Shown here: positions 1-64,000 of the stretch, one piece after another | Layout of the letters: each line of letters opens with the position of its first letter | Numbering within the stretch: the first letter of the stretch is position 1 | Origin: a virus | Virus record (IMG/VR): IMGVR_UViG_3300036826_000588 | Span: 1 to 64,000 of that record | Strand: one strand, 5' to 3' | DNA: 64,000 nucleotides | Program-made: the position numbers and the translations under genes | The notes under the pieces: model-generated | Databases searched by the model: none | What the model saw: the letters and a program-made list of their open reading frames with translations, nothing else | What the model was told of the DNA's origin: nothing

Positions 1-46
1 CGGCCGTGCCCGTAGCTGAGCAGCTCCCGCTGTTCTCGGAGGCAGG

Positions 47-598
47 GTGAGGGACCGCAGGCTGCGCGCCCCCGGACTCAGGCGCACCACCCCACTCAAG
101 GTGAATCGCGAGGCTGCGAAGCGCAGACGCTTCCAGCAGGGCGACAGCGACGAGGAGCTGACGCGGGGCCAGGTTTACGCGCTGGTCTTCTTCCGGGCCC
201 AGGGCTGCTGCGAGCTGTGCGGCTGCCGCTGGCGGCGGATGACCGGTGGCGCCGACCTCCACCCGCACCACGTGTGGAAGCGCGGTCACATCGCCGCCGT
301 CCCAGCGCGCTACTGCGACACCGAGGACAGCATCATCGGCGTCTGCGGAGACTGGCCCGAGGCCGGTTACCGCGGCTGCCACAGCAAGGTCCACGAGCCC
401 AAGACCAAGGCGGACTACGCGCTTGTCGGGCAGGCCGAAGGCATGGCGCTGGAGCGCTTCGCGCGCCGGCACCAACTGGAACGGGAGCTGACCGGGCTCC
501 TGGAGTGGCGTCCGCTCGACATCATGCGCGAGCTGGCGCGGATCGTGCAGGCGCGGAAGAGAACAGCCAATGAGCTGGAGGAGGAACAGTCAGCATGA
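47..598 (+). CDS. HNH-like zinc-binding endonuclease
   Basis: CELCG...HPHH...C..CHSKVH pattern typical of phage HNH proteins. Confidence 0.5.
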   Translation: MRDRRLRAPGLRRTTPLKVNREAAKRRRFQQGDSDEELTRGQVYALVFFRAQGCCELCGCRWRRMTGGADLHPHHVWKRGHIAAVPARYCDTEDSIIGVCGDWPEAGYRGCHSKVHEPKTKADYALVGQAEGMALERFARRHQLERELTGLLEWRPLDIMRELARIVQARKRTANELEEEQSA

Positions 599-3500
599 TC
601 GAGCAGGACGAAGGAGTGGTGGCCATGCGCCAGATGAGCGCGATCATGGCCGTCCCGGAGGGCTTCGTGGCCGACATCTCCGCCCTGGGGCCGTGCACGT
701 CCAGCGGGGACTCGGAGCGGGATGCGGCGACCGGGTGGCACCTCTTCAGCGCGCTGAGCGAGGAGCCCCTCGACGTCATCAGCGAGCGTCGCGGCGGACT
801 GGAGCAGGCGGCGGTCGCCCTGCTGATGCGGAACGACCCGGACGTCTACGAAGTCAAGCTGTGGCGCGGCATGGACTGCGTGTGGGCCGCCGTGAGGGAC
901 GCGGCATGACGGTGGCCGAGGCCGTGGCGGCGCCGATCGACACCAGGCCCGAAACGTACGGCTTCGAGCTGCCGGAGGTGATCTCGGGCGACGAGATCGA
1001 GCGCCGGAAGGCTCTCCGCCACGAGCCGTTCAACGAGGAGCGCTGCTACGCGGCGGAGACGGAGCCGGTCGAGGAAGGGACCGATCCGGAGGAAGTGCCG
1101 CAGCACCTCGTCACCGAGGTGGTGTGCACGCGCTGCAACAGCCAGCAGCCGACCCCAACGCGCGATGAGCCGCGATGCCGCCGGTGCGGCGTATGGCTCC
1201 TGGCGAACGAGGGGCTGTGATGGAGCGCGGCGCCGTTCTCCGTACGGCCATCACAGCCTACCTGGGCACCGACCATGACACGACCGCGTACGTGGACCAG
1301 GCCGTGATGGGCAACGTCATCGAGCACGCGCTGGCGGCGTTCAAGAAGAAGCGGCGCCTGTTCTCCTTCCAGACCTCCTCGGACGGCAACCACAGCGTCA
1401 CCTGCCTCAACTGCGGGCAGACCATGACCTGGCGGGGCTGCCAGCCGGAGCGGGTTTTCCAGCTCGCCGAGGCGCACGAGTGCGGCGACGTCGAAACGGT
1501 GGCCGAGATGGAGGATCGTCTGGAGTTCGAGGACGAGCCCACGAGGGCGCTGTGCTTCCGTCCGGGCGCGGTCAGCGGTCTCGATCGGATGGCGTTCGTC
1601 TCGCCGACGGAGCGGGTCCGGCCCGTGGAGCTGGCGACTGCGATCTCCTGCGGCCCCGTCACCGGCACGCCCTGCGCTTGCCGGCCGGCGGCCGCTGGCT
1701 GAGGAGGGGCTGGAGCTGAGCCAGCCGTTCCCGGATCTGCGCGCGGTGCGACGCCGCGCCGCCGAGCTGATCGAGCGCGAGGGGCACGTCCAGGTGGACG
1801 ACTGCCCGGGCCCGCACGGCGGCCGGAAGCGGTGCTCCACCAATGGTCCGCGGTGCGCGTCATGCGGCGTGCAGGATGCGCTGCGCGAGATGGGCTACGA
1901 GCCCAGCCTCATCACCGCGGACGCCGCGGAGGCAATCGCGCAGCAGCTCGCTCGGGAACTCGGGCGTGACTGGTTCCCCTACGGGGACACGCTGTACCAC
2001 TGGAGCGACTGGAACACGCAGGCCGATGTCGTCGACGGCCTGAGAGGAGACACATGAGCAGGTTCGTAGAAGGCGACGGTGAGGAGCAGTTCAACAACCA
2101 GTGGCTGCTGTTCGAGGCCAATGTTCGACGAGCACTGAAGGGGAAGCGCGGTCGGCGTGCACTGGGCATGATGCGGGAGGCACTGCTACACCTCCCCGAA
2201 CCACGGCTCATTGCCAACGCTCTGTGCACGATGAACCCGGAGAAGCGCCGCCCGGTGGCGGCCGAGAACGGCTCGGAGTTCGAGCGCGAGATGGCCAAGC
2301 TGGAGCAGGAGAGCTTCGATCGGCTCCTTGTTCAGGGACCAGGCGTCTGTGCCGTGGGCGCCTACGTGTGGTGGCAGAAGGTGAAGGGCGGCATGGATCC
2401 GCAAGCGGCGTTCGACTCCCTGGACACGCTGGCCGACTACGACGACAGCGTCGACCCCATGGAAGACACGATCGACTACGGCAAGGAGGCCGGTCTCGCC
2501 GGTCCGCTCGCATACGAACTGTTCTCCCGCAACGACGAGCACTACGATCACATGACGCCGGAACAGCGCCACGCGGCCTTCCTGAAGTGGATCGACCAGG
2601 AGCTGGCGGCGTGACGGCGGTGGCGTGGCGCCTCACCCAAGGCACGGAGCTGTCGCAGAGGATCGACGAGTGCTGCCACCGCTGGCAGCGGCGGCCCGAT
2701 GGCACCGTGCGCTGTACGGTGCGCAAGGGCTGCAACGCAACGCTCTCCGGCGCGCTGGCCGCGGATCCGCCGCGGCGCGGCATGGACTGGAGCCAGGCCG
2801 TCCTGGTCGGTCCGATGGAGAACAAGGACAAGCGATGAGCCGGTTCGTCCCACACCCGATGGACACATGGGCCGCGGAGCACGGCGCGGCACTCCTCTAC
2901 CCAGACGGCCAGGAGGTGCGTGAGGGCGACGTCGTTGACTTCGGCGAGAGAAAGGACGGAGAGGTCTTCTACGGTACGGTGCTGCGCTGTTCGATCGCGA
3001 CTGCCGAGGCGGTCGTAGCCATCAGCGGATCGCGACGCTACCCCGTGAGCAAGTTGACACTGGCAGGACGGAAGGACGAGGAGGTCACACCCACGACATG
3101 AACCGCAAACCCAACTCGTGCCCGGCGTATCACCCGGAGTACGAGCGGCAGTGCGAGCGGCCCAACGATGGACACACCGATCACTACTTCACGACCTCCG
3201 TGGAGTGGACGTGCTGTTCGCTATGTCGCGGAGAGATGGCGCCGGTCTACGACCGGCCCGGCCACTACGCTGGTCGTGACGAGATCAAGCACGCGGTGTG
3301 GTGCTCGACGCTTCCAATGACACACGAGCGGGCGGTGGCGCTGACGCAGTGCCGATGCCCAGCAGGCCAAGCGGCGCGTGGAGAGACGTACGTTCACATG
3401 GAGTGCGCGCATCACGGCGCGCTCTTGTCGCTGCCTGGAGAGACGGGGGGCGAACTCGTGGAGGAGGCGGAGCGCTGGCTAGCGGACGAGCTCCGGCACA

Positions 3501-5686
3501 GTCTGGTGGTGCTCTCGTGAAGGCGCCGGATCGCGTGCTGCTGGAGCGCATCAGCCGGAAGTGGCAGACCGCCGAGCTGGGGATCTCCTCAGCGGAGGTC
3601 GGTGACGTCATGCGGGAGCTGCCGGCGGTCATCGAGGCGCTCTACGCACTGGACCACGCCCCCGAGGACCGCGAGCTGGGCCAGCTCGTCCGGGAGCGCC
3701 GCCTGGTCGGCTGGGAGGTCCAGTTCGTCAGGGACAGCGTCGTGGATCCCCTGACGCCGTCGGAGGAGGGCGATGGCACCGCGCAAGCCTGAAGGACCGG
3801 AGACGGTGTGGGCGACTGTCGACGACGGTTCGCGGTGGCCCACACCGTGCGACGGGATGGACGACCTGGAGCGGCGCCTGCGATACGGCGGCACGGACTC
3901 GGACGATCGCTGGAATGCGGCCTCGATCATCGCCGCCTACCGCGAGATAATCCAGGCGCCGCGGACCAAGCGCGAGATGGTGGTGCGCTCTCTCAGGCGG
4001 GCCGTAGTCGCGCTGAGGCCGGCGGCCTGATGGCCGAGGAGCGCGCCTACCCCTTCCACTGCGGTAGCCAGTACGGCGACTGGGTCGCCAGAAACTGCAC
4101 CGGCTGCCGGCTGTTCGATGCCGAAGAGTTCAAGGGCCGCTGTGACATCGACGGCGCCCTGGGAGACGCTCTCGCGGACGACGGCTCGGTTTCGACGGAA
4201 ATCGGGCGCCGGATGGGGCTGCCTGGAAACGAGCTGGCCTACACGTGGGACTGTCCGGAGCGTCAGCCGGGCTGCTATCGGTGCCGGCCCGGCGAGTTCA
4301 GCCCGGAGGACGGTCCGTGCACGGCCTGCGCGAAGGTGGCGGCGGGAGTGCCGAGATGATCCGCATCATCATCGAGCACGACCCACCTGCCGAGGACTAC
4401 GAGACGCACGCGACGTACGTCCTGCTGCACGGCGACCCGGAGAGCGGGCGGCCGCCCGGAAGTGCAGCTCGATCCAGGCCGAGTGCAACGACGCTACCCG
4501 CCGAGGGACCGATCCGCCTGGGGCGGCTGGGATGGTCAGGGGGAACCGCTCGACCCGGCGCACGACATCCCAGGAAAGACGTGGGCACCAAAGGAGTTCC
4601 TGACCTCGGAGGGCGAGCTTCTGGCGGCGATCCGGGAAGCGATCGAGCAGGACAATGCCCTGCACGAGGGCGGCCGCGCGTGACGCTCGGCGCCTGCGAG
4701 AACCCCGCGTGCCGAGTCGTCACGGACAATCTCTTCGACGTGCGCGACGTCCGTGACCCGCTCGGCACCGTCCGGCGGCTGTGCGGGGCCTGTACGGCCG
4801 AGCGGATGCGGCGCGACCGGGCCGTGGCGCTGGGGCCGTGCCCGCACTGCGGCGATGTCTACCGGGACTGCTTGTGCTGGTACGACCATGAGCCGACGGA
4901 GCTGTGCGGTACCTGCGGCCAGCGGGCCTGGTTCATGTACGACGGCTGGTGCTGCCGCAACTGCGATCCCAACGGACCCTGGTTGCCTGGCTTTGGGCCG
5001 GATGATGACGGTAGTCATCGCGATCCGCTGATGACCGCGCGGGTGCAGGCGCTGGCCGGCGCGGCGCTGGGCGTTCCGGCGGATGACGTGGTGCTGGCTT
5101 GAGCCAGGACTTCGAGGTGCTCAAGCGCTTGGCGAAGGCCGTCGATGAGCTGGAGCCATCAGCGCTTGCCGGTGAGATCGACGCCGAGCGGTGGGTGCGG
5201 GCGCAGAACGACTTGGCCAGGGAGCTGTACCGACAGCGGATGGAGATCATCGCCGCCCTGGAGCTGCCTTCCGAGGTGGTTGCCCTGCGAGAGCTGGTCG
5301 CGGCCTTGTGGCTCGATCTCCGCCGTCACGCCGAGGCGCAGCTCACCACCGAACAGAAGGAACTTCTGTACGACACGGTGGAGCAGGAGGCGAAGCGGCG
5401 CGGCGACTTCGCCGGGCCTCTGGAGCGGTGGTGGCGCGCGCAGTGACCAGGGCAACGCGCTCGCGCGTCGAGTGTCCAAGCCATGTCCGACGCCGAACGT
5501 CCGTTCACCGTCCGTCGTCCCTATCGCTGCACCGCATGCGGCCGCCAGTGGTGTGTCTTCGCCCTGCTGGGTGCGGTCGTCCACCAGGACGAGTGCGTGT
5601 TCTGCGGCCTGCGCCGCGTCCGTGCCGGCGCCGTCAAGGTGCTGTTGCCCGATGGCAGCGAGGTGTTCTCCCTCTTGGTTGGCTGA
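595..5686 (+). other. Operon of about 15 small, often Cys-rich hypothetical phage proteins (595-909, 906-1220, 1220-1702, 1746-2057, 2054-2614, 2611-2838, 2835-3101, 3098-3520, 3517-3792, 3773-4030, 4030-4359, 4356-4683, 4680-5102, 5099-5446, 5483-5686)
   Basis: Chain of ATGA/GTGA/TGATG stop-start overlaps, purine-rich RBS-like sequences, GC3-rich codons; no recognisable family. Confidence 0.7.
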
Positions 5687-5689
5687 GTC

Positions 5690-6088
5690 ATGGCTGAGCT
5701 GAGCGTCGAGGCCAGTCGCAAGCTGCTGGCGCGCGCGAACGCGCGGAGCTGGCGTGCCCTGGAGGAAGCCGTGGAGGATCTCCTGAGCCTCCATGGCTGG
5801 CGTTGGATGCATATCCGGCCGGCGCTCCGGAAGGACGGGCGCTACCGGACGGCTACCACGGGCCACGAGGGCTACTTCGACTACACGGCTATGCGCGGCG
5901 GCCGGGTGCTGTTCCTGGAGGTCAAGGACGGCAGGGGCGAGCTGAGCGTGGAGGAGCGCTGCTGGTCGATCGAGGCCGAAGAGGCGCACCGACTCGCCCC
6001 CAGCGTTCAGTATCTGGTCGTGCGTCGGGCGGACGTCGAGTCAGGTCGGCTCGAAGAGGTGCTGCGGCGGCCGGCGGTGGCCGCATGA
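5690..6088 (+). CDS. VRR-NUC / PD-(D/E)xK nuclease (Holliday junction resolvase-like)
   Basis: GYFDYTAMRGGRVLFLEVK...GELS.EE motif; HGWRWMH N-terminal segment. Confidence 0.75.
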   Translation: MAELSVEASRKLLARANARSWRALEEAVEDLLSLHGWRWMHIRPALRKDGRYRTATTGHEGYFDYTAMRGGRVLFLEVKDGRGELSVEERCWSIEAEEAHRLAPSVQYLVVRRADVESGRLEEVLRRPAVAA

Positions 6089-6648
6089 GCACCGACCGGA
6101 TCGGTCCGAAGGCGCCGCGCGCGGCCTACGTCACGCTCGACGACGGCCTCACCTACCCCTGTTGCCGTGGCTGTAGCGCTCCGATCCGACGCAAGGACGG
6201 AGCGCCGGCTCGCGGCCGCACATGGTGCAGCACCAAGGACGAAGACGGGCTGAGCTGCGCGGACAAGTATCTGGCCGGACGCAGCTCGCGCGGCCTACGC
6301 CGCGTCACCTTCCAAGGCGACCACGGCCGCTGCGCAGAGTGCGGTCGCGAGTGCTGCGAGGCCGTGACGCGAGATCAGGCCATGGTCCGGGTGCTACGAG
6401 GGGTCGCGCGGTGGTACGTCCGTCGGGGCTATTGGCGCCATGGGACCCTCTTCTTTCGCGAGGTGTTCGCCTGGCAGGCCGATCACATTGTCTCCCTGGA
6501 GGAAGGCGGCAGCCGCGAGATGAGCAACGTGCAGACGCTCTGCGAGCCCTGCCACATCCGGAAGACGATCGAGCATGCGCGTCGCCGAGCGATGCGACGA
6601 AGACAGGAGCGCATCGCCGCGACCGGCCAGCTCGCCCTTGACTTGTAA
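6085..6648 (+). CDS. HNH endonuclease
   Basis: CAECG...ADHIVSLEEGG...SNVQTLCEPCH..KT; ATG overlaps upstream stop. Confidence 0.85.
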   Translation: MSTDRIGPKAPRAAYVTLDDGLTYPCCRGCSAPIRRKDGAPARGRTWCSTKDEDGLSCADKYLAGRSSRGLRRVTFQGDHGRCAECGRECCEAVTRDQAMVRVLRGVARWYVRRGYWRHGTLFFREVFAWQADHIVSLEEGGSREMSNVQTLCEPCHIRKTIEHARRRAMRRRQERIAATGQLALDL

Positions 6649-6678
6649 CAGCAGTACCGTTACTATAGCGGCGTGAAC
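6638..6678 (+). promoter_or_regulatory. Sigma70-type leaderless promoter
   Basis: TTGACT-17nt-TACTAT-6nt-GTG AAC, same geometry as the 19-27 kb cassettes. Confidence 0.65.
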
Positions 6679-6867
6679 GACGCCACCAACTCAACCACAA
6701 GCAATTCCACCTGGCTTGGTTTCATGCTGGCGCATGGACCGACGCTCGCGCAACAGGAACGTGCGTTGAGGGCGGTCGGTCTGGATCCGGATCCAGCGGC
6801 ATGGTCCGACGACGACCTGGAAGTCGCTGCACGCGTGCTCAGCGAGCAGGCTGGTCGCACTTCATGA
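6673..6867 (+). CDS. Small hypothetical protein (leaderless, MND start)
   Basis: Start lies 6 nt after a -10 box; stop overlaps next ATG. Confidence 0.55.
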   Translation: MNDATNSTTSNSTWLGFMLAHGPTLAQQERALRAVGLDPDPAAWSDDDLEVAARVLSEQAGRTS

Positions 6868-7532
6868 TGGGGAAGCAGCACGTCCTGGTCGGTGCCGGGA
6901 TGGGTGCTGGTGTGGTCACGCTTGACCATGGGTACTGGGTGTTCGTGCGAGCGCTGGCGGCGGTGCGACCGTTTGAGGTGCTCAACGCGCCTCATGGGTT
7001 GGTGTCGGCGGTGCCGAACCTGGCGCCGTCCGAGCTGCTGACAGCCACTCTCCCGCTGTGGTTCTGCACGTTTCTGGGTGTGCCGCTGGCGTACGCAGTG
7101 GGGATCGTCTTCTCTGCTGGTCTGGCGCTACTGCCCGACATCGACAGTCACACCACCACGTTCGGCCAGTTCATGCCTGACTGGATCCGGTGGCTGTTCG
7201 ATATGGAGCACCGCGGCTGGACGCACTGGTGGGGCACGGGTCTGTTGTTCGCCGGCCTGGAGAGCCTGATAATGGGCGGTTCTCCAATGCACGACCTGTT
7301 CGTGCACCTGGCGCTCGGCGGCTACATGGTCGGGCACCTGTTGTGTGACCTCGTAACGACCGAGGGCCTGCCGCTCGATCCCCTCCACCGGCACGTGGTG
7401 CGGCTGCCGATCGGCTTCGATGCCGATAGCCCCGTGGCGCCCTGGGTGGCGTGGGGCATGGTCGTGCTGATCCTGCTGTGGAGCACCGGCCTCTGGCGCG
7501 CCGCGCTCGCGATGCATGGTCAGTCGTTGTGA
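6864..7532 (+). CDS. Membrane-bound metal-dependent hydrolase (YbcI/YdjM-like)
   Basis: LLPDID, HRGWTH and GHLLCD..T..G motifs with hydrophobic segments. Confidence 0.85.
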   Translation: MMGKQHVLVGAGMGAGVVTLDHGYWVFVRALAAVRPFEVLNAPHGLVSAVPNLAPSELLTATLPLWFCTFLGVPLAYAVGIVFSAGLALLPDIDSHTTTFGQFMPDWIRWLFDMEHRGWTHWWGTGLLFAGLESLIMGGSPMHDLFVHLALGGYMVGHLLCDLVTTEGLPLDPLHRHVVRLPIGFDADSPVAPWVAWGMVVLILLWSTGLWRAALAMHGQSL

Positions 7533-7674
7533 CCCGAGAGAGGTGCATGGTCGTTCTCCAGTGGAGACGGCCGCGGGGACCTCTCGGCTACAGTCTCCCG
7601 GGCGGCGCGGCCGCTCGGCATGGAAAGGCGTGGAGTCCAGCCGCTCTCGGCTGGTAGGAGGTGAACGAAGAAGT

Positions 7675-8019
7675 ATGTGGGACGGAGTGAAGGTGGCGCT
7701 GGTCATCGCGGCCTGTGTCGTCGGAGTGGCGGTGCTGGCCGCTGGAGTCGACATCGGCTGGACGAAGGTGGTCGAGCCGGTTCTGATCAGCGGGCACGCG
7801 CAGAACCAGGCGCACAGCTACAACGCGGTGAGGGCGGCGAACCTCCAGTCGGAGAACGCCATCGCCCAGTACCAGGGCGACAGCGCCGCCGGGGACGTGG
7901 GCCATATGGAGACCGATCGCACGATGGCGTGCAACGCCGCGAACCAGATCAATCCCGGCGAGCGGTACGCCGATGTCCAGCAGTTCTACCTGGCTCACTG
8001 CGGGCCGGGTCAGCAGTAG
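7675..8019 (+). CDS. Membrane-anchored hypothetical protein
   Basis: AGGAGG upstream; N-terminal hydrophobic helix. Confidence 0.6.
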   Translation: MWDGVKVALVIAACVVGVAVLAAGVDIGWTKVVEPVLISGHAQNQAHSYNAVRAANLQSENAIAQYQGDSAAGDVGHMETDRTMACNAANQINPGERYADVQQFYLAHCGPGQQ

Positions 8020-8035
8020 CAGAGAGGAGGTGTCC

Positions 8036-8662
8036 ATGACCATTCCCGCCATCCACATCCCCCGCGGGTTCCTCCGCGGCTTCGCCGTCGTCGTCCTCGC
8101 CGTCGTGCTGGCCGCGTGCAGCGGCGATTCGACGACCGCGAATACCCACGAGCAGAGCGTCCAGTCGAACCAGCAGACCATCTACAGCCAGGGGGAGCCG
8201 GTTCCGATCTTCCCGTACAGCAACTACCGGCAGGCCATGCTCCAGATCGAGACGCAGCTCGCGACGGGCAGCCCGACGACCTGGACGACCTGGCAGAGCT
8301 ACAGCGGCGTGCCCGAGGGCGTGTGCAAGAGCTGGGGCTGGCCGCTCCCCGTGTCCACGCAGCTCAGCAACCCCGTCCAGTCCGAGTACAACACCCAGGG
8401 CAGCGACGGCATCGCTGGGGTGGCGCTCGGACAGCAGGAGCCGACTGGCATCTACTCGGGCCAGGGTCTGGGTACGTGGGTTCTCTGCATCGGCGCCGAC
8501 AACCAGCCGCACCCGGCCTACGTCGAGGCAGTGGTGAACACGTTCCCGTACCCGGTGGCGATCCAGGACGGTCGCTTCGTCCAGACTGGCGATGCCGCGG
8601 CGGAGACGGCCATCAAGCCGTGCAACCCGACCACGAAGACCTGTCCCAAGACGACGCCCTGA
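8036..8662 (+). CDS. Putative lipoprotein
   Basis: AGGAGG RBS; signal peptide ending in lipobox LAAC. Confidence 0.7.
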   Translation: MTIPAIHIPRGFLRGFAVVVLAVVLAACSGDSTTANTHEQSVQSNQQTIYSQGEPVPIFPYSNYRQAMLQIETQLATGSPTTWTTWQSYSGVPEGVCKSWGWPLPVSTQLSNPVQSEYNTQGSDGIAGVALGQQEPTGIYSGQGLGTWVLCIGADNQPHPAYVEAVVNTFPYPVAIQDGRFVQTGDAAAETAIKPCNPTTKTCPKTTP

Positions 8663-8946
8663 TCGGTCTCTCGTGATCGTCTTCTGTCTCTTGGCAGGGC
8701 ACCCGCGCGGGGTGCCCTGCCCGCGTTGTGGAGTAGACGCCACCGATCCGTTCTGGTGGTGGACGCGGGTCACGGTGCAGCTCGGGCTGCTCACCCTGAT
8801 CTGCACCATCGTCACCATGGCCACGTTGCTCACGCCGCCCCGGGACGTGTGGTGGCCATGGTGGGTGAGCGGCCTCTCCGGCCTGGGCGCGGTGATCGGC
8901 GTCGTTCTGACAGCCTGGGCCAACCACCGCGCGCGATGGTGGCGAC

Positions 8947-9549
8947 GTGGCAGGCGTGGTTGAGGAGGTCTTCTGGCTCCGGCGGACGGACTCCGGGCCC
9001 GCGGGGATCCTGCTCGGGCCGCCGCCGGAGCCGCTCCCCGACTGGGTCATCAGCGACACCCACTTCGGGCACAAGAAGATCGTCGAGCTGGCCGGCCGTC
9101 CGGCGGACCACGAGCAGCAGATGGTCGACTCGTGGAAGAGGCTCGTGGGCGACGGGGATACGGTCCTCCACCTCGGCGACGTGAGCTACCGGTCGAGGGA
9201 GTGGCTCGATCGGCTTGCCCGTCTCCCCGGCCGGGTGCAGCTCGTCCGAGGCAACCACGACCAGCCGCAGGACGTTCGGCGCTATCGACGCATCGGCTGG
9301 GAGATCCTGGAGCCGTTCCTGCTCACCTGGCGGGGGTGGCGGGTGCTGGTGACCCACGAGCCCCAGGAGCGCGCCCGTCTGCCGCGGCAGACGCTGAACC
9401 TGCACGGGCACCTCCACGAGCGCTTCCTGACCCCCAAGCACATCAACGTCTGCGTCGAGGTGCGCGGCTACCGACCAGTTCGGCTGGCCGAGCTGCTGGA
9501 CCGCCACCTGGCCGAGATTGGAGCGATTCGGCTACCTCAAGGGGCTTGA
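8947..9549 (+). CDS. Calcineurin-like metallophosphoesterase
   Basis: SDTHFGH, HLGD, RGNHD and HGHLH motifs. Confidence 0.9.
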   Translation: MAGVVEEVFWLRRTDSGPAGILLGPPPEPLPDWVISDTHFGHKKIVELAGRPADHEQQMVDSWKRLVGDGDTVLHLGDVSYRSREWLDRLARLPGRVQLVRGNHDQPQDVRRYRRIGWEILEPFLLTWRGWRVLVTHEPQERARLPRQTLNLHGHLHERFLTPKHINVCVEVRGYRPVRLAELLDRHLAEIGAIRLPQGA

Positions 9550-9703
9550 CAAACCCTCCGTTTGGTGCTCCTCCGGGTGCATCCGTACAACACCGGGCAG
9601 ACCGACCGAGGACCCTGCCGACGGTGAACCCCTACCTTCCTGAGCTGACCAACCCATTCCCGCGGGAATGGACCTCGCGCCCCCTCATTCCCGGGCGCGC
9701 CGG

Positions 9704-10069
9704 GTGAGCACGCGCACGGCCTCCAGGCCGCTGACGCCGCCGCCCACGATCTTCTGCGGTGCCTGTCGGACGCCCTTCGTGGCGGCAGGATCGCTGCCCG
9801 AGCACTGCCCGCGCTGCGGGTGGACGCTCAGCGCCGAGAGCGCCGAGCGGATGCACGTCTTCGCCTGCTCCAGCCCCGAATGCACGGGGCGTACCAGCTT
9901 CACCGCCGGGTGGATGGCGACGCTGGCAAGGGAGGGGTGGGTCTGGACGTGCTGGACGTGCGGGCGACAGCAGATGGCAAGGGTTCCTCTGGCCGAGTCG
10001 AAGTACCTGGGCTACATCCCCGAGGAGGAATCCCCTGATCGCCAAGCAGACCCGCCTCGACGACGCTGA
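9704..10069 (+). CDS. Zinc-finger protein
   Basis: Four CxxC/CxxxxC pairs; start uncertain. Confidence 0.5.
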   Translation: MSTRTASRPLTPPPTIFCGACRTPFVAAGSLPEHCPRCGWTLSAESAERMHVFACSSPECTGRTSFTAGWMATLAREGWVWTCWTCGRQQMARVPLAESKYLGYIPEEESPDRQADPPRRR

Positions 10070-10832
10070 CGACGCTCAGCTCAACCCGCACGAGGACGAC
10101 GAGCCGAATGCTCCGGCACTCGTCACGCTGGACGGCTCTGACGGCCGCCGGTGGCGCGGCTCCGAAGACCTCCTGCCGCTGCTCGTGCCGCTAGACTCGC
10201 TGACCCTCGACAAGGACAACCTCAAGAAGCACGACCAGTACAACATCGACACCGTCGCCGGCAGCCTGAAGGAGTACGGCCAGGTAGAGCCGCTCGTGGT
10301 CCGGCCGGACGGCACCCTCATCGGCGGCGAGGGTCGCATCCTCGCGATCCGCCAGGATCCGGAGCTCCGCTGGACGCACGTGGCGCGCGTGACGTTCCGC
10401 GGCGGCGAGAAGGCGGCACAGCGCCTTGGCATCCTCCTGAACCGTTCGGCCGAGCTTGGCGAGTGGGACAAGGAGAACCTGGCCGCCTTCTTCGAGCGCG
10501 CGGTCGCCGAGGAGGACGACCTCATGTCGCTGGGCTGGCGCCCGGACGACGTCGAAGACTTCATGGCCGGCCTGGGTCGCATCGCGGAGACGGAGGAGGA
10601 GGAGTTCCGCGGCGGCTACGCGGAGAGCCCGGAGGAGACCGCCGCGCGCAGCGCCGGGGCGCCGCCGCAGGCGGACCCGATCCGCCAGGCCATCCTGGTC
10701 TTCCCGGACGCCGACCAGTACACGACCTTCCAGCGCCACGTCGGCGTGCTGCGGAACACGTACGGCCTGGAGGGCGGCGGGATCACCCCCATCGTGTGCG
10801 AGGCCGTGCGGCGTGCAGCCGAGGGCGAGTAG
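10035..10832 (+). CDS. ParB/Srx N-terminal-domain protein of the DNA-modification operon
   Basis: LKKHD..NI..V..SLKEYGQVEPLVV...LIGGEGR..A...LNRSAELGEWD; start probably non-canonical CTG/ATC after GAGGAGG. Confidence 0.75.
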   Translation: MIAKQTRLDDADDAQLNPHEDDEPNAPALVTLDGSDGRRWRGSEDLLPLLVPLDSLTLDKDNLKKHDQYNIDTVAGSLKEYGQVEPLVVRPDGTLIGGEGRILAIRQDPELRWTHVARVTFRGGEKAAQRLGILLNRSAELGEWDKENLAAFFERAVAEEDDLMSLGWRPDDVEDFMAGLGRIAETEEEEFRGGYAESPEETAARSAGAPPQADPIRQAILVFPDADQYTTFQRHVGVLRNTYGLEGGGITPIVCEAVRRAAEGE

Positions 10833-11751
10833 GCCGGCGCTCACCCCGGAGGGCGAGCGCCGACTGCCGGCGGCGATCGCGTTCGCGCGCCTCCATCTGG
10901 AGAGCCAGGACATCGATCCGCTCTATCCGGTGCTGCGGGAGCTCCAGCGCGGGATGGAGCGGGACCAGGCGGTGTGGCACTCCTTGCTCTACGTCGCGTA
11001 CTACAACGTCGCCTCCAGCACGATCGCCTTCAGCACCTACTCGGAACCGGCGGCCGTCACGGGCCCGCTCGCCTCGCTTCCAACCGGGATCGAGCGTCGG
11101 GGCCTACGCGGCGGAGGCCCCCTGACGCAGCACACGGCGGCGTTGGAGGGCATGGCGTTCACGTACGGCGGCCTGCGCGAGTGGTTGACCAGGCGCTTCA
11201 CCGGCCAGCCGCGCACCGACTGGAACCTCGTGCAGGACACCTTCCAGGAGGCTTGGGGCAACGGCCGCTGGGCCGGCTACAAGACCGCGGAGGTGCTCAT
11301 GAAGGTCAATGGCTTCCCGCTGGAGGCAACCGACATGGGGAACGCCTTCAGCACGGGCCCGCGCCACGGCCTGGCGCTGTTCTACCCGCCGGTGGAAGGG
11401 AACACGGCACCGGCCATCCGCGAGCTGGACGCGCAGGGCTGGGATCTCCACGAGCGCATGGCTCAGGAGGGGGTCCACCTGGGCATCGAGCAACTCGAAA
11501 CGGTGCTCTGCGACTTCCACGCGATGGTCGAGGGCCGCTACTACGTCGGCTGGGACATCGACGGCCTCCAGGAGCAGTTGGACGCGGCCTGGCGGAAGGG
11601 GATCGACAGCCGGCCGTTGCTGGATCCGGTGTGGGCCGCCCGGAAGGCTGGTCTGCCCCACCGCTATCTCGGCGAGCTGAACGGCTGGAAGGGGGTCGAT
11701 CGGGCCCGTGGCCGCCAGTACCGCGACACCGGGCGGGTGCTGGGACGATGA
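10813..11751 (+). CDS. Amino-acid:DNA transferase (aGPT-Pplase/AADT family, HhH-glycosylase-like)
   Basis: DIDPLY, GRWAGYKTAEVL, GPRHGL, LETVLCDFH...GRYYVGWDID motifs; gene context. Confidence 0.8.
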   Translation: MQPRASRPALTPEGERRLPAAIAFARLHLESQDIDPLYPVLRELQRGMERDQAVWHSLLYVAYYNVASSTIAFSTYSEPAAVTGPLASLPTGIERRGLRGGGPLTQHTAALEGMAFTYGGLREWLTRRFTGQPRTDWNLVQDTFQEAWGNGRWAGYKTAEVLMKVNGFPLEATDMGNAFSTGPRHGLALFYPPVEGNTAPAIRELDAQGWDLHERMAQEGVHLGIEQLETVLCDFHAMVEGRYYVGWDIDGLQEQLDAAWRKGIDSRPLLDPVWAARKAGLPHRYLGELNGWKGVDRARGRQYRDTGRVLGR

Positions 11752-12599
11752 GCGTCCACCTTCAGGGCTTCGGCTTTCTGGGCACCTACATCGGCTACCG
11801 GCTGGAGAAGGAGGGGATCCCCTTCACGTGGTCGGACACCGACGCCGCGGTAACGGCCTGGCGTGCCTGCACCGGAGCCATCTACCCAAGTGGCCACGCG
11901 CTCGACATGGAGTGCTATGACCGGTGGTCGGGCCGGCCGCCCAGCGACGTCTTCGAGGTCGCCGACTACTGGTACAGCACGAAAGGCGCGCCGCACGAGG
12001 GCCGGTGGCCGGCTCGGCGTGACATCGGAGCGCTCCGGTTGCACGCACTCCCCAGCTACCACGTCAACGCTCAGCGGTGGGTGGAGCAGGCGCGCCGCCG
12101 GTACGCCGAGCGGCGCACCGAGTGCCGGCCGGCCAGCTCGACACTGGTGATCGCGCACGGGTTCGGCCAGCGTCTGGATCACGTCGTGTGGGGCTGGACG
12201 CGCCGCGTACGGCTCCGCTTTGACCGCGCGGTGTTCGGGCCCAGTCCGGCCTTCTACTGCCGCGAGGGGCGCTTCACGATGGCCTACGCCTACCCGACGC
12301 CGGGCGAGCTGGGCGTGTGGTACGCCGGCTCCAGCCTGATCGTCCAGCGCACACCCAAGCAGTTGGAGATCACGCCGAAGTACGCACGCTGGGAGGCCAC
12401 CTTCAAGCGGCTGACCGCGGGCCTGGTGGAAATCGAGCCGATCGGTCCGTTCGTGCAGGGCTGGCGTCCGGCTGGGCGTCCGGAAGACGACGCGATGGTT
12501 GTCCGGACACCAGAGGGATGGGCCATCCGGCCGCTGTGGCACTCGGGTGTCCGGTGGGCGCCGGCCATCGCTGACGCCGTGGTGCAGGTGTTGCGATGA
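11748..12599 (+). CDS. FAD-dependent oxidoreductase (glycine-oxidase/DAO-like)
   Basis: N-terminal GFGFLG dinucleotide-binding motif; C-terminal GWRP and HSGVRWAP motifs. Confidence 0.7.
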   Translation: MSVHLQGFGFLGTYIGYRLEKEGIPFTWSDTDAAVTAWRACTGAIYPSGHALDMECYDRWSGRPPSDVFEVADYWYSTKGAPHEGRWPARRDIGALRLHALPSYHVNAQRWVEQARRRYAERRTECRPASSTLVIAHGFGQRLDHVVWGWTRRVRLRFDRAVFGPSPAFYCREGRFTMAYAYPTPGELGVWYAGSSLIVQRTPKQLEITPKYARWEATFKRLTAGLVEIEPIGPFVQGWRPAGRPEDDAMVVRTPEGWAIRPLWHSGVRWAPAIADAVVQVLR

Positions 12600-13156
12600 C
12601 GCCCACGCTGTTCTACCTGTTCGGGCCGCCAGGCGCTGGCAAGACGACCCTGATGGAGACGCTATTGCGGGAGTGGCCGGCGATGGCACAGCACAGCGAA
12701 CCGTTCGCGTTCGTGTACCGGATCAAGGGCGGGGACTCGCTGATCGAGCTTGGAGAGCGCCGACCGCCGTTCAGCGGCACGGACACGCTCTCGATGTCGG
12801 TTGGGCCCGTGGCGTGCACGTGGATCGCTGAGCAGCCGCACCAGCGGATCGTCGGCGAAGGCGATCGTCTCGCATACGACGGCTTCTGGCTGGCGGCGCA
12901 GAACGCCGGCTACCGCCTGTGGCTGGTCCTCCTGGACACCTCCGACGTGGTTCTCGCGCTGCGCCGCGGTCGCCGAGCGGCGGCCGCCGGAGCGCAACGC
13001 CAGAACCCGCAGTGGCAGCGCGGCCGCGCGAGCAAGGCGCGCCGCCTGGCTGACACGTGGGGTGACGTGACTCGGCTCAACGCCAACCGCCCCGTGGCCG
13101 AACTGGCCGCGGAGCTGCTCTCTCACCCCTACGCCAAGGAGGTCTTCCCCGGGTGA
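12596..13156 (+). CDS. P-loop nucleotide kinase (5-hydroxymethyluracil DNA kinase-like)
   Basis: GPPGAGKTT Walker A; SGTDTLSM and EGDRL motifs. Confidence 0.8.
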   Translation: MTPTLFYLFGPPGAGKTTLMETLLREWPAMAQHSEPFAFVYRIKGGDSLIELGERRPPFSGTDTLSMSVGPVACTWIAEQPHQRIVGEGDRLAYDGFWLAAQNAGYRLWLVLLDTSDVVLALRRGRRAAAAGAQRQNPQWQRGRASKARRLADTWGDVTRLNANRPVAELAAELLSHPYAKEVFPG

Positions 13157-14025
13157 TCGACATTCGTGTCCGCACCCAGATTCCCCAGTCGGAACTCGAC
13201 TCCAAGATCGGCCGGATCCTGACCGAGGACGACTACAACATCCTGCTCACGCGAGCGACCACCGTCCGGAAGCCGGACGGTCAGCTCATGTGCGTCTACC
13301 TCCCCGGGATCATCCCGGAGGACGTGATGGCGCAGTCCTACGACACCCTCCACAGCTTCAAGAAGTTCCAGACGACCAACCGCGGCCTCGCCAGCGGAAC
13401 ACCGCGTGTGCGCCAGTACGCGGGCGGCCGCACCTACACGAAGCCGATCGCCAGCTCCATCGTGGGCGCCTTCGATGCGAAGCGCCCGTACCCGTACTGC
13501 CGCCTCACCGCCTGGACTGGCCAGGAGATGGAGCAGTACCGCGGCCTCTGGCCCCTCTTCGGCGTGATCGCCGACGCCTTCAAGAAGTACGTCCCTGACC
13601 GCTACGGCGTGCAGATGGCGATGGTCGAGAAGACGCAGCCGGAGTGGGTCATCAAGGGCACGCCGTTCACGACGGTGACGATCAACAACACCTACCCGAC
13701 TGGCGTGCACACAGATGCTGGCGACCTTCCACAGGGCTTCGGCAACCTGGCGGTGCTGCGGTACGGCGACTACAGCGGCGGCATCTTCACATTCCCACGT
13801 TACCGCGTGGGCGTTGACATGAAGCACGGCGATGTGCTGCTCATGGACGTTCACGAGTGGCATGGCAACACACAACTACAGCTCCATAGTGACGACGCGG
13901 AGCGCATCAGCATCGTCGCGTACTATCGCGCCGATGTCCACCGTTGTGGAACGTTCGCCGAGGAAGCCAAGAAGGCACAGGAGTATGAACACCAGAAGGC
14001 GGGGCGACAGGAGGCGCAACCGTGA
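13153..14025 (+). CDS. 2OG-Fe(II) dioxygenase, TET/JBP-like (5-methylpyrimidine dioxygenase)
   Basis: CRLTAWT, FTTVTINN...HTDAGD (HxD), HEWHGN, ERISIVAYYR. Confidence 0.85.
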   Translation: MIDIRVRTQIPQSELDSKIGRILTEDDYNILLTRATTVRKPDGQLMCVYLPGIIPEDVMAQSYDTLHSFKKFQTTNRGLASGTPRVRQYAGGRTYTKPIASSIVGAFDAKRPYPYCRLTAWTGQEMEQYRGLWPLFGVIADAFKKYVPDRYGVQMAMVEKTQPEWVIKGTPFTTVTINNTYPTGVHTDAGDLPQGFGNLAVLRYGDYSGGIFTFPRYRVGVDMKHGDVLLMDVHEWHGNTQLQLHSDDAERISIVAYYRADVHRCGTFAEEAKKAQEYEHQKAGRQEAQP

Positions 14026-14027
14026 TG

Positions 14028-14576
14028 CTACCGCTGGCGGCGCGCGGCGTCCCTCTCCCGTTGACAAGCACTGCACTTCTGGTAAGTGCGGCCAAGCGGG
14101 TCGGTGTACCAGTACCTGTCGCTGACTTCGTGGCCGTGTGGACACGGCATCAGTTCAGTGGCGGCCTTCCGCGTGAAGCCCGTCGGACCATAGCGCGCTC
14201 GGCGCGTGGCCCAGCGGTCTGCGTACGTCTTCGGCGGTGGGTTGCTCGCGACGAGCGTCATGGCTCGGTCGAGCTGCGCGCGTTTCTCTCCGCAGAGAAA
14301 GGGCCGAAGCAGTGTCATCACAGCTTCGGCCGCTACCCCATCCAGCTTGAGCTGGAACCCAGGCTTTCGATTCCAGTTCTTCTTCTGGATGGGTCGCGGG
14401 TAGATGGTCCCTCCGAGTGCTGCCTGAAAGCGTTCGAGGGCCGGCAGGTAGGTGTTGTAGAGGCTGATCTGGAGGTAACGCCGACCAGTGCTCTGCCGGT
14501 TGGCATGGCAGGTGCCTTCGCCGTCCCAGAAGCCGGCACACCAGGCGATCTCCGTCAGGGGAATGGGCTCGCTCAC
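14028..14576 (-). mobile_element. Free-standing LAGLIDADG homing endonuclease
   Basis: IAWCAGFWDGEGT motif; C-terminal CPHGH...C..C zinc finger; inverted relative to the operon. Confidence 0.8.
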
Positions 14577-14626
14577 GAACGAATGTTCCCCTGCATGGCT
14601 GGTCGTTACACGCCGGAGGGCGACTG

Positions 14627-15226
14627 ATGTACGCGATGCTGGGCGACGTCCCGGCAGAGGTGCGCAACACCCTCTGGCCAGAGGACTCCATCGACCAGTC
14701 GTACGCTCGCTGGAGCTCGGGCTGGACGGTCGATATCGGCCAGCGCCGGCAGCCGGCCGGCATCTTCTCGGGCCAACCGATCATCGGCCGGCTCAGTGGT
14801 TGGGAGGTCCAGCCCTTCGTCTGGGACGGCTGGTGCCTCATCCACGTCGGCGTGATCCCGCTGCCCGAGCGGCTCTGGATCGGGCGCGTACCGAACCCCT
14901 CGTGGGCGCTCCTGAAGCGTCTCGCGTGGGTCGGTAGCCACCGGGCGCACGAGCGTGCTGTGCGCGAGACGGTGGCGCTGCTCGGAGAGGCAACGTCGGG
15001 GCCGCATTCCGCCCTGGCGGGAGATCCGCAGGGCCGCATCTACGCCATCCGAATCCACGGACTTGCGGCGCGCGCTGCGGTTATCCACAGGCTGGACGGT
15101 CCCGGATGGGCCGTCGTCAGCACGGGCCCGCTGGAAGGCGGCCAAGCAGTCGAGACAGGGGTGACTCCCCTGCGCGAGAGCGCGCTGGAGGAGCGCGAAG
15201 GAACCACAGCCGGAGAGACCGCATGA
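14627..15226 (+). CDS. Hypothetical protein, possibly a divergent class II glutamine amidotransferase (Ntn-hydrolase)
   Basis: QPFVWDGWCLIHVGVI resembles HPF...HNG; catalytic Cys2 absent. Confidence 0.3.
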   Translation: MYAMLGDVPAEVRNTLWPEDSIDQSYARWSSGWTVDIGQRRQPAGIFSGQPIIGRLSGWEVQPFVWDGWCLIHVGVIPLPERLWIGRVPNPSWALLKRLAWVGSHRAHERAVRETVALLGEATSGPHSALAGDPQGRIYAIRIHGLAARAAVIHRLDGPGWAVVSTGPLEGGQAVETGVTPLRESALEEREGTTAGETA

Positions 15227-16335
15227 ACGCCACGGTGCAGACCCTGCCGCTCGACCAGATCGTCGTGGACCCCACGGTCCAGATCCGGAAGGTGACACGC
15301 GACGAAACGATCGCGCGCTACATGGAGTGCTTCGAGTACCTGCCGCCCGTCGTCGTGTACGACCTGGGCGACCACCTGCTCCTCGCGGACGGCTTTCACC
15401 GACACGGGGCGGCCAGCCGGCTGGTCGCCCGGGGGGAGCTGAATCCGCCGGTCATCAAGGCCGAGGTGCGCCAGGGCACGCGAGAGGATGCGCTGGAGTA
15501 CGCCGTGCTCGCGAACGCGGCAACCGGCGAGAAGCTCTCGATCGAGGAGCGCGACGCCGGGATCCGCCGGCTGCGCCAGCTCCACCCGCGCCACGCCGAG
15601 CGCGAGATCGCCCGCATGATGGGCGTCCACGAGTCGTGCGTGCACCGCCTGGTCGTCGTCGACCGCGTGCGCCAGGAGGTGCTGTGGAAGCCCGCCGGCC
15701 GCATCAGCGACACGCTGGTGTACGAGGTCGGGCTGGCCGAACGCCACCACTGGGCGAACCTGCTCAAGGCGGCGGACCGGCGGAACTGGACGCGCGACGA
15801 CCTCCGGCGGGTGCGCGACATCATCGGGGACGACGATGCCCCGGAGGAGTACCGCCACAAGCTGCTCGCCGGAGATGCCGACCCCGTGCCGGCGGGCGCG
15901 CCCTATCCGGTCGTGACCGTCATCCGCATGGACGACGAAGACGAGGATGTCGAGGGAGGGGAGCCCGAGGTGGACGGTGAGATCGCGGCCGCCGCGCCCC
16001 AGCGGGCCGGCTGGCGCGACCCGGTGGGCTCGGACGTTCCGGAGCGCTACAACCCGGTGCGGGCCCGACTCGTGCTGGAGTACAGCCAGCCGAACCCGGA
16101 GCCGCCGCGACACCGCGGCATTCGCGAGTACAAGCGCGAGGCGCTCGACATCCGCATCGTGCTCGACGGGACGGTGAACAACCGCGCCACGGACGGCCTT
16201 GGGGACCCGCGCGATCCGACGTGCGACCACGGGCTGGCCTACCTGCTGCGGGTCCTGAGCCAGAAGTGGTGGCGGGAGCTGTCCCCGAAGTGGCCTCAGC
16301 CGCCGGAGGCGCCGGCCCAGAGCGCGCTGCGGTGA
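15223..16335 (+). CDS. ParB-like nuclease/HTH protein
   Basis: LPPVVVY...LLADGFHR..A; following HTH (EREIARMMGVHESCVHR). Confidence 0.8.
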   Translation: MNATVQTLPLDQIVVDPTVQIRKVTRDETIARYMECFEYLPPVVVYDLGDHLLLADGFHRHGAASRLVARGELNPPVIKAEVRQGTREDALEYAVLANAATGEKLSIEERDAGIRRLRQLHPRHAEREIARMMGVHESCVHRLVVVDRVRQEVLWKPAGRISDTLVYEVGLAERHHWANLLKAADRRNWTRDDLRRVRDIIGDDDAPEEYRHKLLAGDADPVPAGAPYPVVTVIRMDDEDEDVEGGEPEVDGEIAAAAPQRAGWRDPVGSDVPERYNPVRARLVLEYSQPNPEPPRHRGIREYKREALDIRIVLDGTVNNRATDGLGDPRDPTCDHGLAYLLRVLSQKWWRELSPKWPQPPEAPAQSALR

Positions 16336-17056
16336 TCGGCGATCCCAAGAACTTCGACGCCTGGTTCCGGAAGGCGATGAACCGTCCAGCCGCACCAGCG
16401 CGGCTGGACGTCAGCGCCTACTGCGGGCAGCATCCGGACGCCGCGATGCTCCCTCTGCCCGGCCAGGAGCCGCCGAGCAACCCGCTGCCCGCCAACTACC
16501 GCGTGCGGGTGGCGTGCCCAATCTGCGGGACGGAGATCGAACTGGGTCTCCAGACAAGCGAGGAGGAACCAACGTCGTGATCGTCGTGTGCGTCTACAGC
16601 GCCGCCCAGCCGAACGAGGTACAGATCGCGGTCGGAGACGGCGCCGGCACGCTCCAAGTGGTGACCGCGGAGCGTCTTCTGCGCGAGGAGGCGGAGCGTC
16701 TGCTCACCGGGGATGGCCAGCTCCCGGAAAGCCGCGGCCAGGAGGGCTCGTGGGGCCCGTTCGAGGACGTCGGGTCCGAGGACGTGCTCATCACGGTCAC
16801 GTGGCCGGAAGAGGGTCCCCAACTCGACTACAGCGCGAGCAAGGTGGCGACGGTGGACCAGCTCCTCGCGGCCGCCATGGCGCTCAACGAGTACGGGCGC
16901 TTCGGCGTGTGGGACAGCCGCTACAGCCAGAAGCTGGCGGTGATGCAGCAGCAGATGCAGATGGCCCAGGCAGCCGAGGCACGTGACCGGGCGGGCGCGG
17001 CGATCGTGCGCGCTGCCCACCTGCCGCCGAGCTTGCGCGAGATCGGCCAGGCGTAA
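16332..17056 (+). other. Two small hypothetical proteins (16332-16580, 16577-17056)
   Basis: GTGA overlaps and RBS-like sequences. Confidence 0.55.
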
Positions 17057-17079
17057 CGGTGCGGCCGGTCCGGGGGTGT

Positions 17080-17481
17080 CTATGCTCCCGGACCGGCCGC
17101 TGCCCTGACCGTCACGTACGCGGTGCCGACCACTCCAGCCGTCATGGCCAGGCCCGCGAGCACCCCGTGTCGCACGCGCGCATGCCCCCACACCAGGTTG
17201 GAGGGGTGGAGCCGACCTTCCAGAACCTCGGTCCAATCCCCGAGGATCGCCTCGGCTTCCTGGTCGAGAAGGAACCCGCGGCGGCGGAGGCGGTACCCGT
17301 GACCGTCAGGTCCGCGGTGGTAGACCATGTGGCACAGGACTGGCCGACAGCAGGACCAGGAGACGAACCAGCTCAAGAGCACCAGACTCGCCACCCACCA
17401 GAGCAGATCCTTGGTCGCGGCCAGCGCTCGGTCGGCCACAACGCCGACCCAACCCGGGACCCACGAATCATCTCTCCTCAC
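17080..17481 (-). CDS. Putative membrane protein
   Basis: Two hydrophobic segments. Confidence 0.45.
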   Translation of the reverse strand: MRRDDSWVPGWVGVVADRALAATKDLLWWVASLVLLSWFVSWSCCRPVLCHMVYHRGPDGHGYRLRRRGFLLDQEAEAILGDWTEVLEGRLHPSNLVWGHARVRHGVLAGLAMTAGVVGTAYVTVRAAAGPGA

Positions 17482-17509
17482 TTCCGGGAGACTACCATCG
17501 CGGAACGGG

Positions 17510-17704
17510 TCAGGGTCGGCCAGTCGAATGCCCCGAGGAGGACCCGCTGTTCTGCTCTGGCGCTCCCTGAACCGGAAGGCCCGCCTGCCGCAATTGCTGC
17601 TGCTTCAGGGCCGTCGCCTCATGGCGCTCGGCGATTGGCACCGTCATCGGGCGCCCCTTGTGCGACCTGTTCACGGGGAACCCGCTCCCACCTCGTCCGC
17701 CCAT
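17510..17704 (-). CDS. Small protein starting MGGRG, as often found after DUF4417 genes
   Basis: TGATG overlap with the DUF4417 stop. Confidence 0.5.
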   Translation of the reverse strand: MGGRGGSGFPVNRSHKGRPMTVPIAERHEATALKQQQLRQAGLPVQGAPEQNSGSSSGHSTGRP

Positions 17705-18423
17705 CAGCTCTCGATCCTCCTCCGGTGTCGCCATCCGCGCAGCTCGTGCATGGTCGGGTACTCGCGCCGCGGCGGGAGATCCAGCCCGTCAGCCAGGTCC
17801 CCCAGCCCTCCGTAGATGATGAGCCGGGGTGGCTCCAATTCGCGGCATAGGGTGGCCAGTCCTTCGCGGAATAGGACCCGTGATTCGCTAGAAGAGATCC
17901 CTACGGCCGATGCCGCGAGGGGGACCCCGGAGGGGAGCCCTGAAAAGCAAATTTCAAAGGAATCTCTTTCTGACCACGTCACGGTCGGGATCACCTTGAT
18001 GCCCCGCCACTCCCAGTAGGCCGCAACCCACCTGGCACGGTACACCTGCCACTCCTGCATCACGCGCGGCATCCATGGGTACACGCTGAAGTCGGGACCC
18101 AGCGCGTGTCCGAACGGCGCGATGCGCTCGACAGCACGCTCAGGCGAGCTCCAGCAGCTCTCGAACCGGTAGTCGTCCAGGAAGAAGTGGACCGTGTCGC
18201 CGAGCTGGCGCTGACGCAGCATTGAGCGCGTGTAGTTGTAGGCGACCAGGCCGCTCGGCTCGAAGTCGCTGCCCTTCACGCTCGGGATGCCCAGCGGCGG
18301 GCTGCCCTTGAAGATGCAGCTCAGGTTGAGCATGTCGAAGTTCCCTGGCCGCCGGCTCCAGCGCCCGCTGCTCTTGGTGCTCGCGCCGTCGATCGCCTCG
18401 GCTGGCTCCTGCATTTTGCGCAA
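17704..18423 (-). CDS. DUF4417 domain protein
   Basis: VHFFLDDYRFE, GPDFSVY, IKVIPTVTW and IIYG motifs. Confidence 0.85.
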   Translation of the reverse strand: MRKMQEPAEAIDGASTKSSGRWSRRPGNFDMLNLSCIFKGSPPLGIPSVKGSDFEPSGLVAYNYTRSMLRQRQLGDTVHFFLDDYRFESCWSSPERAVERIAPFGHALGPDFSVYPWMPRVMQEWQVYRARWVAAYWEWRGIKVIPTVTWSERDSFEICFSGLPSGVPLAASAVGISSSESRVLFREGLATLCRELEPPRLIIYGGLGDLADGLDLPPRREYPTMHELRGWRHRRRIES

Positions 18424-19071
18424 GCGTGAGATGAAATTTCACTTGACCGAAAATATGGTCAAGCGCCAAATTTGGTGCAGGCCGCCTAATCCCGACGGCC
18501 GCCGCGCCGCCGCCGCCGCCCGATCCCTTGGCGCCCAAGTGGTCAGTCAGGCTTGAAGGCAAGGGGGTTGACCGCCAGAACGCCAAAAGGTCAGGCGACC
18601 ACGTAGTTCGGGGGTTGACCACTTGGTGGGCGTGAGGTCACGCGGCCAAGCGGCCAGGACGCCAAGCAGCTTCAGCGGCGTGAGGGGAGGCGCCTTACTA
18701 CTCAGGCGGTAGCGCGGAACGCGGCGTTCCGTAGGCGCGCGTGGACGACCGGAACAAGCGGTTCCGGCCGGTGCCCGGGCGCGCCGAATCGGTGTCACAC
18801 CCATGGCGGTGTCACGGTTTCAGCCGGCCGAACGGCCGTGAGCAGCTCAGCGTGGGCGTGCTCGTTGGCGGTTTGCCGTGGGGTCGGGGCGGTTCACAGA
18901 CGAATTGTAGCCGCACGCGCCGGGTGAAGTCAAGCGGTTGCCGTCCGCTTTGACGCGGCGCGTTAGGATTTTCAGGGCAGGGCGGATGGTGGCGCGTCGG
19001 GCGACCGTGGCGCGGTCGACGCTGCGCACCCGCGTCAGCGGGCGGCGTCGGCGGAGCGGGCTGAGGCTGGC

Positions 19072-19242
19072 CTAGCCGGCCAGGATCAGCGCCTGCTCCT
19101 CCAGCTCCTCAGCGGTCGCGCGGTGCTCGCAGGTGGCTTCGTAGTGCTCGCAGAAGCAGATGCGGCAGTGGTCCGAGCCGAATTCCTCGATCAGCGCGCC
19201 GCAGTGGCAGCGGTCGGTGGCGGCGGTTCCGGGGCAGTTCAT
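19072..19242 (-). CDS. Small Cys-rich leaderless protein (MNC start)
   Basis: TTGCGT-17-TATAGT-7nt-ATG AAC TGC on the minus strand. Confidence 0.7.
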   Translation of the reverse strand: MNCPGTAATDRCHCGALIEEFGSDHCRICFCEHYEATCEHRATAEELEEQALILAG

Positions 19243-19346
19243 ACGACGAACTATAGCCGCTAGCGCGGATAAACGCAAGCAAAAATAGGCCAAAATTAGC
19301 GGTAAAACCGCTTGCGTTTCACCGGCCGGTCGGCTACGATTCGGGT

Positions 19347-19706
19347 ATGAACTGCTCCGCCGGAACCGCCCCCGCTCCCGCGTACGACCCGCCCGCGGTC
19401 GACCGCGCGGCCGTCGAGTTCTACCTGTGCCGGTTCGGCGCGATGGTCACGCTTGAGGAGACGCACCCGGCCGGCGACCCCCACGCGAACGAGGTCGTCA
19501 GCGCGCTGTGGTACGAGGCGGAGACGGGCGCGTACAACGACCCGGAAGCACCGGGCGCGCCGGGCGAACCGCCGGCCGCGTGGGTGGCCGACGAAGCGGC
19601 CAAGCGGGTGGCGTTCGTGCTGATGGCTCTGACGTTCGGATTCCACTTCGCCGCTGAGGCGGCGAAATCCGTGCTCGACCAGGCTGAGCCGGCTGAGCTG
19701 AGGTAG
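19347..19706 (+). CDS. Hypothetical early protein (MNC)
   Basis: Leaderless cassette. Confidence 0.75.
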   Translation: MNCSAGTAPAPAYDPPAVDRAAVEFYLCRFGAMVTLEETHPAGDPHANEVVSALWYEAETGAYNDPEAPGAPGEPPAAWVADEAAKRVAFVLMALTFGFHFAAEAAKSVLDQAEPAELR

Positions 19707-19771
19707 CCGGGTGCCGGGCGTGCGCCAAAATAGGTGTTGCGCCCGGCGCGCCACGCGGCTATAATTCGAAT

Positions 19772-20221
19772 ATGAACTGTGACGCCACCGATAGCTGGAC
19801 GCTCGCGGACGGGACCCGCGTGGACGTGGACCGCTTCCGTGAGGCGTGCCCGATCAACGTCGGGCCGAACCGGTGCCCGGGCTGGGGCTGGGACGTGGAC
19901 CACGGACACAACGGGTCGATGGAGGTGGACGACCGCACAGGCCGGGTCACCGAGTACCACGCGTTCCTGGGTGACTACGAAAGCGTGAAGGTCGTGGCCG
20001 GCGCCCGGTGGTGCGCCGAGCTGGTGCCCGACGGCCGGACCGCGAACCGGGTGTGGCGGAACCGCGCGCTCATCAGCGCCGCGTTGGTCGGCCACCTCGG
20101 GGAGCGCGGCGCTTTCGAGCACGCGTACCGGCTGAGCGTCACGTTCGACGGCGCCCGGATGACGATCCGTGAGTACGACTTCGGCCGGTTCACCCTCACG
20201 GTCGACGCCGCGCTGAAGTAG
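19772..20221 (+). CDS. Hypothetical early protein (MNC)
   Basis: Leaderless cassette with perfect TATAAT. Confidence 0.75.
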   Translation: MNCDATDSWTLADGTRVDVDRFREACPINVGPNRCPGWGWDVDHGHNGSMEVDDRTGRVTEYHAFLGDYESVKVVAGARWCAELVPDGRTANRVWRNRALISAALVGHLGERGAFEHAYRLSVTFDGARMTIREYDFGRFTLTVDAALK

Positions 20222-20279
20222 GCGCGAAAAGGCGTCCGGTAAGCTTGACTTACCGGACGCCAGCGGCTACGATTCGAAT

Positions 20280-20747
20280 ATGAACTGCACCGACACCGCC
20301 CCGGCCGCCGGCGTCCGCGTCGCCTCCGTGAAGGTCATGAAGATGGAGCCGGACCGCCCGTACGGCGCGACCAAGGAGCACGTCAAGGCGCGCCTGTACT
20401 TCAGCGGTACCCGCACCGGCGAGTACGAAGCGCTGGGCGCGCTGCTCGCCGCGCAGACCGGGCGGTCGCGTGCGGTTGCGCCACCCCTGGGGCCGAACGG
20501 GGAGCCCGCCCCCGCCGACGAGTGGGAAGCCTTCGAGTCGGCCGCCGTGCTCGACTACCGAGACCGCGTCGGCGCGTACCGGTCGCTGGTGGACGCCGCG
20601 CTGGCCGCCGCTGGCCTGCCGGCGCAGAAGGCGGTCTGGGGCGCCCGGGCGGGCTGCTCCTGCGGGTGCTCCCCCGCGTTCGTCCTCGGCCTCACCCGCG
20701 GCGTGAACGTGTTCGTGGGCTATGAGGTGGTGCCGGCCGGCGAGTAG
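20280..20747 (+). CDS. Hypothetical early protein (MNC) with AGCSCGCSP motif
   Basis: Leaderless cassette. Confidence 0.75.
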   Translation: MNCTDTAPAAGVRVASVKVMKMEPDRPYGATKEHVKARLYFSGTRTGEYEALGALLAAQTGRSRAVAPPLGPNGEPAPADEWEAFESAAVLDYRDRVGAYRSLVDAALAAAGLPAQKAVWGARAGCSCGCSPAFVLGLTRGVNVFVGYEVVPAGE

Positions 20748-20885
20748 CGGGCCAGGCGTCGGGCGCAAGCGTCGGGCGGAGCGGCCGCCCGACGCTTCGG
20801 CGTGTCCGGAAAACGGGGTGGTTGGTCGTCCAAAAAGTTCACCAAAGTTGTTGCGATTCCCGTCGCAAGCGGCTACGATTCGAGC

Positions 20886-21752
20886 ATGAACAACGAAGCC
20901 ACCACGACCGACACGACCGCGACCACCACCCCGAGCAAGACGCGCGGCAAGCGCAACCGAAAGGCGACCGACCGGCCGGTGCCCGGCAAGGTCTACCAGC
21001 TCACCGGCGGCGAGGGTGTGGCGGCCATCAGCAACGGGAACACCTGGGCCGAGTCCGAGGTGGGGTCCGACCAGGCCGCAATCGTGGCGACCGCGGCGGA
21101 GCGCCTGGCGGCGGAGCGGGACGCGCGGGTCGCGGCCGCGCGCGCCGAGATCGAGGCGGAGGACGCCGCCAAGCTGGCCGCCAAGCCGGCCGCGTGCGGC
21201 ACGGACGGGCGCGTGCCCGACCTGCGGCTGATGAGCGATCGCGCGGCCACCCCGGCGCCCGAGACGGAGGAGCCCGAGTTCGCGACCGAGGACGCGGCGG
21301 ACCAGCCGGCCGCCCCCGCGGCGACCGCGAAGCCGAAGCGGGAGCGGAAGGCGCCCGGCAGGCCGGCGGCCAAGTCCGCGGCGCGGAAGCCCGCGGTGAA
21401 GGCGACGGCGGTCAAGGAGCCGCGCGGGCTGGCCCGGACGCGCCTTCAGGAGCAGCGCAAGGCGACTGCGAAGGCGAAGCCGGCTGCGGCGCCCGGCAAG
21501 ACCGCGAAGGCGGCGAAGCCGGCTGGCGTGCCGGCCTGGCAGGTGGACGCGGCCAAGACGGCGGCGAACCCGATCCAGGGTGGCGTGGTCCTCGCCCTGC
21601 TCAAGAAGGGCGCGCTGACGGACGACCTGATCGCGGCCAAGCTCGGCAAGAGCCACGCCTGGACGAACCGCACGACGCTGTCCCTGGCCCACGTCGGCCT
21701 CACCGTCCGCGAGCGCGACGGCCGGTCGATCGTGAACCGGCTGAAGAAGTAG
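20886..21752 (+). CDS. Lys/Ala-rich protein with C-terminal winged HTH (histone-H1-like tail)
   Basis: AAK/KPA low-complexity region, then VLALLKKGALT...IAAKLG.S...T...L..L...GL..RERDGR. Confidence 0.7.
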   Translation: MNNEATTTDTTATTTPSKTRGKRNRKATDRPVPGKVYQLTGGEGVAAISNGNTWAESEVGSDQAAIVATAAERLAAERDARVAAARAEIEAEDAAKLAAKPAACGTDGRVPDLRLMSDRAATPAPETEEPEFATEDAADQPAAPAATAKPKRERKAPGRPAAKSAARKPAVKATAVKEPRGLARTRLQEQRKATAKAKPAAAPGKTAKAAKPAGVPAWQVDAAKTAANPIQGGVVLALLKKGALTDDLIAAKLGKSHAWTNRTTLSLAHVGLTVRERDGRSIVNRLKK

Positions 21753-21827
21753 CGGAACCGGCCCGGCGCCCGGGGCAAAGTGCCCCGGGCGCTTGACTTT
21801 ATCCGCGCAAGCGCCTACGATTCAATC

Positions 21828-22037
21828 GTGAACTGCACCGTACCGACCGAAACCGCCGAGGACGTCCAGGCCCAGTTCGACGCCGGAATGGAGGTGGGCC
21901 TGAAGGCGCTGGACCGTGGTGCCTGGGGCACCCGCACCCGGCGCGATTTCGAGGCGGAGCGCCTTCGCTGCATGGCCGGTGACCCGTGGGGCGTCGGCTA
22001 CTGGAGCGGCGTGCTGCGCGCGTTCGACGCGCGGTAG
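21828..22037 (+). CDS. Hypothetical early protein (MNC, GTG start)
   Basis: Leaderless cassette. Confidence 0.7.
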   Translation: MNCTVPTETAEDVQAQFDAGMEVGLKALDRGAWGTRTRRDFEAERLRCMAGDPWGVGYWSGVLRAFDAR

Positions 22038-22133
22038 CGGCCCCCCGTGGGCGTCCGGAGCAGCGCGCTCCGGGCGCCCACCTTTTGTCGAGAAACGCTT
22101 GACATATCCGGCGCGTGAGGCTACGATTCGAGT

Positions 22134-22688
22134 ATGAACACTGCCACGACCGAAGCAACCGAACTGGCCTTCCACGTCACGATCGAGAACACCCGCTCGT
22201 TTGGTGACCCGTACCTGAAGGTGTACGCGCGCTTGGGTCGCGTCGAGGGAACCAGCGGGTTCCGGAACCTCAGCGAGTACGACGCCTGGAAGGACGCGAA
22301 CGCGCGGCTCGCCGAGCTGGAGATCGACTGCCAGCTCGACGCGACCGCCGGCCGCCGCGGTGACGCGCCGTACGGCTACGCGGTCCAGTTCGCCCCGGGC
22401 CGGGTGCGGGCGGAGCAGGCGAAGCACATGGCCGCGGCGTTCGTCCGGATCGAGCGTGGCCTGAAGCGCCTGGAGGAGCGGTTCGGCGCACCGAAGGACT
22501 TCGTGGACTACGTGGCCCGTGTCGCCGACGTCCTCGGCGTCAAGCGGTTCTGCGAGAGCGTCAGCCGGGACTCGCACTTCTACACCGAGACCGGAATGCG
22601 CTGGTACGCGGTGGACACGTTCCGGTACCGCGTGGAGGACGCCGCGGCCAAGTTCCGCGAGTCGGTGGGCTACGTTCGCCCCGAGTAG
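22134..22688 (+). CDS. Hypothetical early protein (MNT)
   Basis: TTGACA-17-TACGAT leaderless cassette. Confidence 0.75.
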   Translation: MNTATTEATELAFHVTIENTRSFGDPYLKVYARLGRVEGTSGFRNLSEYDAWKDANARLAELEIDCQLDATAGRRGDAPYGYAVQFAPGRVRAEQAKHMAAAFVRIERGLKRLEERFGAPKDFVDYVARVADVLGVKRFCESVSRDSHFYTETGMRWYAVDTFRYRVEDAAAKFRESVGYVRPE

Positions 22689-22771
22689 GTAGCGGCTGCC
22701 CGTACACCGTACTCGAAAAAAAGGTCAGCGTAGGTGTTGCGTTTGTCGTCCTATGCGGCTATGATTCGAGC

Positions 22772-23308
22772 ATGAACTACGCCACGGCCGCTCCCCGAAG
22801 GATGGTTGCCCGCTTCACCTCTCCGTGCGCCGCGGGATGCGGGCACGCGATCGAGCCCGGCCAGTGGATGCTGTACGCGAACCGCGTGAGCCGCCACGTC
22901 GAGTGCCCGAGCGGGGTGCCGGCGGCCGCCGCGGTCCAGCGCCCAGAGCCGCTGCGGATCGCGGTCGAGGACAAGGGTGTCTACATCCTCGACGGCTCGA
23001 TCGTCCAGGTGGTCGTCACCCGTGACGGCAAGCGCACCTACGCGCTCCGGTGGGTCGACAAGGGCGGCCAGCGTGTCACCGAAGCCGGCACGTTCGTCAA
23101 CGGCGAGTACGAGTACGAGCGCGGCCTGGTGGCCCAGGTGGCCGAGCGCGGCCGGAAGATGACGAAGGATGAGGCGAAGCGGTTCATCCTCCGCTACGGG
23201 GTGTGCTGCCGCTGCCACCGGACCCTCAAGGCGGCCAAGAGCGTGGAGCGCGCGCTGGAGGACGGCCTGGGCCCGGTCTGCCGCACCTACTTCGACCGCG
23301 CGGCCTGA
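22772..23308 (+). CDS. Zinc-binding protein with DUF6011-like C-terminus
   Basis: CCRCHRTLK...SVER...LGPVC. Confidence 0.65.
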   Translation: MNYATAAPRRMVARFTSPCAAGCGHAIEPGQWMLYANRVSRHVECPSGVPAAAAVQRPEPLRIAVEDKGVYILDGSIVQVVVTRDGKRTYALRWVDKGGQRVTEAGTFVNGEYEYERGLVAQVAERGRKMTKDEAKRFILRYGVCCRCHRTLKAAKSVERALEDGLGPVCRTYFDRAA

Positions 23309-23320
23309 CCGGTCGACCGC

Positions 23321-23357
23321 CAACAACCCGGGTAAAAAAACTTCACCCGGGTTGTTG
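23321..23357. terminator. Inter-cassette hairpin overlapping the next -35 box
   Basis: CAACAACCCGGGT / ACCCGGGTTGTTG 13-bp inverted repeat. Confidence 0.6.
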
Positions 23358-23389
23358 CTTTTTAGGGGGTACGCGGCTACAATTCGAGT

Positions 23390-23878
23390 ATGAACTTTGC
23401 CACGACCGCCAAGCGCTTCGGTTCCGCCGGCATCGCCTTCGGACTGGCCGCCTTCACCGCCGTCACGGTGGCCGCCGGTGAGCCGGCGCAGTACGACCCC
23501 TCCGCCGACCCGGGCGCCCCGGCCGGTGCGCTGTGGACGAAGACGAACCCGACCGCGGACGACTGCGCGGTGCTGCGTGAGGCGGTCTCGAACAACCAGC
23601 TCGCCCCGGAGGCGGTGTTCGACCCGCAGGCGCCGTGCGAGGCGCTCGGGATCAACCGCGCGGCGGGCGCCTACTTCTGCGACTGCATGAGCGTGGACGA
23701 GACGCCCGGGCCGGACGAGATGGGTTCGTCGCTCGTCTCGGCCGAGCTGGACTACGCGAACGGGCAGGTGACCGCGGTCGTCGCGGTCGCCGGCCGGACC
23801 GCGTGGGTGGGTGTCTCGCGTCGCGGCTGGCTGCCGTACTTCACCGGCCGGCAGCACTTCGTCGGATCGGGCCGGTGA
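23390..23878 (+). CDS. Hypothetical early protein (MNF)
   Basis: Leaderless cassette. Confidence 0.7.
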   Translation: MNFATTAKRFGSAGIAFGLAAFTAVTVAAGEPAQYDPSADPGAPAGALWTKTNPTADDCAVLREAVSNNQLAPEAVFDPQAPCEALGINRAAGAYFCDCMSVDETPGPDEMGSSLVSAELDYANGQVTAVVAVAGRTAWVGVSRRGWLPYFTGRQHFVGSGR

Positions 23879-24058
23879 ACCCGCGTCGGGTCGGCGGCCA
23901 GCACCAGTTCGCGCGCCGGGTGACCGGCGCGCGGGCGGCCGCCCGGCGGGTCATCGCGGCCCAGGCCGGGTTGGACCCAGAGGCGACCGAGCGGCAGTAC
24001 CGGCGGGAGCGCGCCGCGCGGCGCGAGGACCGCGAGAACCAGGACCGGTAGCCGTCAA

Positions 24059-24089
24059 GCACCCGGGCGGGTGATACCCGCCCGGGTGC
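24059..24089. terminator. Inter-cassette hairpin
   Basis: GCACCCGGGCGGGT-GAT-ACCCGCCCGGGTGC perfect 14-bp inverted repeat. Confidence 0.6.
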
Positions 24090-24150
24090 AACGCGTGAAA
24101 AAGACCGCGAAACGCTTGCGATTATCCGCGCAACCGGCTACGATTCGAGT

Positions 24151-24468
24151 ATGAACTGCGACGCCTCTCCCGCTCCGAAGCGCCAGCGCCCGGGCGGCGA
24201 TCACCGCGGTAGCGCCGCCAGCCGGCGGGCCCGCAAGCACTGGATGCTGAACCAGGAGCGGTGGAACGGAGACGGCGTCGAGTGCGACTGCGCGCTGGGG
24301 ATCGTGTCGGAGTGCGCGGGCCGGGTGACCTTCCTCACCGTTGAGGCGGACCGGATCGTGCCTGGCGGTTCGTACGGCCGGCACAACGTCCAGCCCGCTT
24401 GCCGCGCGTGCAACGCCGCGCGGAGCGACAAGCCGATGAGCGTGTTCGCGGCCGCGGCGGCCGCATAG
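24151..24468 (+). CDS. HNH endonuclease (MNC, leaderless)
   Basis: TVEADRIVPGGSYGRHNVQPACRACN...DK. Confidence 0.8.
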   Translation: MNCDASPAPKRQRPGGDHRGSAASRRARKHWMLNQERWNGDGVECDCALGIVSECAGRVTFLTVEADRIVPGGSYGRHNVQPACRACNAARSDKPMSVFAAAAAA

Positions 24469-25134
24469 GAGTGGAGCCGATGTGCGAGTACAAAACGGAC
24501 CTAATGTGCGGAGAGGAGTGCGAGTGCGAGCTCTGCCCGTGCGGCGAGTACACCGGAGACGGGCGAATGTGCGAGACGTGCGCGCTCGGGATCGGGTAGC
24601 GGAGGAGCTGGAGGAGCGCTACCGGGCGCTCCTCCAGCGCTGGCCGGCGGTGGAGGTGGCCGTCGACTGGTGGATTCGCAACTGGAACGCGCCTGTGGTC
24701 GTGGAGCCCACCTACACCCGGGCGGACGACGAGGCCGACGACCTACCGCTCCAGCCGTGGGTGCACGAGCTGGCAGTGCTGCCCCACCTCCAGGGAGGCG
24801 CCTTCGCGGTGGAGGACGGCATGCTGGTGGTGCGCCTGTCGGGGACGCGAGAGACCGCCGAAGGCGCTGAGGAGCGCTGGCGACGCCGTTTCGAGGTGAA
24901 GCTGATCGAGGCCGAGCTGGACTGGGAGCCGCCGTGGTTGGCCGCCCTCCGCCGTGGGCGCCCGGTCCAGGCGGTCCTGGTCGGCGACGACCGGGCGACG
25001 TGCGTGGCGGTCCAGCGGTTCCGGGCGCAGTTCGACGATGCCCAGTCACGCGCGCTGTGGCCGCGCGGCATGCCGGGCGACGATTGACGTTGTAGGCGCT
25101 TGCGTTATCCGGCGCGAGCGCCTACAATTCGAGT

Positions 25135-25308
25135 ATGAACTGCCGACACGAGACGGGGCCGCGGTGTAGCGTATGCGGCGAACGGACGGCCGAGGACGAC
25201 CTGGCCGAGATGTACGACCCGCGCACGGCGCCTGGTCCGGACGGAGTGCACCCGGCCGTGATCTGCCACCCCGACTGCGGGCTGGCGCGCGGGCTGGAGG
25301 TGGCGTAG
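25135..25308 (+). CDS. 57-aa Cys/His protein (MNC), absent from the ORF track
   Basis: MNCRHETGPRCSVCG...CHPDC; leaderless cassette. Confidence 0.7.
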   Translation: MNCRHETGPRCSVCGERTAEDDLAEMYDPRTAPGPDGVHPAVICHPDCGLARGLEVA

Positions 25309-25598
25309 GTGGGCGCTGCCGAGCAGTTGGCCCGGGTGGTGGAGCAGGCGGTCTACGAGATCGCCTGCGGCCCGGCCGGCGAGGAGCTGGAGTGCGTCGA
25401 CGCGCCGCGCCGCGAAGGCCAGGACGCGAACGGGAACGACCGCTGGACGATGGCGTTCCACGTCGGTGGCGGCCGGGAAGTGCGGATCCGCCTGGAGGAG
25501 TCCGGACCGCCGTTCCGGGTGGAGTAGGCCAGCACGCCAGGGTGAGCAATCTCACCCTGGCGCTTGCGATTGGCCGCGCATGCGGCTATACTTCGACT

Positions 25599-26231
25599 AT
25601 GAACTGCTTGGACCTGACCTCCCAGACTCCCGCCGAGATCGACCGCCAGTGGGCCGACGCGGAGGCCACGCTGGCCCGGCCGCGCCAGGAGCTGGCCGAG
25701 ACCCGCAAGTCGATCCGCCGTTACGACCGGTTCGGCAAGGTGCCCGAGTACCTGACCAAGCGCGAGGCGCAGCAGGTGGAGCGGCTCCGCGAGGCCAGCA
25801 AGGTGCTGGACCCGTTCAAGGCCGAGTGGGAGCGGCGCGGCGGCTGGACGCGGTACGAGCTGTGCCTGGGCGGCCACGTGCACCGGCACTCGCCGCGGTG
25901 CAGCAGCCTCCACCCGACCAGCGCCACCGTCATCCTGGCCGAGCTGACGGACCTCACGGAGCGCCGGGTGGTGGAGCTGAAGGGCTTCGCCGCGTGCACG
26001 ATCTGCTTCCCCTGGGCGCCCACGGTTCCGGCCTTCCAGGCCGGCCAGAAGGCCAGCGAAGAGGCCGAGGCAGCCAAGCAGGCCGGCCGCTGCCCCGGAA
26101 GCGGCAAGTGGTTCCAGAACCCCACCCGCCGGCTGTACCTCCCCTGCCCGGACTGCGGGACGCTGATGAGGCCCACCCCCACCGGAGCGGTTCGGGCGCA
26201 CAACAAGCCGAAGGCGAAGGCGGCGAAGTAG
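25599..26231 (+). CDS. Actinophage-type early zinc-binding protein
   Basis: GGWTRY...GHVH....CSSL...CTICFP.AP motif; leaderless MNC start. Confidence 0.7.
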   Translation: MNCLDLTSQTPAEIDRQWADAEATLARPRQELAETRKSIRRYDRFGKVPEYLTKREAQQVERLREASKVLDPFKAEWERRGGWTRYELCLGGHVHRHSPRCSSLHPTSATVILAELTDLTERRVVELKGFAACTICFPWAPTVPAFQAGQKASEEAEAAKQAGRCPGSGKWFQNPTRRLYLPCPDCGTLMRPTPTGAVRAHNKPKAKAAK

Positions 26232-26311
26232 CCGCCCCCGCCCGGCGCCCCGGTTGCCAAAAGGCGGCCGGGGCGCTTGCGTTTTCAGGGACCAGCGGCT
26301 ACAATTCGAAT

Positions 26312-27152
26312 ATGAACGCTGCCGCTATGAAGCCGGTCCGGAAGCACAACTGCGAGGCTGAGACGAACCTCGTGCAGATCAGCGTCGAGTGGGCCGAGGA
26401 CGGGCGCCACGTGCTCATCACGACCTGGGGTTGCCGCAAGTGCCGGCGCACCTGGACGACCGAGTACGACCCGGAGAAGGTCGAGCAGGAGCGCCTGGAG
26501 CGGCTTCGCGCCGACGTGGCCAAGACCGCCGCGCAGATGGCCGAGGAGCGGCGCTTGGAGCTGGAGGGAGTGGTATGAAGACGTACGAGCGGACGTTCCC
26601 GGCCACCCAGGAGCGCGACTGTTGGGTGGCGGAGCAGCGGCAGGACGGTGGGCTGCTGGCCGGTTCTCGGGCGATGGAGGCGCCGGGCTGCTGCCGGCTT
26701 CGCGGCCGCCGGCAGGCCGGCATCTGCCTCGACACCGTGACCCTGTTCCTGGCGAACGCGGATCCGGTACCGGCGGGCTTCCGGGAAGTGGGCCAGTGAC
26801 CGCCTACGCGCCCGAGCTGACCGACTCCGGCTGGGAGGTGGAGCTGATCCCTTCGGACGGCTACCTCCACACCGGCATCCGCAACCTCGGCGCCGCGAAG
26901 CGCTACCTGCGTCGGAAGTTCAATCGCGGCATCCTGGAGCCGCTCCAGCGGCGTCTTGGGGCCCGTTTCTACGTCACGGCGCGGCAGGGTCCGAAATCGG
27001 CCTTCCTACTGGGTCCTTACGCCAGCCACATGATCGCGCTGATGAACGTTTCTCGCGCCGAGTCCCTTCTCCGCGAGCGCTACCCGCTGGAGCTGGTGGC
27101 CGTCGGCACGGCCAGCGCGCCAGAGAGCCGCAAGACCGTCTTCGGCCGGTAG
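26312..27152 (+). other. Three small early genes (26312-26578, 26575-26799, 26796-27152)
   Basis: Leaderless first gene, then ATGA/GTGA coupling. Confidence 0.65.
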
Positions 27153-27159
27153 CGGGCCG

Positions 27160-27365
27160 CCAGGGGTGGGCCAGAGCGGCCCATCCCTGGGAAGGGGGCC
27201 AGAGAAGGGGGCCGCCAGAAGGGGCCTTTCCAGAGGCCCACCCAGAGAGGGGGCCTTCTACAGGCGCCTCTACAGAGGGGCGCTCTACAGGTGGGGCCAG
27301 GGAGAGGCGCTCTCTACGGGCCCTGGAGGGCAGAGGCGGCCAGAGAGGGCGCCTGTAGGGTGAGG
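27160..27365. repeat. Purine-skewed degenerate repeat tract (CCAGAGAGGG / CTCTACAG units)
   Basis: Multiple CCAGAG/AGAGGG and CTACAG motifs; no credible ORF. Confidence 0.6.
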
Positions 27366-27678
27366 GCGAGCAGTACGTGCTGCACAGTCGACGCGCGCCG
27401 TGCTGCGCGCCTCTGCGGGCCGCGCGGGCACGCAAGCGACAGGCCGGCTGGGGCAAGCGCATTTTCAGGCGTTCCCCCCGAGCGGCCGCCCCGCATATAT
27501 ATGGCCAAATCGGCCGTACCCCTCCCCCCATATTTTTGTTCGTCCAATCTGGTCATCCAGGAGAGCCTCCCCGTAGCTCAAAATGCGGGTCCATTTCAGC
27601 CAAATGAGACCAGCAAAATTTGGCGGGAAATTTTCAGGCAAAACCCCTTCCTGGAACACCGTTGCTGCGGTGGAACGC

Positions 27679-28431
27679 GTGCCGAGCGGAGTATCGAAGG
27701 GCCAGAGAGGCCGGCCTGGACAGGTGCCGTGGAGGCGCGACAGAGCGATCATGGCGCGGATCAAGCTGGTGATGCGCCCGAGCGTCCTGAACCAGCCGGT
27801 GCCGATCGTCGCGCAGATGGTGAACGCGTGGTTGGAGGAGCGCGGCCAGGCGCAGGTTGACGAGCGGACGATCCGGCGCGATATCGACCGCGCGTTGGAG
27901 CTCCACCAGGAGCGAATCGTCGGTGGGGCGGAGTGGTACCGCGCGCAGTTCCAGGCCCTCTACGCCGACGTGTGGATGTCGATCGACGCGACGCCGCGCG
28001 GCAAGGATCGGGCCCCGCTGTACGCCGATGCGATCCGGGTCCTGGAGGACATGGCGCGGATCGACGGCGTGTGGAACGCGGCGGCCGCGGGCGAGCTATC
28101 GGCACCGATGGTGGATGGCGACCTGGTGGACGCGCAGAGCCTGTACGAGCAGGGGCAGATCGGCGAGGAGGAGCTGCGCGCCTATCTTCTGGTCCTGCAC
28201 CGCGAGACGGGCGGCATCGGAGCGCCGCGGCCCGCGGGCGGCGACGGAGAGGTTATCGACGCCGAGGCCACCGAGGTGCCGGTGCACTCGCGGCCGCGAC
28301 CGAGCGCACTGCCGGCGGCGCGAAACGGGCACGGACCGAAGGCCAGTGCGATCCCCGGTGTGGGCCCGATGGGCGACGAGCTGCAACTCGACCTGGACGT
28401 GATCGAGTGGGCTCCGGACGACGACGAGTGA
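27679..28431 (+). CDS. Putative terminase small subunit
   Basis: HTH-like ERTIRRDIDRA, helical region ending MARIDGV; upstream of the terminase ATPase; start uncertain. Confidence 0.5.
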   Translation: MPSGVSKGQRGRPGQVPWRRDRAIMARIKLVMRPSVLNQPVPIVAQMVNAWLEERGQAQVDERTIRRDIDRALELHQERIVGGAEWYRAQFQALYADVWMSIDATPRGKDRAPLYADAIRVLEDMARIDGVWNAAAAGELSAPMVDGDLVDAQSLYEQGQIGEEELRAYLLVLHRETGGIGAPRPAGGDGEVIDAEATEVPVHSRPRPSALPAARNGHGPKASAIPGVGPMGDELQLDLDVIEWAPDDDE

Positions 28432-28450
28432 ACTGGATTGGAGAGAAGGC

Positions 28451-31213
28451 ATGGCGAACGTAGACCCCGGTGGGCCGGGAACGTTGATGCACGGCGACTT
28501 GGTAGCGACACGCTTCGGGCTGCTGTGGGTGGACAGGACCCTGGAGGCTCCTGACGGCCAGGTGGTGGGCTACGTCGGCCTGGAGCTGCCCGGCATCGTG
28601 CGCGAGATCCACGAGGTGCAGTTCGAGACGGCCGACGTGGCGTGCCTCTACCGGCCCACCTGGAGGCGCCAGTGATCGACCCGATCATGCAGCGCCGTTG
28701 CGAGGTCTTCATGGCGGCCGCCGGGCCGGCGTGCCCGAATCGGGCCACGCACGAGGCGCTCGGCACCGCGTACTGCTGCGACCACTTCAACCACGACTGG
28801 CCCGAACAGCGGCTCATCAACGGTCGCGAGTGCGAGTTCGAGCGGGTCGAGGTGCCGGTCATGGCGCCAGAGCCGCGGTGGCGCTGGCAACGGAAGCCCG
28901 AGGAGCCGGCCCGGGCGGGCCAGGCGGATAGCGAACGTATGTTCGTCTCGGCCCGTGAACAGCGCGACACAGCGCTCGGAGCTGAGCCGTCATGACGCCG
29001 GAGCTGCAAGAGGTGTGTGACCGCTTCGAGCGACTGGGCTGGGCGTTCGTGTGGGCGCTCTCGGAGCACTGGCGGAGCGGCTCCAACTCGCTCTACCGCC
29101 TCCGCGACTTGGCGCGTGCGCAGGTGCTGGCGCCGCCGACCGAGGCCGAGGAGTCGGAGGGTTGAGCGGCTTCCTGCGTGGTGTCTGCGCCCGAGTGGCG
29201 CACGAGGTGCAGTACACGATCTGCATGGCTTTCGACCACAACCCGGCGTCTCCAGCGTCAGTGGTGTCGAAATGCAAGCGATGCGGCGAGCGAGTCGCTC
29301 GACAGCCCGGGGGCAGATGGTGGTGAAGAACCTGGAGCAGTGGTGCGACCTCCACTGGACCGTGGTGCGTCAGTCGATCGAGACCGGCGTGGAACCCATC
29401 AACGGCCTGATGGCTTCCGCGAAGCTGATGCAGGAGTGGTTCGACCGGAAGGCGGTCGAGCTCGGCGACGAACTGCCTCGCCCGGGCATGCCCGGCGGCG
29501 CCGCCGCGATGAACGCCATGATCGCCGAGGACTCCCCGATCTGCTGCTACATCGGAGACGCGGCCATGGGTCGCATCTTCAGGGAGTCGGTGCTGCCGCC
29601 GGAGTACCGCCACCTGCCGGTCCGAGAGGGCCACGCCATGCACGTGCGCGACTCCAACGTCGAGAGCGCCGAAGAGGAGCGGTTCCGGCGCCTCTACGCC
29701 GCTCGATTCCGCATCACCGGTGAGGGTCCCGAATCGACCGTGCACGCACCGTGCCCGATGTGCGCATTCGACAGCTTCATGGTCTACCCGATCGCAGGCG
29801 TGGACCAGATGTTCAACCGCGACGTCACGTGCGCCGGGTGCCGCCGCACGCTGCGCCTGGCGACGGCCGATGACGGCGGGGAGCTCGTGGTGGAGCTGGT
29901 GCAGGTGGACGGACCGGCGCCGCCGCCTTGGATGCCGGCGCCGCCGCGCAGGGTCGGTCGGTGACCGACGAGGCCGAGGCGCGAGCTGCGCGCGAGCTGC
30001 TCATGTCCACGCTGCCCTGGTGGTGGCTGCCTGGCCGCCGGCACCGCTTCATGATGCACGTTGACCGGTTCGCCATCGCGTACGCCCACTGGCGCGAGAC
30101 GGCGCGAGAAGAGGCGAGGCAGCCACCGCCCAACCCACCCATCGAGCACTGGTCGCATCTGTGACCGAGTTCGCTGTCTTGGTCGCGATGATCGAGCACC
30201 TGCACCTCACCGCGGAGGATGAGCGGCACGAGTGCATCGGTTGGCAGGAAGGCCAGGCGTGCTGCCTTGATCGCGTGAGAACGAGTCCGGAGTTCGCAGC
30301 CGCGAAGGCGGCGCTGGAGGCATCGTGATCGAGCGAGCCATCATCCACGTGGCCGGGCCAGCGCAGCCCGGGTACCAGGAGTGCCGGCGCTGTGGCTACA
30401 TCTTCCACGACTACCGCGACGGCAACGTGGCCAAGCTGGCCGACGACCCCCACGACCCGATGGAGTCCTGCTGGCCGGAAGGTGAGGAGGTGCTCGTCAT
30501 TGGACATCCGCTCGGCGGCCGCTACATGGCGCGGGTGAGCGGTCTCCGACCGGACCGCGAAACGAGTGACGAGGTGCCCTGTGGCTGAATCTGAGATGCG
30601 CACCCTGCGGTACGAGCAGCTCGTTCTGCTCGACAACCAGAACCGGCTGTGGTTCGAGGTGGCGGAGTACGAGGCCGGCGTGCGGTATGCGCGGCGCTGC
30701 GTCTTCGACGAGCTGGAGGCCGAGGGCGTGCTGGACCTGAAGCTGTTCCTCGGCCTGGCCGAAGAGAAGGTGGCCGCGCTCCAGGTGCTGGTGGAGGAGG
30801 CCGCCGCGCAGCGGCGCGCAGCGACTGCCGTGGAGGCGTAAGTGGTCGAAGAGAAGGTGGTCGAGGAGAAGGCCGGCTGGAGCGCGACGCTGAACGACCC
30901 GGTTGGTGTGGCCCTCCGGGCGCGAGAGGAAGTCTGGGCCCGGATGCCGTGGTGGTGGCGGCTGCGCAAGGTGACGTTCATGCAGGCGGTCGAGGTGTAC
31001 GTGCAGAAGGTGCTGCGCGCCTACGCCCATGGCGCGATCGAGGGCTGGCCGCCGGGCCCGGACGGCCAGCCGACCATGGACACCGGACTGCTGCCGCGCT
31101 ACCGAAGGCGCGTCATCCAGCCACGCCTGCGGGTGCCCGACCGACCAGCCGAGGTGGCTCCGCCGCGGCGGCCTGCGCCCGGGACGCCGCCCAGGGCTCC
31201 CGGGCAGCCGTAG
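28451..31213 (+). other. Run of small hypothetical proteins
   Basis: Coupled ORFs with GC3-rich codons. Confidence 0.55.
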
Positions 31214-31550
31214 TAGGATGACGATGCTTCGTGCGGGAACGGTGACAAGAGCCCCCGGGCTCTGCCGGCTGGAAGAGGGCAACCGAACGCACGCATCCGC
31301 AAGGGTGGATCTGGCCGGGTAGCCGTTCCCCTCCTCGCGCCTCTGGGGGAGGGCCCGGCCGGGCAGTAGTTCGGGGCGCCGCTCCGCGGGCGCTGCGTCG
31401 CGCTCACCTCACCAGCTTCGCCTGCGTCCGTTCCTACTGCCAGGGCCAGGGCCTGAGCGTCTCTCCCTGGACGCATCTTCGCTATACCTTTCCAGACGTC
31501 ACAAGCTCCCTGAATGACGCCGGCCGGGGCAAATTCGCTTCGTCTCGAAG

Positions 31551-32399
31551 GTGGGAGGCGTGGGTCAGGCTGCCCAGTTCGCGACACATCGACCGGAATA
31601 CTGGGCGGACAAGGCTGCGCGGGCCTCTCGATCGTTCTACGAGTTCTTTGTTTTCGTGAGGGGCTACCTTCCGGCGGACCACCACATGGTCATCATCGAG
31701 CGGTTGCTGTACGGCGGCCGCCTGGAGTTGATCCTCGGCTGGCCCGACGCCGCGAAGTCGACAATCGGGATCGCGTGGCTGGAATGGATGCTGGGACGCG
31801 ACCCGAACCTGCGGGTCCTGGTCGCGTCCGAAGTGGCGACCGGCGTAGCGACCACGATCGTATCGGACGTCGCCGGCACGATCGAGACGAACGAGCGCTA
31901 CATCATGGCGTTCGGCGAGCTGAAGGACCCGACCGGCCGCCAGCCGTGGTCCACACGCGAAATCTTCATCCGTCCGCTCGTCACCGCCGCCACCGCGCGC
32001 GGCATGAAGATGCCCGTCACGCCGAAGGCGCCGTTCCCGTGGCTGCCTCCGCGGGGACGCGACAGCCGGCGCACCGGCCGCCACGCCACCGTGAAGGCGG
32101 TGAGCCCGCAGACCGGCTACGCGGGCGCGCGCTGCGAGATCATCATCTGCGACGACCTCGTGTCCGACCGCGTGAGCCGGTCGCAGAAGCTGACGGATCA
32201 GGTGTTCGCCAGTACGCATCAGAAGCTCCTCGGCCGTATGACCCCCCACCCCTTGAACAAAATGGTCATCTTCGGCCAGCACTACGGGCCTCGCGACTTC
32301 TACACCCTCCTGCGGCGCGTAGGCGTCGTGGTCTACGACAACAACCCGGACATGGAGGGGTTGCACGCCCTGGAGCGTGACAACCGGGAGGCGGCCTGA
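31551..32399 (+). CDS. terL: Terminase large subunit, N-terminal ATPase half
   Basis: LILGWPDAAKST (variant Walker A), DPNLRVLVAS, GAR..IIICDDLV (Walker B), MVIFGQHYGPRDFY (motif III region); ends in a stop. Confidence 0.8.
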   Translation: MGGVGQAAQFATHRPEYWADKAARASRSFYEFFVFVRGYLPADHHMVIIERLLYGGRLELILGWPDAAKSTIGIAWLEWMLGRDPNLRVLVASEVATGVATTIVSDVAGTIETNERYIMAFGELKDPTGRQPWSTREIFIRPLVTAATARGMKMPVTPKAPFPWLPPRGRDSRRTGRHATVKAVSPQTGYAGARCEIIICDDLVSDRVSRSQKLTDQVFASTHQKLLGRMTPHPLNKMVIFGQHYGPRDFYTLLRRVGVVVYDNNPDMEGLHALERDNREAA

Positions 32400-35300
32400 G
32401 TGGATATCTCACCGACCGAACTTCCACCCGGGAGCGTCATCTGGAGGTGGAACATGCGGTACCCCGGCGTGGTGGAATGGGGCTACCCCGGAACGGCATT
32501 GCACAGCTTCCAGTGCGCGGCCTGCTACCAGGCATGCGCGACGGCAGCGGCGCCGGTGGTACCCATGTCCATGCCTCCGCGAACGGAGCCGCCGCCGGGT
32601 GCATGCTGCTCTACGTGCGGCGGCCTGATCCGCTCGCGGGGCTCCGGGTGACGCCACCTCTCGCTACCGGTCGGACACGTCCCAGCCACCTGTGTCCCCG
32701 TCCTTACCGCTGGGCCGACCCTTCGCCGCGAAGAGGATATCGCGAGTTCGAATCGTGCTGTTGACGGAAGCGCAGGCGGTTGGGCGCCAGGGATTCCACG
32801 GTTGCGGCATCGGGGCAGGCCCCAACTGCTGCGCGTTCCTGGTGGTCGGCGCAGACGGATTGGAGTGTGCTCGGCTGAGCGAAGTGGACGCGGAGATCCG
32901 CGGACGGGTGCTCGCCGGCTTGTTCACCGCGCGCCGAATGCCCGATCGGCCCTTTCCGGCCTGTCAGGCAGAGGGGTGGGACTGATCTAGAAGGAGGCTG
33001 TCGTGATCGAGGGTTGGCGAGTTCAGCGCATCGAGTTCATGCACTGGCAGCGCGAGCACGGATGGACCGTGCGCGACGTCCTTTGCCGGCTGGGACTCCA
33101 CTGGCCGCGGCGCTGGGAGCGCTCCGCCGAGGGTGACAGGGCTGGTATCGAGGAGCTCCTGTGCGAGGCGTGTCGCTACCGACTCGACATCCGGCCGGCG
33201 GCGCTGGCGCTTCCGGAGCGCCAGTGGACTTCGCTGGCTGCCATTTCAGAGCTGAATCGGAGGGAAGAAGAGGCGCGTGAACCATCGAATCAGGCGAGCT
33301 GAGCGCTACGTCGCCCAGTCTGCCGCTGAGGAGCCGGAGAGGCCGGTTCCGCCGACCGTGCGCGCCTTCTTCGCGACGCCGAACATGCTGCCGCCGGCCG
33401 GGGTGTACGGCGCCGAAGACCTGGAGGGCCGGCCAGGCGTGCTGTGCTCCAGCGTCCAGGTGGAGACCATGCGCACCGTGTACGACGTGTCGTGCCCGGG
33501 GTGCGGTCGCGCGTTCGCGCTCGATCCCGACACGCAGCCGATCACCGGCAACCCGGGAGAGGGATACGCGACCGAGCTGTCGTGCGCCGTCGAGATCCGC
33601 TTCCGCGCGTGTTGTGGCTGGCACGGCCGGCTGGAGCGCGGGGTGTGGATCCCGTTCGGCCGGCAGGGGCAAGACACCCCCGCTGGTTAACGTCGTGGAC
33701 GGTGTGAGAGTGGCCCGTACGCCCCGAAGCGGGGCTCCCCGATGAGCATGGTCCCCCTGGCCGGCCTCGTGGCCGACATGGCCGAGGAGAGTGTCCCCAG
33801 GGTGCCCGTAGCGTCGCTCGATCGTCCCCTGGCCGCGACCATGGACGATGGGCGCCACGTGTGGATCACGGCCATCCTGGAGCGCACCGCCGTCTACACC
33901 GACCAGTTGCAACTTCCCCTCGACAATGCCGTACGTCAGCTCGCTGGGTTCCGTCGCTTCGTGGTCGAGTCCTCGGGGCTCAAGACCACGGAGCGGCGGG
34001 ACCAGCAGCAGCAGCGTCGAGCCGCCTACAACGGCCGCGAGGCCAGCAAGAAGGGCACCAAGAGTCAGCGACTCCAGCGTGCCGCGGACGCCGCGGCGCG
34101 CGAGATGGAGCGGCTCCAGCGCATGATCGACAGCGATCCCAAGAACGCCAACATCGGCGCCGAGCTGGCCCAGCTCAAACAGCAGATGGCCGAGCTGACG
34201 GCCATCGCGGCGGCGCCGGTCCGCAGGACAGCCGGCGCCGCGTAGGGGCCCGGAGTGGGCTCCTACAACGGCTCCATCGTGTCGCCGAAGCACGGGAACA
34301 GCGACACCTGCTCCCCGTCGTCCAGCCGGATCTCCCAGCACTCCTCGATCCCCAGCCACGCCAGCTCGAACACGCCCTCGCCCTTCAGCTCGGAGACGAG
34401 CTTGGCCGGCCCGGGATGACGGTGGAAGCGAACGCGCTGGCCGTACACGGCCGGGATCGGGGGTACTGTCCCTTGACGCTCACTCGGAGTGGTCGTGATC
34501 GGCGGCCGCGTCGTCAGCGTGCAGCGCGGCATGCTCGCGCAACAGCCGGTCCACGGGCACCTGCTCGAATTGGGTGACGCCGTGGCTCAGGCGAAGGTGC
34601 GTGCGGAGCGCTTCGCGGAACCGCTCACGGTAGGGGGTGTCGACCACGTTGAGCGGCAAGGGTAGCCGGCCCTCCGAATCGCCGGGTCTCAGTCGCACCC
34701 CTCCTCCTGGTGCTCCAGGAGGCAATCCGGGTGGAAGGGGCAGCCACAACTCTCGCAGTCGTTCGACTCAGCCGGGTCGATCAGGTGCGAGCAGTGCTCG
34801 CAGATGGCCCACTGGTCCTCGTTCTCGTCGTCAGGCATGGCGCTCCTCGGCCTTGATGGCGGCCTCCTCGGCGCAGTAGCATTCCCACACGGGTGCGACC
34901 AGCGGGCCGCCGTGCTGATCGACGAGCGGTTCGCCCGCATTGGCGTTCACCATGATCCGCTCGTCCCAGCCGCAAAGCGCGCACAGGAAGAACGGTCCGA
35001 AGCCTGGCCCCTCGAACCAGACCGCGGTGGTCCCGCCGCAACGCGGACACTGGCCGCCATCGACGCAGGAGCACGGGTCGGAGCTGGGTGGTTCGTGGTA
35101 GCTGCCGCCGTAGAGGATGACGCCGCTGGATCCGCACTTCTGGCAGTACCGTGGCCACTTCGCCACCCACGCTTCCAGCGCGGCCCTGTCCGCGATGCAT
35201 CGTGGGTCGTGCTCCACCTCGCTCGCGACCTTGTCGATCGCCGCCTGCTGATCCAGCAGGAACGCGAGGACGCCGCGCTCAGGATCATTCACGTCAACGA

Positions 35301-36620
35301 ACTCCATCGGCGACCTCCTTCCGTTCAGCCAGGAACCGCACGAGCAGCTCCTTCATGACCCCCAGTCGGATGCTGCCGCAGGAAGCGTAGCCCGGGCGCC
35401 GGCACTCAGGCCGACAGGCGCCGTCAGCGTCCACGAGATGCCAGCGATCCTGGAACACTGTCTTCGACCACGGGTACGTGATGTGCTCGCCACTCCTCAA
35501 CGTGCGGTGGCCCGTGAACTGCTTCTCGTACCAGCCGCCTCGCTTCGCAAGCAGCACGTCCTCTGGTCCACCGCGCAGCCTCCAGGAGGCTGGCAGCGAA
35601 CCGCGCGTGAATCTTGGCTGATCGATTGCGGTGGCGTTCATGACTCCATTGTAGCCGCTGGCGCCGCCTTGCGAGCGGCTCTCTCGGCCTTGAGCCGATT
35701 CAGATCCTCGACCGCCCAGCCCCGGCCGACGTAGATCCGGCACTTGCGCAGCGTGGTCAGCGTCACGATCGGCAGCCTGTAGGAGAAGTCGCGCACGCTG
35801 GCGCGGTGGTAGACGCCCCAAGGTGTCCCCGGCTCCTCGAAGCGCTCGAAGTACCACTCACCGTCCAGCGTCTCGGCGCCCCACGTCTCCACGCGCCCGG
35901 AATGGAAGGTCGGAAAGCGGCGGGTCACACGGATCGGGACGAGGTTGGGATCCGGCGCCCGTCGGGAGGCGGCCATCTACGCCACCTCCCGAGCGAACTC
36001 CGGGGCCGGTGCAGCGTCCGGGTCGTCCACGCATTCCAGGCAGACCGTCAACGGCATCTCGGGATCCACGTCCCAAGCGGCCAGTTCGATCGGCAGCTCG
36101 CGCAGGCAGCAGACGCAGGTGAACTTGCCAGGCTCAGCGGTCGGAACCGCGGCTGCGCAAGAATCGAGGGAAATCGGGCAGTTCATACCCGAATCGTAGA
36201 CGCACGAACCCTACAAAGGCAACATCGATTGTGTCAGCTTTGGCTCGTGCGCAGTGCAGGTGCCGCCCTGGGCGTGCGCCCACCGCTCGACGTTTGAGAT
36301 CGGCTGTCCGACGAACTTACGCATGATCGGAGCGGCCTCGACGACCATGCCCCCAAGCACGATCACCCCGCAGTTGACGTACCCGTGCCGGCCGCGCGCG
36401 GGGAGCTCGACCGTGTAGATCGTCTCTCCGCGCAGCGGCAACGTCACCAGCCCCGGGTGGCGCGGCGTGCTGCCCGTCGCACCTCGTAGCCGGCCAGGTA
36501 GCCTGGCCCGCGACTGACGGCCCGGGCGAAGAAGAACAGGTGCACCAGCTCCCACAGCAGGCTGCGGCGGCGGCGCACCTGACGACGAGGGGTTCGGCGT
36601 CTCGTGGTGGCTCTGTTCAT
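32400..36620. other. Block of small convergent genes between the terminase halves (+ strand to 34245, - strand from 36620)
   Basis: Includes leaderless MN cassettes at 36620(-), 36186(-), 35641(-). Confidence 0.65.
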
Positions 36621-36682
36621 ACGAGAATCGTAGGCGCGCGGCGCCCTTTGGGCAACGTCGTGTTCGACGCTCCCATGGAGGG

Positions 36683-37654
36683 GTGACGGATTTCACCCCG
36701 GCCCGGCGCACCCGGACGCCAACCGACCAGGAGAAGCAGGGCCGGCCGTGGAACGTCACCATCCTGCGCGCCATCAGACCGGACGGAACGCTCACCTGGC
36801 CTGACCACAACCAGATCACCGACTACCAGGAGATTTGGGAGTCCGGTGGCAGCGCGTACTTCAACACGGTTTGGATGCAGGACCCTTCCGGCCTGGCCGG
36901 CGAGGTGTTCCGACCCGAGTGGTACTTGTACTACCAGCACCCGAAGTACAGTGAAGACCGCCCCAGTGCCACGCGCCCTGGCCAGCTCGTGACAGTTACT
37001 GCCACCGACCTCTTGGCCGAGGGCGAGATCCACGCGATCATTCCCGACTTGCGCGAGATGTTCTCGCTCATGGCGTGCGACCTGGCGATCAAGCAGTCGG
37101 ACACCGCCGACTGGTATGCCCACGTGAACGCCTACGCCTCGCGCCAGGGAGAGCTGTTCATCGAGGACGTGTACCGCGGCCGCCACAACGAGACCGAGAT
37201 GGTGGAGCAGATCCTGCTGGCAGCGGGGAAGTACAAGGCGAAGGCGATTGGCATCGAGAGCGTGGCCTTCCAGAGCCTGGTGTTCAGGATGGTGGCTCGC
37301 CGAAGCCAACGTCACTTCGTGGAGCTCGACCCCGCGAACCGCGACAAGGTGTTGCGTGCGCGGCCGCTCGCGGCAAGGTACCAGATGGGCAAGGTCTTCC
37401 ACCTGTACGGCGCGCGTTGGCGGAAGGCGTTCGAGTACGAGCTTCAGGAGTTCCCAGGCGGGAAGTGGGATGACCAGACGGACGCGGCCGCCTACGTCCA
37501 TGAGCTGGCCGTCCGGTTCCACCCGGACACCTGGCGCGAGGTGATGGCCATGCAGTCCGAGATGCGCCGCCGCCGGCACCTGGACGACGTCGTGGTCAGC
37601 GGCTCCAAGCTCGCCAATGTCACCATCCCCCGCGGGCCCGGGCTGAGCGGGTAG
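36683..37654 (+). CDS. terL: Terminase large subunit, C-terminal RNase H-like nuclease half
   Basis: Own GGAGG RBS; WP...MQDP..G.VFRPEW, ACDLA..K..ADW, IGIESVAFQ, DKVLRA, FPGGKWDDQTDA. Confidence 0.85.
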   Translation: MTDFTPARRTRTPTDQEKQGRPWNVTILRAIRPDGTLTWPDHNQITDYQEIWESGGSAYFNTVWMQDPSGLAGEVFRPEWYLYYQHPKYSEDRPSATRPGQLVTVTATDLLAEGEIHAIIPDLREMFSLMACDLAIKQSDTADWYAHVNAYASRQGELFIEDVYRGRHNETEMVEQILLAAGKYKAKAIGIESVAFQSLVFRMVARRSQRHFVELDPANRDKVLRARPLAARYQMGKVFHLYGARWRKAFEYELQEFPGGKWDDQTDAAAYVHELAVRFHPDTWREVMAMQSEMRRRRHLDDVVVSGSKLANVTIPRGPGLSG

Positions 37655-37873
37655 CCGCTTCCGGACGCGCCCGGACGGGCAACTTCCGGGCACCTCCAAG
37701 GTGAGCTGGATGCTGACCTATCCCGAGCTGCTCCAGACCTTGAGCACGGTCTCTGGCTTCCTCGGGGCGGGCTGCGCCGTGTATGCGACCTTCCTGGCCC
37801 ATCGCGTCCACGGGACCGTGCAAGAGCTGCACGAGACGATCAAGGACCAGCGCCCCTCGGAGGGAACCGCCTG

Positions 37874-39697
37874 ATGGCGCCCAAGAAGAAGTCTCTCGAC
37901 GCAACGATGGCTGCGAAGCCGAACTTCCAGGAACTGGGCGTCTCGGGCACCAAGCTGTTCGCTGGCCTCATCAGCGAAGAGACGGTGCCCCAGCTTCAGG
38001 GGTTCCAGGCATACAAGAGCTACCAGGGCATGAGGCTCGATGCCACCGGTAGCGCGCTCCTCAAGGCGATCGAGCTTCCCATCCGTGCTTCGCGCTGGTT
38101 CGTGAACCCTGCGAGCGACGACCCGAACGACATCAACATCGCCGACTTCGTGCACGACGTTTGCTGGACCTTTGGCTCCCAGTCGATGGACGACATCATG
38201 CGACTCGCCTTTGGGTGTCTCGCGTTCGGCTTCTCGACTCTGGAGATCATCTGGTCGGTCATTGACGAAGGGCCTTGGAAGGGCAAGGTCGGCTGGGATC
38301 GTTTGGCCTGGAGAAGTCAGGCCACCAAGTGGCGCTGGGAGATGGACTACGTCAACGGCAAGCGCCAGCTCGTCGGACTGGTGCAGTTGGCTCCGCCGTA
38401 CTACCAGCAAGTACAGATTCCTCGCAACAAGCTGATGCTTTGGGTGAACGATCTGGAAGGCGACAACTACGACGGTATCTCGTGCCTTCGCAGCGCCTGG
38501 AAGGATTACTACATCCGAGATCAGCTCTACCGAATCAGAGCGATCGGTCTGGAGCGCGGGTACATGGGTATTCCGGTCGCCACTGTGCCCGACGAGTTCA
38601 GTGACGAGTACGCCGGCATCGCGCGCCAGATCGTGGAGACGGTCCGGGCGGACGAGCAGGTGGGAGTGGTTCACCCGGCCAGCATGGACTTCCGTATCGA
38701 ACGCTGGGAGCTGAACGGCCCGGCGATGAACGAGGCCATTCACTACCACAACCGCCAGATGCTGGTCTGCCAGCTCGCGCAGTTCCTGGAACTGGGGTCC
38801 AAGAACGTCGGTTCGTTTGCGCTGTCAAGCGATCAGTCAGACCTCTTTCAGATGGCGATCAATGCCAAGGCGAACTACTTCGCCGAAGTGATGAACCTCC
38901 ACCCTGGCATCCCGCAGTTGATCGGCTTCAACTTCCCCAACGTCACAGCGCAGAACCTGCCGCGCTTGCAGCATGGCGACATTGGGCAGCGGTCGCTGGA
39001 CCGGCTGGGTCGCACGCTCATGGCTCTCGGCCAGTGGGGATTCCTGACGCCTGACAATGCGACGGAGGACCGGCTGCGCCAGATGCTGGACCTTCCCGAG
39101 CGCGAAGAGGCAATCACGAACCGCGCGCTGTACGACCTGATGCAGGAGATCGCACCCTCGGACGTTCAGCACGGACGCCTGCACACCATCGATCGGGTCG
39201 AGAGTCCGCTGGAGGTGGCCGCCGACACCGCGAAGACGAAGCGTATGCAGGCGCTGAAGGCGCCAGCGCCCTCAGCCGCCAGCGCGCCGAAGGGAAGCGG
39301 CTCGCCGGAACAGCGCAACGCCAGCACCCAGGACATGTCGGAGTACCACGCGAAGTTCGCCGAGAACCGAGCCCGGCTTGCCGAGCTCGTCGTACGCCGG
39401 CCGTGGACACGGCCGCAGGGTCGCCCGACGGAGAACCAGCGGATGGCGATGCGCGCGACGGAGGCGATGGTCGAAGCACTCGACGAGTTCAAGAGCGCCG
39501 GTCAGCAACGCCCGGTACGGCCGAGCGTGTGGCACGCGATGCACCGGCGGCCGTACGAGGTCCGCTCGCACGGCGACGCGGTCCGCCTGGAGCCCGGGCG
39601 GCCGCGCACCGTGTTCACGCGGCAGATGGGCCTGGCGCGCAACCACCGCGAGCCGCTTCGAGCGATCCTGCGGCCGCGCGCGACGGCGCCGGCATGA
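37874..39697 (+). CDS. Portal protein (DUF935/Mu gp29-like)
   Basis: ELGVSGT, FGFSTLEIIW, GISCLRSAW, ERGYMGIP, GSFALS motifs; follows the terminase. Confidence 0.85.
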   Translation: MAPKKKSLDATMAAKPNFQELGVSGTKLFAGLISEETVPQLQGFQAYKSYQGMRLDATGSALLKAIELPIRASRWFVNPASDDPNDINIADFVHDVCWTFGSQSMDDIMRLAFGCLAFGFSTLEIIWSVIDEGPWKGKVGWDRLAWRSQATKWRWEMDYVNGKRQLVGLVQLAPPYYQQVQIPRNKLMLWVNDLEGDNYDGISCLRSAWKDYYIRDQLYRIRAIGLERGYMGIPVATVPDEFSDEYAGIARQIVETVRADEQVGVVHPASMDFRIERWELNGPAMNEAIHYHNRQMLVCQLAQFLELGSKNVGSFALSSDQSDLFQMAINAKANYFAEVMNLHPGIPQLIGFNFPNVTAQNLPRLQHGDIGQRSLDRLGRTLMALGQWGFLTPDNATEDRLRQMLDLPEREEAITNRALYDLMQEIAPSDVQHGRLHTIDRVESPLEVAADTAKTKRMQALKAPAPSAASAPKGSGSPEQRNASTQDMSEYHAKFAENRARLAELVVRRPWTRPQGRPTENQRMAMRATEAMVEALDEFKSAGQQRPVRPSVWHAMHRRPYEVRSHGDAVRLEPGRPRTVFTRQMGLARNHREPLRAILRPRATAPA

Positions 39698-39893
39698 CGA
39701 GGGAGTTCCAGCACGTGGCGCCTGCGGAGCCGGCGCCGGAGCGCGAGGTGCTCTACACGTGGGATGCGCTGATCGAGCACTCCGTGCTGGAGGCCGAGGT
39801 CATCGGATGAGGGACGGTCGCTACCCCCCTACGACTGTGTTCGGCTGCCATCCCTCACGGCGAGGAACCGCCCCTCGTGAGGCAGAGTAGCCG

Positions 39894-41879
39894 ATGGACG
39901 CCGCCGTCATCAACCCGGCAGCGCGAGCGATCTGGCGTCGCGAGGACTGGCAGCGCATGGCCGCACTCCACCTTGTGCACCATGGCGGCCACGCAGTACG
40001 CGCCGCGGCGCGCATCCTGCGCCTGCCCAAGAGCACCATCCACGACTGGGTCCGCCAGGGACCGGCCAGCATCCGGGACGAGCGGCTGAGGGCCATCGCC
40101 CAGCGGATCATCGATCGCAATCCCCTGACCGCCTCCGAGGAGAGCTTCGTCGCCGAGGTGCTCGCACGCGCCGAGCATGGGGAGCAGCAGCCCAACCTCC
40201 TCAGCGAGGCCGAGAGCGCCGGCTGCGGCTGCTGCGACGGCTGCCACGACGCCTGCTCGGGTGAGTGCTGCGACGGCTGCCAGCAGGCGCAACCCACCGG
40301 CGTCATGGTGGCGTTCTTCCTGCCGGCGGATGTCGCCCAGCAACTCGCCATGGACCGCGAGGCCGACCCCACCGCCATGCCGCCGGAGGAGCTGCACGTC
40401 ACGCTCGCGTTCCTCGGCCAGGCGGCCGAGCTGGCCGACCCGGGCCGGCTGTGCCGGGTGGTGGCGGGCTTCGCCGCTGTCGCGCCGCCGGTGATGTGCG
40501 CGATCTCCGGCGCCGGCCGCTTCGCGGTGGGGGACCGGGTCGTCTACGCGTCGGTAGACGCGCCCCAGTTGCCGGCGTGGCGCCAGCGCCTGGTCGAGCA
40601 CCTGGCCCTGGGCGGCTACCCACCATCGACGCGGCATGGCTTCACGCCGCACGTGACGTTGTGCAATCCGGACGGGCCCGTGACGCTCGACGTCCGGCCG
40701 ATCGAGTTCGCCGCGACCACACTGACGGTCGCCATCGCGGGCGCGCGGTACGACTTCCCGCTGGAGGGCGAGAGCGCAACGTTCGCTGAACCGAAGCCTG
40801 ACACGCCGCCGGCCCGTCCGGATCCGGACTCCGCGGCGGCCGGGCAGGATCTCCTCGATGGCCTGGAGCAGGCGCTGAAGGCAGCGAAGCGCGTTGCGCA
40901 GAACCACAAGCCGGTGGAGGGGCCAGGCGAGCCAGGCGACGCCGAGGAGCACACGCGCGCAGAGACCGCAGACGACGAGCTGGACGAGATCCAGGAGCAT
41001 CCGCCGACGCAGATCATGGACCGCCTCGCGCTGGAGGCGTGGCACCGCTACATCACCGCGCTGGCGAACGACTCCCCCCACAGCCGTGCCATCTACGTCG
41101 CGCGGAAGATCGACCCGGACTTCTTCGTGACGGACGAGCAGGGCCGGAAGCTCATCCACGCGTTGGGGAAGGGCGACGAACCGGTGATCTTCGGCTGGGC
41201 GCCAGGGAACGTGAAGCCGCCGCCGCACGTCACTTCGGTCTTCGACCAGTTCGAGGGATCCGCGCAGCAGGAGCGCGAGCTGGCCAGCTACCTCTTCGAC
41301 CTGGCCAAGGAGTCCTACCTGGAGGGCGTGAACGCCCAGCTCCTCGTGCTGGGGTTGTCGCTGGAGGCGGCCGTCACGGACCCGACCGTGCTGAGCGAGC
41401 TGGGCCAGGCGACGGCCTCGATCGCCCAGGGGATCATCAACAGCTACAACCGCGCGTTGGCGGCCGAGGTCTACTCCGCCTGGATCGAGCAGCGCAGCAC
41501 GCTGGGCCGCCAGTCATCGCTCCGAACGCTCTGGGAAGACGTCAATCGCTGGGCCGAGGCGCGCGCGCACGAGCGGGCGGGGATGATCTCCGCCACCGAG
41601 TACGGCCGCTGGTTCAACCGCGGCGTCCTCGACTTCCTCTCGCACAACGAGGAGCTGCTGGGCAGCGATGCGACCGTGTACGTCACGCCTGACGAGTGCC
41701 TGTGCTCGCTCTGCGCGACCGTCGTCGCCGGCAGCCCCTACACGCTGGCGGAAGCACAGCAGCTTGGCCTGCCGCTCCATCCGAACTGCGTGCACTTCGC
41801 CGAGCTCTCGATGTCACCGGTAGCCGACCTCGCGGTGGACGTCCTCTGGACGGCTCAGCTCGCCGACGTCGCAGCGTGA
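39894..41879 (+). CDS. Head morphogenesis (MuF-like) protein with HTH, Cys-rich linker and 2H phosphoesterase domain
   Basis: LHVTLAFLG and FTPHVTL (two HxT motifs); C-terminal TEYGR...CSLC...PLHPNCVH. Confidence 0.8.
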   Translation: MDAAVINPAARAIWRREDWQRMAALHLVHHGGHAVRAAARILRLPKSTIHDWVRQGPASIRDERLRAIAQRIIDRNPLTASEESFVAEVLARAEHGEQQPNLLSEAESAGCGCCDGCHDACSGECCDGCQQAQPTGVMVAFFLPADVAQQLAMDREADPTAMPPEELHVTLAFLGQAAELADPGRLCRVVAGFAAVAPPVMCAISGAGRFAVGDRVVYASVDAPQLPAWRQRLVEHLALGGYPPSTRHGFTPHVTLCNPDGPVTLDVRPIEFAATTLTVAIAGARYDFPLEGESATFAEPKPDTPPARPDPDSAAAGQDLLDGLEQALKAAKRVAQNHKPVEGPGEPGDAEEHTRAETADDELDEIQEHPPTQIMDRLALEAWHRYITALANDSPHSRAIYVARKIDPDFFVTDEQGRKLIHALGKGDEPVIFGWAPGNVKPPPHVTSVFDQFEGSAQQERELASYLFDLAKESYLEGVNAQLLVLGLSLEAAVTDPTVLSELGQATASIAQGIINSYNRALAAEVYSAWIEQRSTLGRQSSLRTLWEDVNRWAEARAHERAGMISATEYGRWFNRGVLDFLSHNEELLGSDATVYVTPDECLCSLCATVVAGSPYTLAEAQQLGLPLHPNCVHFAELSMSPVADLAVDVLWTAQLADVAA

Positions 41880-41916
41880 CTTGACCGAACCCCTGGTAGT
41901 TCGTTACGGTGGTCTC

Positions 41917-42049
41917 GCGGGGTTCGAGGCTCCGGGGGGGCTCGGGCAAAACCGGAGGGGACACCCTGGCTGATGAGCGGCTCAGCTTTGGAGTACCCAG
42001 GCCGTGACGCTGAGGGGTTAGCCGCGCCACAACCCCCAGCCCCGCTTTT
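41917..42049 (+). ncRNA. Candidate structured small RNA
   Basis: TTGACC-18-TACGGT promoter; closing stem GCGGGGTT/AGCCCCGC followed by TTTT; three internal hairpins. Confidence 0.5.
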
Positions 42050-42695
42050 ACAAACCCCACCAGCGCACGTGGTCGCGGATCCAGAGGTAGGCGTGGCGCT
42101 TGCTTTCCCAGGCGCCGCGGATGTACTCCCACCCCACCACGCCAAGCACGGCGAAGACCAGGAAGGCGACGATCGTGCCGGCCAAGCTGGCTTCCTGCCG
42201 AGGGAAGAGATGGATGAGCTGGGGCCCCTCGGAGGCTGGAGTCGACCCCGAAGCAGCCGGCCCCTCGTTCGCGGCGCCCGAGCCCATCGTGGAGACGTTC
42301 TGCATCGTCAGCGATGGCGTCGAAGATGGTGACGGAGAAGGCGAGGGCGCGGCGACGGCCGCCGCAGATGGAGGCGTCGGGAGCGCCAAGGGAGACGGAG
42401 TCGACTTGTGGCCAGACCCCGGCGTCGCCACCCCCAGGAGTTGAGTGCAATAGGCGAGCAGGGCTCTCTTGCGCTGCCCCTTCTCCGTGTTGGGGTCGCC
42501 AAGGAGTGCAGGATTGGCGGCGATCTCGGCGAGGAAGATCCGACACCACGCCCTTCCTGGCAGCGGCTGTGGCGTGGGGCTGGCCGACGGAGCGGCGGCG
42601 GAGGCCGGCGATGGCGTTGGAGTAGGACCAGGAGTAGCGGCGATGAGCAACGGGGCCGCCACGAACAGCACGAGAACCATGAACGCGTGCACCAT
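42048..42695 (-). CDS. Pro-rich exported/membrane protein
   Basis: Signal-like N-terminus, PT/PS repeats, C-terminal TM helix. Confidence 0.65.
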   Translation of the reverse strand: MVHAFMVLVLFVAAPLLIAATPGPTPTPSPASAAAPSASPTPQPLPGRAWCRIFLAEIAANPALLGDPNTEKGQRKRALLAYCTQLLGVATPGSGHKSTPSPLALPTPPSAAAVAAPSPSPSPSSTPSLTMQNVSTMGSGAANEGPAASGSTPASEGPQLIHLFPRQEASLAGTIVAFLVFAVLGVVGWEYIRGAWESKRHAYLWIRDHVRWWGL

Positions 42696-42911
42696 TTTGG
42701 GGGGATCCTTCGGGATGGCAGGGTTGGCGCCGGCACGGGGGGTGCCGGGGTGGCCGGAGGGTACCGGCGTACTTCCAACGAGTGGAAGGGGGAAAGTACC
42801 TGCCTTTGTACCTGAATCGGGTCAGACGAAGGAGGGGTTGGCCAGGAGCCCGAGAGAGGGGAAGGTCGGGGTAGACCGGGGGTTGGGCTCCTGGCCCAGG
42901 AGGAAGGACTG

Positions 42912-43526
42912 TCAGTTGGGGACCGGGTCTGCCTTGACCACCTGCCGGTGCGTGTACTGCGTCCCGTCCCACTTGCCGGTGCAGGTGATCAGGTACAGCT
43001 CCGCGGGCCCGCTCGTGCTGAACAGCTCGGGCAGGTTGGTGCCGGCCACGACGGACTTCGAGCTTGCAACCCGGTAGGAGAAGGTCAGGCCGTCCACGGT
43101 CATGACCTTGACGGTGGCGCCCACGACGAGGCTGGAGAGCTTCCAGAAGACCGCCGGAGCGTCCTTGCCGTTCACCGGCCAGTCGAGGTGGCCGTCGAAC
43201 GTGACGGCGCCGCTCGGATTACCCGGGGAGGCCCCGAGTGCGTACCAGCCTACGTTGACTGGTTTGGACGGCACGGCCATTTCGAGCGCCGCGGCGGCGC
43301 CCTTCGGGCGTGGGGACGCGAGCACTACACCGAGCGCCTCCACGTCTGCGTTGACCCCGATTGAGTCGATCACCAGCCGCTGTGGCTGATGATCGACCGC
43401 GGGGGTGAGAGTTGCAGTTGGAGCGGCAGTCGGCGCGATCGGAGCGACCTTGGGCGTCCCAGCGGCCGCTTGTCCGCCACAGGCACCCAGGGCCAGGGCG
43501 GTCAGCAGCGCGACGACTCGCTTCAC
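42912..43526 (-). CDS. Class F sortase
   Basis: Lipobox LGAC; VGWY..G..PG, DGHLD, LYLITCTG...Y..R (His/Cys/Arg triad). Confidence 0.9.
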   Translation of the reverse strand: MKRVVALLTALALGACGGQAAAGTPKVAPIAPTAAPTATLTPAVDHQPQRLVIDSIGVNADVEALGVVLASPRPKGAAAALEMAVPSKPVNVGWYALGASPGNPSGAVTFDGHLDWPVNGKDAPAVFWKLSSLVVGATVKVMTVDGLTFSYRVASSKSVVAGTNLPELFSTSGPAELYLITCTGKWDGTQYTHRQVVKADPVPN

Positions 43527-43530
43527 GGCT

Positions 43531-44343
43531 CTACGCCTGGCGGCCCGTGTCGGGCAGCCCGACCGAGGTGCTGGTCAGGACTGGGGTCGGAGTGGGCTCC
43601 GGAGTAGGCGTGCCGCTCGGCGTGGCCGTCGGCGTCGGGGTAGCCGCCACCTTGGGGGTCTCGGTCGCGCAGGCGTGCGCGAGCTTGATGGGCTTGCTGA
43701 GGTACTCGGTGAGCTTCAGGTGGGCCGGCACCGCAGGGACCCCAGGAATGGCAGGATGGCCCTGCGGGCCAGGGACCGCCGGCACGGCGGGGACCGCCGG
43801 CACTTCCGGCACGAAGTCCAGCCTGGGCAGTACGACCGTGGCGTCGGCGCAGTTCTCGTGCGCCGTGGTGCCGTTCACGATCTCGTTGACGAGCAGCTTC
43901 TCGCTCTCCCCGGCCTTCAGTGTTCCGACGCTCCAGGCGCCGGTGCCGAGGCTGAAGGTGCCCTTCGTGGGGAAGGCGCCGCTGAAGAGGAGGTCCGCAC
44001 CCAGGGAGGGCAGGACGTCGGCGACGGTGACGTTGGGCACGTCAAGCACCTTGCTCGGGTTGGAGACGGTGACCGTCCACTGGATCGTGTCCCCCACGGC
44101 GGGAGTGGCGTTGGAGACGGTCTTCTTGAGGTCGAGCACCTTGCACGCCGCCAACTGGTCTCCCAGCTTGGCGAGCTGCGCGGCCTCCAGGTCCGCGGGC
44201 GAGATGGCCGCTACGGTCTGGGCGTCGACGACCCGACACAGCGTCGGGAGATCGTTCGTCGCCGTTGCGGCTGCCGGCGTGGCCCCCATGGCGAGGACCA
44301 GCGAAGCAGCGGCCGCGGAGGCGCTGAGAAGTCGTCGAATCAC
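43531..44343 (-). CDS. Secreted DUF11-domain protein with C-terminal LPDTG
   Basis: AGGAGG RBS, signal peptide, LKKTVSNATPAVGDTIQWTVTVSN, PT linker, LPDTGRQA-stop. Confidence 0.8.
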   Translation of the reverse strand: MIRRLLSASAAAASLVLAMGATPAAATATNDLPTLCRVVDAQTVAAISPADLEAAQLAKLGDQLAACKVLDLKKTVSNATPAVGDTIQWTVTVSNPSKVLDVPNVTVADVLPSLGADLLFSGAFPTKGTFSLGTGAWSVGTLKAGESEKLLVNEIVNGTTAHENCADATVVLPRLDFVPEVPAVPAVPAVPGPQGHPAIPGVPAVPAHLKLTEYLSKPIKLAHACATETPKVAATPTPTATPSGTPTPEPTPTPVLTSTSVGLPDTGRQA

Positions 44344-45116
44344 GGAGATGGGAACCTCCTGACGTAGTGCCGCAGCTCGGCGGCCGCCGGCCGAGCGAAC
44401 GACGTTGGCGAGAGGGTGGCGGCACATGGTCTACCCCACAGGAAAGCCCTGCTGTCGTCACAACGCGGCCGAAGCCGAAAGGGGTACGTCCTGGACGACA
44501 AATCTTCACTCCGGCTTCGCAGGGAAGGCTTGGAAGGAAGGCGGCCGGCCGGCTCGGCTGGGAGAGACCGACCACCTTCCGGAGGGAGGGAGGGCATGTG
44601 TATACGGCCAGGTACCGGAAGGCACCTGACGATTGTCAGTTTCCCAACTCCCGGGAGACTGCGGATGCCTCCCGGGAACCGGGCAACCATGTTCAGGCGG
44701 AAGGTGCTGTTGAGCTTCCAAACCTTCCAGACGCTCCTTCTCGGGGATCTGGTCGGTGTTCCGAGAGAAAGATTTGCCCGACCAGGGTCCCATCTGGTAT
44801 GGTCGCCGCCGCCTGGCCTGTTTGGGAGTGGGAGCGGACGAGCGAAAGGATGGAGAAGCAACGACTGGCGCCGCGGGGGAAACGCCGCAGGAGGTTGCAC
44901 CACTGGCGGACCGGGGCGGACCGGAGGGGGACTCCTCTCGGGCCCGCTGATGTATGGCTACTGACTGTCACGCGCGCGCGAAACGTGTGTGCGATAGCAC
45001 ATCACCTTTGGAAAAGCAGCCCTCGACATTCCTTGACTCGTTCAGTTAATCTCCCGTTTGCAACTTTTACGCAACAGAGCAAGGGGCCCTCGGGAGGGCT
45101 GACGGGAGGTGGCCGT

Positions 45117-45665
45117 GTGGTGAACGGCGAGGATTCGGCGTACGTTCAACGAACTCAGTTTGATGCCCTCTACACGTCCAACAGGACGCGGGTTTACCGG
45201 ACGGTCCGCGGCATCGTGCTGGATCCGACGGCCGCAGAGGATCTGACTCAGGAGACCTTCGAGCGGACGTTCCGCTGGATGCTGTCTCACGAGTCGACCG
45301 ATGTCAACGCCCTCCTTCATCGGGTCGCGGTCAACACCTCGATCTCCCACCTTCGTCGCCAGCGCCTCACCCGCCTGCTACCCTTCAAGCTGGGCCCGAT
45401 CGGCAATGCTTCTTCTGGACTTGAGCAGGTTGAAGCGCGTGACTTGGCAACGCAGGCGCTGGCAGCTCTCACGCCCAAGCTGAGGGTTGTCGTGATCCTT
45501 CACTTCTATAGCGACATGACTCGGGATGAGATCGCCGCCACCCTGGGCATTCCGCCGAACACCGTGGCGTCGCGGATGGCCGCAGCGGTCAAGACGATGC
45601 GCCGGGTGATGGGTGGTGGCGCGGGCCCTACATGCCAGAAGGGGGCGGAAGGCAATGCGGGTTAG
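45117..45665 (+). CDS. ECF RNA polymerase sigma factor
   Basis: AEDLTQETF (region 2); LTPKLRVVVILHFY..MTRDEIAATLGIP..TVASR (region 4). Confidence 0.9.
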   Translation: MVNGEDSAYVQRTQFDALYTSNRTRVYRTVRGIVLDPTAAEDLTQETFERTFRWMLSHESTDVNALLHRVAVNTSISHLRRQRLTRLLPFKLGPIGNASSGLEQVEARDLATQALAALTPKLRVVVILHFYSDMTRDEIAATLGIPPNTVASRMAAAVKTMRRVMGGGAGPTCQKGAEGNAG

Positions 45666-46410
45666 TAGTCGTGCCGATACGGAGCTCGGTCAAGAGTTCC
45701 CCGAAGCGGAGATCCTCCGGCGGCGGATTGCGAGCTGGCAGCCGACAGAGCGGCTGCCGCTCTACTGGTTGCGTGTACTACCGGATCCTCCATCGCGGAG
45801 AAGCCGGAGGCTGCGTACGGTGCTGGTCGTCGCGGTTGTGGCTGGCGCGCTCGTGCTGACCCTCTCGACCGTCGGCAGCTCCAACAGGATGAACCTGTGG
45901 AGTTCGATGCAAAACGCCGCCAACGAGGCGATGAAGCAGCTCGTACCGCCGAGCCCGGTCTCCTCGCCGCTGCCGTCCGACCGGCCGGTCGGGAGCGTGC
46001 AGTCGCCGCCGAGCCAGGCCGCCGCTCCAGCTCCGACGGCGGAGGCGGTCGCGGCGAATCCGCCGGCCCCGGCGGCGAGCGCGAGTGCCCCGAGCAGCCA
46101 CGGTGGCGGCGGCACGGCTGCGCCCGGCCCCGTCAACGTCACGGTCACCTCCGTCCCTGCTGGCACGAAGGACCAGGGCGTTTCGGTCGGCGCGCCGCCG
46201 CAGGGCGTCATGACCGGCTCGGTCAGCGAGGGGCCCATCTACGCGGGCGGAACGATCTACCAGAACGGTGTGACCGGCTGCCTGGGTGTGATCGACCAGA
46301 CCACCGAGACGATCGTCTGCGGCACGGTGGCGCTGCCGGTCGACGTTCCGCTGCCCACCCTGCCGGCGCCGAAGGTGCCCGACGCAACGAAGGTGACGTC
46401 TGCTCCGTGA
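45655..46410 (+). CDS. Putative anti-sigma membrane protein
   Basis: Overlaps the sigma gene; single TM helix then Pro-rich extracytoplasmic part. Confidence 0.55.
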   Translation: MRVSSRADTELGQEFPEAEILRRRIASWQPTERLPLYWLRVLPDPPSRRSRRLRTVLVVAVVAGALVLTLSTVGSSNRMNLWSSMQNAANEAMKQLVPPSPVSSPLPSDRPVGSVQSPPSQAAAPAPTAEAVAANPPAPAASASAPSSHGGGGTAAPGPVNVTVTSVPAGTKDQGVSVGAPPQGVMTGSVSEGPIYAGGTIYQNGVTGCLGVIDQTTETIVCGTVALPVDVPLPTLPAPKVPDATKVTSAP

Positions 46411-46534
46411 AGCGGCTCCTGCGGATGGGGGGAGGCTTCGGCCTGGGATTCGTCATGGGGCTCCCGGCCGGCGCCATCATCGGCTTCGCCGTCTTCCTGG
46501 GCCTGATGTGCGCCCCCTACTCGGGCTGTCGCGC

Positions 46535-47074
46535 ATGGTGACGCGCGCGCCCGCGGGCCTGCGCTGGCTCGCCACCGCTCTCGCTCTGGCCGCCTGCGCG
46601 GCACTCGTCGGTTGCTCTGGCGTGGCTACTACCGCGAAGCGCGGTAGCGAGGTCGCCACGGCCACGCCGACTCCGGCGCCCAAGCCGCCGACCACCGAAC
46701 AGATTCAGGCGGCGTTCAAGACGGCTGGCCTGCCCATCGATGGCTACACCGTGTTCACGGTGGAGAACGACGACAACCACCTCCTCGGCCGTCCGAACCA
46801 GTACGTGGCCAAGATGTCCTGGCACGACTCCCGTCTTCGGGCGCCGCTGCACCCGGGCGACCTCACGGTCGAGGACGGCGGTTCCATCGAAATCTTCGCG
46901 GCCGCCGCCGACCGAGCGCCGCGAGAGAAGTACGTCCATGCCACCACCAGCGCCGTAAGCGCCTTCGCCGAGTACGAATACGACGTCGGCGAGTTCGCGT
47001 TCCTGCGCTTGACCCACTTTCTGACCCCCGACCAGGCTGCGGCGTACAAGGCAGCTCTCGCCGGGACCGCATAG
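46535..47074 (+). CDS. Putative lipoprotein
   Basis: Lipobox LVGC; HLLGRPNQYVAK and GGSIEIF motifs. Confidence 0.65.
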   Translation: MVTRAPAGLRWLATALALAACAALVGCSGVATTAKRGSEVATATPTPAPKPPTTEQIQAAFKTAGLPIDGYTVFTVENDDNHLLGRPNQYVAKMSWHDSRLRAPLHPGDLTVEDGGSIEIFAAAADRAPREKYVHATTSAVSAFAEYEYDVGEFAFLRLTHFLTPDQAAAYKAALAGTA

Positions 47075-47127
47075 GCACCTGCCCGGGTCGCTTCGCGCGC
47101 GCGAGGCGGTAGCGTTGAAATTGGGTG

Positions 47128-47156
47128 TTGACCTCCGCTCCACCGTGGTGTATGGT
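47128..47156 (+). promoter_or_regulatory. Promoter of tRNA array 1
   Basis: TTGACC-17-TATGGT. Confidence 0.75.
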
Positions 47157-47165
47157 CAAAGCGTC

Positions 47166-47291
47166 GTGAGGACACAACCCTTCTTCGTCAACCAGCAGCC
47201 GTGCATCGCCCGTGTGGGCGATCCCATGGCACCCTGGCATGCCGTCGAAGGCCAGGCCCTCGGGACGAAGGAGGTAGGAGCGGGTAGGTAG
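47166..47291 (+). CDS. Putative leader peptide of tRNA array 1 (41 aa)
   Basis: MRTQPFFVNQQPCIARVGDPMAPWHAVEGQALGTKEVGAGR; GTG 9 nt after the -10 box; overlaps an antiterminator strand. Confidence 0.55.
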   Translation: MRTQPFFVNQQPCIARVGDPMAPWHAVEGQALGTKEVGAGR

Positions 47292-47317
47292 AGCTCCGAA
47301 GCTCCGGAACCCGCTCC

Positions 47318-47355
47318 CGAAGGGCCTGGCAGGACGCCAGGCCCTTCGTCGTTGT
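47318..47355 (+). terminator. Attenuator-like terminator hairpin
   Basis: CGAAGGGCCTGGC-AGGAC-GCCAGGCCCTTCG with a weak T tail; 5' arm can instead pair with 47251-47265. Confidence 0.65.
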
Positions 47356-47432
47356 AGGGGCGCGGAGTCGCCCCGATCGTCCGGCTGAACTTTGTCATCC
47401 GAATAGAGCGAAGAACACCAACGGTGGCGGCT

Positions 47433-47505
47433 GCTCGTGGGGCCCGCTGGCGTGGGCGCCTGCCTGTCGAGCAGGAACAGGACGGTTCGATTCCGTTCAC
47501 GAGCG
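47433..47505 (+). tRNA. tRNA-Asp(GTC), atypical (G8, no encoded CCA)
   Basis: Cloverleaf; loop CTGTCGA; TTCGATT. Confidence 0.8.
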
Positions 47506-47535
47506 CCGCCACCTCTTTTCAGCCATGCCGCATCG

Positions 47536-47779
47536 GGCTGTACCGTTCTCGGCAATGGCTGACCAGAGTGAGCAGCAGACAGGAACGTTGGCCGCGCGCG
47601 TCGACGTGATGCTCGTGAGCACCGAGAAGGATGGGCCGCAAGGGTTGCGGACCTTCGTTTCGGTTCGGAGGACAGACTTCCTCCTGGAGATCGCGGAGGC
47701 GCTCCACACTGCGGCGGAGGCGATGGAAGACCACGCAACAGCGGGCTCTCCATCGCCTCCGCGACAGACGAACGACTGA
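47536..47779 (+). CDS. Small hypothetical protein inside the tRNA array
   Basis: ORF frame of 47525-47779; start uncertain (likely ATG near 47555). Confidence 0.35.
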
Positions 47780-47792
47780 CGGACGGTTCGGT

Positions 47793-47866
47793 TGGGGGGT
47801 GGCCAAGTTGGTAAGGCGCCGGGCCCTGAACTCGGAGACGCGGAGGTTCAAGTCCTCCTCCCCCAG
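47793..47866 (+). tRNA. tRNA-Gln(CTG)
   Basis: Cloverleaf; loop CCCTGAA (C33). Confidence 0.9.
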
Positions 47867-47883
47867 CCGAGCCGATCCGACAC

Positions 47884-47972
47884 TCCAGGGATGCTGTGAC
47901 GGTATTGGCGGCCGGGCTTTGAACTCGGTGGGGCGAGAGCCCTCGGGGGTTCGACTCCCTCCCCTGGAACCA
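47884..47972 (+). tRNA. tRNA with TTG (Gln) anticodon and long variable arm
   Basis: TCCAGGG/CCCTGGA acceptor, loop CTTTGAA, GGGC-GAGA-GCCC arm, ACCA. Confidence 0.8.
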
Positions 47973-48052
47973 GCAGCTACCATGGATCCATGACGAAGCC
48001 ACTGCTATGACGGCCCCGGACTGGCCGAGGCCGATCCACAGGAGGCTTTGCC

Positions 48053-48319
48053 GTGTACCGCATGACCCTCTTCCTCCCGCCTTGGGCCGTCAGCACCGAT
48101 GACCAGGCGATGGAAGTCTGCGATCAGATCGCCACGCTGTGCGACCAGCTCCTGGGCCGCCCCAGCTCGGGCGAGTCGAAGCTCACGTACGTCCTGACCA
48201 GCGAGGTCGACGAAGACGAAGATGACGACGACGCCCAGGACCGGTGGATGCAGGAGAACCTGTTCCACCCGCGCGTGCGCGGCGTCATCATCCCGCGTCC
48301 GGTCGGCGAACTTCAGTAG
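48053..48319 (+). CDS. Small acidic hypothetical protein
   Basis: AGGAGG RBS. Confidence 0.55.
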   Translation: MYRMTLFLPPWAVSTDDQAMEVCDQIATLCDQLLGRPSSGESKLTYVLTSEVDEDEDDDDAQDRWMQENLFHPRVRGVIIPRPVGELQ

Positions 48320-48320
48320 T

Positions 48321-48396
48321 GCGGGCGTAGCTCAGTTGGCAGAGCGCGGGCTTGCCAAGTCCGAGGCCGCGGGTTCGAGGCCCGCCGCTCGCTCCA
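48321..48396 (+). tRNA. tRNA-Gly(GCC)
   Basis: Canonical cloverleaf, TCCA. Confidence 0.95.
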
Positions 48397-48401
48397 CCCG
48401 A

Positions 48402-48476
48402 GGGCTCGTAGCCGAGTCTGGTCAGGCACCGGTCTGCAAAACCGGTACGACGCCAGTTCAAATCTGGCCGAGCCCT
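48402..48476 (+). tRNA. tRNA-Cys(GCA)
   Basis: Loop CTGCAAA, U73. Confidence 0.9.
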
Positions 48477-48823
48477 CCGGTGGAACCCTCTCGTCAGAGC
48501 GGCTGGATGACCAGGCGCGACGGTTTGCCGCTGGCCTCCAGGGCCGCGTTGACGAACGAGATCGCGTCGATGATGGCCATCGTGATGTCTTCCGGATCGT
48601 AGCCATGGAGGACGCTGGCGCTTCCAGCGCTGCTCTCGATGTCCTTGGCGCTCACGATGACGACGGCGCGCACGTCGGCGGCCTCCGGGCCGAGCTCCAC
48701 GAGCACCTGTCTCATGTGATCGGCGATGCGGCTCAGTCGGTTCGGCGGTTCGAACGCCTTCCAGGCGCCGGGCGTCAGGCCGTCAGGCACGATGAACTCG
48801 GTCATGTGACCAGTATCGACCAC

Positions 48824-48900
48824 GCCGAGGTAGCTCAGATGGTAAGAGCGCTCGCCTGAAAAGCGAGAGGCCGCTGGCCCGAACCCAGCTCTCGGCGCCA
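48824..48900 (+). tRNA. tRNA-Phe(GAA), variant T-loop CCCGAAC
   Basis: Cloverleaf, GCCA end. Confidence 0.85.
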
Positions 48901-49123
48901 CCTTCCCCGGTGGATCGGGTTTGCAGCTCCGCTGACGACGGATGGGACGATCGTCTGCCGGCGGCAACGTCGGCACCCGCGAACGCGGCATAGCCGATCG
49001 CCCTGGTCAGGCGTCGAGCTCGCCCGATCCCCGGGGAAGGTGGTAGGATTGCAGCGTACGCCCCCGGTCCGCCTCTCACGGAAGCCGCCGGGGGCATGGC
49101 TTCTCCCTCCAGCGCTTCGCCGT

Positions 49124-49199
49124 GCCCGGGTAGCTCAGATGGGAGAGCGCCTGTGTCACATACAGGAGGCCACTGGTTCGAGGCCAGTCCTGGGCACCA
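49124..49199 (+). tRNA. tRNA-Val(CAC)
   Basis: Cloverleaf, ACCA. Confidence 0.92.
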
Positions 49200-49302
49200 A
49201 TCCCTTCCGCATCTTCGCTGGGAGGAGCCGGACAGTAGTCGCTGACGAGCGGTGAAGGTGCCGACGAGCCGCCAGCTCGCTCCCTCCAGCGGCGATGCGT
49301 AC

Positions 49303-49377
49303 GCCCGAGTAGCTCAACGGTAGAGCGCCAGCATGACACGCTGGAGGCAGGAGGGTCGGCACCTCCCTTGGGCACCA
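49303..49377 (+). tRNA. tRNA-Val(GAC), variant T-loop GTCGGCA
   Basis: Cloverleaf, ACCA. Confidence 0.85.
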
Positions 49378-49381
49378 ACAC

Positions 49382-49467
49382 TGGCAGGTGGCCGAGAGGT
49401 AAGGCGCCCGGCTGTTAACCGGAGACCACCGAGAGGTGCGCGGGTTCAAGTCCTGCCCTGCCAGCCA
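49382..49467 (+). tRNA. tRNA-Asn(GTT) with long variable arm
   Basis: Loop CTGTTAA, CACC-GAGA-GGTG arm, GCCA. Confidence 0.88.
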
Positions 49468-49495
49468 ATCCCTACAACCACGTTGAGCTGCTGAT

Positions 49496-49571
49496 CGGGC
49501 GGTGGCGCAGTAGGCAGCGCGCTTGGCTGGGGGCCAAGAGGTCGTCGGTTCGAGACCGACTCGCCCGACCA
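49496..49571 (+). tRNA. tRNA-Pro(GGG)
   Basis: C1-G72, ACCA. Confidence 0.92.
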
Positions 49572-49637
49572 GCAGCTCAACATCGGGGTCGAGCGGCGCC
49601 CTGACGGGGGTCGCTCGGCGCCGGCCCTTCACAACAT

Positions 49638-49715
49638 CGCGCGGCAGAGCAGTCAGGAGTGCTCGCTTGCCCCGGACGCAAGAGATCGGTGGTTCGAGTC
49701 CACCTCGCGCGACCA
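49638..49715 (+). tRNA. tRNA-Pro(CGG)
   Basis: Loop CCCGGAC (C33), C8, ACCA. Confidence 0.88.
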
Positions 49716-50100
49716 GCAACTTTCCTCCGCAGACCCTGGACGATCGGCGGTCCGTTTGAGTACCATGCTCGCTGGCATGCGAATGGCAGCGTGGGCGTGG
49801 GTGGGTTGTGGCATTGGTGCGTTCTTGGCGGGTGTGGGCGTGGGCATGGTGCTCGGGTACTACGGCTTCATCCACGGCTGGTTCTGGATGCCACTCCCGC
49901 CGCCTGTGATGTAGGAATACACCCTCTCTGAGGCCGCCTGTGCGTGCGCAGGCGGCCTCGCTGAGCCTGAGCATTGAGTAAGCTGAGGTCGCTGGTCGAG
50001 TTCGTCATCGCGCTGTTGGTCATGTGCGCGATCGTCGTTCTGGTTGTCCTGGTGGCTTCCTACTTCGGCGGCTTCCCAGCGTCGTAGCCTCCGGTCCTGT

Positions 50101-50173
50101 CGGGCGGTAGCGTAGCGGTCAACGCGCGCGGTTTGGAACCGCGAGGTCCGGTGTTCGACTCACCGTCGCCCGA
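50101..50173 (+). tRNA. tRNA-Pro(TGG)
   Basis: Cloverleaf; no encoded CCA. Confidence 0.88.
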
Positions 50174-50381
50174 CAGGCTCGCGGGGCAACCGAACAGGCC
50201 CGGTACTCCGGAGCCATGATCTCCAGATTCCTCTTCGGGCTCGCGGCGCTGGCCTTCCTGCTGGCGCTCGCTCACGTCACCCTCGGCACGCTCGATCTGC
50301 TGCCGCTGGGGCTGTTCCTTCTCGCGCTGGGGCTGCTGGCCGCAGACGTGCCGTGGCCGACCTGGCGCCGGCCGTGAACGC

Positions 50382-50457
50382 AGGGGTGTAGCTCAGCCGG
50401 CAGAGCGCTCGTCTCCAAAACGAGTGGTCGAGGGTTCGATTCCTTCCGCCCCTGCCA
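50382..50457 (+). tRNA. tRNA-Trp(CCA)
   Basis: Canonical cloverleaf, GCCA. Confidence 0.95.
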
Positions 50458-50480
50458 ACTTCCGTCGATCGCTCGATGAT

Positions 50481-50556
50481 GGGGACGTAGCTCACCAGGG
50501 AGAGCACCTGTTTCGCAATCAGGAGGCAGAGGGTTCGAGTCCCTCCGTCTCCACCA
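50481..50556 (+). tRNA. tRNA-Ala(CGC)
   Basis: G3:U70 pair, ACCA. Confidence 0.93.
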
Positions 50557-50598
50557 TCGGGTTATCCGTCGCTCACGCTCATTGTCGCCATGCTTCAT

Positions 50599-50674
50599 GG
50601 CCCGTTCGCCAAGTGGTCAAGGCGCGGGACTTTCAATCCCGTATACGCGGGTTCGAGCCCCGCACGGGCTACCA
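50599..50674 (+). tRNA. tRNA-Glu(TTC)
   Basis: Cloverleaf, ACCA. Confidence 0.93.
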
Positions 50675-50902
50675 TTCGATTCGCGAACTCGACGGGAGGG
50701 GCGGCCCACGAGGCCGTCCACCCCTCGACAGGGCAACTACGCCATCGATGGAACCTTGCCGACGGAATGAGGTACCGCGGCACAATCACCCTCACGCTGC
50801 CGGTCGTGGCCGACCTGGCACCCGAGGTGAGCTTGAACCTCGTGGTCGGGCCGGTGCGCACGCGGCACCTCCAGCAAACCGCTTTGCAAGGAGAGCCGCG
50901 CG

Positions 50903-51241
50903 ATGGCGACGACAGTTCAGCTCACCGACGTCCAGGAAGTCCGGCTGTCGATCAGCCCGAAGGACAGCCAGGGGAACCTGGCGTCGGTTGACGGTGTCCC
51001 GACCTGGGAGTCGAGCGACGAGTCGGTCCTGACCGTCGCGGCCGTCTCCGACGACGGCCTGATGGCGGATGCCGTGACGGTCGGCCCGCTGGGAACCGCG
51101 ACCGTGACGGTCACCGCCGACGCGGACCTGGGCGACGGCGTCACCACGCTGAGCGACACGGTGGACATCACCGTCGTGGCGAGCCAGGCGTCCGCCCTGA
51201 ACGTGGCGGTGGGCACGCCGACCGAGCGCCCGGCGGCGTAG
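50903..51241 (+). CDS. Ig-like domain protein
   Basis: AGGAG RBS; PTWESSDESVLTV...G.ATVTVTA pattern. Confidence 0.7.
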   Translation: MATTVQLTDVQEVRLSISPKDSQGNLASVDGVPTWESSDESVLTVAAVSDDGLMADAVTVGPLGTATVTVTADADLGDGVTTLSDTVDITVVASQASALNVAVGTPTERPAA

Positions 51242-51303
51242 CGTCCATTCGGACCTGAAGACGGCAGTACCGGGCGTCCGGCCCGGGAAGGTGAAGTGCC
51301 GTC

Positions 51304-51332
51304 CGACGGCGGGGCACGGTGCCCCGCCGTCG
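51304..51332. repeat. Perfect 14-bp inverted repeat
   Basis: CGACGGCGGGGCAC-G-GTGCCCCGCCGTCG. Confidence 0.7.
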
Positions 51333-51341
51333 CTTACTTGC

Positions 51342-51412
51342 TGCGGAGCCAGGCGGCCGCGGGGCCTCATAAGCCCTGCCGGGCTCGGTTCGACTTCCGG
51401 CCTCCGCAACCA
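51342..51412 (+). tRNA. tRNA-Met(CAT)-like with truncated D-arm
   Basis: TGCGGAG/CTCCGCA acceptor, loop CTCATAA, TTCGACT, ACCA; only about 12 nt between acceptor and anticodon stems. Confidence 0.65.
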
Positions 51413-51432
51413 CTTCGACTCCAACCAAGCGT

Positions 51433-51511
51433 GCCGCGTTGGGCCAGTCTGGTTCAAGCCACCACTCCCTCAAAGTGGAGATCGCGGGTTCAAATCCCGC
51501 CCGCGGCACCA
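51433..51511 (+). tRNA. tRNA-Glu(CTC)
   Basis: Loop CCCTCAA (C33), ACCA. Confidence 0.9.
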
Positions 51512-51875
51512 ACCTCAACATCGAACGAGCGATCCACGCGGTTACCCTTCAACACGAGAAGACCAGCACTCGCTCCGGGAAACCACTTCCCTGTCGGCCA
51601 GTCTTCTCCGCTGGCGGCCGGCAGGACACGGATCGCTCAGCCAGCAGAGTACGCGAGGAGGTGGACGACGTGCCCGGGTAGTTATGTCGAAACGACCGAA
51701 CTACCTTGGAACCTTCCTCTCCGACATGAAGGAAGCACGTCGCTACTCGTGCGACTGGCGCAGCGCACCAGACAAGGCCGCCGCGCACCGCAAGTTCCGA
51801 CGCCTGGCACGCCAGCTCCTACTCCATCGCCAGGAGCCGCCAACGCGACTGGGCATGGGCTGGTACTGGTGAGGG

Positions 51876-52731
51876 TCAGCGGCGGAAGAGGACCCAGGCG
51901 AGGGCCGCCGCCAGGAAGATCACCAGCGCCGCCAGTACGCCGATGGTGACGTACAGGCCGTTGAGGTAGCGGCCAATGCCGCGCCCGAGGTCTTGCACGA
52001 GGGGAGCGTAATCGAACGTCAGCCGGGGTGGCCGTGGCCGAGAGGAGAGGCGCCACGCTGTGACCGTGGTATACGCGGGATCGTCGACCCGCCGGTCACC
52101 CCAGCGACGTTCAGGACTCACCGTCGTCCCCGTCGCCGTCCTCGTCATCGTAGACGGGCCGGTGTGGGTCGCGCAGGCGGAAGAGGATCTCCTGGGCCCT
52201 GAACAACGTGTCCATCATCGGCACGATGCGCTGCCTGACCTTCAGGCTCTCGTACTCCTCGCGAGACGGGACGCTGTCCAGGAGCTGGTTCGCGCGCTCG
52301 CGCAGCGTGCCCGGCATGCGATCCACGCCCTGGAGGTTCAGGTCTTCGAGCTGGAAGAGTAGGTCGTCGATCCCGTGGATAACGCGGTCGAGCTGGTCCT
52401 TGCGCCACTTGCGGCGGATCTCCTCCACGTGGAGACGTTCGATGTCGCGGTTGGCTTCCTGGATCATCATGGCCTACCGGAGATAGACGCTGCGGCATGT
52501 TGCCGCGGTCGGTCAGTCGTCGGTCGGCCTGAACGTCCAGATGTGCCCTTTGGTGCACCTCGCGATCCACTGGAGGGGGTCGTCGGTGATGTAGTCGCTG
52601 TCCAAGTTCACTTGGCCCGCGGCCACGCAATCCGGACAGAACGCCTTCGCGGCAGGGATGTCGCGACCGGCGATGGTGACGCTGGTGATCTCGCGGGTCT
52701 CCCCGCGGTTCGCAGCCATTCGGAAGATCAT
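51876..52731 (-). other. Three small antisense genes inside the tRNA array (51876-52148 membrane protein, 52111-52470, 52513-52731 zinc ribbon)
   Basis: ORF track and plausible composition. Confidence 0.55.
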
Positions 52732-52742
52732 ACTCTCGACGT

Positions 52743-52819
52743 GCGCGGGTAGCTCAGCCTGGCAGAGCAGCGAGCTGATATCTCGAAGATCGGAGGTTCA
52801 AGTCCTCCCCTGCGCACCA
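52743..52819 (+). tRNA. tRNA-Ile(GAT)
   Basis: Cloverleaf, ACCA. Confidence 0.92.
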
Positions 52820-52847
52820 ACTTGAAGTACCATCCCCGCTCTCACTT

Positions 52848-52921
52848 CCGGCGGTAGCTCAGGAGAGTAGAGCGGTTCCTTTATAAGGTTCAGGTCGCGG
52901 GTTCGAGGCCCGTCCGCCGGC
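52848..52921 (+). tRNA. tRNA-Ile(TAT)-like, weak anticodon stem, no CCA
   Basis: CCGGCGG/CCGCCGG acceptor, loop TTTATAA, two T-T mismatches in the stem. Confidence 0.65.
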
Positions 52922-53131
52922 TGAGAGCTGGGGGGTGGGTGGCCATGTAGCTCGCCCGCAGGGGACCATCCATCCGTGGGTTGGGAGGCCAGGCGGATCA
53001 TCTCAGCCGGTCCACCGACGCGGCCACCACCCCGCAGCCGCAGCGAAGTGTGGCAAACTGCGCCGTCCTTTGGTATAGGGCACGTGATCCGCCTTTGGGA
53101 CATACGCCCGCCGCTTGGAATTCCCGATCGT

Positions 53132-53207
53132 GCGCCCGTAGCTCACCGGATAGAGCGCCTCCCTGCGAAGGAGGAGGCAGCAGGTTCGATTCCTGCCTGG
53201 CGCACCA
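53132..53207 (+). tRNA. tRNA-Arg(GCG)
   Basis: Loop CTGCGAA, A20, ACCA. Confidence 0.9.
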
Positions 53208-53391
53208 TCTCTCTTCACATAATTGGTGGTCGTGCGTCGTACCGCTTCGCTACCTTCCCGGCCCGGTATGGCACAGTTCCTTGCAGGGCTCGCGATTGGT
53301 TTGATCGTCGGCGCGTGCGGCGGCGTGTTCGTCATGGCTGCTCTCGTCAGCAGCGCTCGTTCGGACCGGCCTGGATAGGTCGGCCCCTCAC

Positions 53392-53467
53392 GCCCTTGTA
53401 GCTCAGTGGTAGAGCAGCCGCCTTGTAAGCGGAAGGTCGGGGGTTCGATTCCGCCCCAGGGGCTCCA
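53392..53467 (+). tRNA. tRNA-Thr(TGT)
   Basis: Cloverleaf, TCCA. Confidence 0.9.
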
Positions 53468-53661
53468 TCTGCAAGTTTTGGCCGTCTCACCTCCCCTATA
53501 TAGGTAGGAGGTGATTCCAGGATGGCCCACCCGAAGTGCTGCGTTTGCGATCGACCGGCGGATCGGATCGACGAGGAGTATGGCGAGGCGTTCTGCCGCC
53601 GGTGCTGGGACAGCTACCCGCCAGAAGAACAAGGCCCATACCGCCTCATCGATCCTGACGA

Positions 53662-53738
53662 GGGCCTGTAGCTCAGCGGATCAGAGCGCCACGGTTCGAA
53701 CGTGATGGTCGCGGGTTCGAGTCCTGCCAGGCCCTCCA
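53662..53738 (+). tRNA. tRNA-Arg(TCG)
   Basis: Loop GTTCGAA, TCCA. Confidence 0.9.
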
Positions 53739-53801
53739 CTCATACCCTCACAAGCCTTGTCACTGGCGCGTTTCTGACAATGTGGCTTATAGTGGCCCTT
53801 C

Positions 53802-54188
53802 ATGGCAACGAGAACACGGCGGAGAACGGCGGGCGCCGGTGAGAGCATCGCGGCTCAGATCCAGCAACTCGTGAAGGAGCGCGACGACCTCAAGGTCGAG
53901 AACGCGAACCTCAAGGCTCACTTGGAGGCGATCAGCTCAGCGCTGAGGCACGTGGGCGCCCAGGCAACGGGTGGTCGCGGGCGCGGGCGCAGCTCCGGGC
54001 TGGCAGCGGCTGCCCCGGTCTCCGAGAAGCGCAAGCGCCGGCCGATCACCGACCCGGAGGTGCTCGCGCGGCGTCATGCAGCACTCGCGAAGGCGCGGGC
54101 CGCGCGTGCAGAGCGCCTGGCGGCAGCTCGCGCAGCCGCACAGGGAGAGACGGCGGCGCCGGCCGAGCCCGCGGTGGTCGAGGCGTAG
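53802..54188 (+). CDS. Basic coiled-coil protein (possible nucleoid-associated protein)
   Basis: Coiled coil then RGRGR and KRKRR; TATAGT box just upstream. Confidence 0.6.
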   Translation: MATRTRRRTAGAGESIAAQIQQLVKERDDLKVENANLKAHLEAISSALRHVGAQATGGRGRGRSSGLAAAAPVSEKRKRRPITDPEVLARRHAALAKARAARAERLAAARAAAQGETAAPAEPAVVEA

Positions 54189-54215
54189 AGCGCAACGCGT
54201 GCAGGACAGGTTGAC

Positions 54216-54291
54216 GCCCCCGTAGCTCAGAGGACAGAGCAGGGAGCTTCTACCTCCAAGGCCGGGCGTTCGAGTCGTCCCGGGGGCACCA
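54216..54291 (+). tRNA. tRNA-Arg(TCT)
   Basis: Cloverleaf, ACCA. Confidence 0.9.
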
Positions 54292-54798
54292 CCTGACTGC
54301 TACACTCCCTTCGTGAGCGGGGGACCCGGAAAGCTGCTCTCCAAGCCGCCGAAGACAGGCTGGGGGTCGTGGCTGCTGACGGCGGCGATCATCGCCGGGG
54401 CGATCGTGGCCGAAAGCCTCTTCCGTCCCCAGACAAACTCGATCATCCGCGTATGGACAGACATCGCGGGCCGACCCAGCGTTGAAGTCACCGAAAGCGA
54501 GCGTGACCATCGTGTCTGAGCCCGCCGCAGTCCCCGCAGCAGTGCCGACCGTTCAGGTTCAGGTGGGGCTGCACTTCAAGCTGGTCTTCATCGTCCTGAC
54601 GCTGATGGTCGCGTTCCTCTTTCTGGCCGCCGGCTTCCTGGCCCTGTTTGGGAACCGCTGGGGTGGAGATCCGGGGGCCATTTCGTCCGTCACCAGCGCG
54701 CTGATGGAGGCGGAGAAGTACCTCGTTGGCGGACTCGTCGGCATGGTGGGCGGGAAGGCCGTCCACTAAGCCCCCAGGCGGCGTGCGGCCCGAATACA

Positions 54799-55527
54799 AT
54801 GGGCCGCGGCATGAGCAACGACCTCCCTCAACTGTCTCCTGATGGCAAGTGGCGCTGGGATGGCCAGCGGTGGGTTCCCAACGAGAGCGCTCCGCCAGGC
54901 GGGGCGACGAACAGCATGACGCCGCCCGTTGCGCCGGCCAGACGCAGTCGCCGCTGGCCCTGGTTCGTCGCCGTGGCTGCGGTGCTGTTCGTCGGAGTCT
55001 GCACCACCGCGGTCGCGAACTCGGGTGGCAGCGGACGCAAGGCTGCTGGCGTGTCGGCCACCCAGGCGCCGGCAGCGCCGACCCAGGCGCCCACGGCAAG
55101 GACTGCCCAGCCCGCTGCTCCGGCTCGCGACGGGTCCTGCTCGCCGCAGCCCTGCGCCAACGACAACTACGGCTGGATCGTCAACGTCAGCAGCTTCAAG
55201 TACGACGCGCCCAGCGGCAACGAGTTCGAGAAGCCCGAGGTCGGCAACGTGTACGTCACCCTCGCGGTGACCTTCACCAACAAGCTCGGCAGTGAGCAGC
55301 ACGCGAACCCGCTCAACTTCGTCCTGCTGGACGGGGCCGGGGTCAAGCATACGGTCACGTTCACCGACGCCTGCCCCATCTGGGACGCCGTCAATCTCAC
55401 GCCTGGCGCGTCGTTCGGACCGAAGTGCCTGGCGTTCGAGGCGACCGCGGGCAAGCCGGGCGGCCTGACGCTGGTCTGGACGCCGTCACTGCTCGGCGGC
55501 GGCGACTACGACATCAAGCTGAGCTAG
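54799..55527 (+). CDS. DUF4352 (MPT63-like Ig-fold) membrane protein
   Basis: N-terminal QLSPDGKWRWDG, TM helix, FEKPEVGNVYV...NPLNFVLLDG.G. Confidence 0.75.
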   Translation: MGRGMSNDLPQLSPDGKWRWDGQRWVPNESAPPGGATNSMTPPVAPARRSRRWPWFVAVAAVLFVGVCTTAVANSGGSGRKAAGVSATQAPAAPTQAPTARTAQPAAPARDGSCSPQPCANDNYGWIVNVSSFKYDAPSGNEFEKPEVGNVYVTLAVTFTNKLGSEQHANPLNFVLLDGAGVKHTVTFTDACPIWDAVNLTPGASFGPKCLAFEATAGKPGGLTLVWTPSLLGGGDYDIKLS

Positions 55528-55566
55528 CGCGCGACCCGAGGCGCGAGTACATCGATCCGTGAACGT

Positions 55567-55641
55567 GCGTCCGTAACTCAGCGGCAGAGTGGCGGCCTCT
55601 TAAGCCGAGCTGCGTGGGTTCGAGTCCCACCGGACGCACCA
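55567..55641 (+). tRNA. tRNA-Lys(CTT)
   Basis: Cloverleaf, ACCA. Confidence 0.92.
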
Positions 55642-55940
55642 TCTTCAACTCGAATCCGACACCCCAGGCGGCGGCCCTGGTAGGCTCGCGGCGACGGGCG
55701 GTGGATGGCCTCCGATCTCCCTGGAGGTCTGCAAGATGCAGAACATCATCGTCGGTCGCTATGAACCCACCGAGGGCCTGCTGCGCCCTGACGGCACCGT
55801 CGAGCGCGTGTGGGACGGGTGGATCGAGCCGGCGGACCGATCATGGATCGCCTTCGTTCGGACGGCGGACCACCTGCCGGAGGTCTACCTGAACCGCGAC
55901 CCGGAGACGGGAGCTGTCATCGAGTAGGTCCCCCGGGCGT

Positions 55941-56015
55941 GCCGGTGTGGCATAGGTGGCTGTGCAGTTGCCTTTTAAGCTCCAGACGCGGGTTCGACTC
56001 CTGCCGCCGGCACCA
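55941..56015 (+). tRNA. tRNA-Lys(TTT), mismatched anticodon stem
   Basis: Loop CTTTTAA, ACCA. Confidence 0.8.
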
Positions 56016-56248
56016 CCGCTTGCATCACGCAGGCCATCTCCTCCATGGACATGGACGCCTGTTGGAGCGCTTTGAGGAACGGCCGCAAGTCCACCATCAG
56101 CCGGGCTGAATGGTCATGGCCGGCCATTCGGAGCCAGGCCGCCCGATCGAGGCCGTGGAGCTCCGCAAGCCGTTGCTGTTCCTGCTGTTCGTGACGCGCG
56201 CGATCGGCGGCGGCGGCGGTGGCCATCTTGCTCTGGAACGTCACGTAC

Positions 56249-56326
56249 GCCTCCGTAGCTCAGCGGACAGAGCGCCGGCATCCGAAGCCGGGTCCGTCGC
56301 AGGTTCGATTCCTGCCGGAGGTACCA
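56249..56326 (+). tRNA. tRNA-Arg(CCG)
   Basis: Cloverleaf, ACCA. Confidence 0.9.
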
Positions 56327-56762
56327 TCCCGCCCACCTACTGGCTGGGCGCGCTCTCCCGCTTCAGCTTCAGGTACGCCTCTCGCCACTGGTCGACGAGG
56401 CTGCCCGCCCTCGCCGCCTGGACGCGAGCGATCGCTGCGTTGTGCCAGGCGACGACGGTCCAGTGGACCACTGCCCACCCGATGATCGAGAGCGCGAACC
56501 AGAACATGGCCAAGCCGAAGACGAACCAGTCATGCTTGACGGCGGCCGCAACGGCACCACTGCCGTTGATGCTGGCAGCCAGGAAGAGGATCCAGCTCAA
56601 GATCGTCTGCGCCCGCCGGGCACGGGCCCACAGGTCAGCAAAGTCCGACTGCGAAGCTCGGACTTGGTCGGCATCGTCAGAGGAGAGGGGGAGGGAGTCA
56701 GCCATGGCTCCGCGGCACAATACAGGGTGGGGACCCGATCGCGCTACCTTTCAGATCATCGT

Positions 56763-56838
56763 GGCCCCGTAGCTCAGGGGATAGAGCGGCAGCGTCCTAA
56801 GCTGCGCGCCGGGGGTTCAAGTCCTCCCGGGGCCACCA
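56763..56838 (+). tRNA. tRNA-Arg(CCT)
   Basis: Cloverleaf, ACCA. Confidence 0.93.
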
Positions 56839-57091
56839 TCTTCTCTTCGGTACTATCCCCGACATGACGGCCGAACTGGAAACCGAGCTGGAGCCGGACC
56901 TGGAGCCGGCGGTGTGCCTGACAGAACACATCGCCCACCTGATCCGGCGCACGGAGCGCAAGGCCGTGTGCGGGGCCTCGCCAGTCCTGCGTCTCTCCTC
57001 GATGGAGGATTGGCAGACCGCCTGGCGCGAACAGGCGAACACCTGGGACATCTGCCCTGGCTGCGCGGCCGGAGCAGTCGACGAGCTGAAC

Positions 57092-57167
57092 GCGGGCGTG
57101 GTGTAGACGGCAAGCACGGCGGTCTTCCAAATCGTCGGCACGGGTTCGAAGCCCGTCGCCCGCTCCA
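57092..57167 (+). tRNA. tRNA-Gly(TCC)
   Basis: Cloverleaf, TCCA. Confidence 0.92.
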
Positions 57168-57282
57168 ACCTCTTCGCCTATTCGGATCCGAGACGCCCGA
57201 CAGGCGCGTGATACCCTTCGAGACCTCCTGGATGGAGGCGCCGGGGTGTCATGCAGCGCCCCGGCGCCGCGGTTTCCCCAGG

Positions 57283-57705
57283 TCAGGACGCCGCGGCGAG
57301 CACGTCCTCCTTGGAGTAGCCCATCAGCTCGGCGGCCGTGAGCAGGAGGTTCTTCCACTCCAGCTCCAGCTCCAGCTCCTGTTCGCCCCAGCCACCGGCT
57401 GCGCGCTTGAGGGTCTCGATCAGCACCTTCGCCACCGGCAGGAACATCGCCGGCTGGACGCCGTAGCGGCGGTGCCGTTCCCCGAGTGCGCAGAGGTGCG
57501 TCTTCAGGTACTCCGGGTCCTCCAGGTGGAGCATCAGCTCGGCCATCTTCTCGCCGAACATCCGGACCTGGCCGTCCATGTTCCGCGGGAAGATGCGGCG
57601 CAACTCCGGGCACTCCTGGAACAGCGACTCGTAGAAGTGCTGGACCAGCCGGCCGTCGCGGTTGACCGCTTCCTCGAACGACGTCCGCAGCAGTTGTACG
57701 TTCAC
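57283..57705 (-). CDS. Single-domain globin (flavohemoglobin/Vgb-type globin fold)
   Basis: FYESLF..CPELRRIF, LGERHRRYGV (proximal His), GGAGG RBS; the frame stays open upstream to 58011. Confidence 0.85.
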   Translation of the reverse strand: MNVQLLRTSFEEAVNRDGRLVQHFYESLFQECPELRRIFPRNMDGQVRMFGEKMAELMLHLEDPEYLKTHLCALGERHRRYGVQPAMFLPVAKVLIETLKRAAGGWGEQELELELEWKNLLLTAAELMGYSKEDVLAAAS

Positions 57706-58088
57706 GTCCCCTCCCGGTGAGCGGGGGTACGCCGTCCAGGGCTGCGGGCCACGCTCCACGCGCGCGACGCCAAGGGCTTCCCGGAGCTGCCAGTGCGCAC
57801 TCCCAGCGCTGGCAGCCTCACCGGCGAAGACGAACTCCGCGCCCTGGTCATGCAGCGCCTGCATGACCTCGACGGCCTCGGCGCGCCCGCCCTGGCAAAC
57901 GGTGGCCCACCAGCGAGGACCGATCCTCATGCAGACGTACGTCAAGCGCTGCCAGGCGGGTAAGAGGTCAAGCTCCTGACGCCTTTCGCCCAGCCGTTGA
58001 AGCCAGCGCACGCCGACTACCCCCTCTCGCTCACGATCGGGGGATTGAAGCGCAGTCGAGACCGCTGTGTCAAGTTTCCGACACTGGC

Positions 58089-58117
58089 TTGACGAATGGG
58101 CAGAAGTGCGCTATGGT
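58089..58117 (+). promoter_or_regulatory. Promoter of tRNA array 2
   Basis: TTGACG-17-TATGGT, same -10 as the array 1 promoter. Confidence 0.75.
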
Positions 58118-58126
58118 GACGATACC

Positions 58127-58174
58127 GTGTTCAGGTTGTATCTCTACTTGCTACTTAGTCGGTCATCCCTGTAG
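58127..58174 (+). CDS. Putative leader peptide MFRLYLYLLLSRSSL
   Basis: GTG 9 nt after the -10 box; 11 of 14 codons are Leu/Tyr/Ser; overlaps hairpin 58151-58206. Confidence 0.65.
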   Translation: MFRLYLYLLLSRSSL

Positions 58175-58207
58175 CCCGCAAGGGCCTCTCGGGGATGCCG
58201 CTGTAGT

Positions 58208-58296
58208 GGGTGGTGAACATCGGACCGGCTCGGTGCTCCGTCTCGAAAACGGATGAGGCTGCAAGGCCAGGGGTTCAACTCCTCCGCCACCCGCCA
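58208..58296 (+). tRNA. tRNA-Ser(CGA) with 8/4 fold
   Basis: GGGTGGTG/CGCCACCC 8-bp acceptor, 4-bp T-stem, long variable arm, GCCA. Confidence 0.85.
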
Positions 58297-58337
58297 ACTG
58301 ACTTCGCTTGCGTTCGTCGTGTTCATTCACAAGACGT

Positions 58338-58424
58338 CGGCGGGTGGCGGAATCTGGCAGACGCACCGGGTTCAGACCCCGGGCCGGAAGGCACCTGCGG
58401 GTTCGACTCCCGCCCCGCCGACCA
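58338..58424 (+). tRNA. tRNA-Leu(CAG)
   Basis: GCGGAA..GGCAGACGC D-arm, long variable arm, ACCA. Confidence 0.92.
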
Positions 58425-58435
58425 ATACCTCTCTC

Positions 58436-58521
58436 GTCGGAGTGGCGGAACGGTAGACGCGCCGGGTCGAGAGCCCGGTGGGCACCAGCCCGTGGAGGTT
58501 CAACTCCTCTCTCCGACACCA
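58436..58521 (+). tRNA. tRNA-Leu(GAG)
   Basis: Loop TCGAGAG (C33), long variable arm, ACCA. Confidence 0.92.
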
Positions 58522-58522
58522 T

Positions 58523-58607
58523 GCGTGGGCTCGACTATGTGGCGAAGACAACGGGCTGTAAACCCGCCGTGAAAGCTGTGGTGGTTCGACTCCGCCCCCA
58601 CGCACCA
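58523..58607 (+). tRNA. tRNA-Tyr(GTA)
   Basis: Loop CTGTAAA, long variable region, ACCA; irregular D-arm. Confidence 0.88.
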
Positions 58608-58649
58608 ACACCCATCGCAACCGCGGCAATTTGCCGTAGAATCGGTGGC

Positions 58650-58901
58650 ATGACGAGAGCGATTCCCGAAGATGGCGAGGCCGAAGAGGCAGAGCAGGTG
58701 AAACACACGCTCCAGTTGCCGCTGAAGCTCTGGGAGGCATTCGGGCGGCGTGCGCGCCGGAGCGGCATTTCCAAAGCGGAAGCGCTGCGCAGAGCGGTAT
58801 GGGTCTTCAACTTCCTGGCCGACAGAATCGATGACGGCTCCGAGATCATCATTCGTGACAAGGATGGCAAGGAGCAGCGCCTGGTCATCTCGCCCTACTG
58901 A
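58650..58901 (+). CDS. Ribbon-helix-helix (CopG-like) regulator
   Basis: HTLQLP...W......ARRSGISKAEALRRAV; TAGAAT 7 nt before ATG. Confidence 0.75.
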   Translation: MTRAIPEDGEAEEAEQVKHTLQLPLKLWEAFGRRARRSGISKAEALRRAVWVFNFLADRIDDGSEIIIRDKDGKEQRLVISPY

Positions 58902-58906
58902 TCGAC

Positions 58907-58984
58907 GCCGTCTTACCCCACGCTGGCAGAGGGCGCCGGCTCAAACCCGGTTCAGGGCGGGTTCGACTCCCGCAGACGGCACCA
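58907..58984 (+). tRNA. tRNA-Leu(CAA) with short variable region
   Basis: Loop CTCAAAC, ACCA. Confidence 0.88.
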
Positions 58985-58986
58985 AC

Positions 58987-59079
58987 GGAGCGGTGGCCGA
59001 GTGGCAAGGCAACGGTCTGCTACACCGTCGAGGGGGCCCGTAGAGGGTTCCTGCGCGAGTTCGATCCTCGCCCGCTCCG
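58987..59079 (+). tRNA. tRNA-Ser(GCT)
   Basis: GGAG start, long variable arm, G73, no encoded CCA. Confidence 0.92.
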
Positions 59080-59570
59080 CTCTCCCCCTGAGCGTCCGAT
59101 GCCGGACAGTAGAACGCTCTGGAGAAGGGCACGCTGGCAGGACACCGCATGTGGACAGCCATCAGCACCGCACCCGATACGGTCTCAGGCGCTGCCGCCC
59201 TGCTCGGCGGAGTGCTCGGGATGGTTGCCTGGAGCCTGGAGCTCCCGTTGGAGCCGGTCGCAGCGGTCGCCGGCCTCGTGACGCATGTCGTGGCCTGCCG
59301 GCTGGGTCATGCTGGCCCGGCCGGCCAAGCTCTCCATGCCGCCTGTGAAGCATGGCATGCTGGATGGCACGCGGTGGCCAGGCTGGCCATCGCGTGACGG
59401 TCTCCCTCAAAAAGGTCGAGCCCAAGCGCGGACGCCAGGGCTCGAACCAGGGGGGGAGGGATGTCGGATAGAGGGGGGACGGCTGGTCGGCCACCGGCGC
59501 CGGGCATGGACCGGGCCCGCAACCAACCTGCCGGCGTCAAGTGTAGTGCGTCGGGCTATCTTGACGCCAC

Positions 59571-60059
59571 ATGAGCAAGGCTGCGCTTCGGCGTCTGTAC
59601 GACGAGCTTCCGACCATCGAGTGCCAGGGCCTGTGCCAGGACTCCTGCGGGCCGATCGGGATGTCTGATGAGGAGTACACGCTGATCTGCCGTCACCTCG
59701 GTCGGCCGATCCCCGACGCCGGGAAGGCTGACCAGGGCGTGCGTATCTGGCCGCCGCTGCCGGACCTGACGTGCCCGCTCCTGGGCGCGAACGGGCGGTG
59801 CACCGTCTATGCTCTGCGGCCGCTGATCTGCCGCCTCTGGGGCGTCGTGGAGTCCATGCCGTGCCCGCACGGCTGCCAGCCCACGCCGCGGTACCTGACC
59901 AACCGGGAGGGGTTCGTGCTGCTCCAGCGCGCCGACGGGATGACCGCGGCGGAGGCCGAGGCGTTCATCGGCTACGGCGAGCACCGCGGGTTCCTGGGGG
60001 CTGTCGAGGAGCTCTATGGGCTGGCGCGGACGCCCATCATCCGGCCCCGCTCTGGATGA
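59571..60059 (+). CDS. YkgJ-family CxxCxxCC cysteine-cluster protein
   Basis: CQGLCQDSCG...CPLL...GRCTVY..RPLICR.WG. Confidence 0.85.
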   Translation: MSKAALRRLYDELPTIECQGLCQDSCGPIGMSDEEYTLICRHLGRPIPDAGKADQGVRIWPPLPDLTCPLLGANGRCTVYALRPLICRLWGVVESMPCPHGCQPTPRYLTNREGFVLLQRADGMTAAEAEAFIGYGEHRGFLGAVEELYGLARTPIIRPRSG

Positions 60060-60405
60060 GCTGCATCTGCCCCTTCAGTTCGCGCAGGCGGGCCCGGCGG
60101 CCGGCCGCCGTCAGGCGGTGGCGGATCCCCGAGCGCTCCAGGTAGCGGGCTTCGAGGTTGGGGCGGTACTCGGCGACCGCCTCCACCCAACCGGGCAGGG
60201 GATCGCCCCTACCCTCCTTGGCGCAGGCGAAGCACCAGGCCAGCGGCGGCTGCCCCTGAACACGGCGCTTCGCATTCAGGCTTCGGAGCAGGACTTCCCC
60301 GCCCATCGCGCCCGGCTCGGGCGCGACCGTCATGTGCTCGAACGTGGAGAAGGGATTGACCCGGGTGTCGTGGACCGGACAGGTGTACTGGGCGACGTGG
60401 CTCAT
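60037..60405 (-). CDS. Hypothetical zinc-binding protein
   Basis: CPVH...CFAC; ATGA coupling. Confidence 0.55.
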   Translation of the reverse strand: MSHVAQYTCPVHDTRVNPFSTFEHMTVAPEPGAMGGEVLLRSLNAKRRVQGQPPLAWCFACAKEGRGDPLPGWVEAVAEYRPNLEARYLERSGIRHRLTAAGRRARLRELKGQMQLIQSGAG

Positions 60406-61403
60406 ACCGTGCGGCGGGGGCGGTACTCGGGGGACCGGCTGATGGTCTGGGCGGCCCGCGGCCGCTTCGGCTGCTCGAAGCGCGGCAGGACGTCGGCCGG
60501 CGGCAGGCCGGTGCAGTAGTCCTCGCGCAACAGCGCGGCGACCTTGCCCCACGCGGCGCGCGCGGTGTAGGTGTTGACGCTGACGACGCCGGCCATGGCA
60601 GCCGTCACCAGCTCGTCCGGGTCCTGCTCGTGGAGGAAGGCGGCCAGGTCTTCTCGGTCGAACCCGTGCTCGCGGTAGACGTGGACGAAGGCGCCGATGC
60701 CCAGCAGGACGTTGACCTTGTGGGCGGCAGTGCGCCGCTCGCGCGCCTCCAACTGCGCGTCCGTGTACGTGGCCTTCCCGGTCGGCGCCGGCCACGCCCG
60801 GTTGATGAGCCAGAGTGTCTCGTCGAGGACGTCCTCGCCCCACGCGAGCAGGTGTTCGAGCACCTGGACGCACGAGATCACCTCCGCCGAGGAGTGGGTG
60901 GCTACCTTCAGGTGGTGCCGGCTCAGGATGTTGCGGATGGCGAGCGCCGCCGGGTCGCGCGAGATCAGCGACGCCTGGTAGCGATGGACGACGTGGACGG
61001 CGAGCCGACCACGGCCGTTGAGCTCCTTGAAGAGGTACGCCTCCTCGGCGACGCTGAGACCCTGGTGACCGAAGACCCAGATGCCGGGCACGACGCTGCC
61101 CTCCAGCTCGCCCGTCTCCACCAGCTCGTTGTGCAGCAGGGCAGCGGCCTGCCGCGTCGCGCCGTCGAACAGCCAGTACTTGCCGTCGCGGCGGAGGCTG
61201 CCGAACAACCCCTGACCGAGGATCTGGTTCCAGTTCCGCGCCATCGGCTCGATCCGACTCCGGCGTTGCCGGTCCTCCGGCTGGTAGGCACGGTCGACCT
61301 GGAACTCCTTGGGATGCACCCACTCCGGTTTCCCGGACTGCATAAGCATCGCCTGGAGATCGTTTGGACTCTCGGTGGTGATGGGGGCGGCCGCTAAAGC
61401 CAT
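60402..61403 (-). CDS. ParB/Srx-like protein (DUF6551-like)
   Basis: FQVDRAYQ...I..MARNWN...R.DGKYWLFDGATR..AA...EEAYLFKELN. Confidence 0.75.
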   Translation of the reverse strand: MALAAAPITTESPNDLQAMLMQSGKPEWVHPKEFQVDRAYQPEDRQRRSRIEPMARNWNQILGQGLFGSLRRDGKYWLFDGATRQAAALLHNELVETGELEGSVVPGIWVFGHQGLSVAEEAYLFKELNGRGRLAVHVVHRYQASLISRDPAALAIRNILSRHHLKVATHSSAEVISCVQVLEHLLAWGEDVLDETLWLINRAWPAPTGKATYTDAQLEARERRTAAHKVNVLLGIGAFVHVYREHGFDREDLAAFLHEQDPDELVTAAMAGVVSVNTYTARAAWGKVAALLREDYCTGLPPADVLPRFEQPKRPRAAQTISRSPEYRPRRTV

Positions 61404-61535
61404 GCGAGGTCCCTCCTCGGACGTGGATGTGGTGGCTGACGCACGGCCGGGCACGGGCCGGGCCGGACGGTTTTCGGCGCGTATGCTAACTCGGCGCTCG
61501 CGTTTTGGTGCCCTGGTGTCGTAATATTCCCGCCC

Positions 61536-61670
61536 GGACGGGCCGAACGGGGGGCCGTTAACGCTGATTGGTACAGCACCTCCCTCACAAGGAGTTCCAC
61601 TCGGTTCGAATCCGGGGAACAGCCCGGCGCAAGCCGGGAAAACCGGTCGCCCAAAACCGTATGTCCGTCC
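61536..61670 (+). ncRNA. Y RNA (Ro60-binding, tRNA-like)
   Basis: Terminal stem GGACGGGC/GTCCGTCC with GGCCGAA motif, D-like and T-like (TTCGAAT) arms; directly upstream of Ro60. Confidence 0.8.
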
Positions 61671-61698
61671 GCCAACCCTCCGTCGACCAGGGGTTGGC
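61671..61698 (+). terminator. Hairpin after the Y RNA
   Basis: GCCAACCC/GGGTTGGC. Confidence 0.5.
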
Positions 61699-61739
61699 GT
61701 CTTCGCGCATGGTGGGCATTTCGTGGGAGAAGGAAGTAG

Positions 61740-63524
61740 ATGCAGCGGTACACCGGCATGTTGTCGCGCACCCCTCAGCAGGCCCCGATTCCGGGCGTGC
61801 CTGGAATGGTGCCGAACCGTGCCGGTGGCTGGGGCTTCGAGGTCAGCGACCGCGTCCTGGCCGAGCGTTTCATCCTCCTCGGGACGGTCCACGGCTCGTA
61901 CTACGCAGAGCCCGAGCAGCTCACAGGCCGGGCAATCGACGCGATCGACCGGCTGCTGGAGAGCGGCGACGGCGAGTGGCTGGTGCAGAAGATCGTCGAG
62001 ATCAGCACCCTTGGCCGCGCGCCCAAGCAGGACCCTGGCATCCTCGCCCTCGCCCTGGCGCTGAAGACCGCCCCTGACCGGCGTACGCGCCGCCTGGCGG
62101 CCGACGCGGCTCCGCGCGTGTGTCGGACCGTCTCCACCGCTTCGGACCTGGCTGACGCTCTCAAGGGCCTCGGGCCGGCGCCGGCGGCCGAAGGCCACAA
62201 TCGCGAGAAGCCGGCCATCCGGTCGCGTGCCCAGCGACGCGCCATCGCAGGCTGCTTCGAGGCGTGGGCCCGCGATCCAGCACGGCTGGCCTACCAGCTC
62301 ATCAAGTACGGGCGGGCCGCCGACAACCGGCGCCGGGGGCCGGACGGTTCCCAGGGAGCCATCTGGCGCGCTGTCGACCTGGCGCGGCTGTCGCACTTCC
62401 GTGCCTCCAATCCAGAGGTCGACGCGCTGATGTCGTGGCTGCACGGCCGGAAGGTGGCCAACCTGCCCGCGCAAGTGCGGGCCTACGAAGAGGTGCAGCG
62501 CGTGGCGGCCGTGCCGGGGCAGCTCAGCGAGCACTTTGCTGGCGAGAAGTTCGCCACGGAAGCGCGCGCCAAGGCTACAGAGCGCATCGCCGAGCTCGTG
62601 CGCGAGCACCGGCTGCCCTGGGAGTGCGTCCCAAGCGAGTTCGTGAACCTGCCGAGCGTCCAGCGGGCCCTCTTCGAGGACATGCCCCTGCACACGATGA
62701 TCCGTCAGCTCGGCCGGCTGACGGCGGGCGGTCTCTTCGACGCGCCTTCGAGCGTCCAGATGGCCGTCGACCGGCTCCGCGACGTCGAGCGGATCCGGAA
62801 GGCGCGCGTGCACCCGATGGCCGCCTACCTGGCCGCCATGATCTACGGCAGCGGCCACGGACTGAAGGGCAAGGGCTCATGGCGGCCGGTCCCGGAGATC
62901 AAGGACGCCCTCATGGCGGCCTTCCTGGGTTCCTTCCGCAGTCTGAATGCCAGCGGCAGGCAGATCGTCGTCGGCGTCGACTGCTCCGGCTCGATGGTGC
63001 AGCACGACGTGCTCGGCATCCCGGGCTTCTCGGCACAGGAGGCCGCCTTCATCATGGCGTGGGCCACGGCACGCGTCGAACCGCGGGCCCGCGTGGTGGC
63101 CTTCGGCGAGCAGGCCGAGGAGATCGAGCTGCGCGACGTGCAAACGCTGGACGAGCTGCGGCGCCGGGCGCGCATGGTACGGATACGCCACAACAGGGGT
63201 ACTGACTGCTCGCTGCCGATCCTCTACGCCCTGGAGCGCCCAAACTGGGGCGAAGTGGATGCGTTCGTGATCTACACGGACGAGGAGACCTGGTACAGCC
63301 CGACGATCCACCCGATCGAGGCGTTGTGGCAGTACCGGGCCCGCTGGGAGCGGCGGACGCGGCTCGTCTCCGCCGCGCTCGTGGCCAACCACTACAGCCT
63401 CGTGAACACGGCGCCGGACCGCGGCGAGTCCGTTCAGGACGATGCCGGCGTGCTCGCGGTGACGGGCTTCGACTCGGCCGCGCCAGCGATCATCGCCGAC
63501 TTCGTGCGCTCAGGGGACGGATAG
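61740..63524 (+). CDS. rsr: Ro60/Rsr (TROVE + VWA) RNA-binding protein
   Basis: PQ..PIPG...MVPNRAGGWGF, RFILLGT..GSYY, GRAPKQ.P, LPWECVP, MP...MIRQLGRLT, VHPM, GVDCSGSM, TDCSLP, VIYTDEETW, GFDSAAP. Confidence 0.95.
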   Translation: MQRYTGMLSRTPQQAPIPGVPGMVPNRAGGWGFEVSDRVLAERFILLGTVHGSYYAEPEQLTGRAIDAIDRLLESGDGEWLVQKIVEISTLGRAPKQDPGILALALALKTAPDRRTRRLAADAAPRVCRTVSTASDLADALKGLGPAPAAEGHNREKPAIRSRAQRRAIAGCFEAWARDPARLAYQLIKYGRAADNRRRGPDGSQGAIWRAVDLARLSHFRASNPEVDALMSWLHGRKVANLPAQVRAYEEVQRVAAVPGQLSEHFAGEKFATEARAKATERIAELVREHRLPWECVPSEFVNLPSVQRALFEDMPLHTMIRQLGRLTAGGLFDAPSSVQMAVDRLRDVERIRKARVHPMAAYLAAMIYGSGHGLKGKGSWRPVPEIKDALMAAFLGSFRSLNASGRQIVVGVDCSGSMVQHDVLGIPGFSAQEAAFIMAWATARVEPRARVVAFGEQAEEIELRDVQTLDELRRRARMVRIRHNRGTDCSLPILYALERPNWGEVDAFVIYTDEETWYSPTIHPIEALWQYRARWERRTRLVSAALVANHYSLVNTAPDRGESVQDDAGVLAVTGFDSAAPAIIADFVRSGDG

Positions 63525-63699
63525 GCGCTCGGATGGGAGCCAGGCTGGAGCTTGCGCTGGCCGCGATCGGCACGGTCACGGTCCTGCTCGTCGTCATCGT
63601 AGGAGGCGTCCTCACGTTCTGCGTGCTCCGCGACCGCCTGGCGTACGGCCAATGGTGGTGGGATGAAGCCGTTGACGGGCTGGAGAGCGGCCAGTAGGG

Positions 63700-64000
63700 A
63701 TGAGCCTGCGAGACCCTCTCACGCCTACCGGCGAGCCTAAGCTGCTGCTGTCCATCCAGACGCGCAGCATCGAGACTGCGCGCCGCTTCTGGTCGGAAGC
63801 GGACGAGCGCGACGTCGGCGACCTGAAGCTGTACTGGAACTGGCGCAGCAAGAAGGAGGTCGCCGCCGCCAAGGCAGCGTTCGAGGCGGCGCACGCCGCT
63901 GGCATCCGCTTCTTCAGGCTTCTCAAGGGAGACGACCTGGAGGGAGAGCTGATCGAGAACTGGGACCAGGCCCTCGGCGCACCGGTGCGTCCCGGCCAGC
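63700..64000 (+). CDS. Hypothetical protein, truncated by the window end
   Basis: Open frame from ATG 63700. Confidence 0.5.
   Translation, partial: MSLRDPLTPTGEPKLLLSIQTRSIETARRFWSEADERDVGDLKLYWNWRSKKEVAAAKAAFEAAHAAGIRFFRLLKGDDLEGELIENWDQALGAPVRPGQ

Follow-up and report, generated by a model that had tools for sequence, protein, structure and literature searches.

What controls the transcription of a long tRNA array in a phage? The array considered here belongs to a soil phage known from an 89.8-kb IMG/VR virus record (IMGVR_UViG_3300036826_000588), of which we analysed the initial 64 kb (64,000 nucleotides, ~68% G+C; hereafter the window). A Mu-type portal gene lies at 37874-39697 of the window, which also contains a terminase fragment; no close cultured relative was found, identity of the portal to those of cultured phages reaching 31% at most. 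ARAGORN predicts 34 tRNA genes in the window, 28 of them in one array on a single phage strand, as in L-arrays, long same-strand tRNA runs on mobile elements that are linked with rtcB and RNA-repair genes. To our knowledge, phage tRNA arrays are usually seen as an aid to codon usage or as an escape from tRNA-cleaving defences, not as regulated units. The regulation of tRNA genes is poorly known, and a study of Anabaena arrays, in the part cited here, calls its own promoter repeats first indications (PMC8421152).

We propose that ribosome-mediated transcription attenuation, of the kind known from the whiB7 uORF, operates at 47128-47355, the segment that heads the 28-tRNA operon (Table 1), and that this segment represents a family in which such attenuators are applied to tRNA genes and rtcB; on balance, this is the reading to which we lean. 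If it is right, the phage probably transcribes the array tRNAs only while ribosomes decode slowly.

Table 1. Features of the leader and of its presumed cargo, in window coordinates.
Feature	Coordinates	Strand	Basis
Sigma-70-type promoter: TTGACC (47128-33), 17-nt spacer, TATGGT (47151-56)	47128..47156	+	hexamer pattern
Predicted 3-nt 5' UTR (GTC)	47163..47165	+	prediction, assuming a transcript start at the purine 7 nt past the -10
Leader ORF: GTG start at 47166, 41 codons, TAG stop at 47289-91	47166..47291	+	translation of the window
Proposed sensor codons 2-28, upstream of A	47169..47249	+	composition, position
Hairpin within the ORF	47198..47230	+	folding
Segment A, GCCAGGCCCTCGGGA, antiterminator 5' strand, ORF codons 29-33	47251..47265	+	pairing, folding, family comparison
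Hairpin between A and B, holding the stop codon (47289-91)	47277..47317	+	folding
Segment B, partner of A in the antiterminator and of C in the putative terminator	47315..47330	+	pairing, folding
Putative terminator hairpin, 13 perfect bp, loop AGGAC	47318..47348	+	folding
Conserved motif ACTTTGTCATCCGAATAGAGC (~20 nt) in the read-through transcript	47389..47409	+	family comparison
28-tRNA gene array, 16 isotypes, without Leu/Ser/Tyr/Met, presumed regulated cargo	47433..57167	+	ARAGORN

An earlier note, made from the letters of the window alone, had described TTGACC and TATGGT hexamers 17 nt apart with a GTG codon 9 nt further on, and all of these lie at the positions claimed. The same note had likened this geometry to that of a second promoter, and the 17/9 spacing does recur at 58089, there with a 15-codon ORF. 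Sites of the form TTGACN-16..18-TANNNT number eight in the window, as compared to 0.36 expected. At five of the eight strong promoters of the phage, ATG or GTG stands exactly 6 nt past the -10, marking clear leaderless genes; at both tRNA promoters (47128 and 58089) the start codon, GTG 47166 in the first case, stands 9 nt 3' of the -10, which is 3 nt beyond the usual leaderless position. Given this offset, a 3-nt 5' leader without a Shine-Dalgarno sequence is likely, and the ORF is therefore likely not strictly leaderless. The promoter at 58089 precedes tRNAs for Leu, Tyr and Ser only, a set that includes an unannotated class II tRNA-like gene at 58208-58292; we refer to its 15-codon ORF region as leader 2. 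No further strong plus-strand promoter was found in a scan of 47.2-58.0 kb.

The RNA predicted to follow the promoter can adopt two alternative structures. Segment A, within the ORF, can pair with segment B as had been proposed; the duplex has 10 + 5 bp and a 1-nt bulge, and the 13-bp hairpin with B as its 5' arm was likewise confirmed. The A:B duplex amounts to -22.5 kcal/mol, a value that 0/300 dinucleotide shuffles of the ORF equalled, and the fold of 47164-47360 has a z-score of -4.3, with 0/200 shuffles equally stable. B is common to A:B and to the hairpin, as the claim of mutual exclusion had it, and both alternatives are conserved in relatives. Antitermination must be kinetic, given that the terminator fold exceeds the best A:B fold in stability by ~20 kcal/mol. 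The promoter-to-hairpin transcript would measure ~185 nt. Past the hairpin, the tail (TCGTTGTA, in 47349-59) is T-poor, with 4 T in 8, which is why a simple terminator scan omits it. One exact 220-nt metatranscriptome contig from an RNA run (X4; 47182-47401) bridges the hairpin, a point against the attenuation proposal; being an assembled contig, it is uninformative on transcript start, end or level. A DNA run (X5) carries a variant of the leader that resembles L016, a relative introduced below.

To place the leader in a family, we scanned metagenomes for the three-segment layout and obtained 15 contigs. Seven are family members: L014, L016 and five near-identical contigs of the L003 type. The other eight matches proved to be unrelated repeats or coding sequence and were rejected. 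L016 (1.6 kb) differs little from the window leader. L014 (2.1 kb), with ~72% identity to the window leader over 324 nt, comes from a diverged phage relative; it reads TTGACA-16-TACAAT, 9 nt, ATG, a 40-codon ORF, A, B, C and a T-rich tail, and a compact tRNA array with a window-like gene order lies behind it. The five L003-type contigs have the same layout with an unrelated peptide and rtcB downstream. In species-representative genomes, the hairpin pattern matches at least 120 places in many phyla; its sequence is that of a common terminator and we discarded it as a family marker, since it is not diagnostic. Among the matches listed, two are family members (L112 and L143). These bacterial loci share a divergent AbrB/MazE-like gene, and we used this gene as an anchor in 159 genomes of the order containing L112 and L143: it is present in 16 of them, with a leader at 12 of the 16 loci and none at L160, L161, L162 and L148.

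The anchor for sampling was thus either a single stem sequence or the neighbouring AbrB-like gene. Twenty loci were examined; the four just named, in which the leader is absent, were removed by eye and the rest filtered on terminator and ORF. The resulting 16 leaders comprise three phage-type contigs and 13 bacterial MAG loci, and form ~12 groups below roughly 85% identity. As they were picked by terminator and ORF filters, '16/16' in what follows describes a chosen set and is not an independent test.

Other routes yielded little. Neither the terminator nor the post-terminator motif in its bacterial form gave any match in pattern scans of IMG/VR; a scan with the window-only form of that motif returned eight contigs unrelated to the phage, about the number expected by chance on a rough estimate. 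In one of these eight, L019, the motif lies upstream of a tRNA array. Among 401 genomes sampled from the phylum of G001 the motif matched three times as compared to four for the control, which is noise. An IMG/VR protein search with the upstream 188-aa protein found no relative, the portal search led to a single 4-kb contig that ends short of the leader, and exact look-up of 10 candidate ORF products near the leader found none in the protein collection. DNA searches of cultured phages and plasmids with 3 kb of the window, with the window leader and with the L164-type leader returned tRNA matches or nothing.

All 16 selected leaders have -35 and -10 hexamers spaced as at the window promoter, then 9-11 nt, an ATG or GTG, an ORF of 31-58 codons and a hairpin; the ORF stops 13-33 nt ahead of the terminator 5' arm in each (16/16). 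Segment A always lies late in the ORF, within its final third and 11-37 nt short of the stop codon, and a homologous 9-nt core of A is found in all 16. In 11/16 leaders, at least 292 of 300 shuffles fall short of the predicted A:B pairing; it is weak in the remaining five (L154, L163, L164, L165 and L166), where 15 to 104 of 300 shuffles equal it. L014 and the 13 bacterial leaders all show a clear T-run past the hairpin (14/16), while the window and L016 are T-poor. The alternatives themselves were folded for six leaders. In 6/6, RNA that ends before C has A:B as its minimum-energy fold, also with nt 1-45 masked, and full-length RNA adopts the terminator (window, -104.1 kcal/mol); a hairpin at the ORF end, between A and B, forms in 6/6 as well. 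Folding of both alternatives, a check proposed in the earlier note, thus gave A:B before C and the terminator at full length throughout.

The other proposed check, covariation in homologous leaders, revealed one change in A compensated in B and others mostly compatible with wobble pairing. At A position -5, G->A is met by C->U in B in L155 and L157, leaving a G.U in the terminator, while the same change gives an A.C mismatch in L154 and L156. Three other changes in the A core yield G.U pairs with B, and position 0, at the end of A:B, is mismatched in L164 and L165. The closing pair of the terminator is C-G in the window and A-U in L014, and the hairpin at 47198-47230 persists in L014 with its loop changed from GUGU to GGAA and one A-U pair changed to G.U. 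Comparison therefore supports the interpretation of this region as a candidate terminator/antiterminator coupled to a leader ORF, since both are conserved in L014 and in the 13 bacterial loci.

Is the ORF itself used? A frame that opens at the promoter-proximal start and closes 13-33 nt short of the terminator 5' arm is present in 16/16 selected leaders, whereas the remaining two frames are open across an equal span in 9/32 cases. GC is highest at the third codon position in 15/16 ORFs (mean 0.63/0.57/0.74 by position), and the start codon is GTG in the window and ATG in L014. A purine-pyrimidine-pyrimidine triplet precedes it in the seven leaders inspected (window, leader 2, L154, L155, L156, L014 and L143). 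Leader pairs at about 81-85% identity have ORFs of equal length (153 = 153, 132 = 132 and 177 = 177 nt), and 15-19% of positions differ between the length-matched ORFs. Substitutions in close leader pairs fall on the three codon positions in the proportions 8/10/11, 8/8/6 and 14/8/11; this lack of bias indicates that the peptide product is not under selection, and coding is not demonstrable from the substitutions. Moreover, a +1 insertion close to the 3' end of the ORF is tolerated in L016 and in the variant from run X5, and peptides are unrelated between leader groups, save for the residues encoded by segment A. The phage clade keeps a central QPC(I/V)AR.GDPMAPWH, with four synonymous changes there between the window and L014. 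We infer that the ORF is translated, and the pattern agrees with a role for the act of translation and none for the peptide.

The composition of the ORF gives a clue to what might be sensed. Its 41 codons specify 18 amino-acid types, among them every one of the 16 array isotypes; Ser and Tyr are absent and Leu occurs once, exactly as the earlier note had counted. Set against chance, 18 types alone are unremarkable (P = 0.10) and the presence of all 16 isotypes has P = 0.01, while a full set of 16 isotypes combined with absence of Ser and Tyr and with one Leu or none has P = 1.5e-4 and occurs in 0/7,933 real 40-residue windows of the phage's proteins. The complementarity to the array that had been claimed also holds upstream of A, a region (codons 2-28) that we picked as the sensor after seeing the data. 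In those codons of the window, 15/16 array isotypes occur together with Met, while Leu, Ser and Tyr are missing (P = 1.9e-4 against a proteome null, 3.3e-5 against a random-codon null). The pre-A region of L014, in which 12 of 27 residues differ from the window, has 16/16 and again no Leu, Ser or Tyr (P = 1.5e-5 or 2e-6 under the two nulls); as both leaders are homologous, these P values are not independent. L016 and L014 carry Ser, or Tyr and Ser, only 3' of segment A. The pre-A codons use 18 (window) and 21 (L014) distinct array tRNAs, as compared to 13.0 +/- 1.9 expected (window P = 0.0075). Leader 2 has Leu, Tyr or Ser at 11/14 residues (P = 3e-7). In the bacterial leaders amino-acid diversity is mildly raised (mean z = +1.0 or +1.5) and singly non-significant in most, a weak family-wide trend on which we do not build the proposal. 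These figures suggest, for the phage leaders, a tuning of codons to the cargo.

That cargo recurs across the family. At most 1.2 kb downstream, 13/16 leaders have tRNA genes and/or rtcB: tRNA genes follow 9/16 and rtcB 7/16, with both behind three and neither behind three (L147 and L159, where a small ORF follows, and L166). rtcB alone follows four leaders (L003, L156, L157 and L163), and at L112 the order is leader, four tRNA genes, RtcB, two tRNA genes and an AAA ATPase. Of the motif at 47389-47409, CCGAATA, at most 90 nt past the terminator, is present in 13/16 leaders, exactly those with tRNA and/or rtcB cargo. The gene order of the array is common to the window and L014 and partly common to the bacterial arrays of L167 and L169; the bacterial arrays with partly matching order comprise 19 and 25 genes. 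Behind this leader type in bacteria, the tRNAs form one array, Tyr, Ser and Leu included, and the leader has these residues before A.

How might these parts act together? In the attenuation model, the strong sigma-70-type promoter would give rise to an RNA that opens with the 41-codon leader ORF, translated from the GTG at 47166 without a Shine-Dalgarno sequence. Segment A, in codons 29-33, could pair with B, the 5' arm of the presumed terminator hairpin B:C. A leading ribosome that keeps in step with RNA polymerase would cover A or come to rest at the stop codon in the A-B hairpin; with A covered, or with the ribosome at the stop, B:C would form and transcription would end near 47350. Should the ribosome fall behind within codons 1 to ~25, or fail to load at all, A would be free as B emerges, and free A would pair with B, block the terminator and allow the array to be transcribed. 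Stalling would be what switches the device, and read-through could be triggered solely from codons 5' of A. Because the pre-A codons sample the amino acids of the array, and because Leu, Tyr and Ser have a leader of their own, the device would be a broad sensor of tRNA or decoding shortage with feedback on tRNA supply.

Two other accounts would deny the ORF or its translation this role. The region might be an untranslated RNA switch or small RNA in which a protein, tRNA or other ligand sets A:B against B:C and the ORF is incidental. The strong predicted structure (z = -4.3), the substitutions without codon-position bias, a start codon 3 nt off the leaderless geometry of the phage and the highly conserved motif past the terminator are all compatible with this, but against such a switch count a frame that is open from a promoter-proximal ATG or GTG to just before B in 16/16 leaders (other frames, 9/32), with GC3 highest in 15/16 and variation between GTG and ATG starts, and the statistics of amino-acid and tRNA sampling. 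A search of 47100-47440 against Rfam release 15 found no family at E <= 0.1 (best ftsZ-DE, E = 0.37, and SNORD17, E = 0.88), which also speaks against a known structured RNA in the window leader, and the same library had no match outside tRNA genes in L014, L016 and L005. We consider an untranslated switch improbable. Still less credible, to the point of being very improbable, is an ordinary gene for a small protein, equipped with a terminator of its own and a functional 41-residue product, behind which the array is read from elsewhere or by leakage. The QPC(I/V)AR.GDPMAPWH core kept in the phage clade, with its four synonymous changes between the window and L014, is what a functional peptide would predict; against it count the absence of family-wide peptide conservation outside the residues encoded by A, the unbiased substitutions, the tolerated +1 insertion near the 3' end (L016 and the run X5 variant), the conserved A:B complementarity and the lack of another strong plus-strand promoter at 47.2-58.0 kb.

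A closer competitor accepts the same attenuator but takes it for a generic switch responding to translational stress, such as antibiotics or ribosome shortage, so that the match to the array would be a by-product of a long and diverse ORF. In the part of the source cited here, the whiB7 uORF acts as such a generic sensor (PMC10274678). Matching of isotypes is impossible at the 4/16 family leaders with rtcB alone, and the raised diversity of the bacterial leaders is mild and mostly non-significant. The phage leaders point the other way: 15/16 and 16/16 isotypes before A with no Leu, Ser or Tyr (P = 1.9e-4 and 1.5e-5), sensor codons that use 18 and 21 distinct array tRNAs as compared to 13.0 expected, and a leader 2 with 11/14 Leu, Tyr or Ser ahead of a purely Leu/Tyr/Ser array. 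We regard the generic switch as unlikely, if less so than the two accounts above.

A more specific version of the attenuation model can be drawn from the two phage leaders, and we offer it tentatively, as a possibility that falls short of even confidence. The phage tRNA genes may form two regulons, one of class I isotypes under leader 1 and one of class II (Leu, Tyr and Ser) under leader 2, each gated by a matching mini-ORF. It would then sense shortage by isotype group, caused for example by anticodon nuclease cleavage, and replace the tRNAs of that group. With the same portable switch heading bacterial tRNA/RtcB islands, this could amount to a mobile tRNA-damage response shared by phages and bacteria.

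Leader-peptide control has well-known precedents. In the classical attenuators of the trp, his, leu, thr and ilv operons, a leader peptide governs competition between antiterminator and terminator through stalling at codons for the regulated product. They have four segments, a leader led by a Shine-Dalgarno sequence, runs of one to three amino acids and enzymes as cargo. The phage leader would share the leader-peptide logic of these amino-acid operons, with tRNA genes instead of enzymes as its presumed cargo.

The nearest functional parallel is the whiB7/wblC uORF of actinobacteria. In the portions of the sources cited here, its efficient translation leads to a rho-independent terminator and slow translation to an antiterminator and read-through, and the conditions that elicit a response include lack of many amino acids, tRNAs and aminoacyl-tRNA synthetases, besides ribosome inhibitors (PMC10274678, PMC7157823). 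Like that uORF as described there, the phage leader ORF is long and diverse in composition. The whiB7 uORF is, however, Ala-rich, while Ala accounts for 5 of 41 residues in the phage ORF, close to its share of the phage proteome (12.7%); its cargo is a transcription factor in place of tRNA genes or rtcB; and, unlike the whiB7 uORF so far as these sources describe it, the phage ORF starts a few nt from the predicted transcript start. No sequence relation of the phage leader to the whiB7 leader could be demonstrated.

Other systems share single traits. In Pseudomonas aeruginosa, the PA5471.1 leader peptide with predicted terminators gates the RtcB-like armZ; it is induced by ribosome-targeting drugs via stalled ribosomes, and attenuation there awaits confirmation according to the cited portion of a review (PMC12057347). 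That system differs, by the same account, in belonging to a proteobacterium, in ArmZ being an anti-repressor of MexZ and in having no involvement of tRNA genes. Leaderless leader ORFs act as attenuators among the mycobacterial polycysteine sORFs (10.1101/834739) and the leader peptides of Deinococcus deserti (PMC4007540). Like these, as they appear in the parts cited, the phage ORF lies at or near the transcript 5' end without a Shine-Dalgarno sequence and is proposed to control what lies downstream. They are, though, rich in one amino acid and control genes for amino-acid biosynthesis or aminoacyl-tRNA synthetases, whereas the phage ORF samples nearly all amino acids and precedes tRNA genes.

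For the cargo, the closest likeness is to Anabaena, where translational stress co-induces long tRNA arrays and rtcB; long tRNA arrays are described in the cited part of that study as horizontally mobile and as present also on phages and plasmids (PMC8421152). The cargo of the phage family and the logic of silence until translation is impaired are alike. The means differ: in the parts cited, a repressor controls the Anabaena arrays by binding direct repeats that overlap the -10 and the start of transcription (PMC8421152, PMC10272220), while leader-ORF attenuation is proposed for the phage. The TrcR direct repeats TGTWNWWNWNNWGTANYNWA, in the 2-nt-spacer form, have no match in the window at up to 2 mismatches. 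The terms 'attenuat', 'leader' and 'terminator' are absent from PMC8421152, as are 'attenuat' and 'leader' from PMC10272220, and a full-text search of main articles found no description of leader-ORF attenuation of tRNA genes. The kind of mechanism is already known from whiB7; its proposed application to a phage tRNA array, and to bacterial tRNA arrays and rtcB, appears to be new.

If the attenuation model is true, it would explain how long tRNA arrays and rtcB stay silent and then switch on under translational stress, and phages would gain a built-in sensor for depletion of host tRNAs. The leader family, spanning phage contigs and bacterial tRNA/rtcB loci, provides a set of natural variants of this candidate switch.

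Downstream of the proposed terminator, 13 of the 16 leaders of the family carry a conserved motif, ACTTTG..A.CCGAATAG(A)GC, 20–50 nt 3' of that structure, and these 13 are exactly the leaders with tRNA or rtcB cargo. By contrast with these cargo-bearing leaders, those of three bacterial loci, L143 (1711–2105), L159 and L166, are of the family type without the downstream motif, and they precede a small ORF led by a Shine-Dalgarno sequence, not tRNAs or rtcB. The window's form of the motif also occurs in an unrelated low-GC phage contig of 178 kb (L019), with a terminator on one side of it and a tRNA array on the other; across 401 sampled genomes, the motif was not found above control.

Coordinates of the features discussed in this part
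Feature	Position	Remarks
Post-terminator motif	window 47389–47409; L003 7628–7647; L112 3074–3093	
First gene after motif	L167 468–552; L168 381–465; L169 11510–11594	85-nt class II tRNA, Tyr(GTA) by ARAGORN
Second promoter and mini-ORF	window 58089–58215	TTGACG-17-TATGGT, 9 nt, GTG 58127
Class II tRNA-like gene	window 58208–58292	anticodon CGA (Ser); Rfam tRNA-Sec model
Five strong promoters	window 6638, 18933(-), 20245, 21793, 22099	ATG/GTG exactly 6 nt after -10
2'-5' RNA ligase/LigT-domain protein	window 39894–41879	661 aa
Globin-domain protein	window 57283–58011(-)	on the opposite strand, in the gap that separates the two tRNA arrays
Ro60/TROVE protein	window 61740–63524	

The long tRNA arrays of three bacterial loci (L167, L168 and L169) parallel the window array in gene order: after Tyr(GTA) come Asp, Gln, (Cys), Phe, Val, Asn, Pro, Trp and His. 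The Tyr tRNA stands first in these bacterial arrays, whereas in the window it has moved to the second array. The bacterial islands (L112 whole; L003 4200–12200) run in the order divergent AbrB/MazE-like gene, leader, then tRNAs and/or RtcB. Next to them lie genes for an AAA ATPase (DUF5925), a Band-7/SPFH protein, a Pirin-type cupin and a sortase-domain protein. In Anabaena, the table of the TrcR regulon, a repressor-controlled set with long tRNA arrays and rtcB, likewise has entries for an AAA ATPase, a slipin and a cupin protein (PMC10272220).

The second promoter of the window precedes an ORF of 15 codons with the product VFRLYLYLLLSRSSL*, in which Leu, Tyr and Ser make up 11 of the 14 residues after the start (P = 3e-7). 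This leader region holds no U-tract terminator. In the long hairpin found there instead, the Tyr-Leu-Leu codons (58144-54) form one arm and 58203-13 the other, an arm that overlaps the 5' end of the adjoining downstream tRNA-like gene, and the target of the hairpin may be tRNA folding or processing, not termination. That gene would be the first of the Leu/Tyr/Ser array: it scores 34.5 bits (E = 2e-5) against the Rfam tRNA-Sec model, under the gathering score, and ARAGORN makes no call for it. At the five strong promoters of the window with the 6-nt spacing, codon 2 is AAC in every case. Together with the tRNA arrays, the LigT, globin and Ro60/TROVE genes resemble a region for RNA repair and the supply of tRNAs.

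Follow-up and report, generated by a model that had tools for sequence, protein, structure and literature searches.

The window analysed here is a 64,000-nt stretch of DNA, positions 1 to 64,000 of the 89.8-kb viral record IMGVR_UViG_3300036826_000588, and it carries two blocks of tRNA genes, each headed by a promoter-like site and a short reading frame (leader 1 and leader 2, respectively). The features of the two blocks that are considered below are as follows.

47128–47156, + strand: companion promoter-like site TTGACC-17-TATGGT, heading the 28 tRNAs of block 1 (consensus scan)
47166–47291, + strand: companion leader frame 1, 41 codons, with its GTG 9 nt after TATGGT
47319–47349, + strand: 13-bp terminator-like hairpin of leader 1
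57283–58011, − strand: divergent globin gene between the two tRNA blocks
58089–58117, + strand: promoter-like site TTGACG-17-TATGGT, heading tRNA block 2 (consensus scan)
58127–58174, + strand: leader frame 2, 15 codons from the GTG onwards and a TAG stop, with Leu, Ser or Tyr at 11 of the 14 codons after the start
58150–58207, + strand: stable hairpin (−32.7 kcal/mol, z = −3.07, 0 of 200 shuffles as stable)
58125–58223, + strand: possible extended helix, in which leader segments 58125–58133 and 58144–58149 pair with tRNA-Ser 58208–58223
58208–58296, + strand: tRNA-Ser(CGA) with its CCA encoded, the acceptor/T-stem being apparently of the 8/4 type (Rfam only)
58338–58424, + strand: tRNA-Leu(CAG)
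58436–58521, + strand: tRNA-Leu(GAG)
58523–58607, + strand: tRNA-Tyr(GTA)
58650–58901, + strand: gene for an 83-aa ribbon–helix–helix protein (Pfam RHH_1, 20.0 bits against a cutoff of 20.5)
58907–58984, + strand: tRNA-Leu(CAA), 78 nt, with a short variable region
58987–59080, + strand: tRNA-Ser(GCT)

Block 2 holds every Leu, Ser and Tyr tRNA of the 89.8-kb record. An initial reading of the sequence alone (hereafter the sequence-only reading) had described it as an operon made only of these three isotypes, and the six tRNAs are present as described; they are, however, interrupted by the ribbon–helix–helix gene, which is located between tRNA-Tyr and tRNA-Leu(CAA) and has TAGAAT 7 nt 5′ of its ATG. 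The first tRNA of the block, tRNA-Ser(CGA), is matched over 58208–58292 by a tRNA-Sec-type family of Rfam at 34.5 bits, under the family gathering score of 47, with its anticodon taken from the Rfam alignment; ARAGORN, its relaxed setting included, did not detect this tRNA at 58208. As variable-arm lengths cross the two blocks, the tRNA complement is split by isotype and not by shape. A grouping of block 2 as a cluster of structural class II tRNAs was considered and rejected, since its Leu(CAA) has a short variable region, and long arms in block 1, belonging to Gln(TTG, 89 nt) and Asn(GTT, 86 nt), likewise contradict it. The tRNA set of the phage adjoins genes of RNA-repair type (2H/LigT-like and Ro60).

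With regard to the promoter, the TTGACG-17-TATGGT element that had been claimed upstream of block 2 was found at 58089–58117. It is one of three sites within 47000–62000, compared to 0.8 ± 0.9 in shuffled sequence, and on the + strand of this region only two sites of this type occur, at 58089 and 47128. Leader frame 2 opens with a GTG at 58127, 9 nt 3′ of the −10 hexamer, closes with a TAG at 58172–58174, 33 nt 5′ of tRNA-Ser, and encodes the peptide VFRLYLYLLLSRSSL. No Shine–Dalgarno sequence lies ahead of this GTG. At leaderless-type promoters of the phage the ATG or GTG follows the −10 hexamer by 6 nt (five of seven strong promoter-like matches), whereas both tRNA leaders leave 9 nt between TATGGT and the GTG. 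With an unchanged start site, 3 nt would therefore be expected ahead of the GTG. In rrn P1 promoters, the start is unusually far from the −10 hexamer.

Reading of the frame confirms that 11 of its 14 codons specify Leu, Ser or Tyr, and that these comprise five different Leu codons, both Tyr codons and three Ser codons. The claim that several are unusual for this genome also holds, with seven of the 11 being rare in phage genes: TTG (occurring twice) makes up 7.7 % of Leu codons, CTA 2.1 % and CTT 4.1 %, whilst the corresponding usage is 6.5 % for TAT, 5.8 % for AGT and 4.7 % for TCA. When compared to the anticodons of block 2, eight of the 14 codons are cognate and five of the six anticodons are covered, values reached jointly by 7 of 146,654 windows of the genome. 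Three of the 11 Leu, Ser or Tyr codons (CTA, TCA and TCC) are without a cognate phage tRNA.

The hairpin that had been proposed at 58151–58206 was recovered at 58150–58207. Its 5′ arm consists of codons 9–15 of leader 2 and the stop codon, its cap is a GCAA-capped inner stem, and its 3′ arm stops 1 nt before tRNA-Ser; what follows is U GGGUGGUG, the G-rich 5′ end of that tRNA. A U-tract is absent directly 3′ of the hairpin, and a consensus scan between 58118 and 58337 returned no terminator-like sites, so that intrinsic termination by the usual rules is unlikely at leader 2. Mycobacterial RNA polymerase, for its part, requires a U-tract at intrinsic terminators. Attenuation that depends on Rho was considered as well. 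The only alternative pairing found for leader 2 is the possible extended helix, which would engage the first 16 nt of tRNA-Ser and compete with its cloverleaf (−73.3 vs −72.0 kcal/mol). A ribosome sitting at the stop codon at 58172 would mask the 5′ arm of the hairpin just as a stalled one would, and a simple stalling model therefore needs fast release.

Leader 1 displays the complementary composition. Its 41 codons include all 16 isotypes of block 1, together with no Ser, no Tyr and a single Leu; the presence of all 16 isotypes with at most one Leu, Ser or Tyr was found for 6 of 103,745 windows, at two loci in the genome. In terms of anticodons, 34 of 40 codons are cognate to block-1 tRNAs and 26 of 28 anticodons are covered, and the three windows (of 103,745) that reach both values are all at the leader-1 locus. 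Amino acids are split between leaders 1 and 2 exactly as they are between the two tRNA blocks. Leader 1 also has an alternative pairing, between 47246–47266, which is inside the frame, and the 5′ arm of its terminator-like hairpin; the competing pairings (A:C −33.6 vs C:D −30.4 kcal/mol) form a classical pair.

Among the sequences searched, only close relatives were found, L003 and L004 among them. The promoter hexamers of block 2 are identical in these two, with variation in the spacer and the upstream DNA. Over the leader (58118–58207), L003 aligns with 88 matches, one mismatch and one gap, compared to 73 matches, 16 mismatches and one gap in the 89 nt upstream, and 29 matches, eight mismatches and 22 gaps in the spacer after tRNA-Ser; tRNA-Ser(CGA) itself has two changes, both in the variable arm. 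By alignment, the leader in L003 is as conserved as the tRNAs. Its one change within the frame, T58149C, turns Leu TTG into Ser TCG, which retains 11 of 14 Leu, Ser or Tyr codons and introduces a codon read by the tRNA that comes first in the block. In L003, too, block 2 contains Leu, Ser and Tyr tRNAs only, one of them an additional Leu(TAA). In L004, where the leader is at a contig end and cut off at 58143, the first codons show Tyr TAT replaced by His CAC, and Arg by Gln.

More distant relatives are scarce. Scans of viral contigs with the globin, the ribbon–helix–helix protein and the gene upstream of leader 1, used singly, returned no relative; alignment of the globin against viral contigs gave no match, nor did exact leader strings in the same collection, and a scan with the portal protein yielded one 4-kb fragment (L002), which is without tRNAs. 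GenBank phages hold nothing close, with blastn matches consisting only of 70-nt tRNA pieces and the best portal match being 31 % identical (tblastn). The sigma factor of the phage has only eight homologues, all weak. Of possible relatives at a greater distance, the most promising is the contig encoding P0002, a globin of 60 % identity that shares the phage-type indels. A search with a generic promoter pattern returned 85 stretches, of which 13 have tRNAs; seven of these 13 belong to one phage family of ~42–46 % GC, where the pattern occurs 349 nt before the tRNA array. Downstream of the 14-codon GTG frame of that family come a T-run, a second promoter and a protein gene; the frame was set aside as unrelated.

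Contigs assembled from sequencing runs also cover parts of the two leaders. One contig of an RNA-library run spans 58140–58676 without difference, with DNA carry-over being possible. In the RNA run X2, among the pieces listed and at the level of contigs only, the contig begins at 58140 with 20 unaligned letters, and depth is low (1.65) in the bin 57742–58158 and 11.1 in the next; this step would agree with transcription starting close to the predicted site, and, coming from contigs only, is not counted as evidence. A run X4 contig from a relative lies over leader 1 with 42 differences and five gaps. Among the 31 of these 42 differences that are listed, both leader-1 hexamers are intact, the GTG at 47166 becomes ATG, five amino-acid changes are all to block-1 isotypes, and the stop codon is altered. 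The offsets of the alignment suggest a 1-nt insertion directly before the leader-1 stop codon, and the X4 contig as a whole is taken as no more than a weak hint.

We propose that 58089–58207 comprises a promoter and a short translated leader serving as a codon-matched sensor of tRNA supply, a reading for which we judge the case to be evenly balanced. Leader 2 would be translated, with codons of the same Leu, Ser and Tyr families as the six tRNAs behind it decode. Were these tRNAs scarce or cleaved, the codons would be read slowly and the ribosome would stay on the leader, leaving the 5′ arm of the 58150–58207 hairpin single-stranded and also freeing the upstream leader segment that is able to pair with the start of tRNA-Ser. 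With arm and segment kept unpaired, more functional tRNA would be obtained from block 2, and stalling may alter this output either at transcription, by read-through, or in how the first tRNA folds and is processed. Upon fast decoding the ribosome would depart, the helix would form and output would fall, such that the net effect would be negative feedback on tRNA supply. Leader 1 (47166–47291) would have the same role for the other 16 isotypes. One view of phage tRNA arrays is that they substitute for tRNAs which host defences cleave, and host anticodon nucleases might conceivably act as the trigger. Of the stalled-ribosome switch put forward by the sequence-only reading, the match of codon content to the tRNAs stands, but the leader is without a U-tract, a terminator-like site or a Shine–Dalgarno sequence. 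A more specific version, which we regard as doubtful, is that both leaders form a phage homeostat of tRNA supply, with leader 2 being a co-transcriptional folding switch and not a terminator. Without a ribosome, the leader would base-pair with tRNA-Ser over its first 16 nt and trap the tRNA unprocessed; a slow ribosome would hold the leader off, tRNA-Ser would fold and mature, and the phage would sense tRNA loss from host anticodon nucleases within seconds.

A different explanation is that the leader functions solely as RNA, with the hairpin and its extension serving precursor stability or processing by RNase P or RNase III, the frame untranslated, and the Leu, Ser and Tyr codons a by-product of a pyrimidine-rich strand pairing with G-rich partners. 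Several observations are in keeping with this: the hairpin is significant and abuts the tRNA 5′ end, and the extended pairing with tRNA-Ser differs little in energy from the cloverleaf, with 38 of 2000 shuffles as stable. Within the extended helix, T58149C of L003 converts a U–G pair to C–G, and three of the four L004 frame changes are inside the internal loop; moreover, the GTG lacks a Shine–Dalgarno sequence and is 3 nt downstream of where transcription is expected to begin. Structure-preserving nulls alone centre on 5–7 of 14 Leu, Ser or Tyr codons, as opposed to the ~2.4 expected at the genome-wide rate of 0.17, and part of the codon bias of leader 2 can thus be ascribed to the pyrimidine-rich hairpin arm. 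The same nulls nevertheless reach 11 of 14 in merely 43 of 200,000 cases when the extended helix is kept, and in 1,058 of 200,000 when the hairpin is kept, with the composition- and structure-preserving nulls spanning 0.0002–0.005. In addition, the bias is restricted to one frame (the remaining two frames of the same DNA have 4 of 14 each), and the 16 complementary isotypes of leader 1, along with its avoidance of Leu, Ser and Tyr, are left unexplained. An RNA-only leader is held to be unlikely.

That the frame is a coincidence, i.e. a short frame that arose at random where the DNA near the promoter is richer in AT and that was spotted post hoc, is rated as highly improbable. The pattern was indeed chosen by eye from 64 kb, and the leader statistics were picked after it had been seen; codons for Leu, Ser, Tyr and Phe are favoured by the T-richness of the local stretch (18 of 45 nt), and one Tyr is lost in L004. 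Against this, each of two independent leaders is in the top two loci of the genome for its own tRNA set, at least 11 of 14 Leu, Ser or Tyr codons being found for leader 2 in 2 of 146,654 stop-free 14-codon windows, at two loci, across six frames of the whole 89.8-kb genome. Both leaders also occur at the sole two + strand promoter matches, with identical spacing. When the frame is shuffled, 41 of 200,000 mononucleotide shuffles (rate 0.0002) and 27 of 20,000 dinucleotide shuffles (rate 0.0014) are as rich. A tie between the codon content of leader 2 and the tRNAs behind it is supported by these figures. Least probable is a functional hydrophobic micropeptide whose placement before tRNAs is incidental, for although the leader-2 peptide is hydrophobic and its frame is retained in L003, neither the complementary leader 1 nor the use of five different, mostly rare, Leu codons would be explained.

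Returning to the codon-matched sensor, its closest precedents are the multivalent leader-peptide transcription attenuators that control amino-acid operons (trp, his, leu, thr and ilv types), among them the leu leader of enterobacteria with its rare CUA codons. Shared with these are a short frame right after the promoter, a hairpin overlapping the end of the frame, a richness of leader 2 in the putatively sensed codons with use of rare synonymous ones and, in leader 1, competing terminator-like and antiterminator pairings. Unlike these attenuators, the genes controlled would be tRNAs and not biosynthetic enzymes, and what the leader senses would be what those very genes produce; leader 2 also has no U-tract terminator, no 1:2/2:3/3:4 set of pairings and no Shine–Dalgarno sequence.

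A second parallel is provided by mycobacteria, where leaderless short frames are reported to act as amino-acid-responsive attenuators in which stalled ribosomes block an RNA duplex (10.1101/834739). In the polycysteine leaderless short-ORF attenuators described there by Canestrari et al., the duplex otherwise hides a downstream element. Leader 2 would resemble these in having a frame that opens, with GTG or ATG, close to the 5′ end or directly at it, in lacking a Shine–Dalgarno sequence and in needing no terminator. The mycobacterial duplex hides the ribosome-binding site of a protein gene, whereas leader 2 could only hide the 5′ strand of a tRNA; furthermore, the GTG of leader 2 is probably 3 nt from the 5′ end, and three amino acids would be sensed and not one (10.1101/834739). 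For whiB7, uORF-mediated attenuation that is switched on upon depletion of tRNA-Ser(CGA) by a tRNase is described in a further paper (PMC10287673). tRNA cleavage, ribosome stalling and a short upstream frame acting as attenuator are linked there in a similar way, but whiB7 is a host stress regulon, unlike a phage tRNA block, and the link is there also an inference of the authors (PMC10287673).

Our literature searches found no account of leader-peptide sensing for tRNA genes, nor a description of a regulatory leader peptide for phage tRNA arrays. For amino-acid synthesis genes, leader-peptide sensing is textbook knowledge. If the proposal is true, phages would adjust their tRNA sets by feedback from decoding speed, and this high-GC soil phage, with two complementary leaders for two tRNA blocks, would be a clean case. 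It would also offer a direct handle on why phages carry tRNAs at all, be it for codon supply or for the replacement of cleaved tRNAs.

The promoter, the Leu/Tyr/Ser-rich frame, the hairpin and the six downstream tRNAs that the sequence-only reading had described are all present where it placed them, and the observation is confirmed. Its description of the operon as made only of tRNAs does not hold, since a ribbon-helix-helix (RHH) gene interrupts the six. The surrounding IMG/VR record, whose first 64 kb form the window (89.8 kb, CheckV completeness 87 %, G+C ~68 %), carries 34 tRNA genes called by ARAGORN between 47433 and 61625, all on the + strand; the first tRNA of block 2, tRNA-Ser(CGA), went undetected by that program, relaxed setting included.

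Features of the tRNA island and its flanks
39894–41876: 2H/LigT-like phosphoesterase fused to an HTH domain
44367–45662: sigma-70-family factor
47128, + strand: promoter-like site TTGACC-17-TATGGT, heading the 28-tRNA block 1
47166–47291, + strand: leader 1 frame, reading VRTQPFFVNQQPCIARVGDPMAPWHAVEGQALGTKEVGAGR
47884–47972: tRNA-Gln(TTG) of block 1, with long variable arm
49382–49467: tRNA-Asn(GTT) of block 1, with long variable arm
57283–58011, − strand: globin gene, dividing block 1 from block 2
58089–58117, + strand: promoter-like site TTGACG-17-TATGGT (promoter scan)
58127–58174, + strand: leader 2, a 15-codon frame from GTG (58127) to TAG (58172–58174), peptide VFRLYLYLLLSRSSL
58208–58292, + strand: tRNA-Ser(CGA), first of block 2 (Rfam only, tRNA-Sec-type match of 34.5 bits, gathering score 47)
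Downstream, + strand: Leu(CAG), Leu(GAG), Tyr(GTA), Leu(CAA) and Ser(GCT), the other five block 2 tRNAs (ARAGORN)
58650–58901: RHH gene, 83 residues, between Tyr and Leu(CAA)
61740–63524: Ro60 (TROVE plus vWA)

With the globin gene lying on the minus strand between the blocks, it is clear why a second promoter is needed. The RHH gene has TAGAAT 7 nt upstream of its ATG and no Shine–Dalgarno sequence (58637–58652), and may have a promoter of its own; as a likely DNA-binding repressor, its product could regulate the tRNA promoters. The genes flanking the island are of RNA-repair and transcription types. tRNA-Ser(CGA), taken as 58208–58296, is seemingly of the 8/4 type (acceptor stem of 8 bp, T-stem of 4 bp). 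Serine tRNAs of this type are reported by Mukai et al. (PMC5389517) from some bacteria and the phages that infect them.

The hairpin at 58150–58207 (−32.7 kcal/mol, z −3.07, with none of 200 shuffles equally stable) takes codons 9–15 and the stop codon of leader 2 as its 5′ arm. What comes after it is U GGGUGGUG, where tRNA-Ser begins, with no U-tract, and a consensus scan of 58118–58337 found no terminator-like site. In the predicted fold, the first 26 nt of leader 2 can lengthen this hairpin until it takes in nucleotides 1–16 of tRNA-Ser, and this extended state (−73.3 kcal/mol) is predicted to be nearly iso-energetic with hairpin plus cloverleaf (−72.0 kcal/mol). Prefix folds form the extended state first; with 58124–58150 blocked, as by a ribosome, the cloverleaf becomes the minimum. 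An equally stable extension arises in 38 of 2000 shuffles of the upstream segment, a result that is suggestive but not compelling.

By statistics that were, for both leaders, picked after the pattern had been noticed, at least 11 Leu/Ser/Tyr codons in 14 occur in two of 146,654 stop-free 14-codon windows (whole genome, six frames), namely leader 2 and one off-frame poly-Ser run. The remaining two reading frames of the leader 2 DNA hold 4 of 14 each. When its 42 nt are shuffled, stop-free frames with 11 of 14 appear in 41 of 200,000 mononucleotide and 27 of 20,000 dinucleotide shuffles. Eight of the 14 codons are cognate to block 2 tRNAs and five of the six anticodons are covered, a combination found in 7 of the 146,654 windows. 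Several of the leader codons had also been called unusual, and 7 of the 11 Leu/Ser/Tyr codons are indeed seldom used in the long genes of this phage.

That leader 2 acts as RNA only is unlikely, although pairing and composition do explain part of its Leu/Ser/Tyr bias. The pyrimidine-rich 5′ arm prompted structure-preserving nulls, in which every base pair is kept and only pairing-permitted changes are made. These centre on 5–7 of 14 (mode) and seldom reach 11 of 14 (43 of 200,000 for the extended helix, 1,058 of 200,000 for the hairpin only), so that structure and composition account for part of the bias, but not all of it.

A promoter scan of 47000–62000 gave two + strand sites, at 58089 and 47128, against an expectation of 0.8 ± 0.9 for both strands together, and the spacing from TATGGT to GTG is exactly 9 nt at both. 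In leader 1 every one of the 16 block 1 isotypes is represented, while Ser and Tyr are absent and Leu and Met occur once each; 6 of 103,745 stop-free 40-codon windows (two loci) have such content. Its codons are cognate to block 1 tRNAs in 34 of 40 cases and cover 26 of the 28 anticodons; three of the 103,745 windows do likewise, every one at the leader 1 locus. Cross-matching is poor, with 1 of 40 leader 1 codons fitting block 2 and 3 of 14 leader 2 codons fitting block 1. The match between leader codons and tRNA block is genuine and gains strength from the second leader. Chance is very improbable and coincidence is not accepted, chiefly because the two leaders are independent outliers, each located at a promoter of its own and each matching its own tRNA block.

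Leader 1 is followed by a 13-bp hairpin (47319–47349) and then GUCGUUGUA, classical in look, unlike leader 2. An in-frame segment within 47245–47268 pairs with the 5′ arm of this hairpin (−33.6 kcal/mol, versus −30.4 kcal/mol for the hairpin); in prefix folds this pairing is the first to form. In a relative ~90 % identical from a rhizosphere metagenome (run X4), the differences listed include an ATG start for leader 1 in place of GTG and five changes in the promoter spacer, both hexamers being intact.

We put at about even the chances that leader 2 is a translated, codon-matched sensor gating tRNA output. By stalling on the Leu/Ser/Tyr codons, a ribosome could prevent a pause or termination hairpin; alternatively, it could let the first tRNA fold and then be cut by RNase P. 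We infer the switch, whose output is the weak point, and at leader 2 it is of a type that is not classical. A ribosome that has reached the stop codon would cover the 5′ arm of the hairpin too, which is a further difficulty. Leader 2 has no Shine–Dalgarno sequence. In five of seven strong promoter-like matches, an ATG or GTG lies 6 nt past the −10 hexamer, a leaderless-type gene start (6638, 18933 on the − strand, 20245, 21793 and 22099, each ATG/GTG then AAC). With 9 nt at the tRNA leaders versus 6 nt, GTG would by this geometry lie 3 nt from the 5′ end. A review speaks of initiation from start codons located at the 5′ end or close to it (PMC9031893), which may suffice here.

In its proposed working, leader 2 resembles the multivalent leader-peptide attenuators known from amino-acid operons, except that the terminator expected of these is lacking. 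Nearer in form are the leaderless polycysteine frames of mycobacteria, in which a duplex is blocked when ribosomes stall (10.1101/834739). The authors of another study tie a tRNase that removes tRNA-Ser(CGA) to an attenuator under uORF control (PMC10287673). A full-text literature search, covering journals other than subscription titles, listed no paper on a leader peptide preceding tRNA genes.

The phage lineage is rare, with no close relative among GenBank phages and a single 4-kb relative fragment in IMG/VR. A search of JGI metagenomes with a globin alignment gave two relatives: L003 (15.6 kb), whose globin is 93 % identical, and L004 (1.2 kb), with a globin at 95 % identity.

Window compared with L003
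58000–58088, upstream: 73 matches, 16 mismatches, 1 gap
58089–58117, promoter: 27 matches, 2 mismatches (both in the spacer), 0 gaps
58118–58207, leader: 88 matches, 1 mismatch, 1 gap
58208–58295, tRNA-Ser: 86 matches, 2 mismatches, 0 gaps
58296–58337, spacer: 29 matches, 8 mismatches, 22 gaps

Conservation of leader 2 equals that of the best tRNAs; in this comparison of only two sequences, it may reflect a recent recombination tract. As to conservation of the frame, on which the sequence-only reading had staked its proposal, the sole change in L003 (T58149C, Leu TTG to Ser TCG) creates the codon read by the first downstream tRNA and turns a U-G pair of the extension into C-G. L004 ends at the match to 58143 and keeps both hexamers, GTG and TTC; its Arg-to-Gln and Tyr TAT-to-His CAC changes count against strict conservation, though they are located at the contig end. 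Block 2 of L003 is again Leu/Ser/Tyr only, plus an additional Leu(TAA) after Ser(GCT) (5269–5355, minus strand). L003 also carries an insertion of ~400 nt, containing an open frame, that separates tRNA-Tyr from the RHH gene (~5650–6200, minus strand).

Soil metatranscriptome contigs, which show no ends and may reflect DNA carry-over, are identical to 58140–58676 and 58687–59173, and RNA-library material therefore runs from the 3′ half of leader 2 through the hairpin and four tRNAs into the start of the RHH gene. The globin has an N-terminal extension and belongs to a tiny family (9 clusters among 5.8 billion proteins). Two Candidatus Dormibacteraeota MAGs, with three loci between them, hold its only genome matches and its only cellular relatives, a likely clue to the host. 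In an unrelated phage family of 42–46 % GC (L016, L045, L065, L066, L073, L079 and L084), a TTGACC-17-TATGGT-9 nt-GTG pattern lies 349 nt upstream of arrays of up to 26 tRNAs, and 3′ of it are a frame of 14 codons, a T-run, another promoter and a gene for a small protein.

The division between the two blocks tracks isotype, and no extra tRNA is hidden within block 1 (Rfam, E ≤ 0.1). Leu, Ser and Tyr are the class II tRNA isotypes of bacteria. Block 2 as a class II structural cluster is ruled out by its Leu(CAA), which has a short variable region, and is also contradicted by the long arms of two block 1 tRNAs, the 89-nt Gln(TTG) and the 86-nt Asn(GTT). In L003, Leu(CAG) no longer has its long variable arm. 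tRNA-Gln(TTG) also matches the tRNA-Sec model (33.9 bits). Gln(TTG) and Asn(GTT) could be allo-tRNA-like, with another amino-acid identity, in which case they would blur the isotype split between the blocks.
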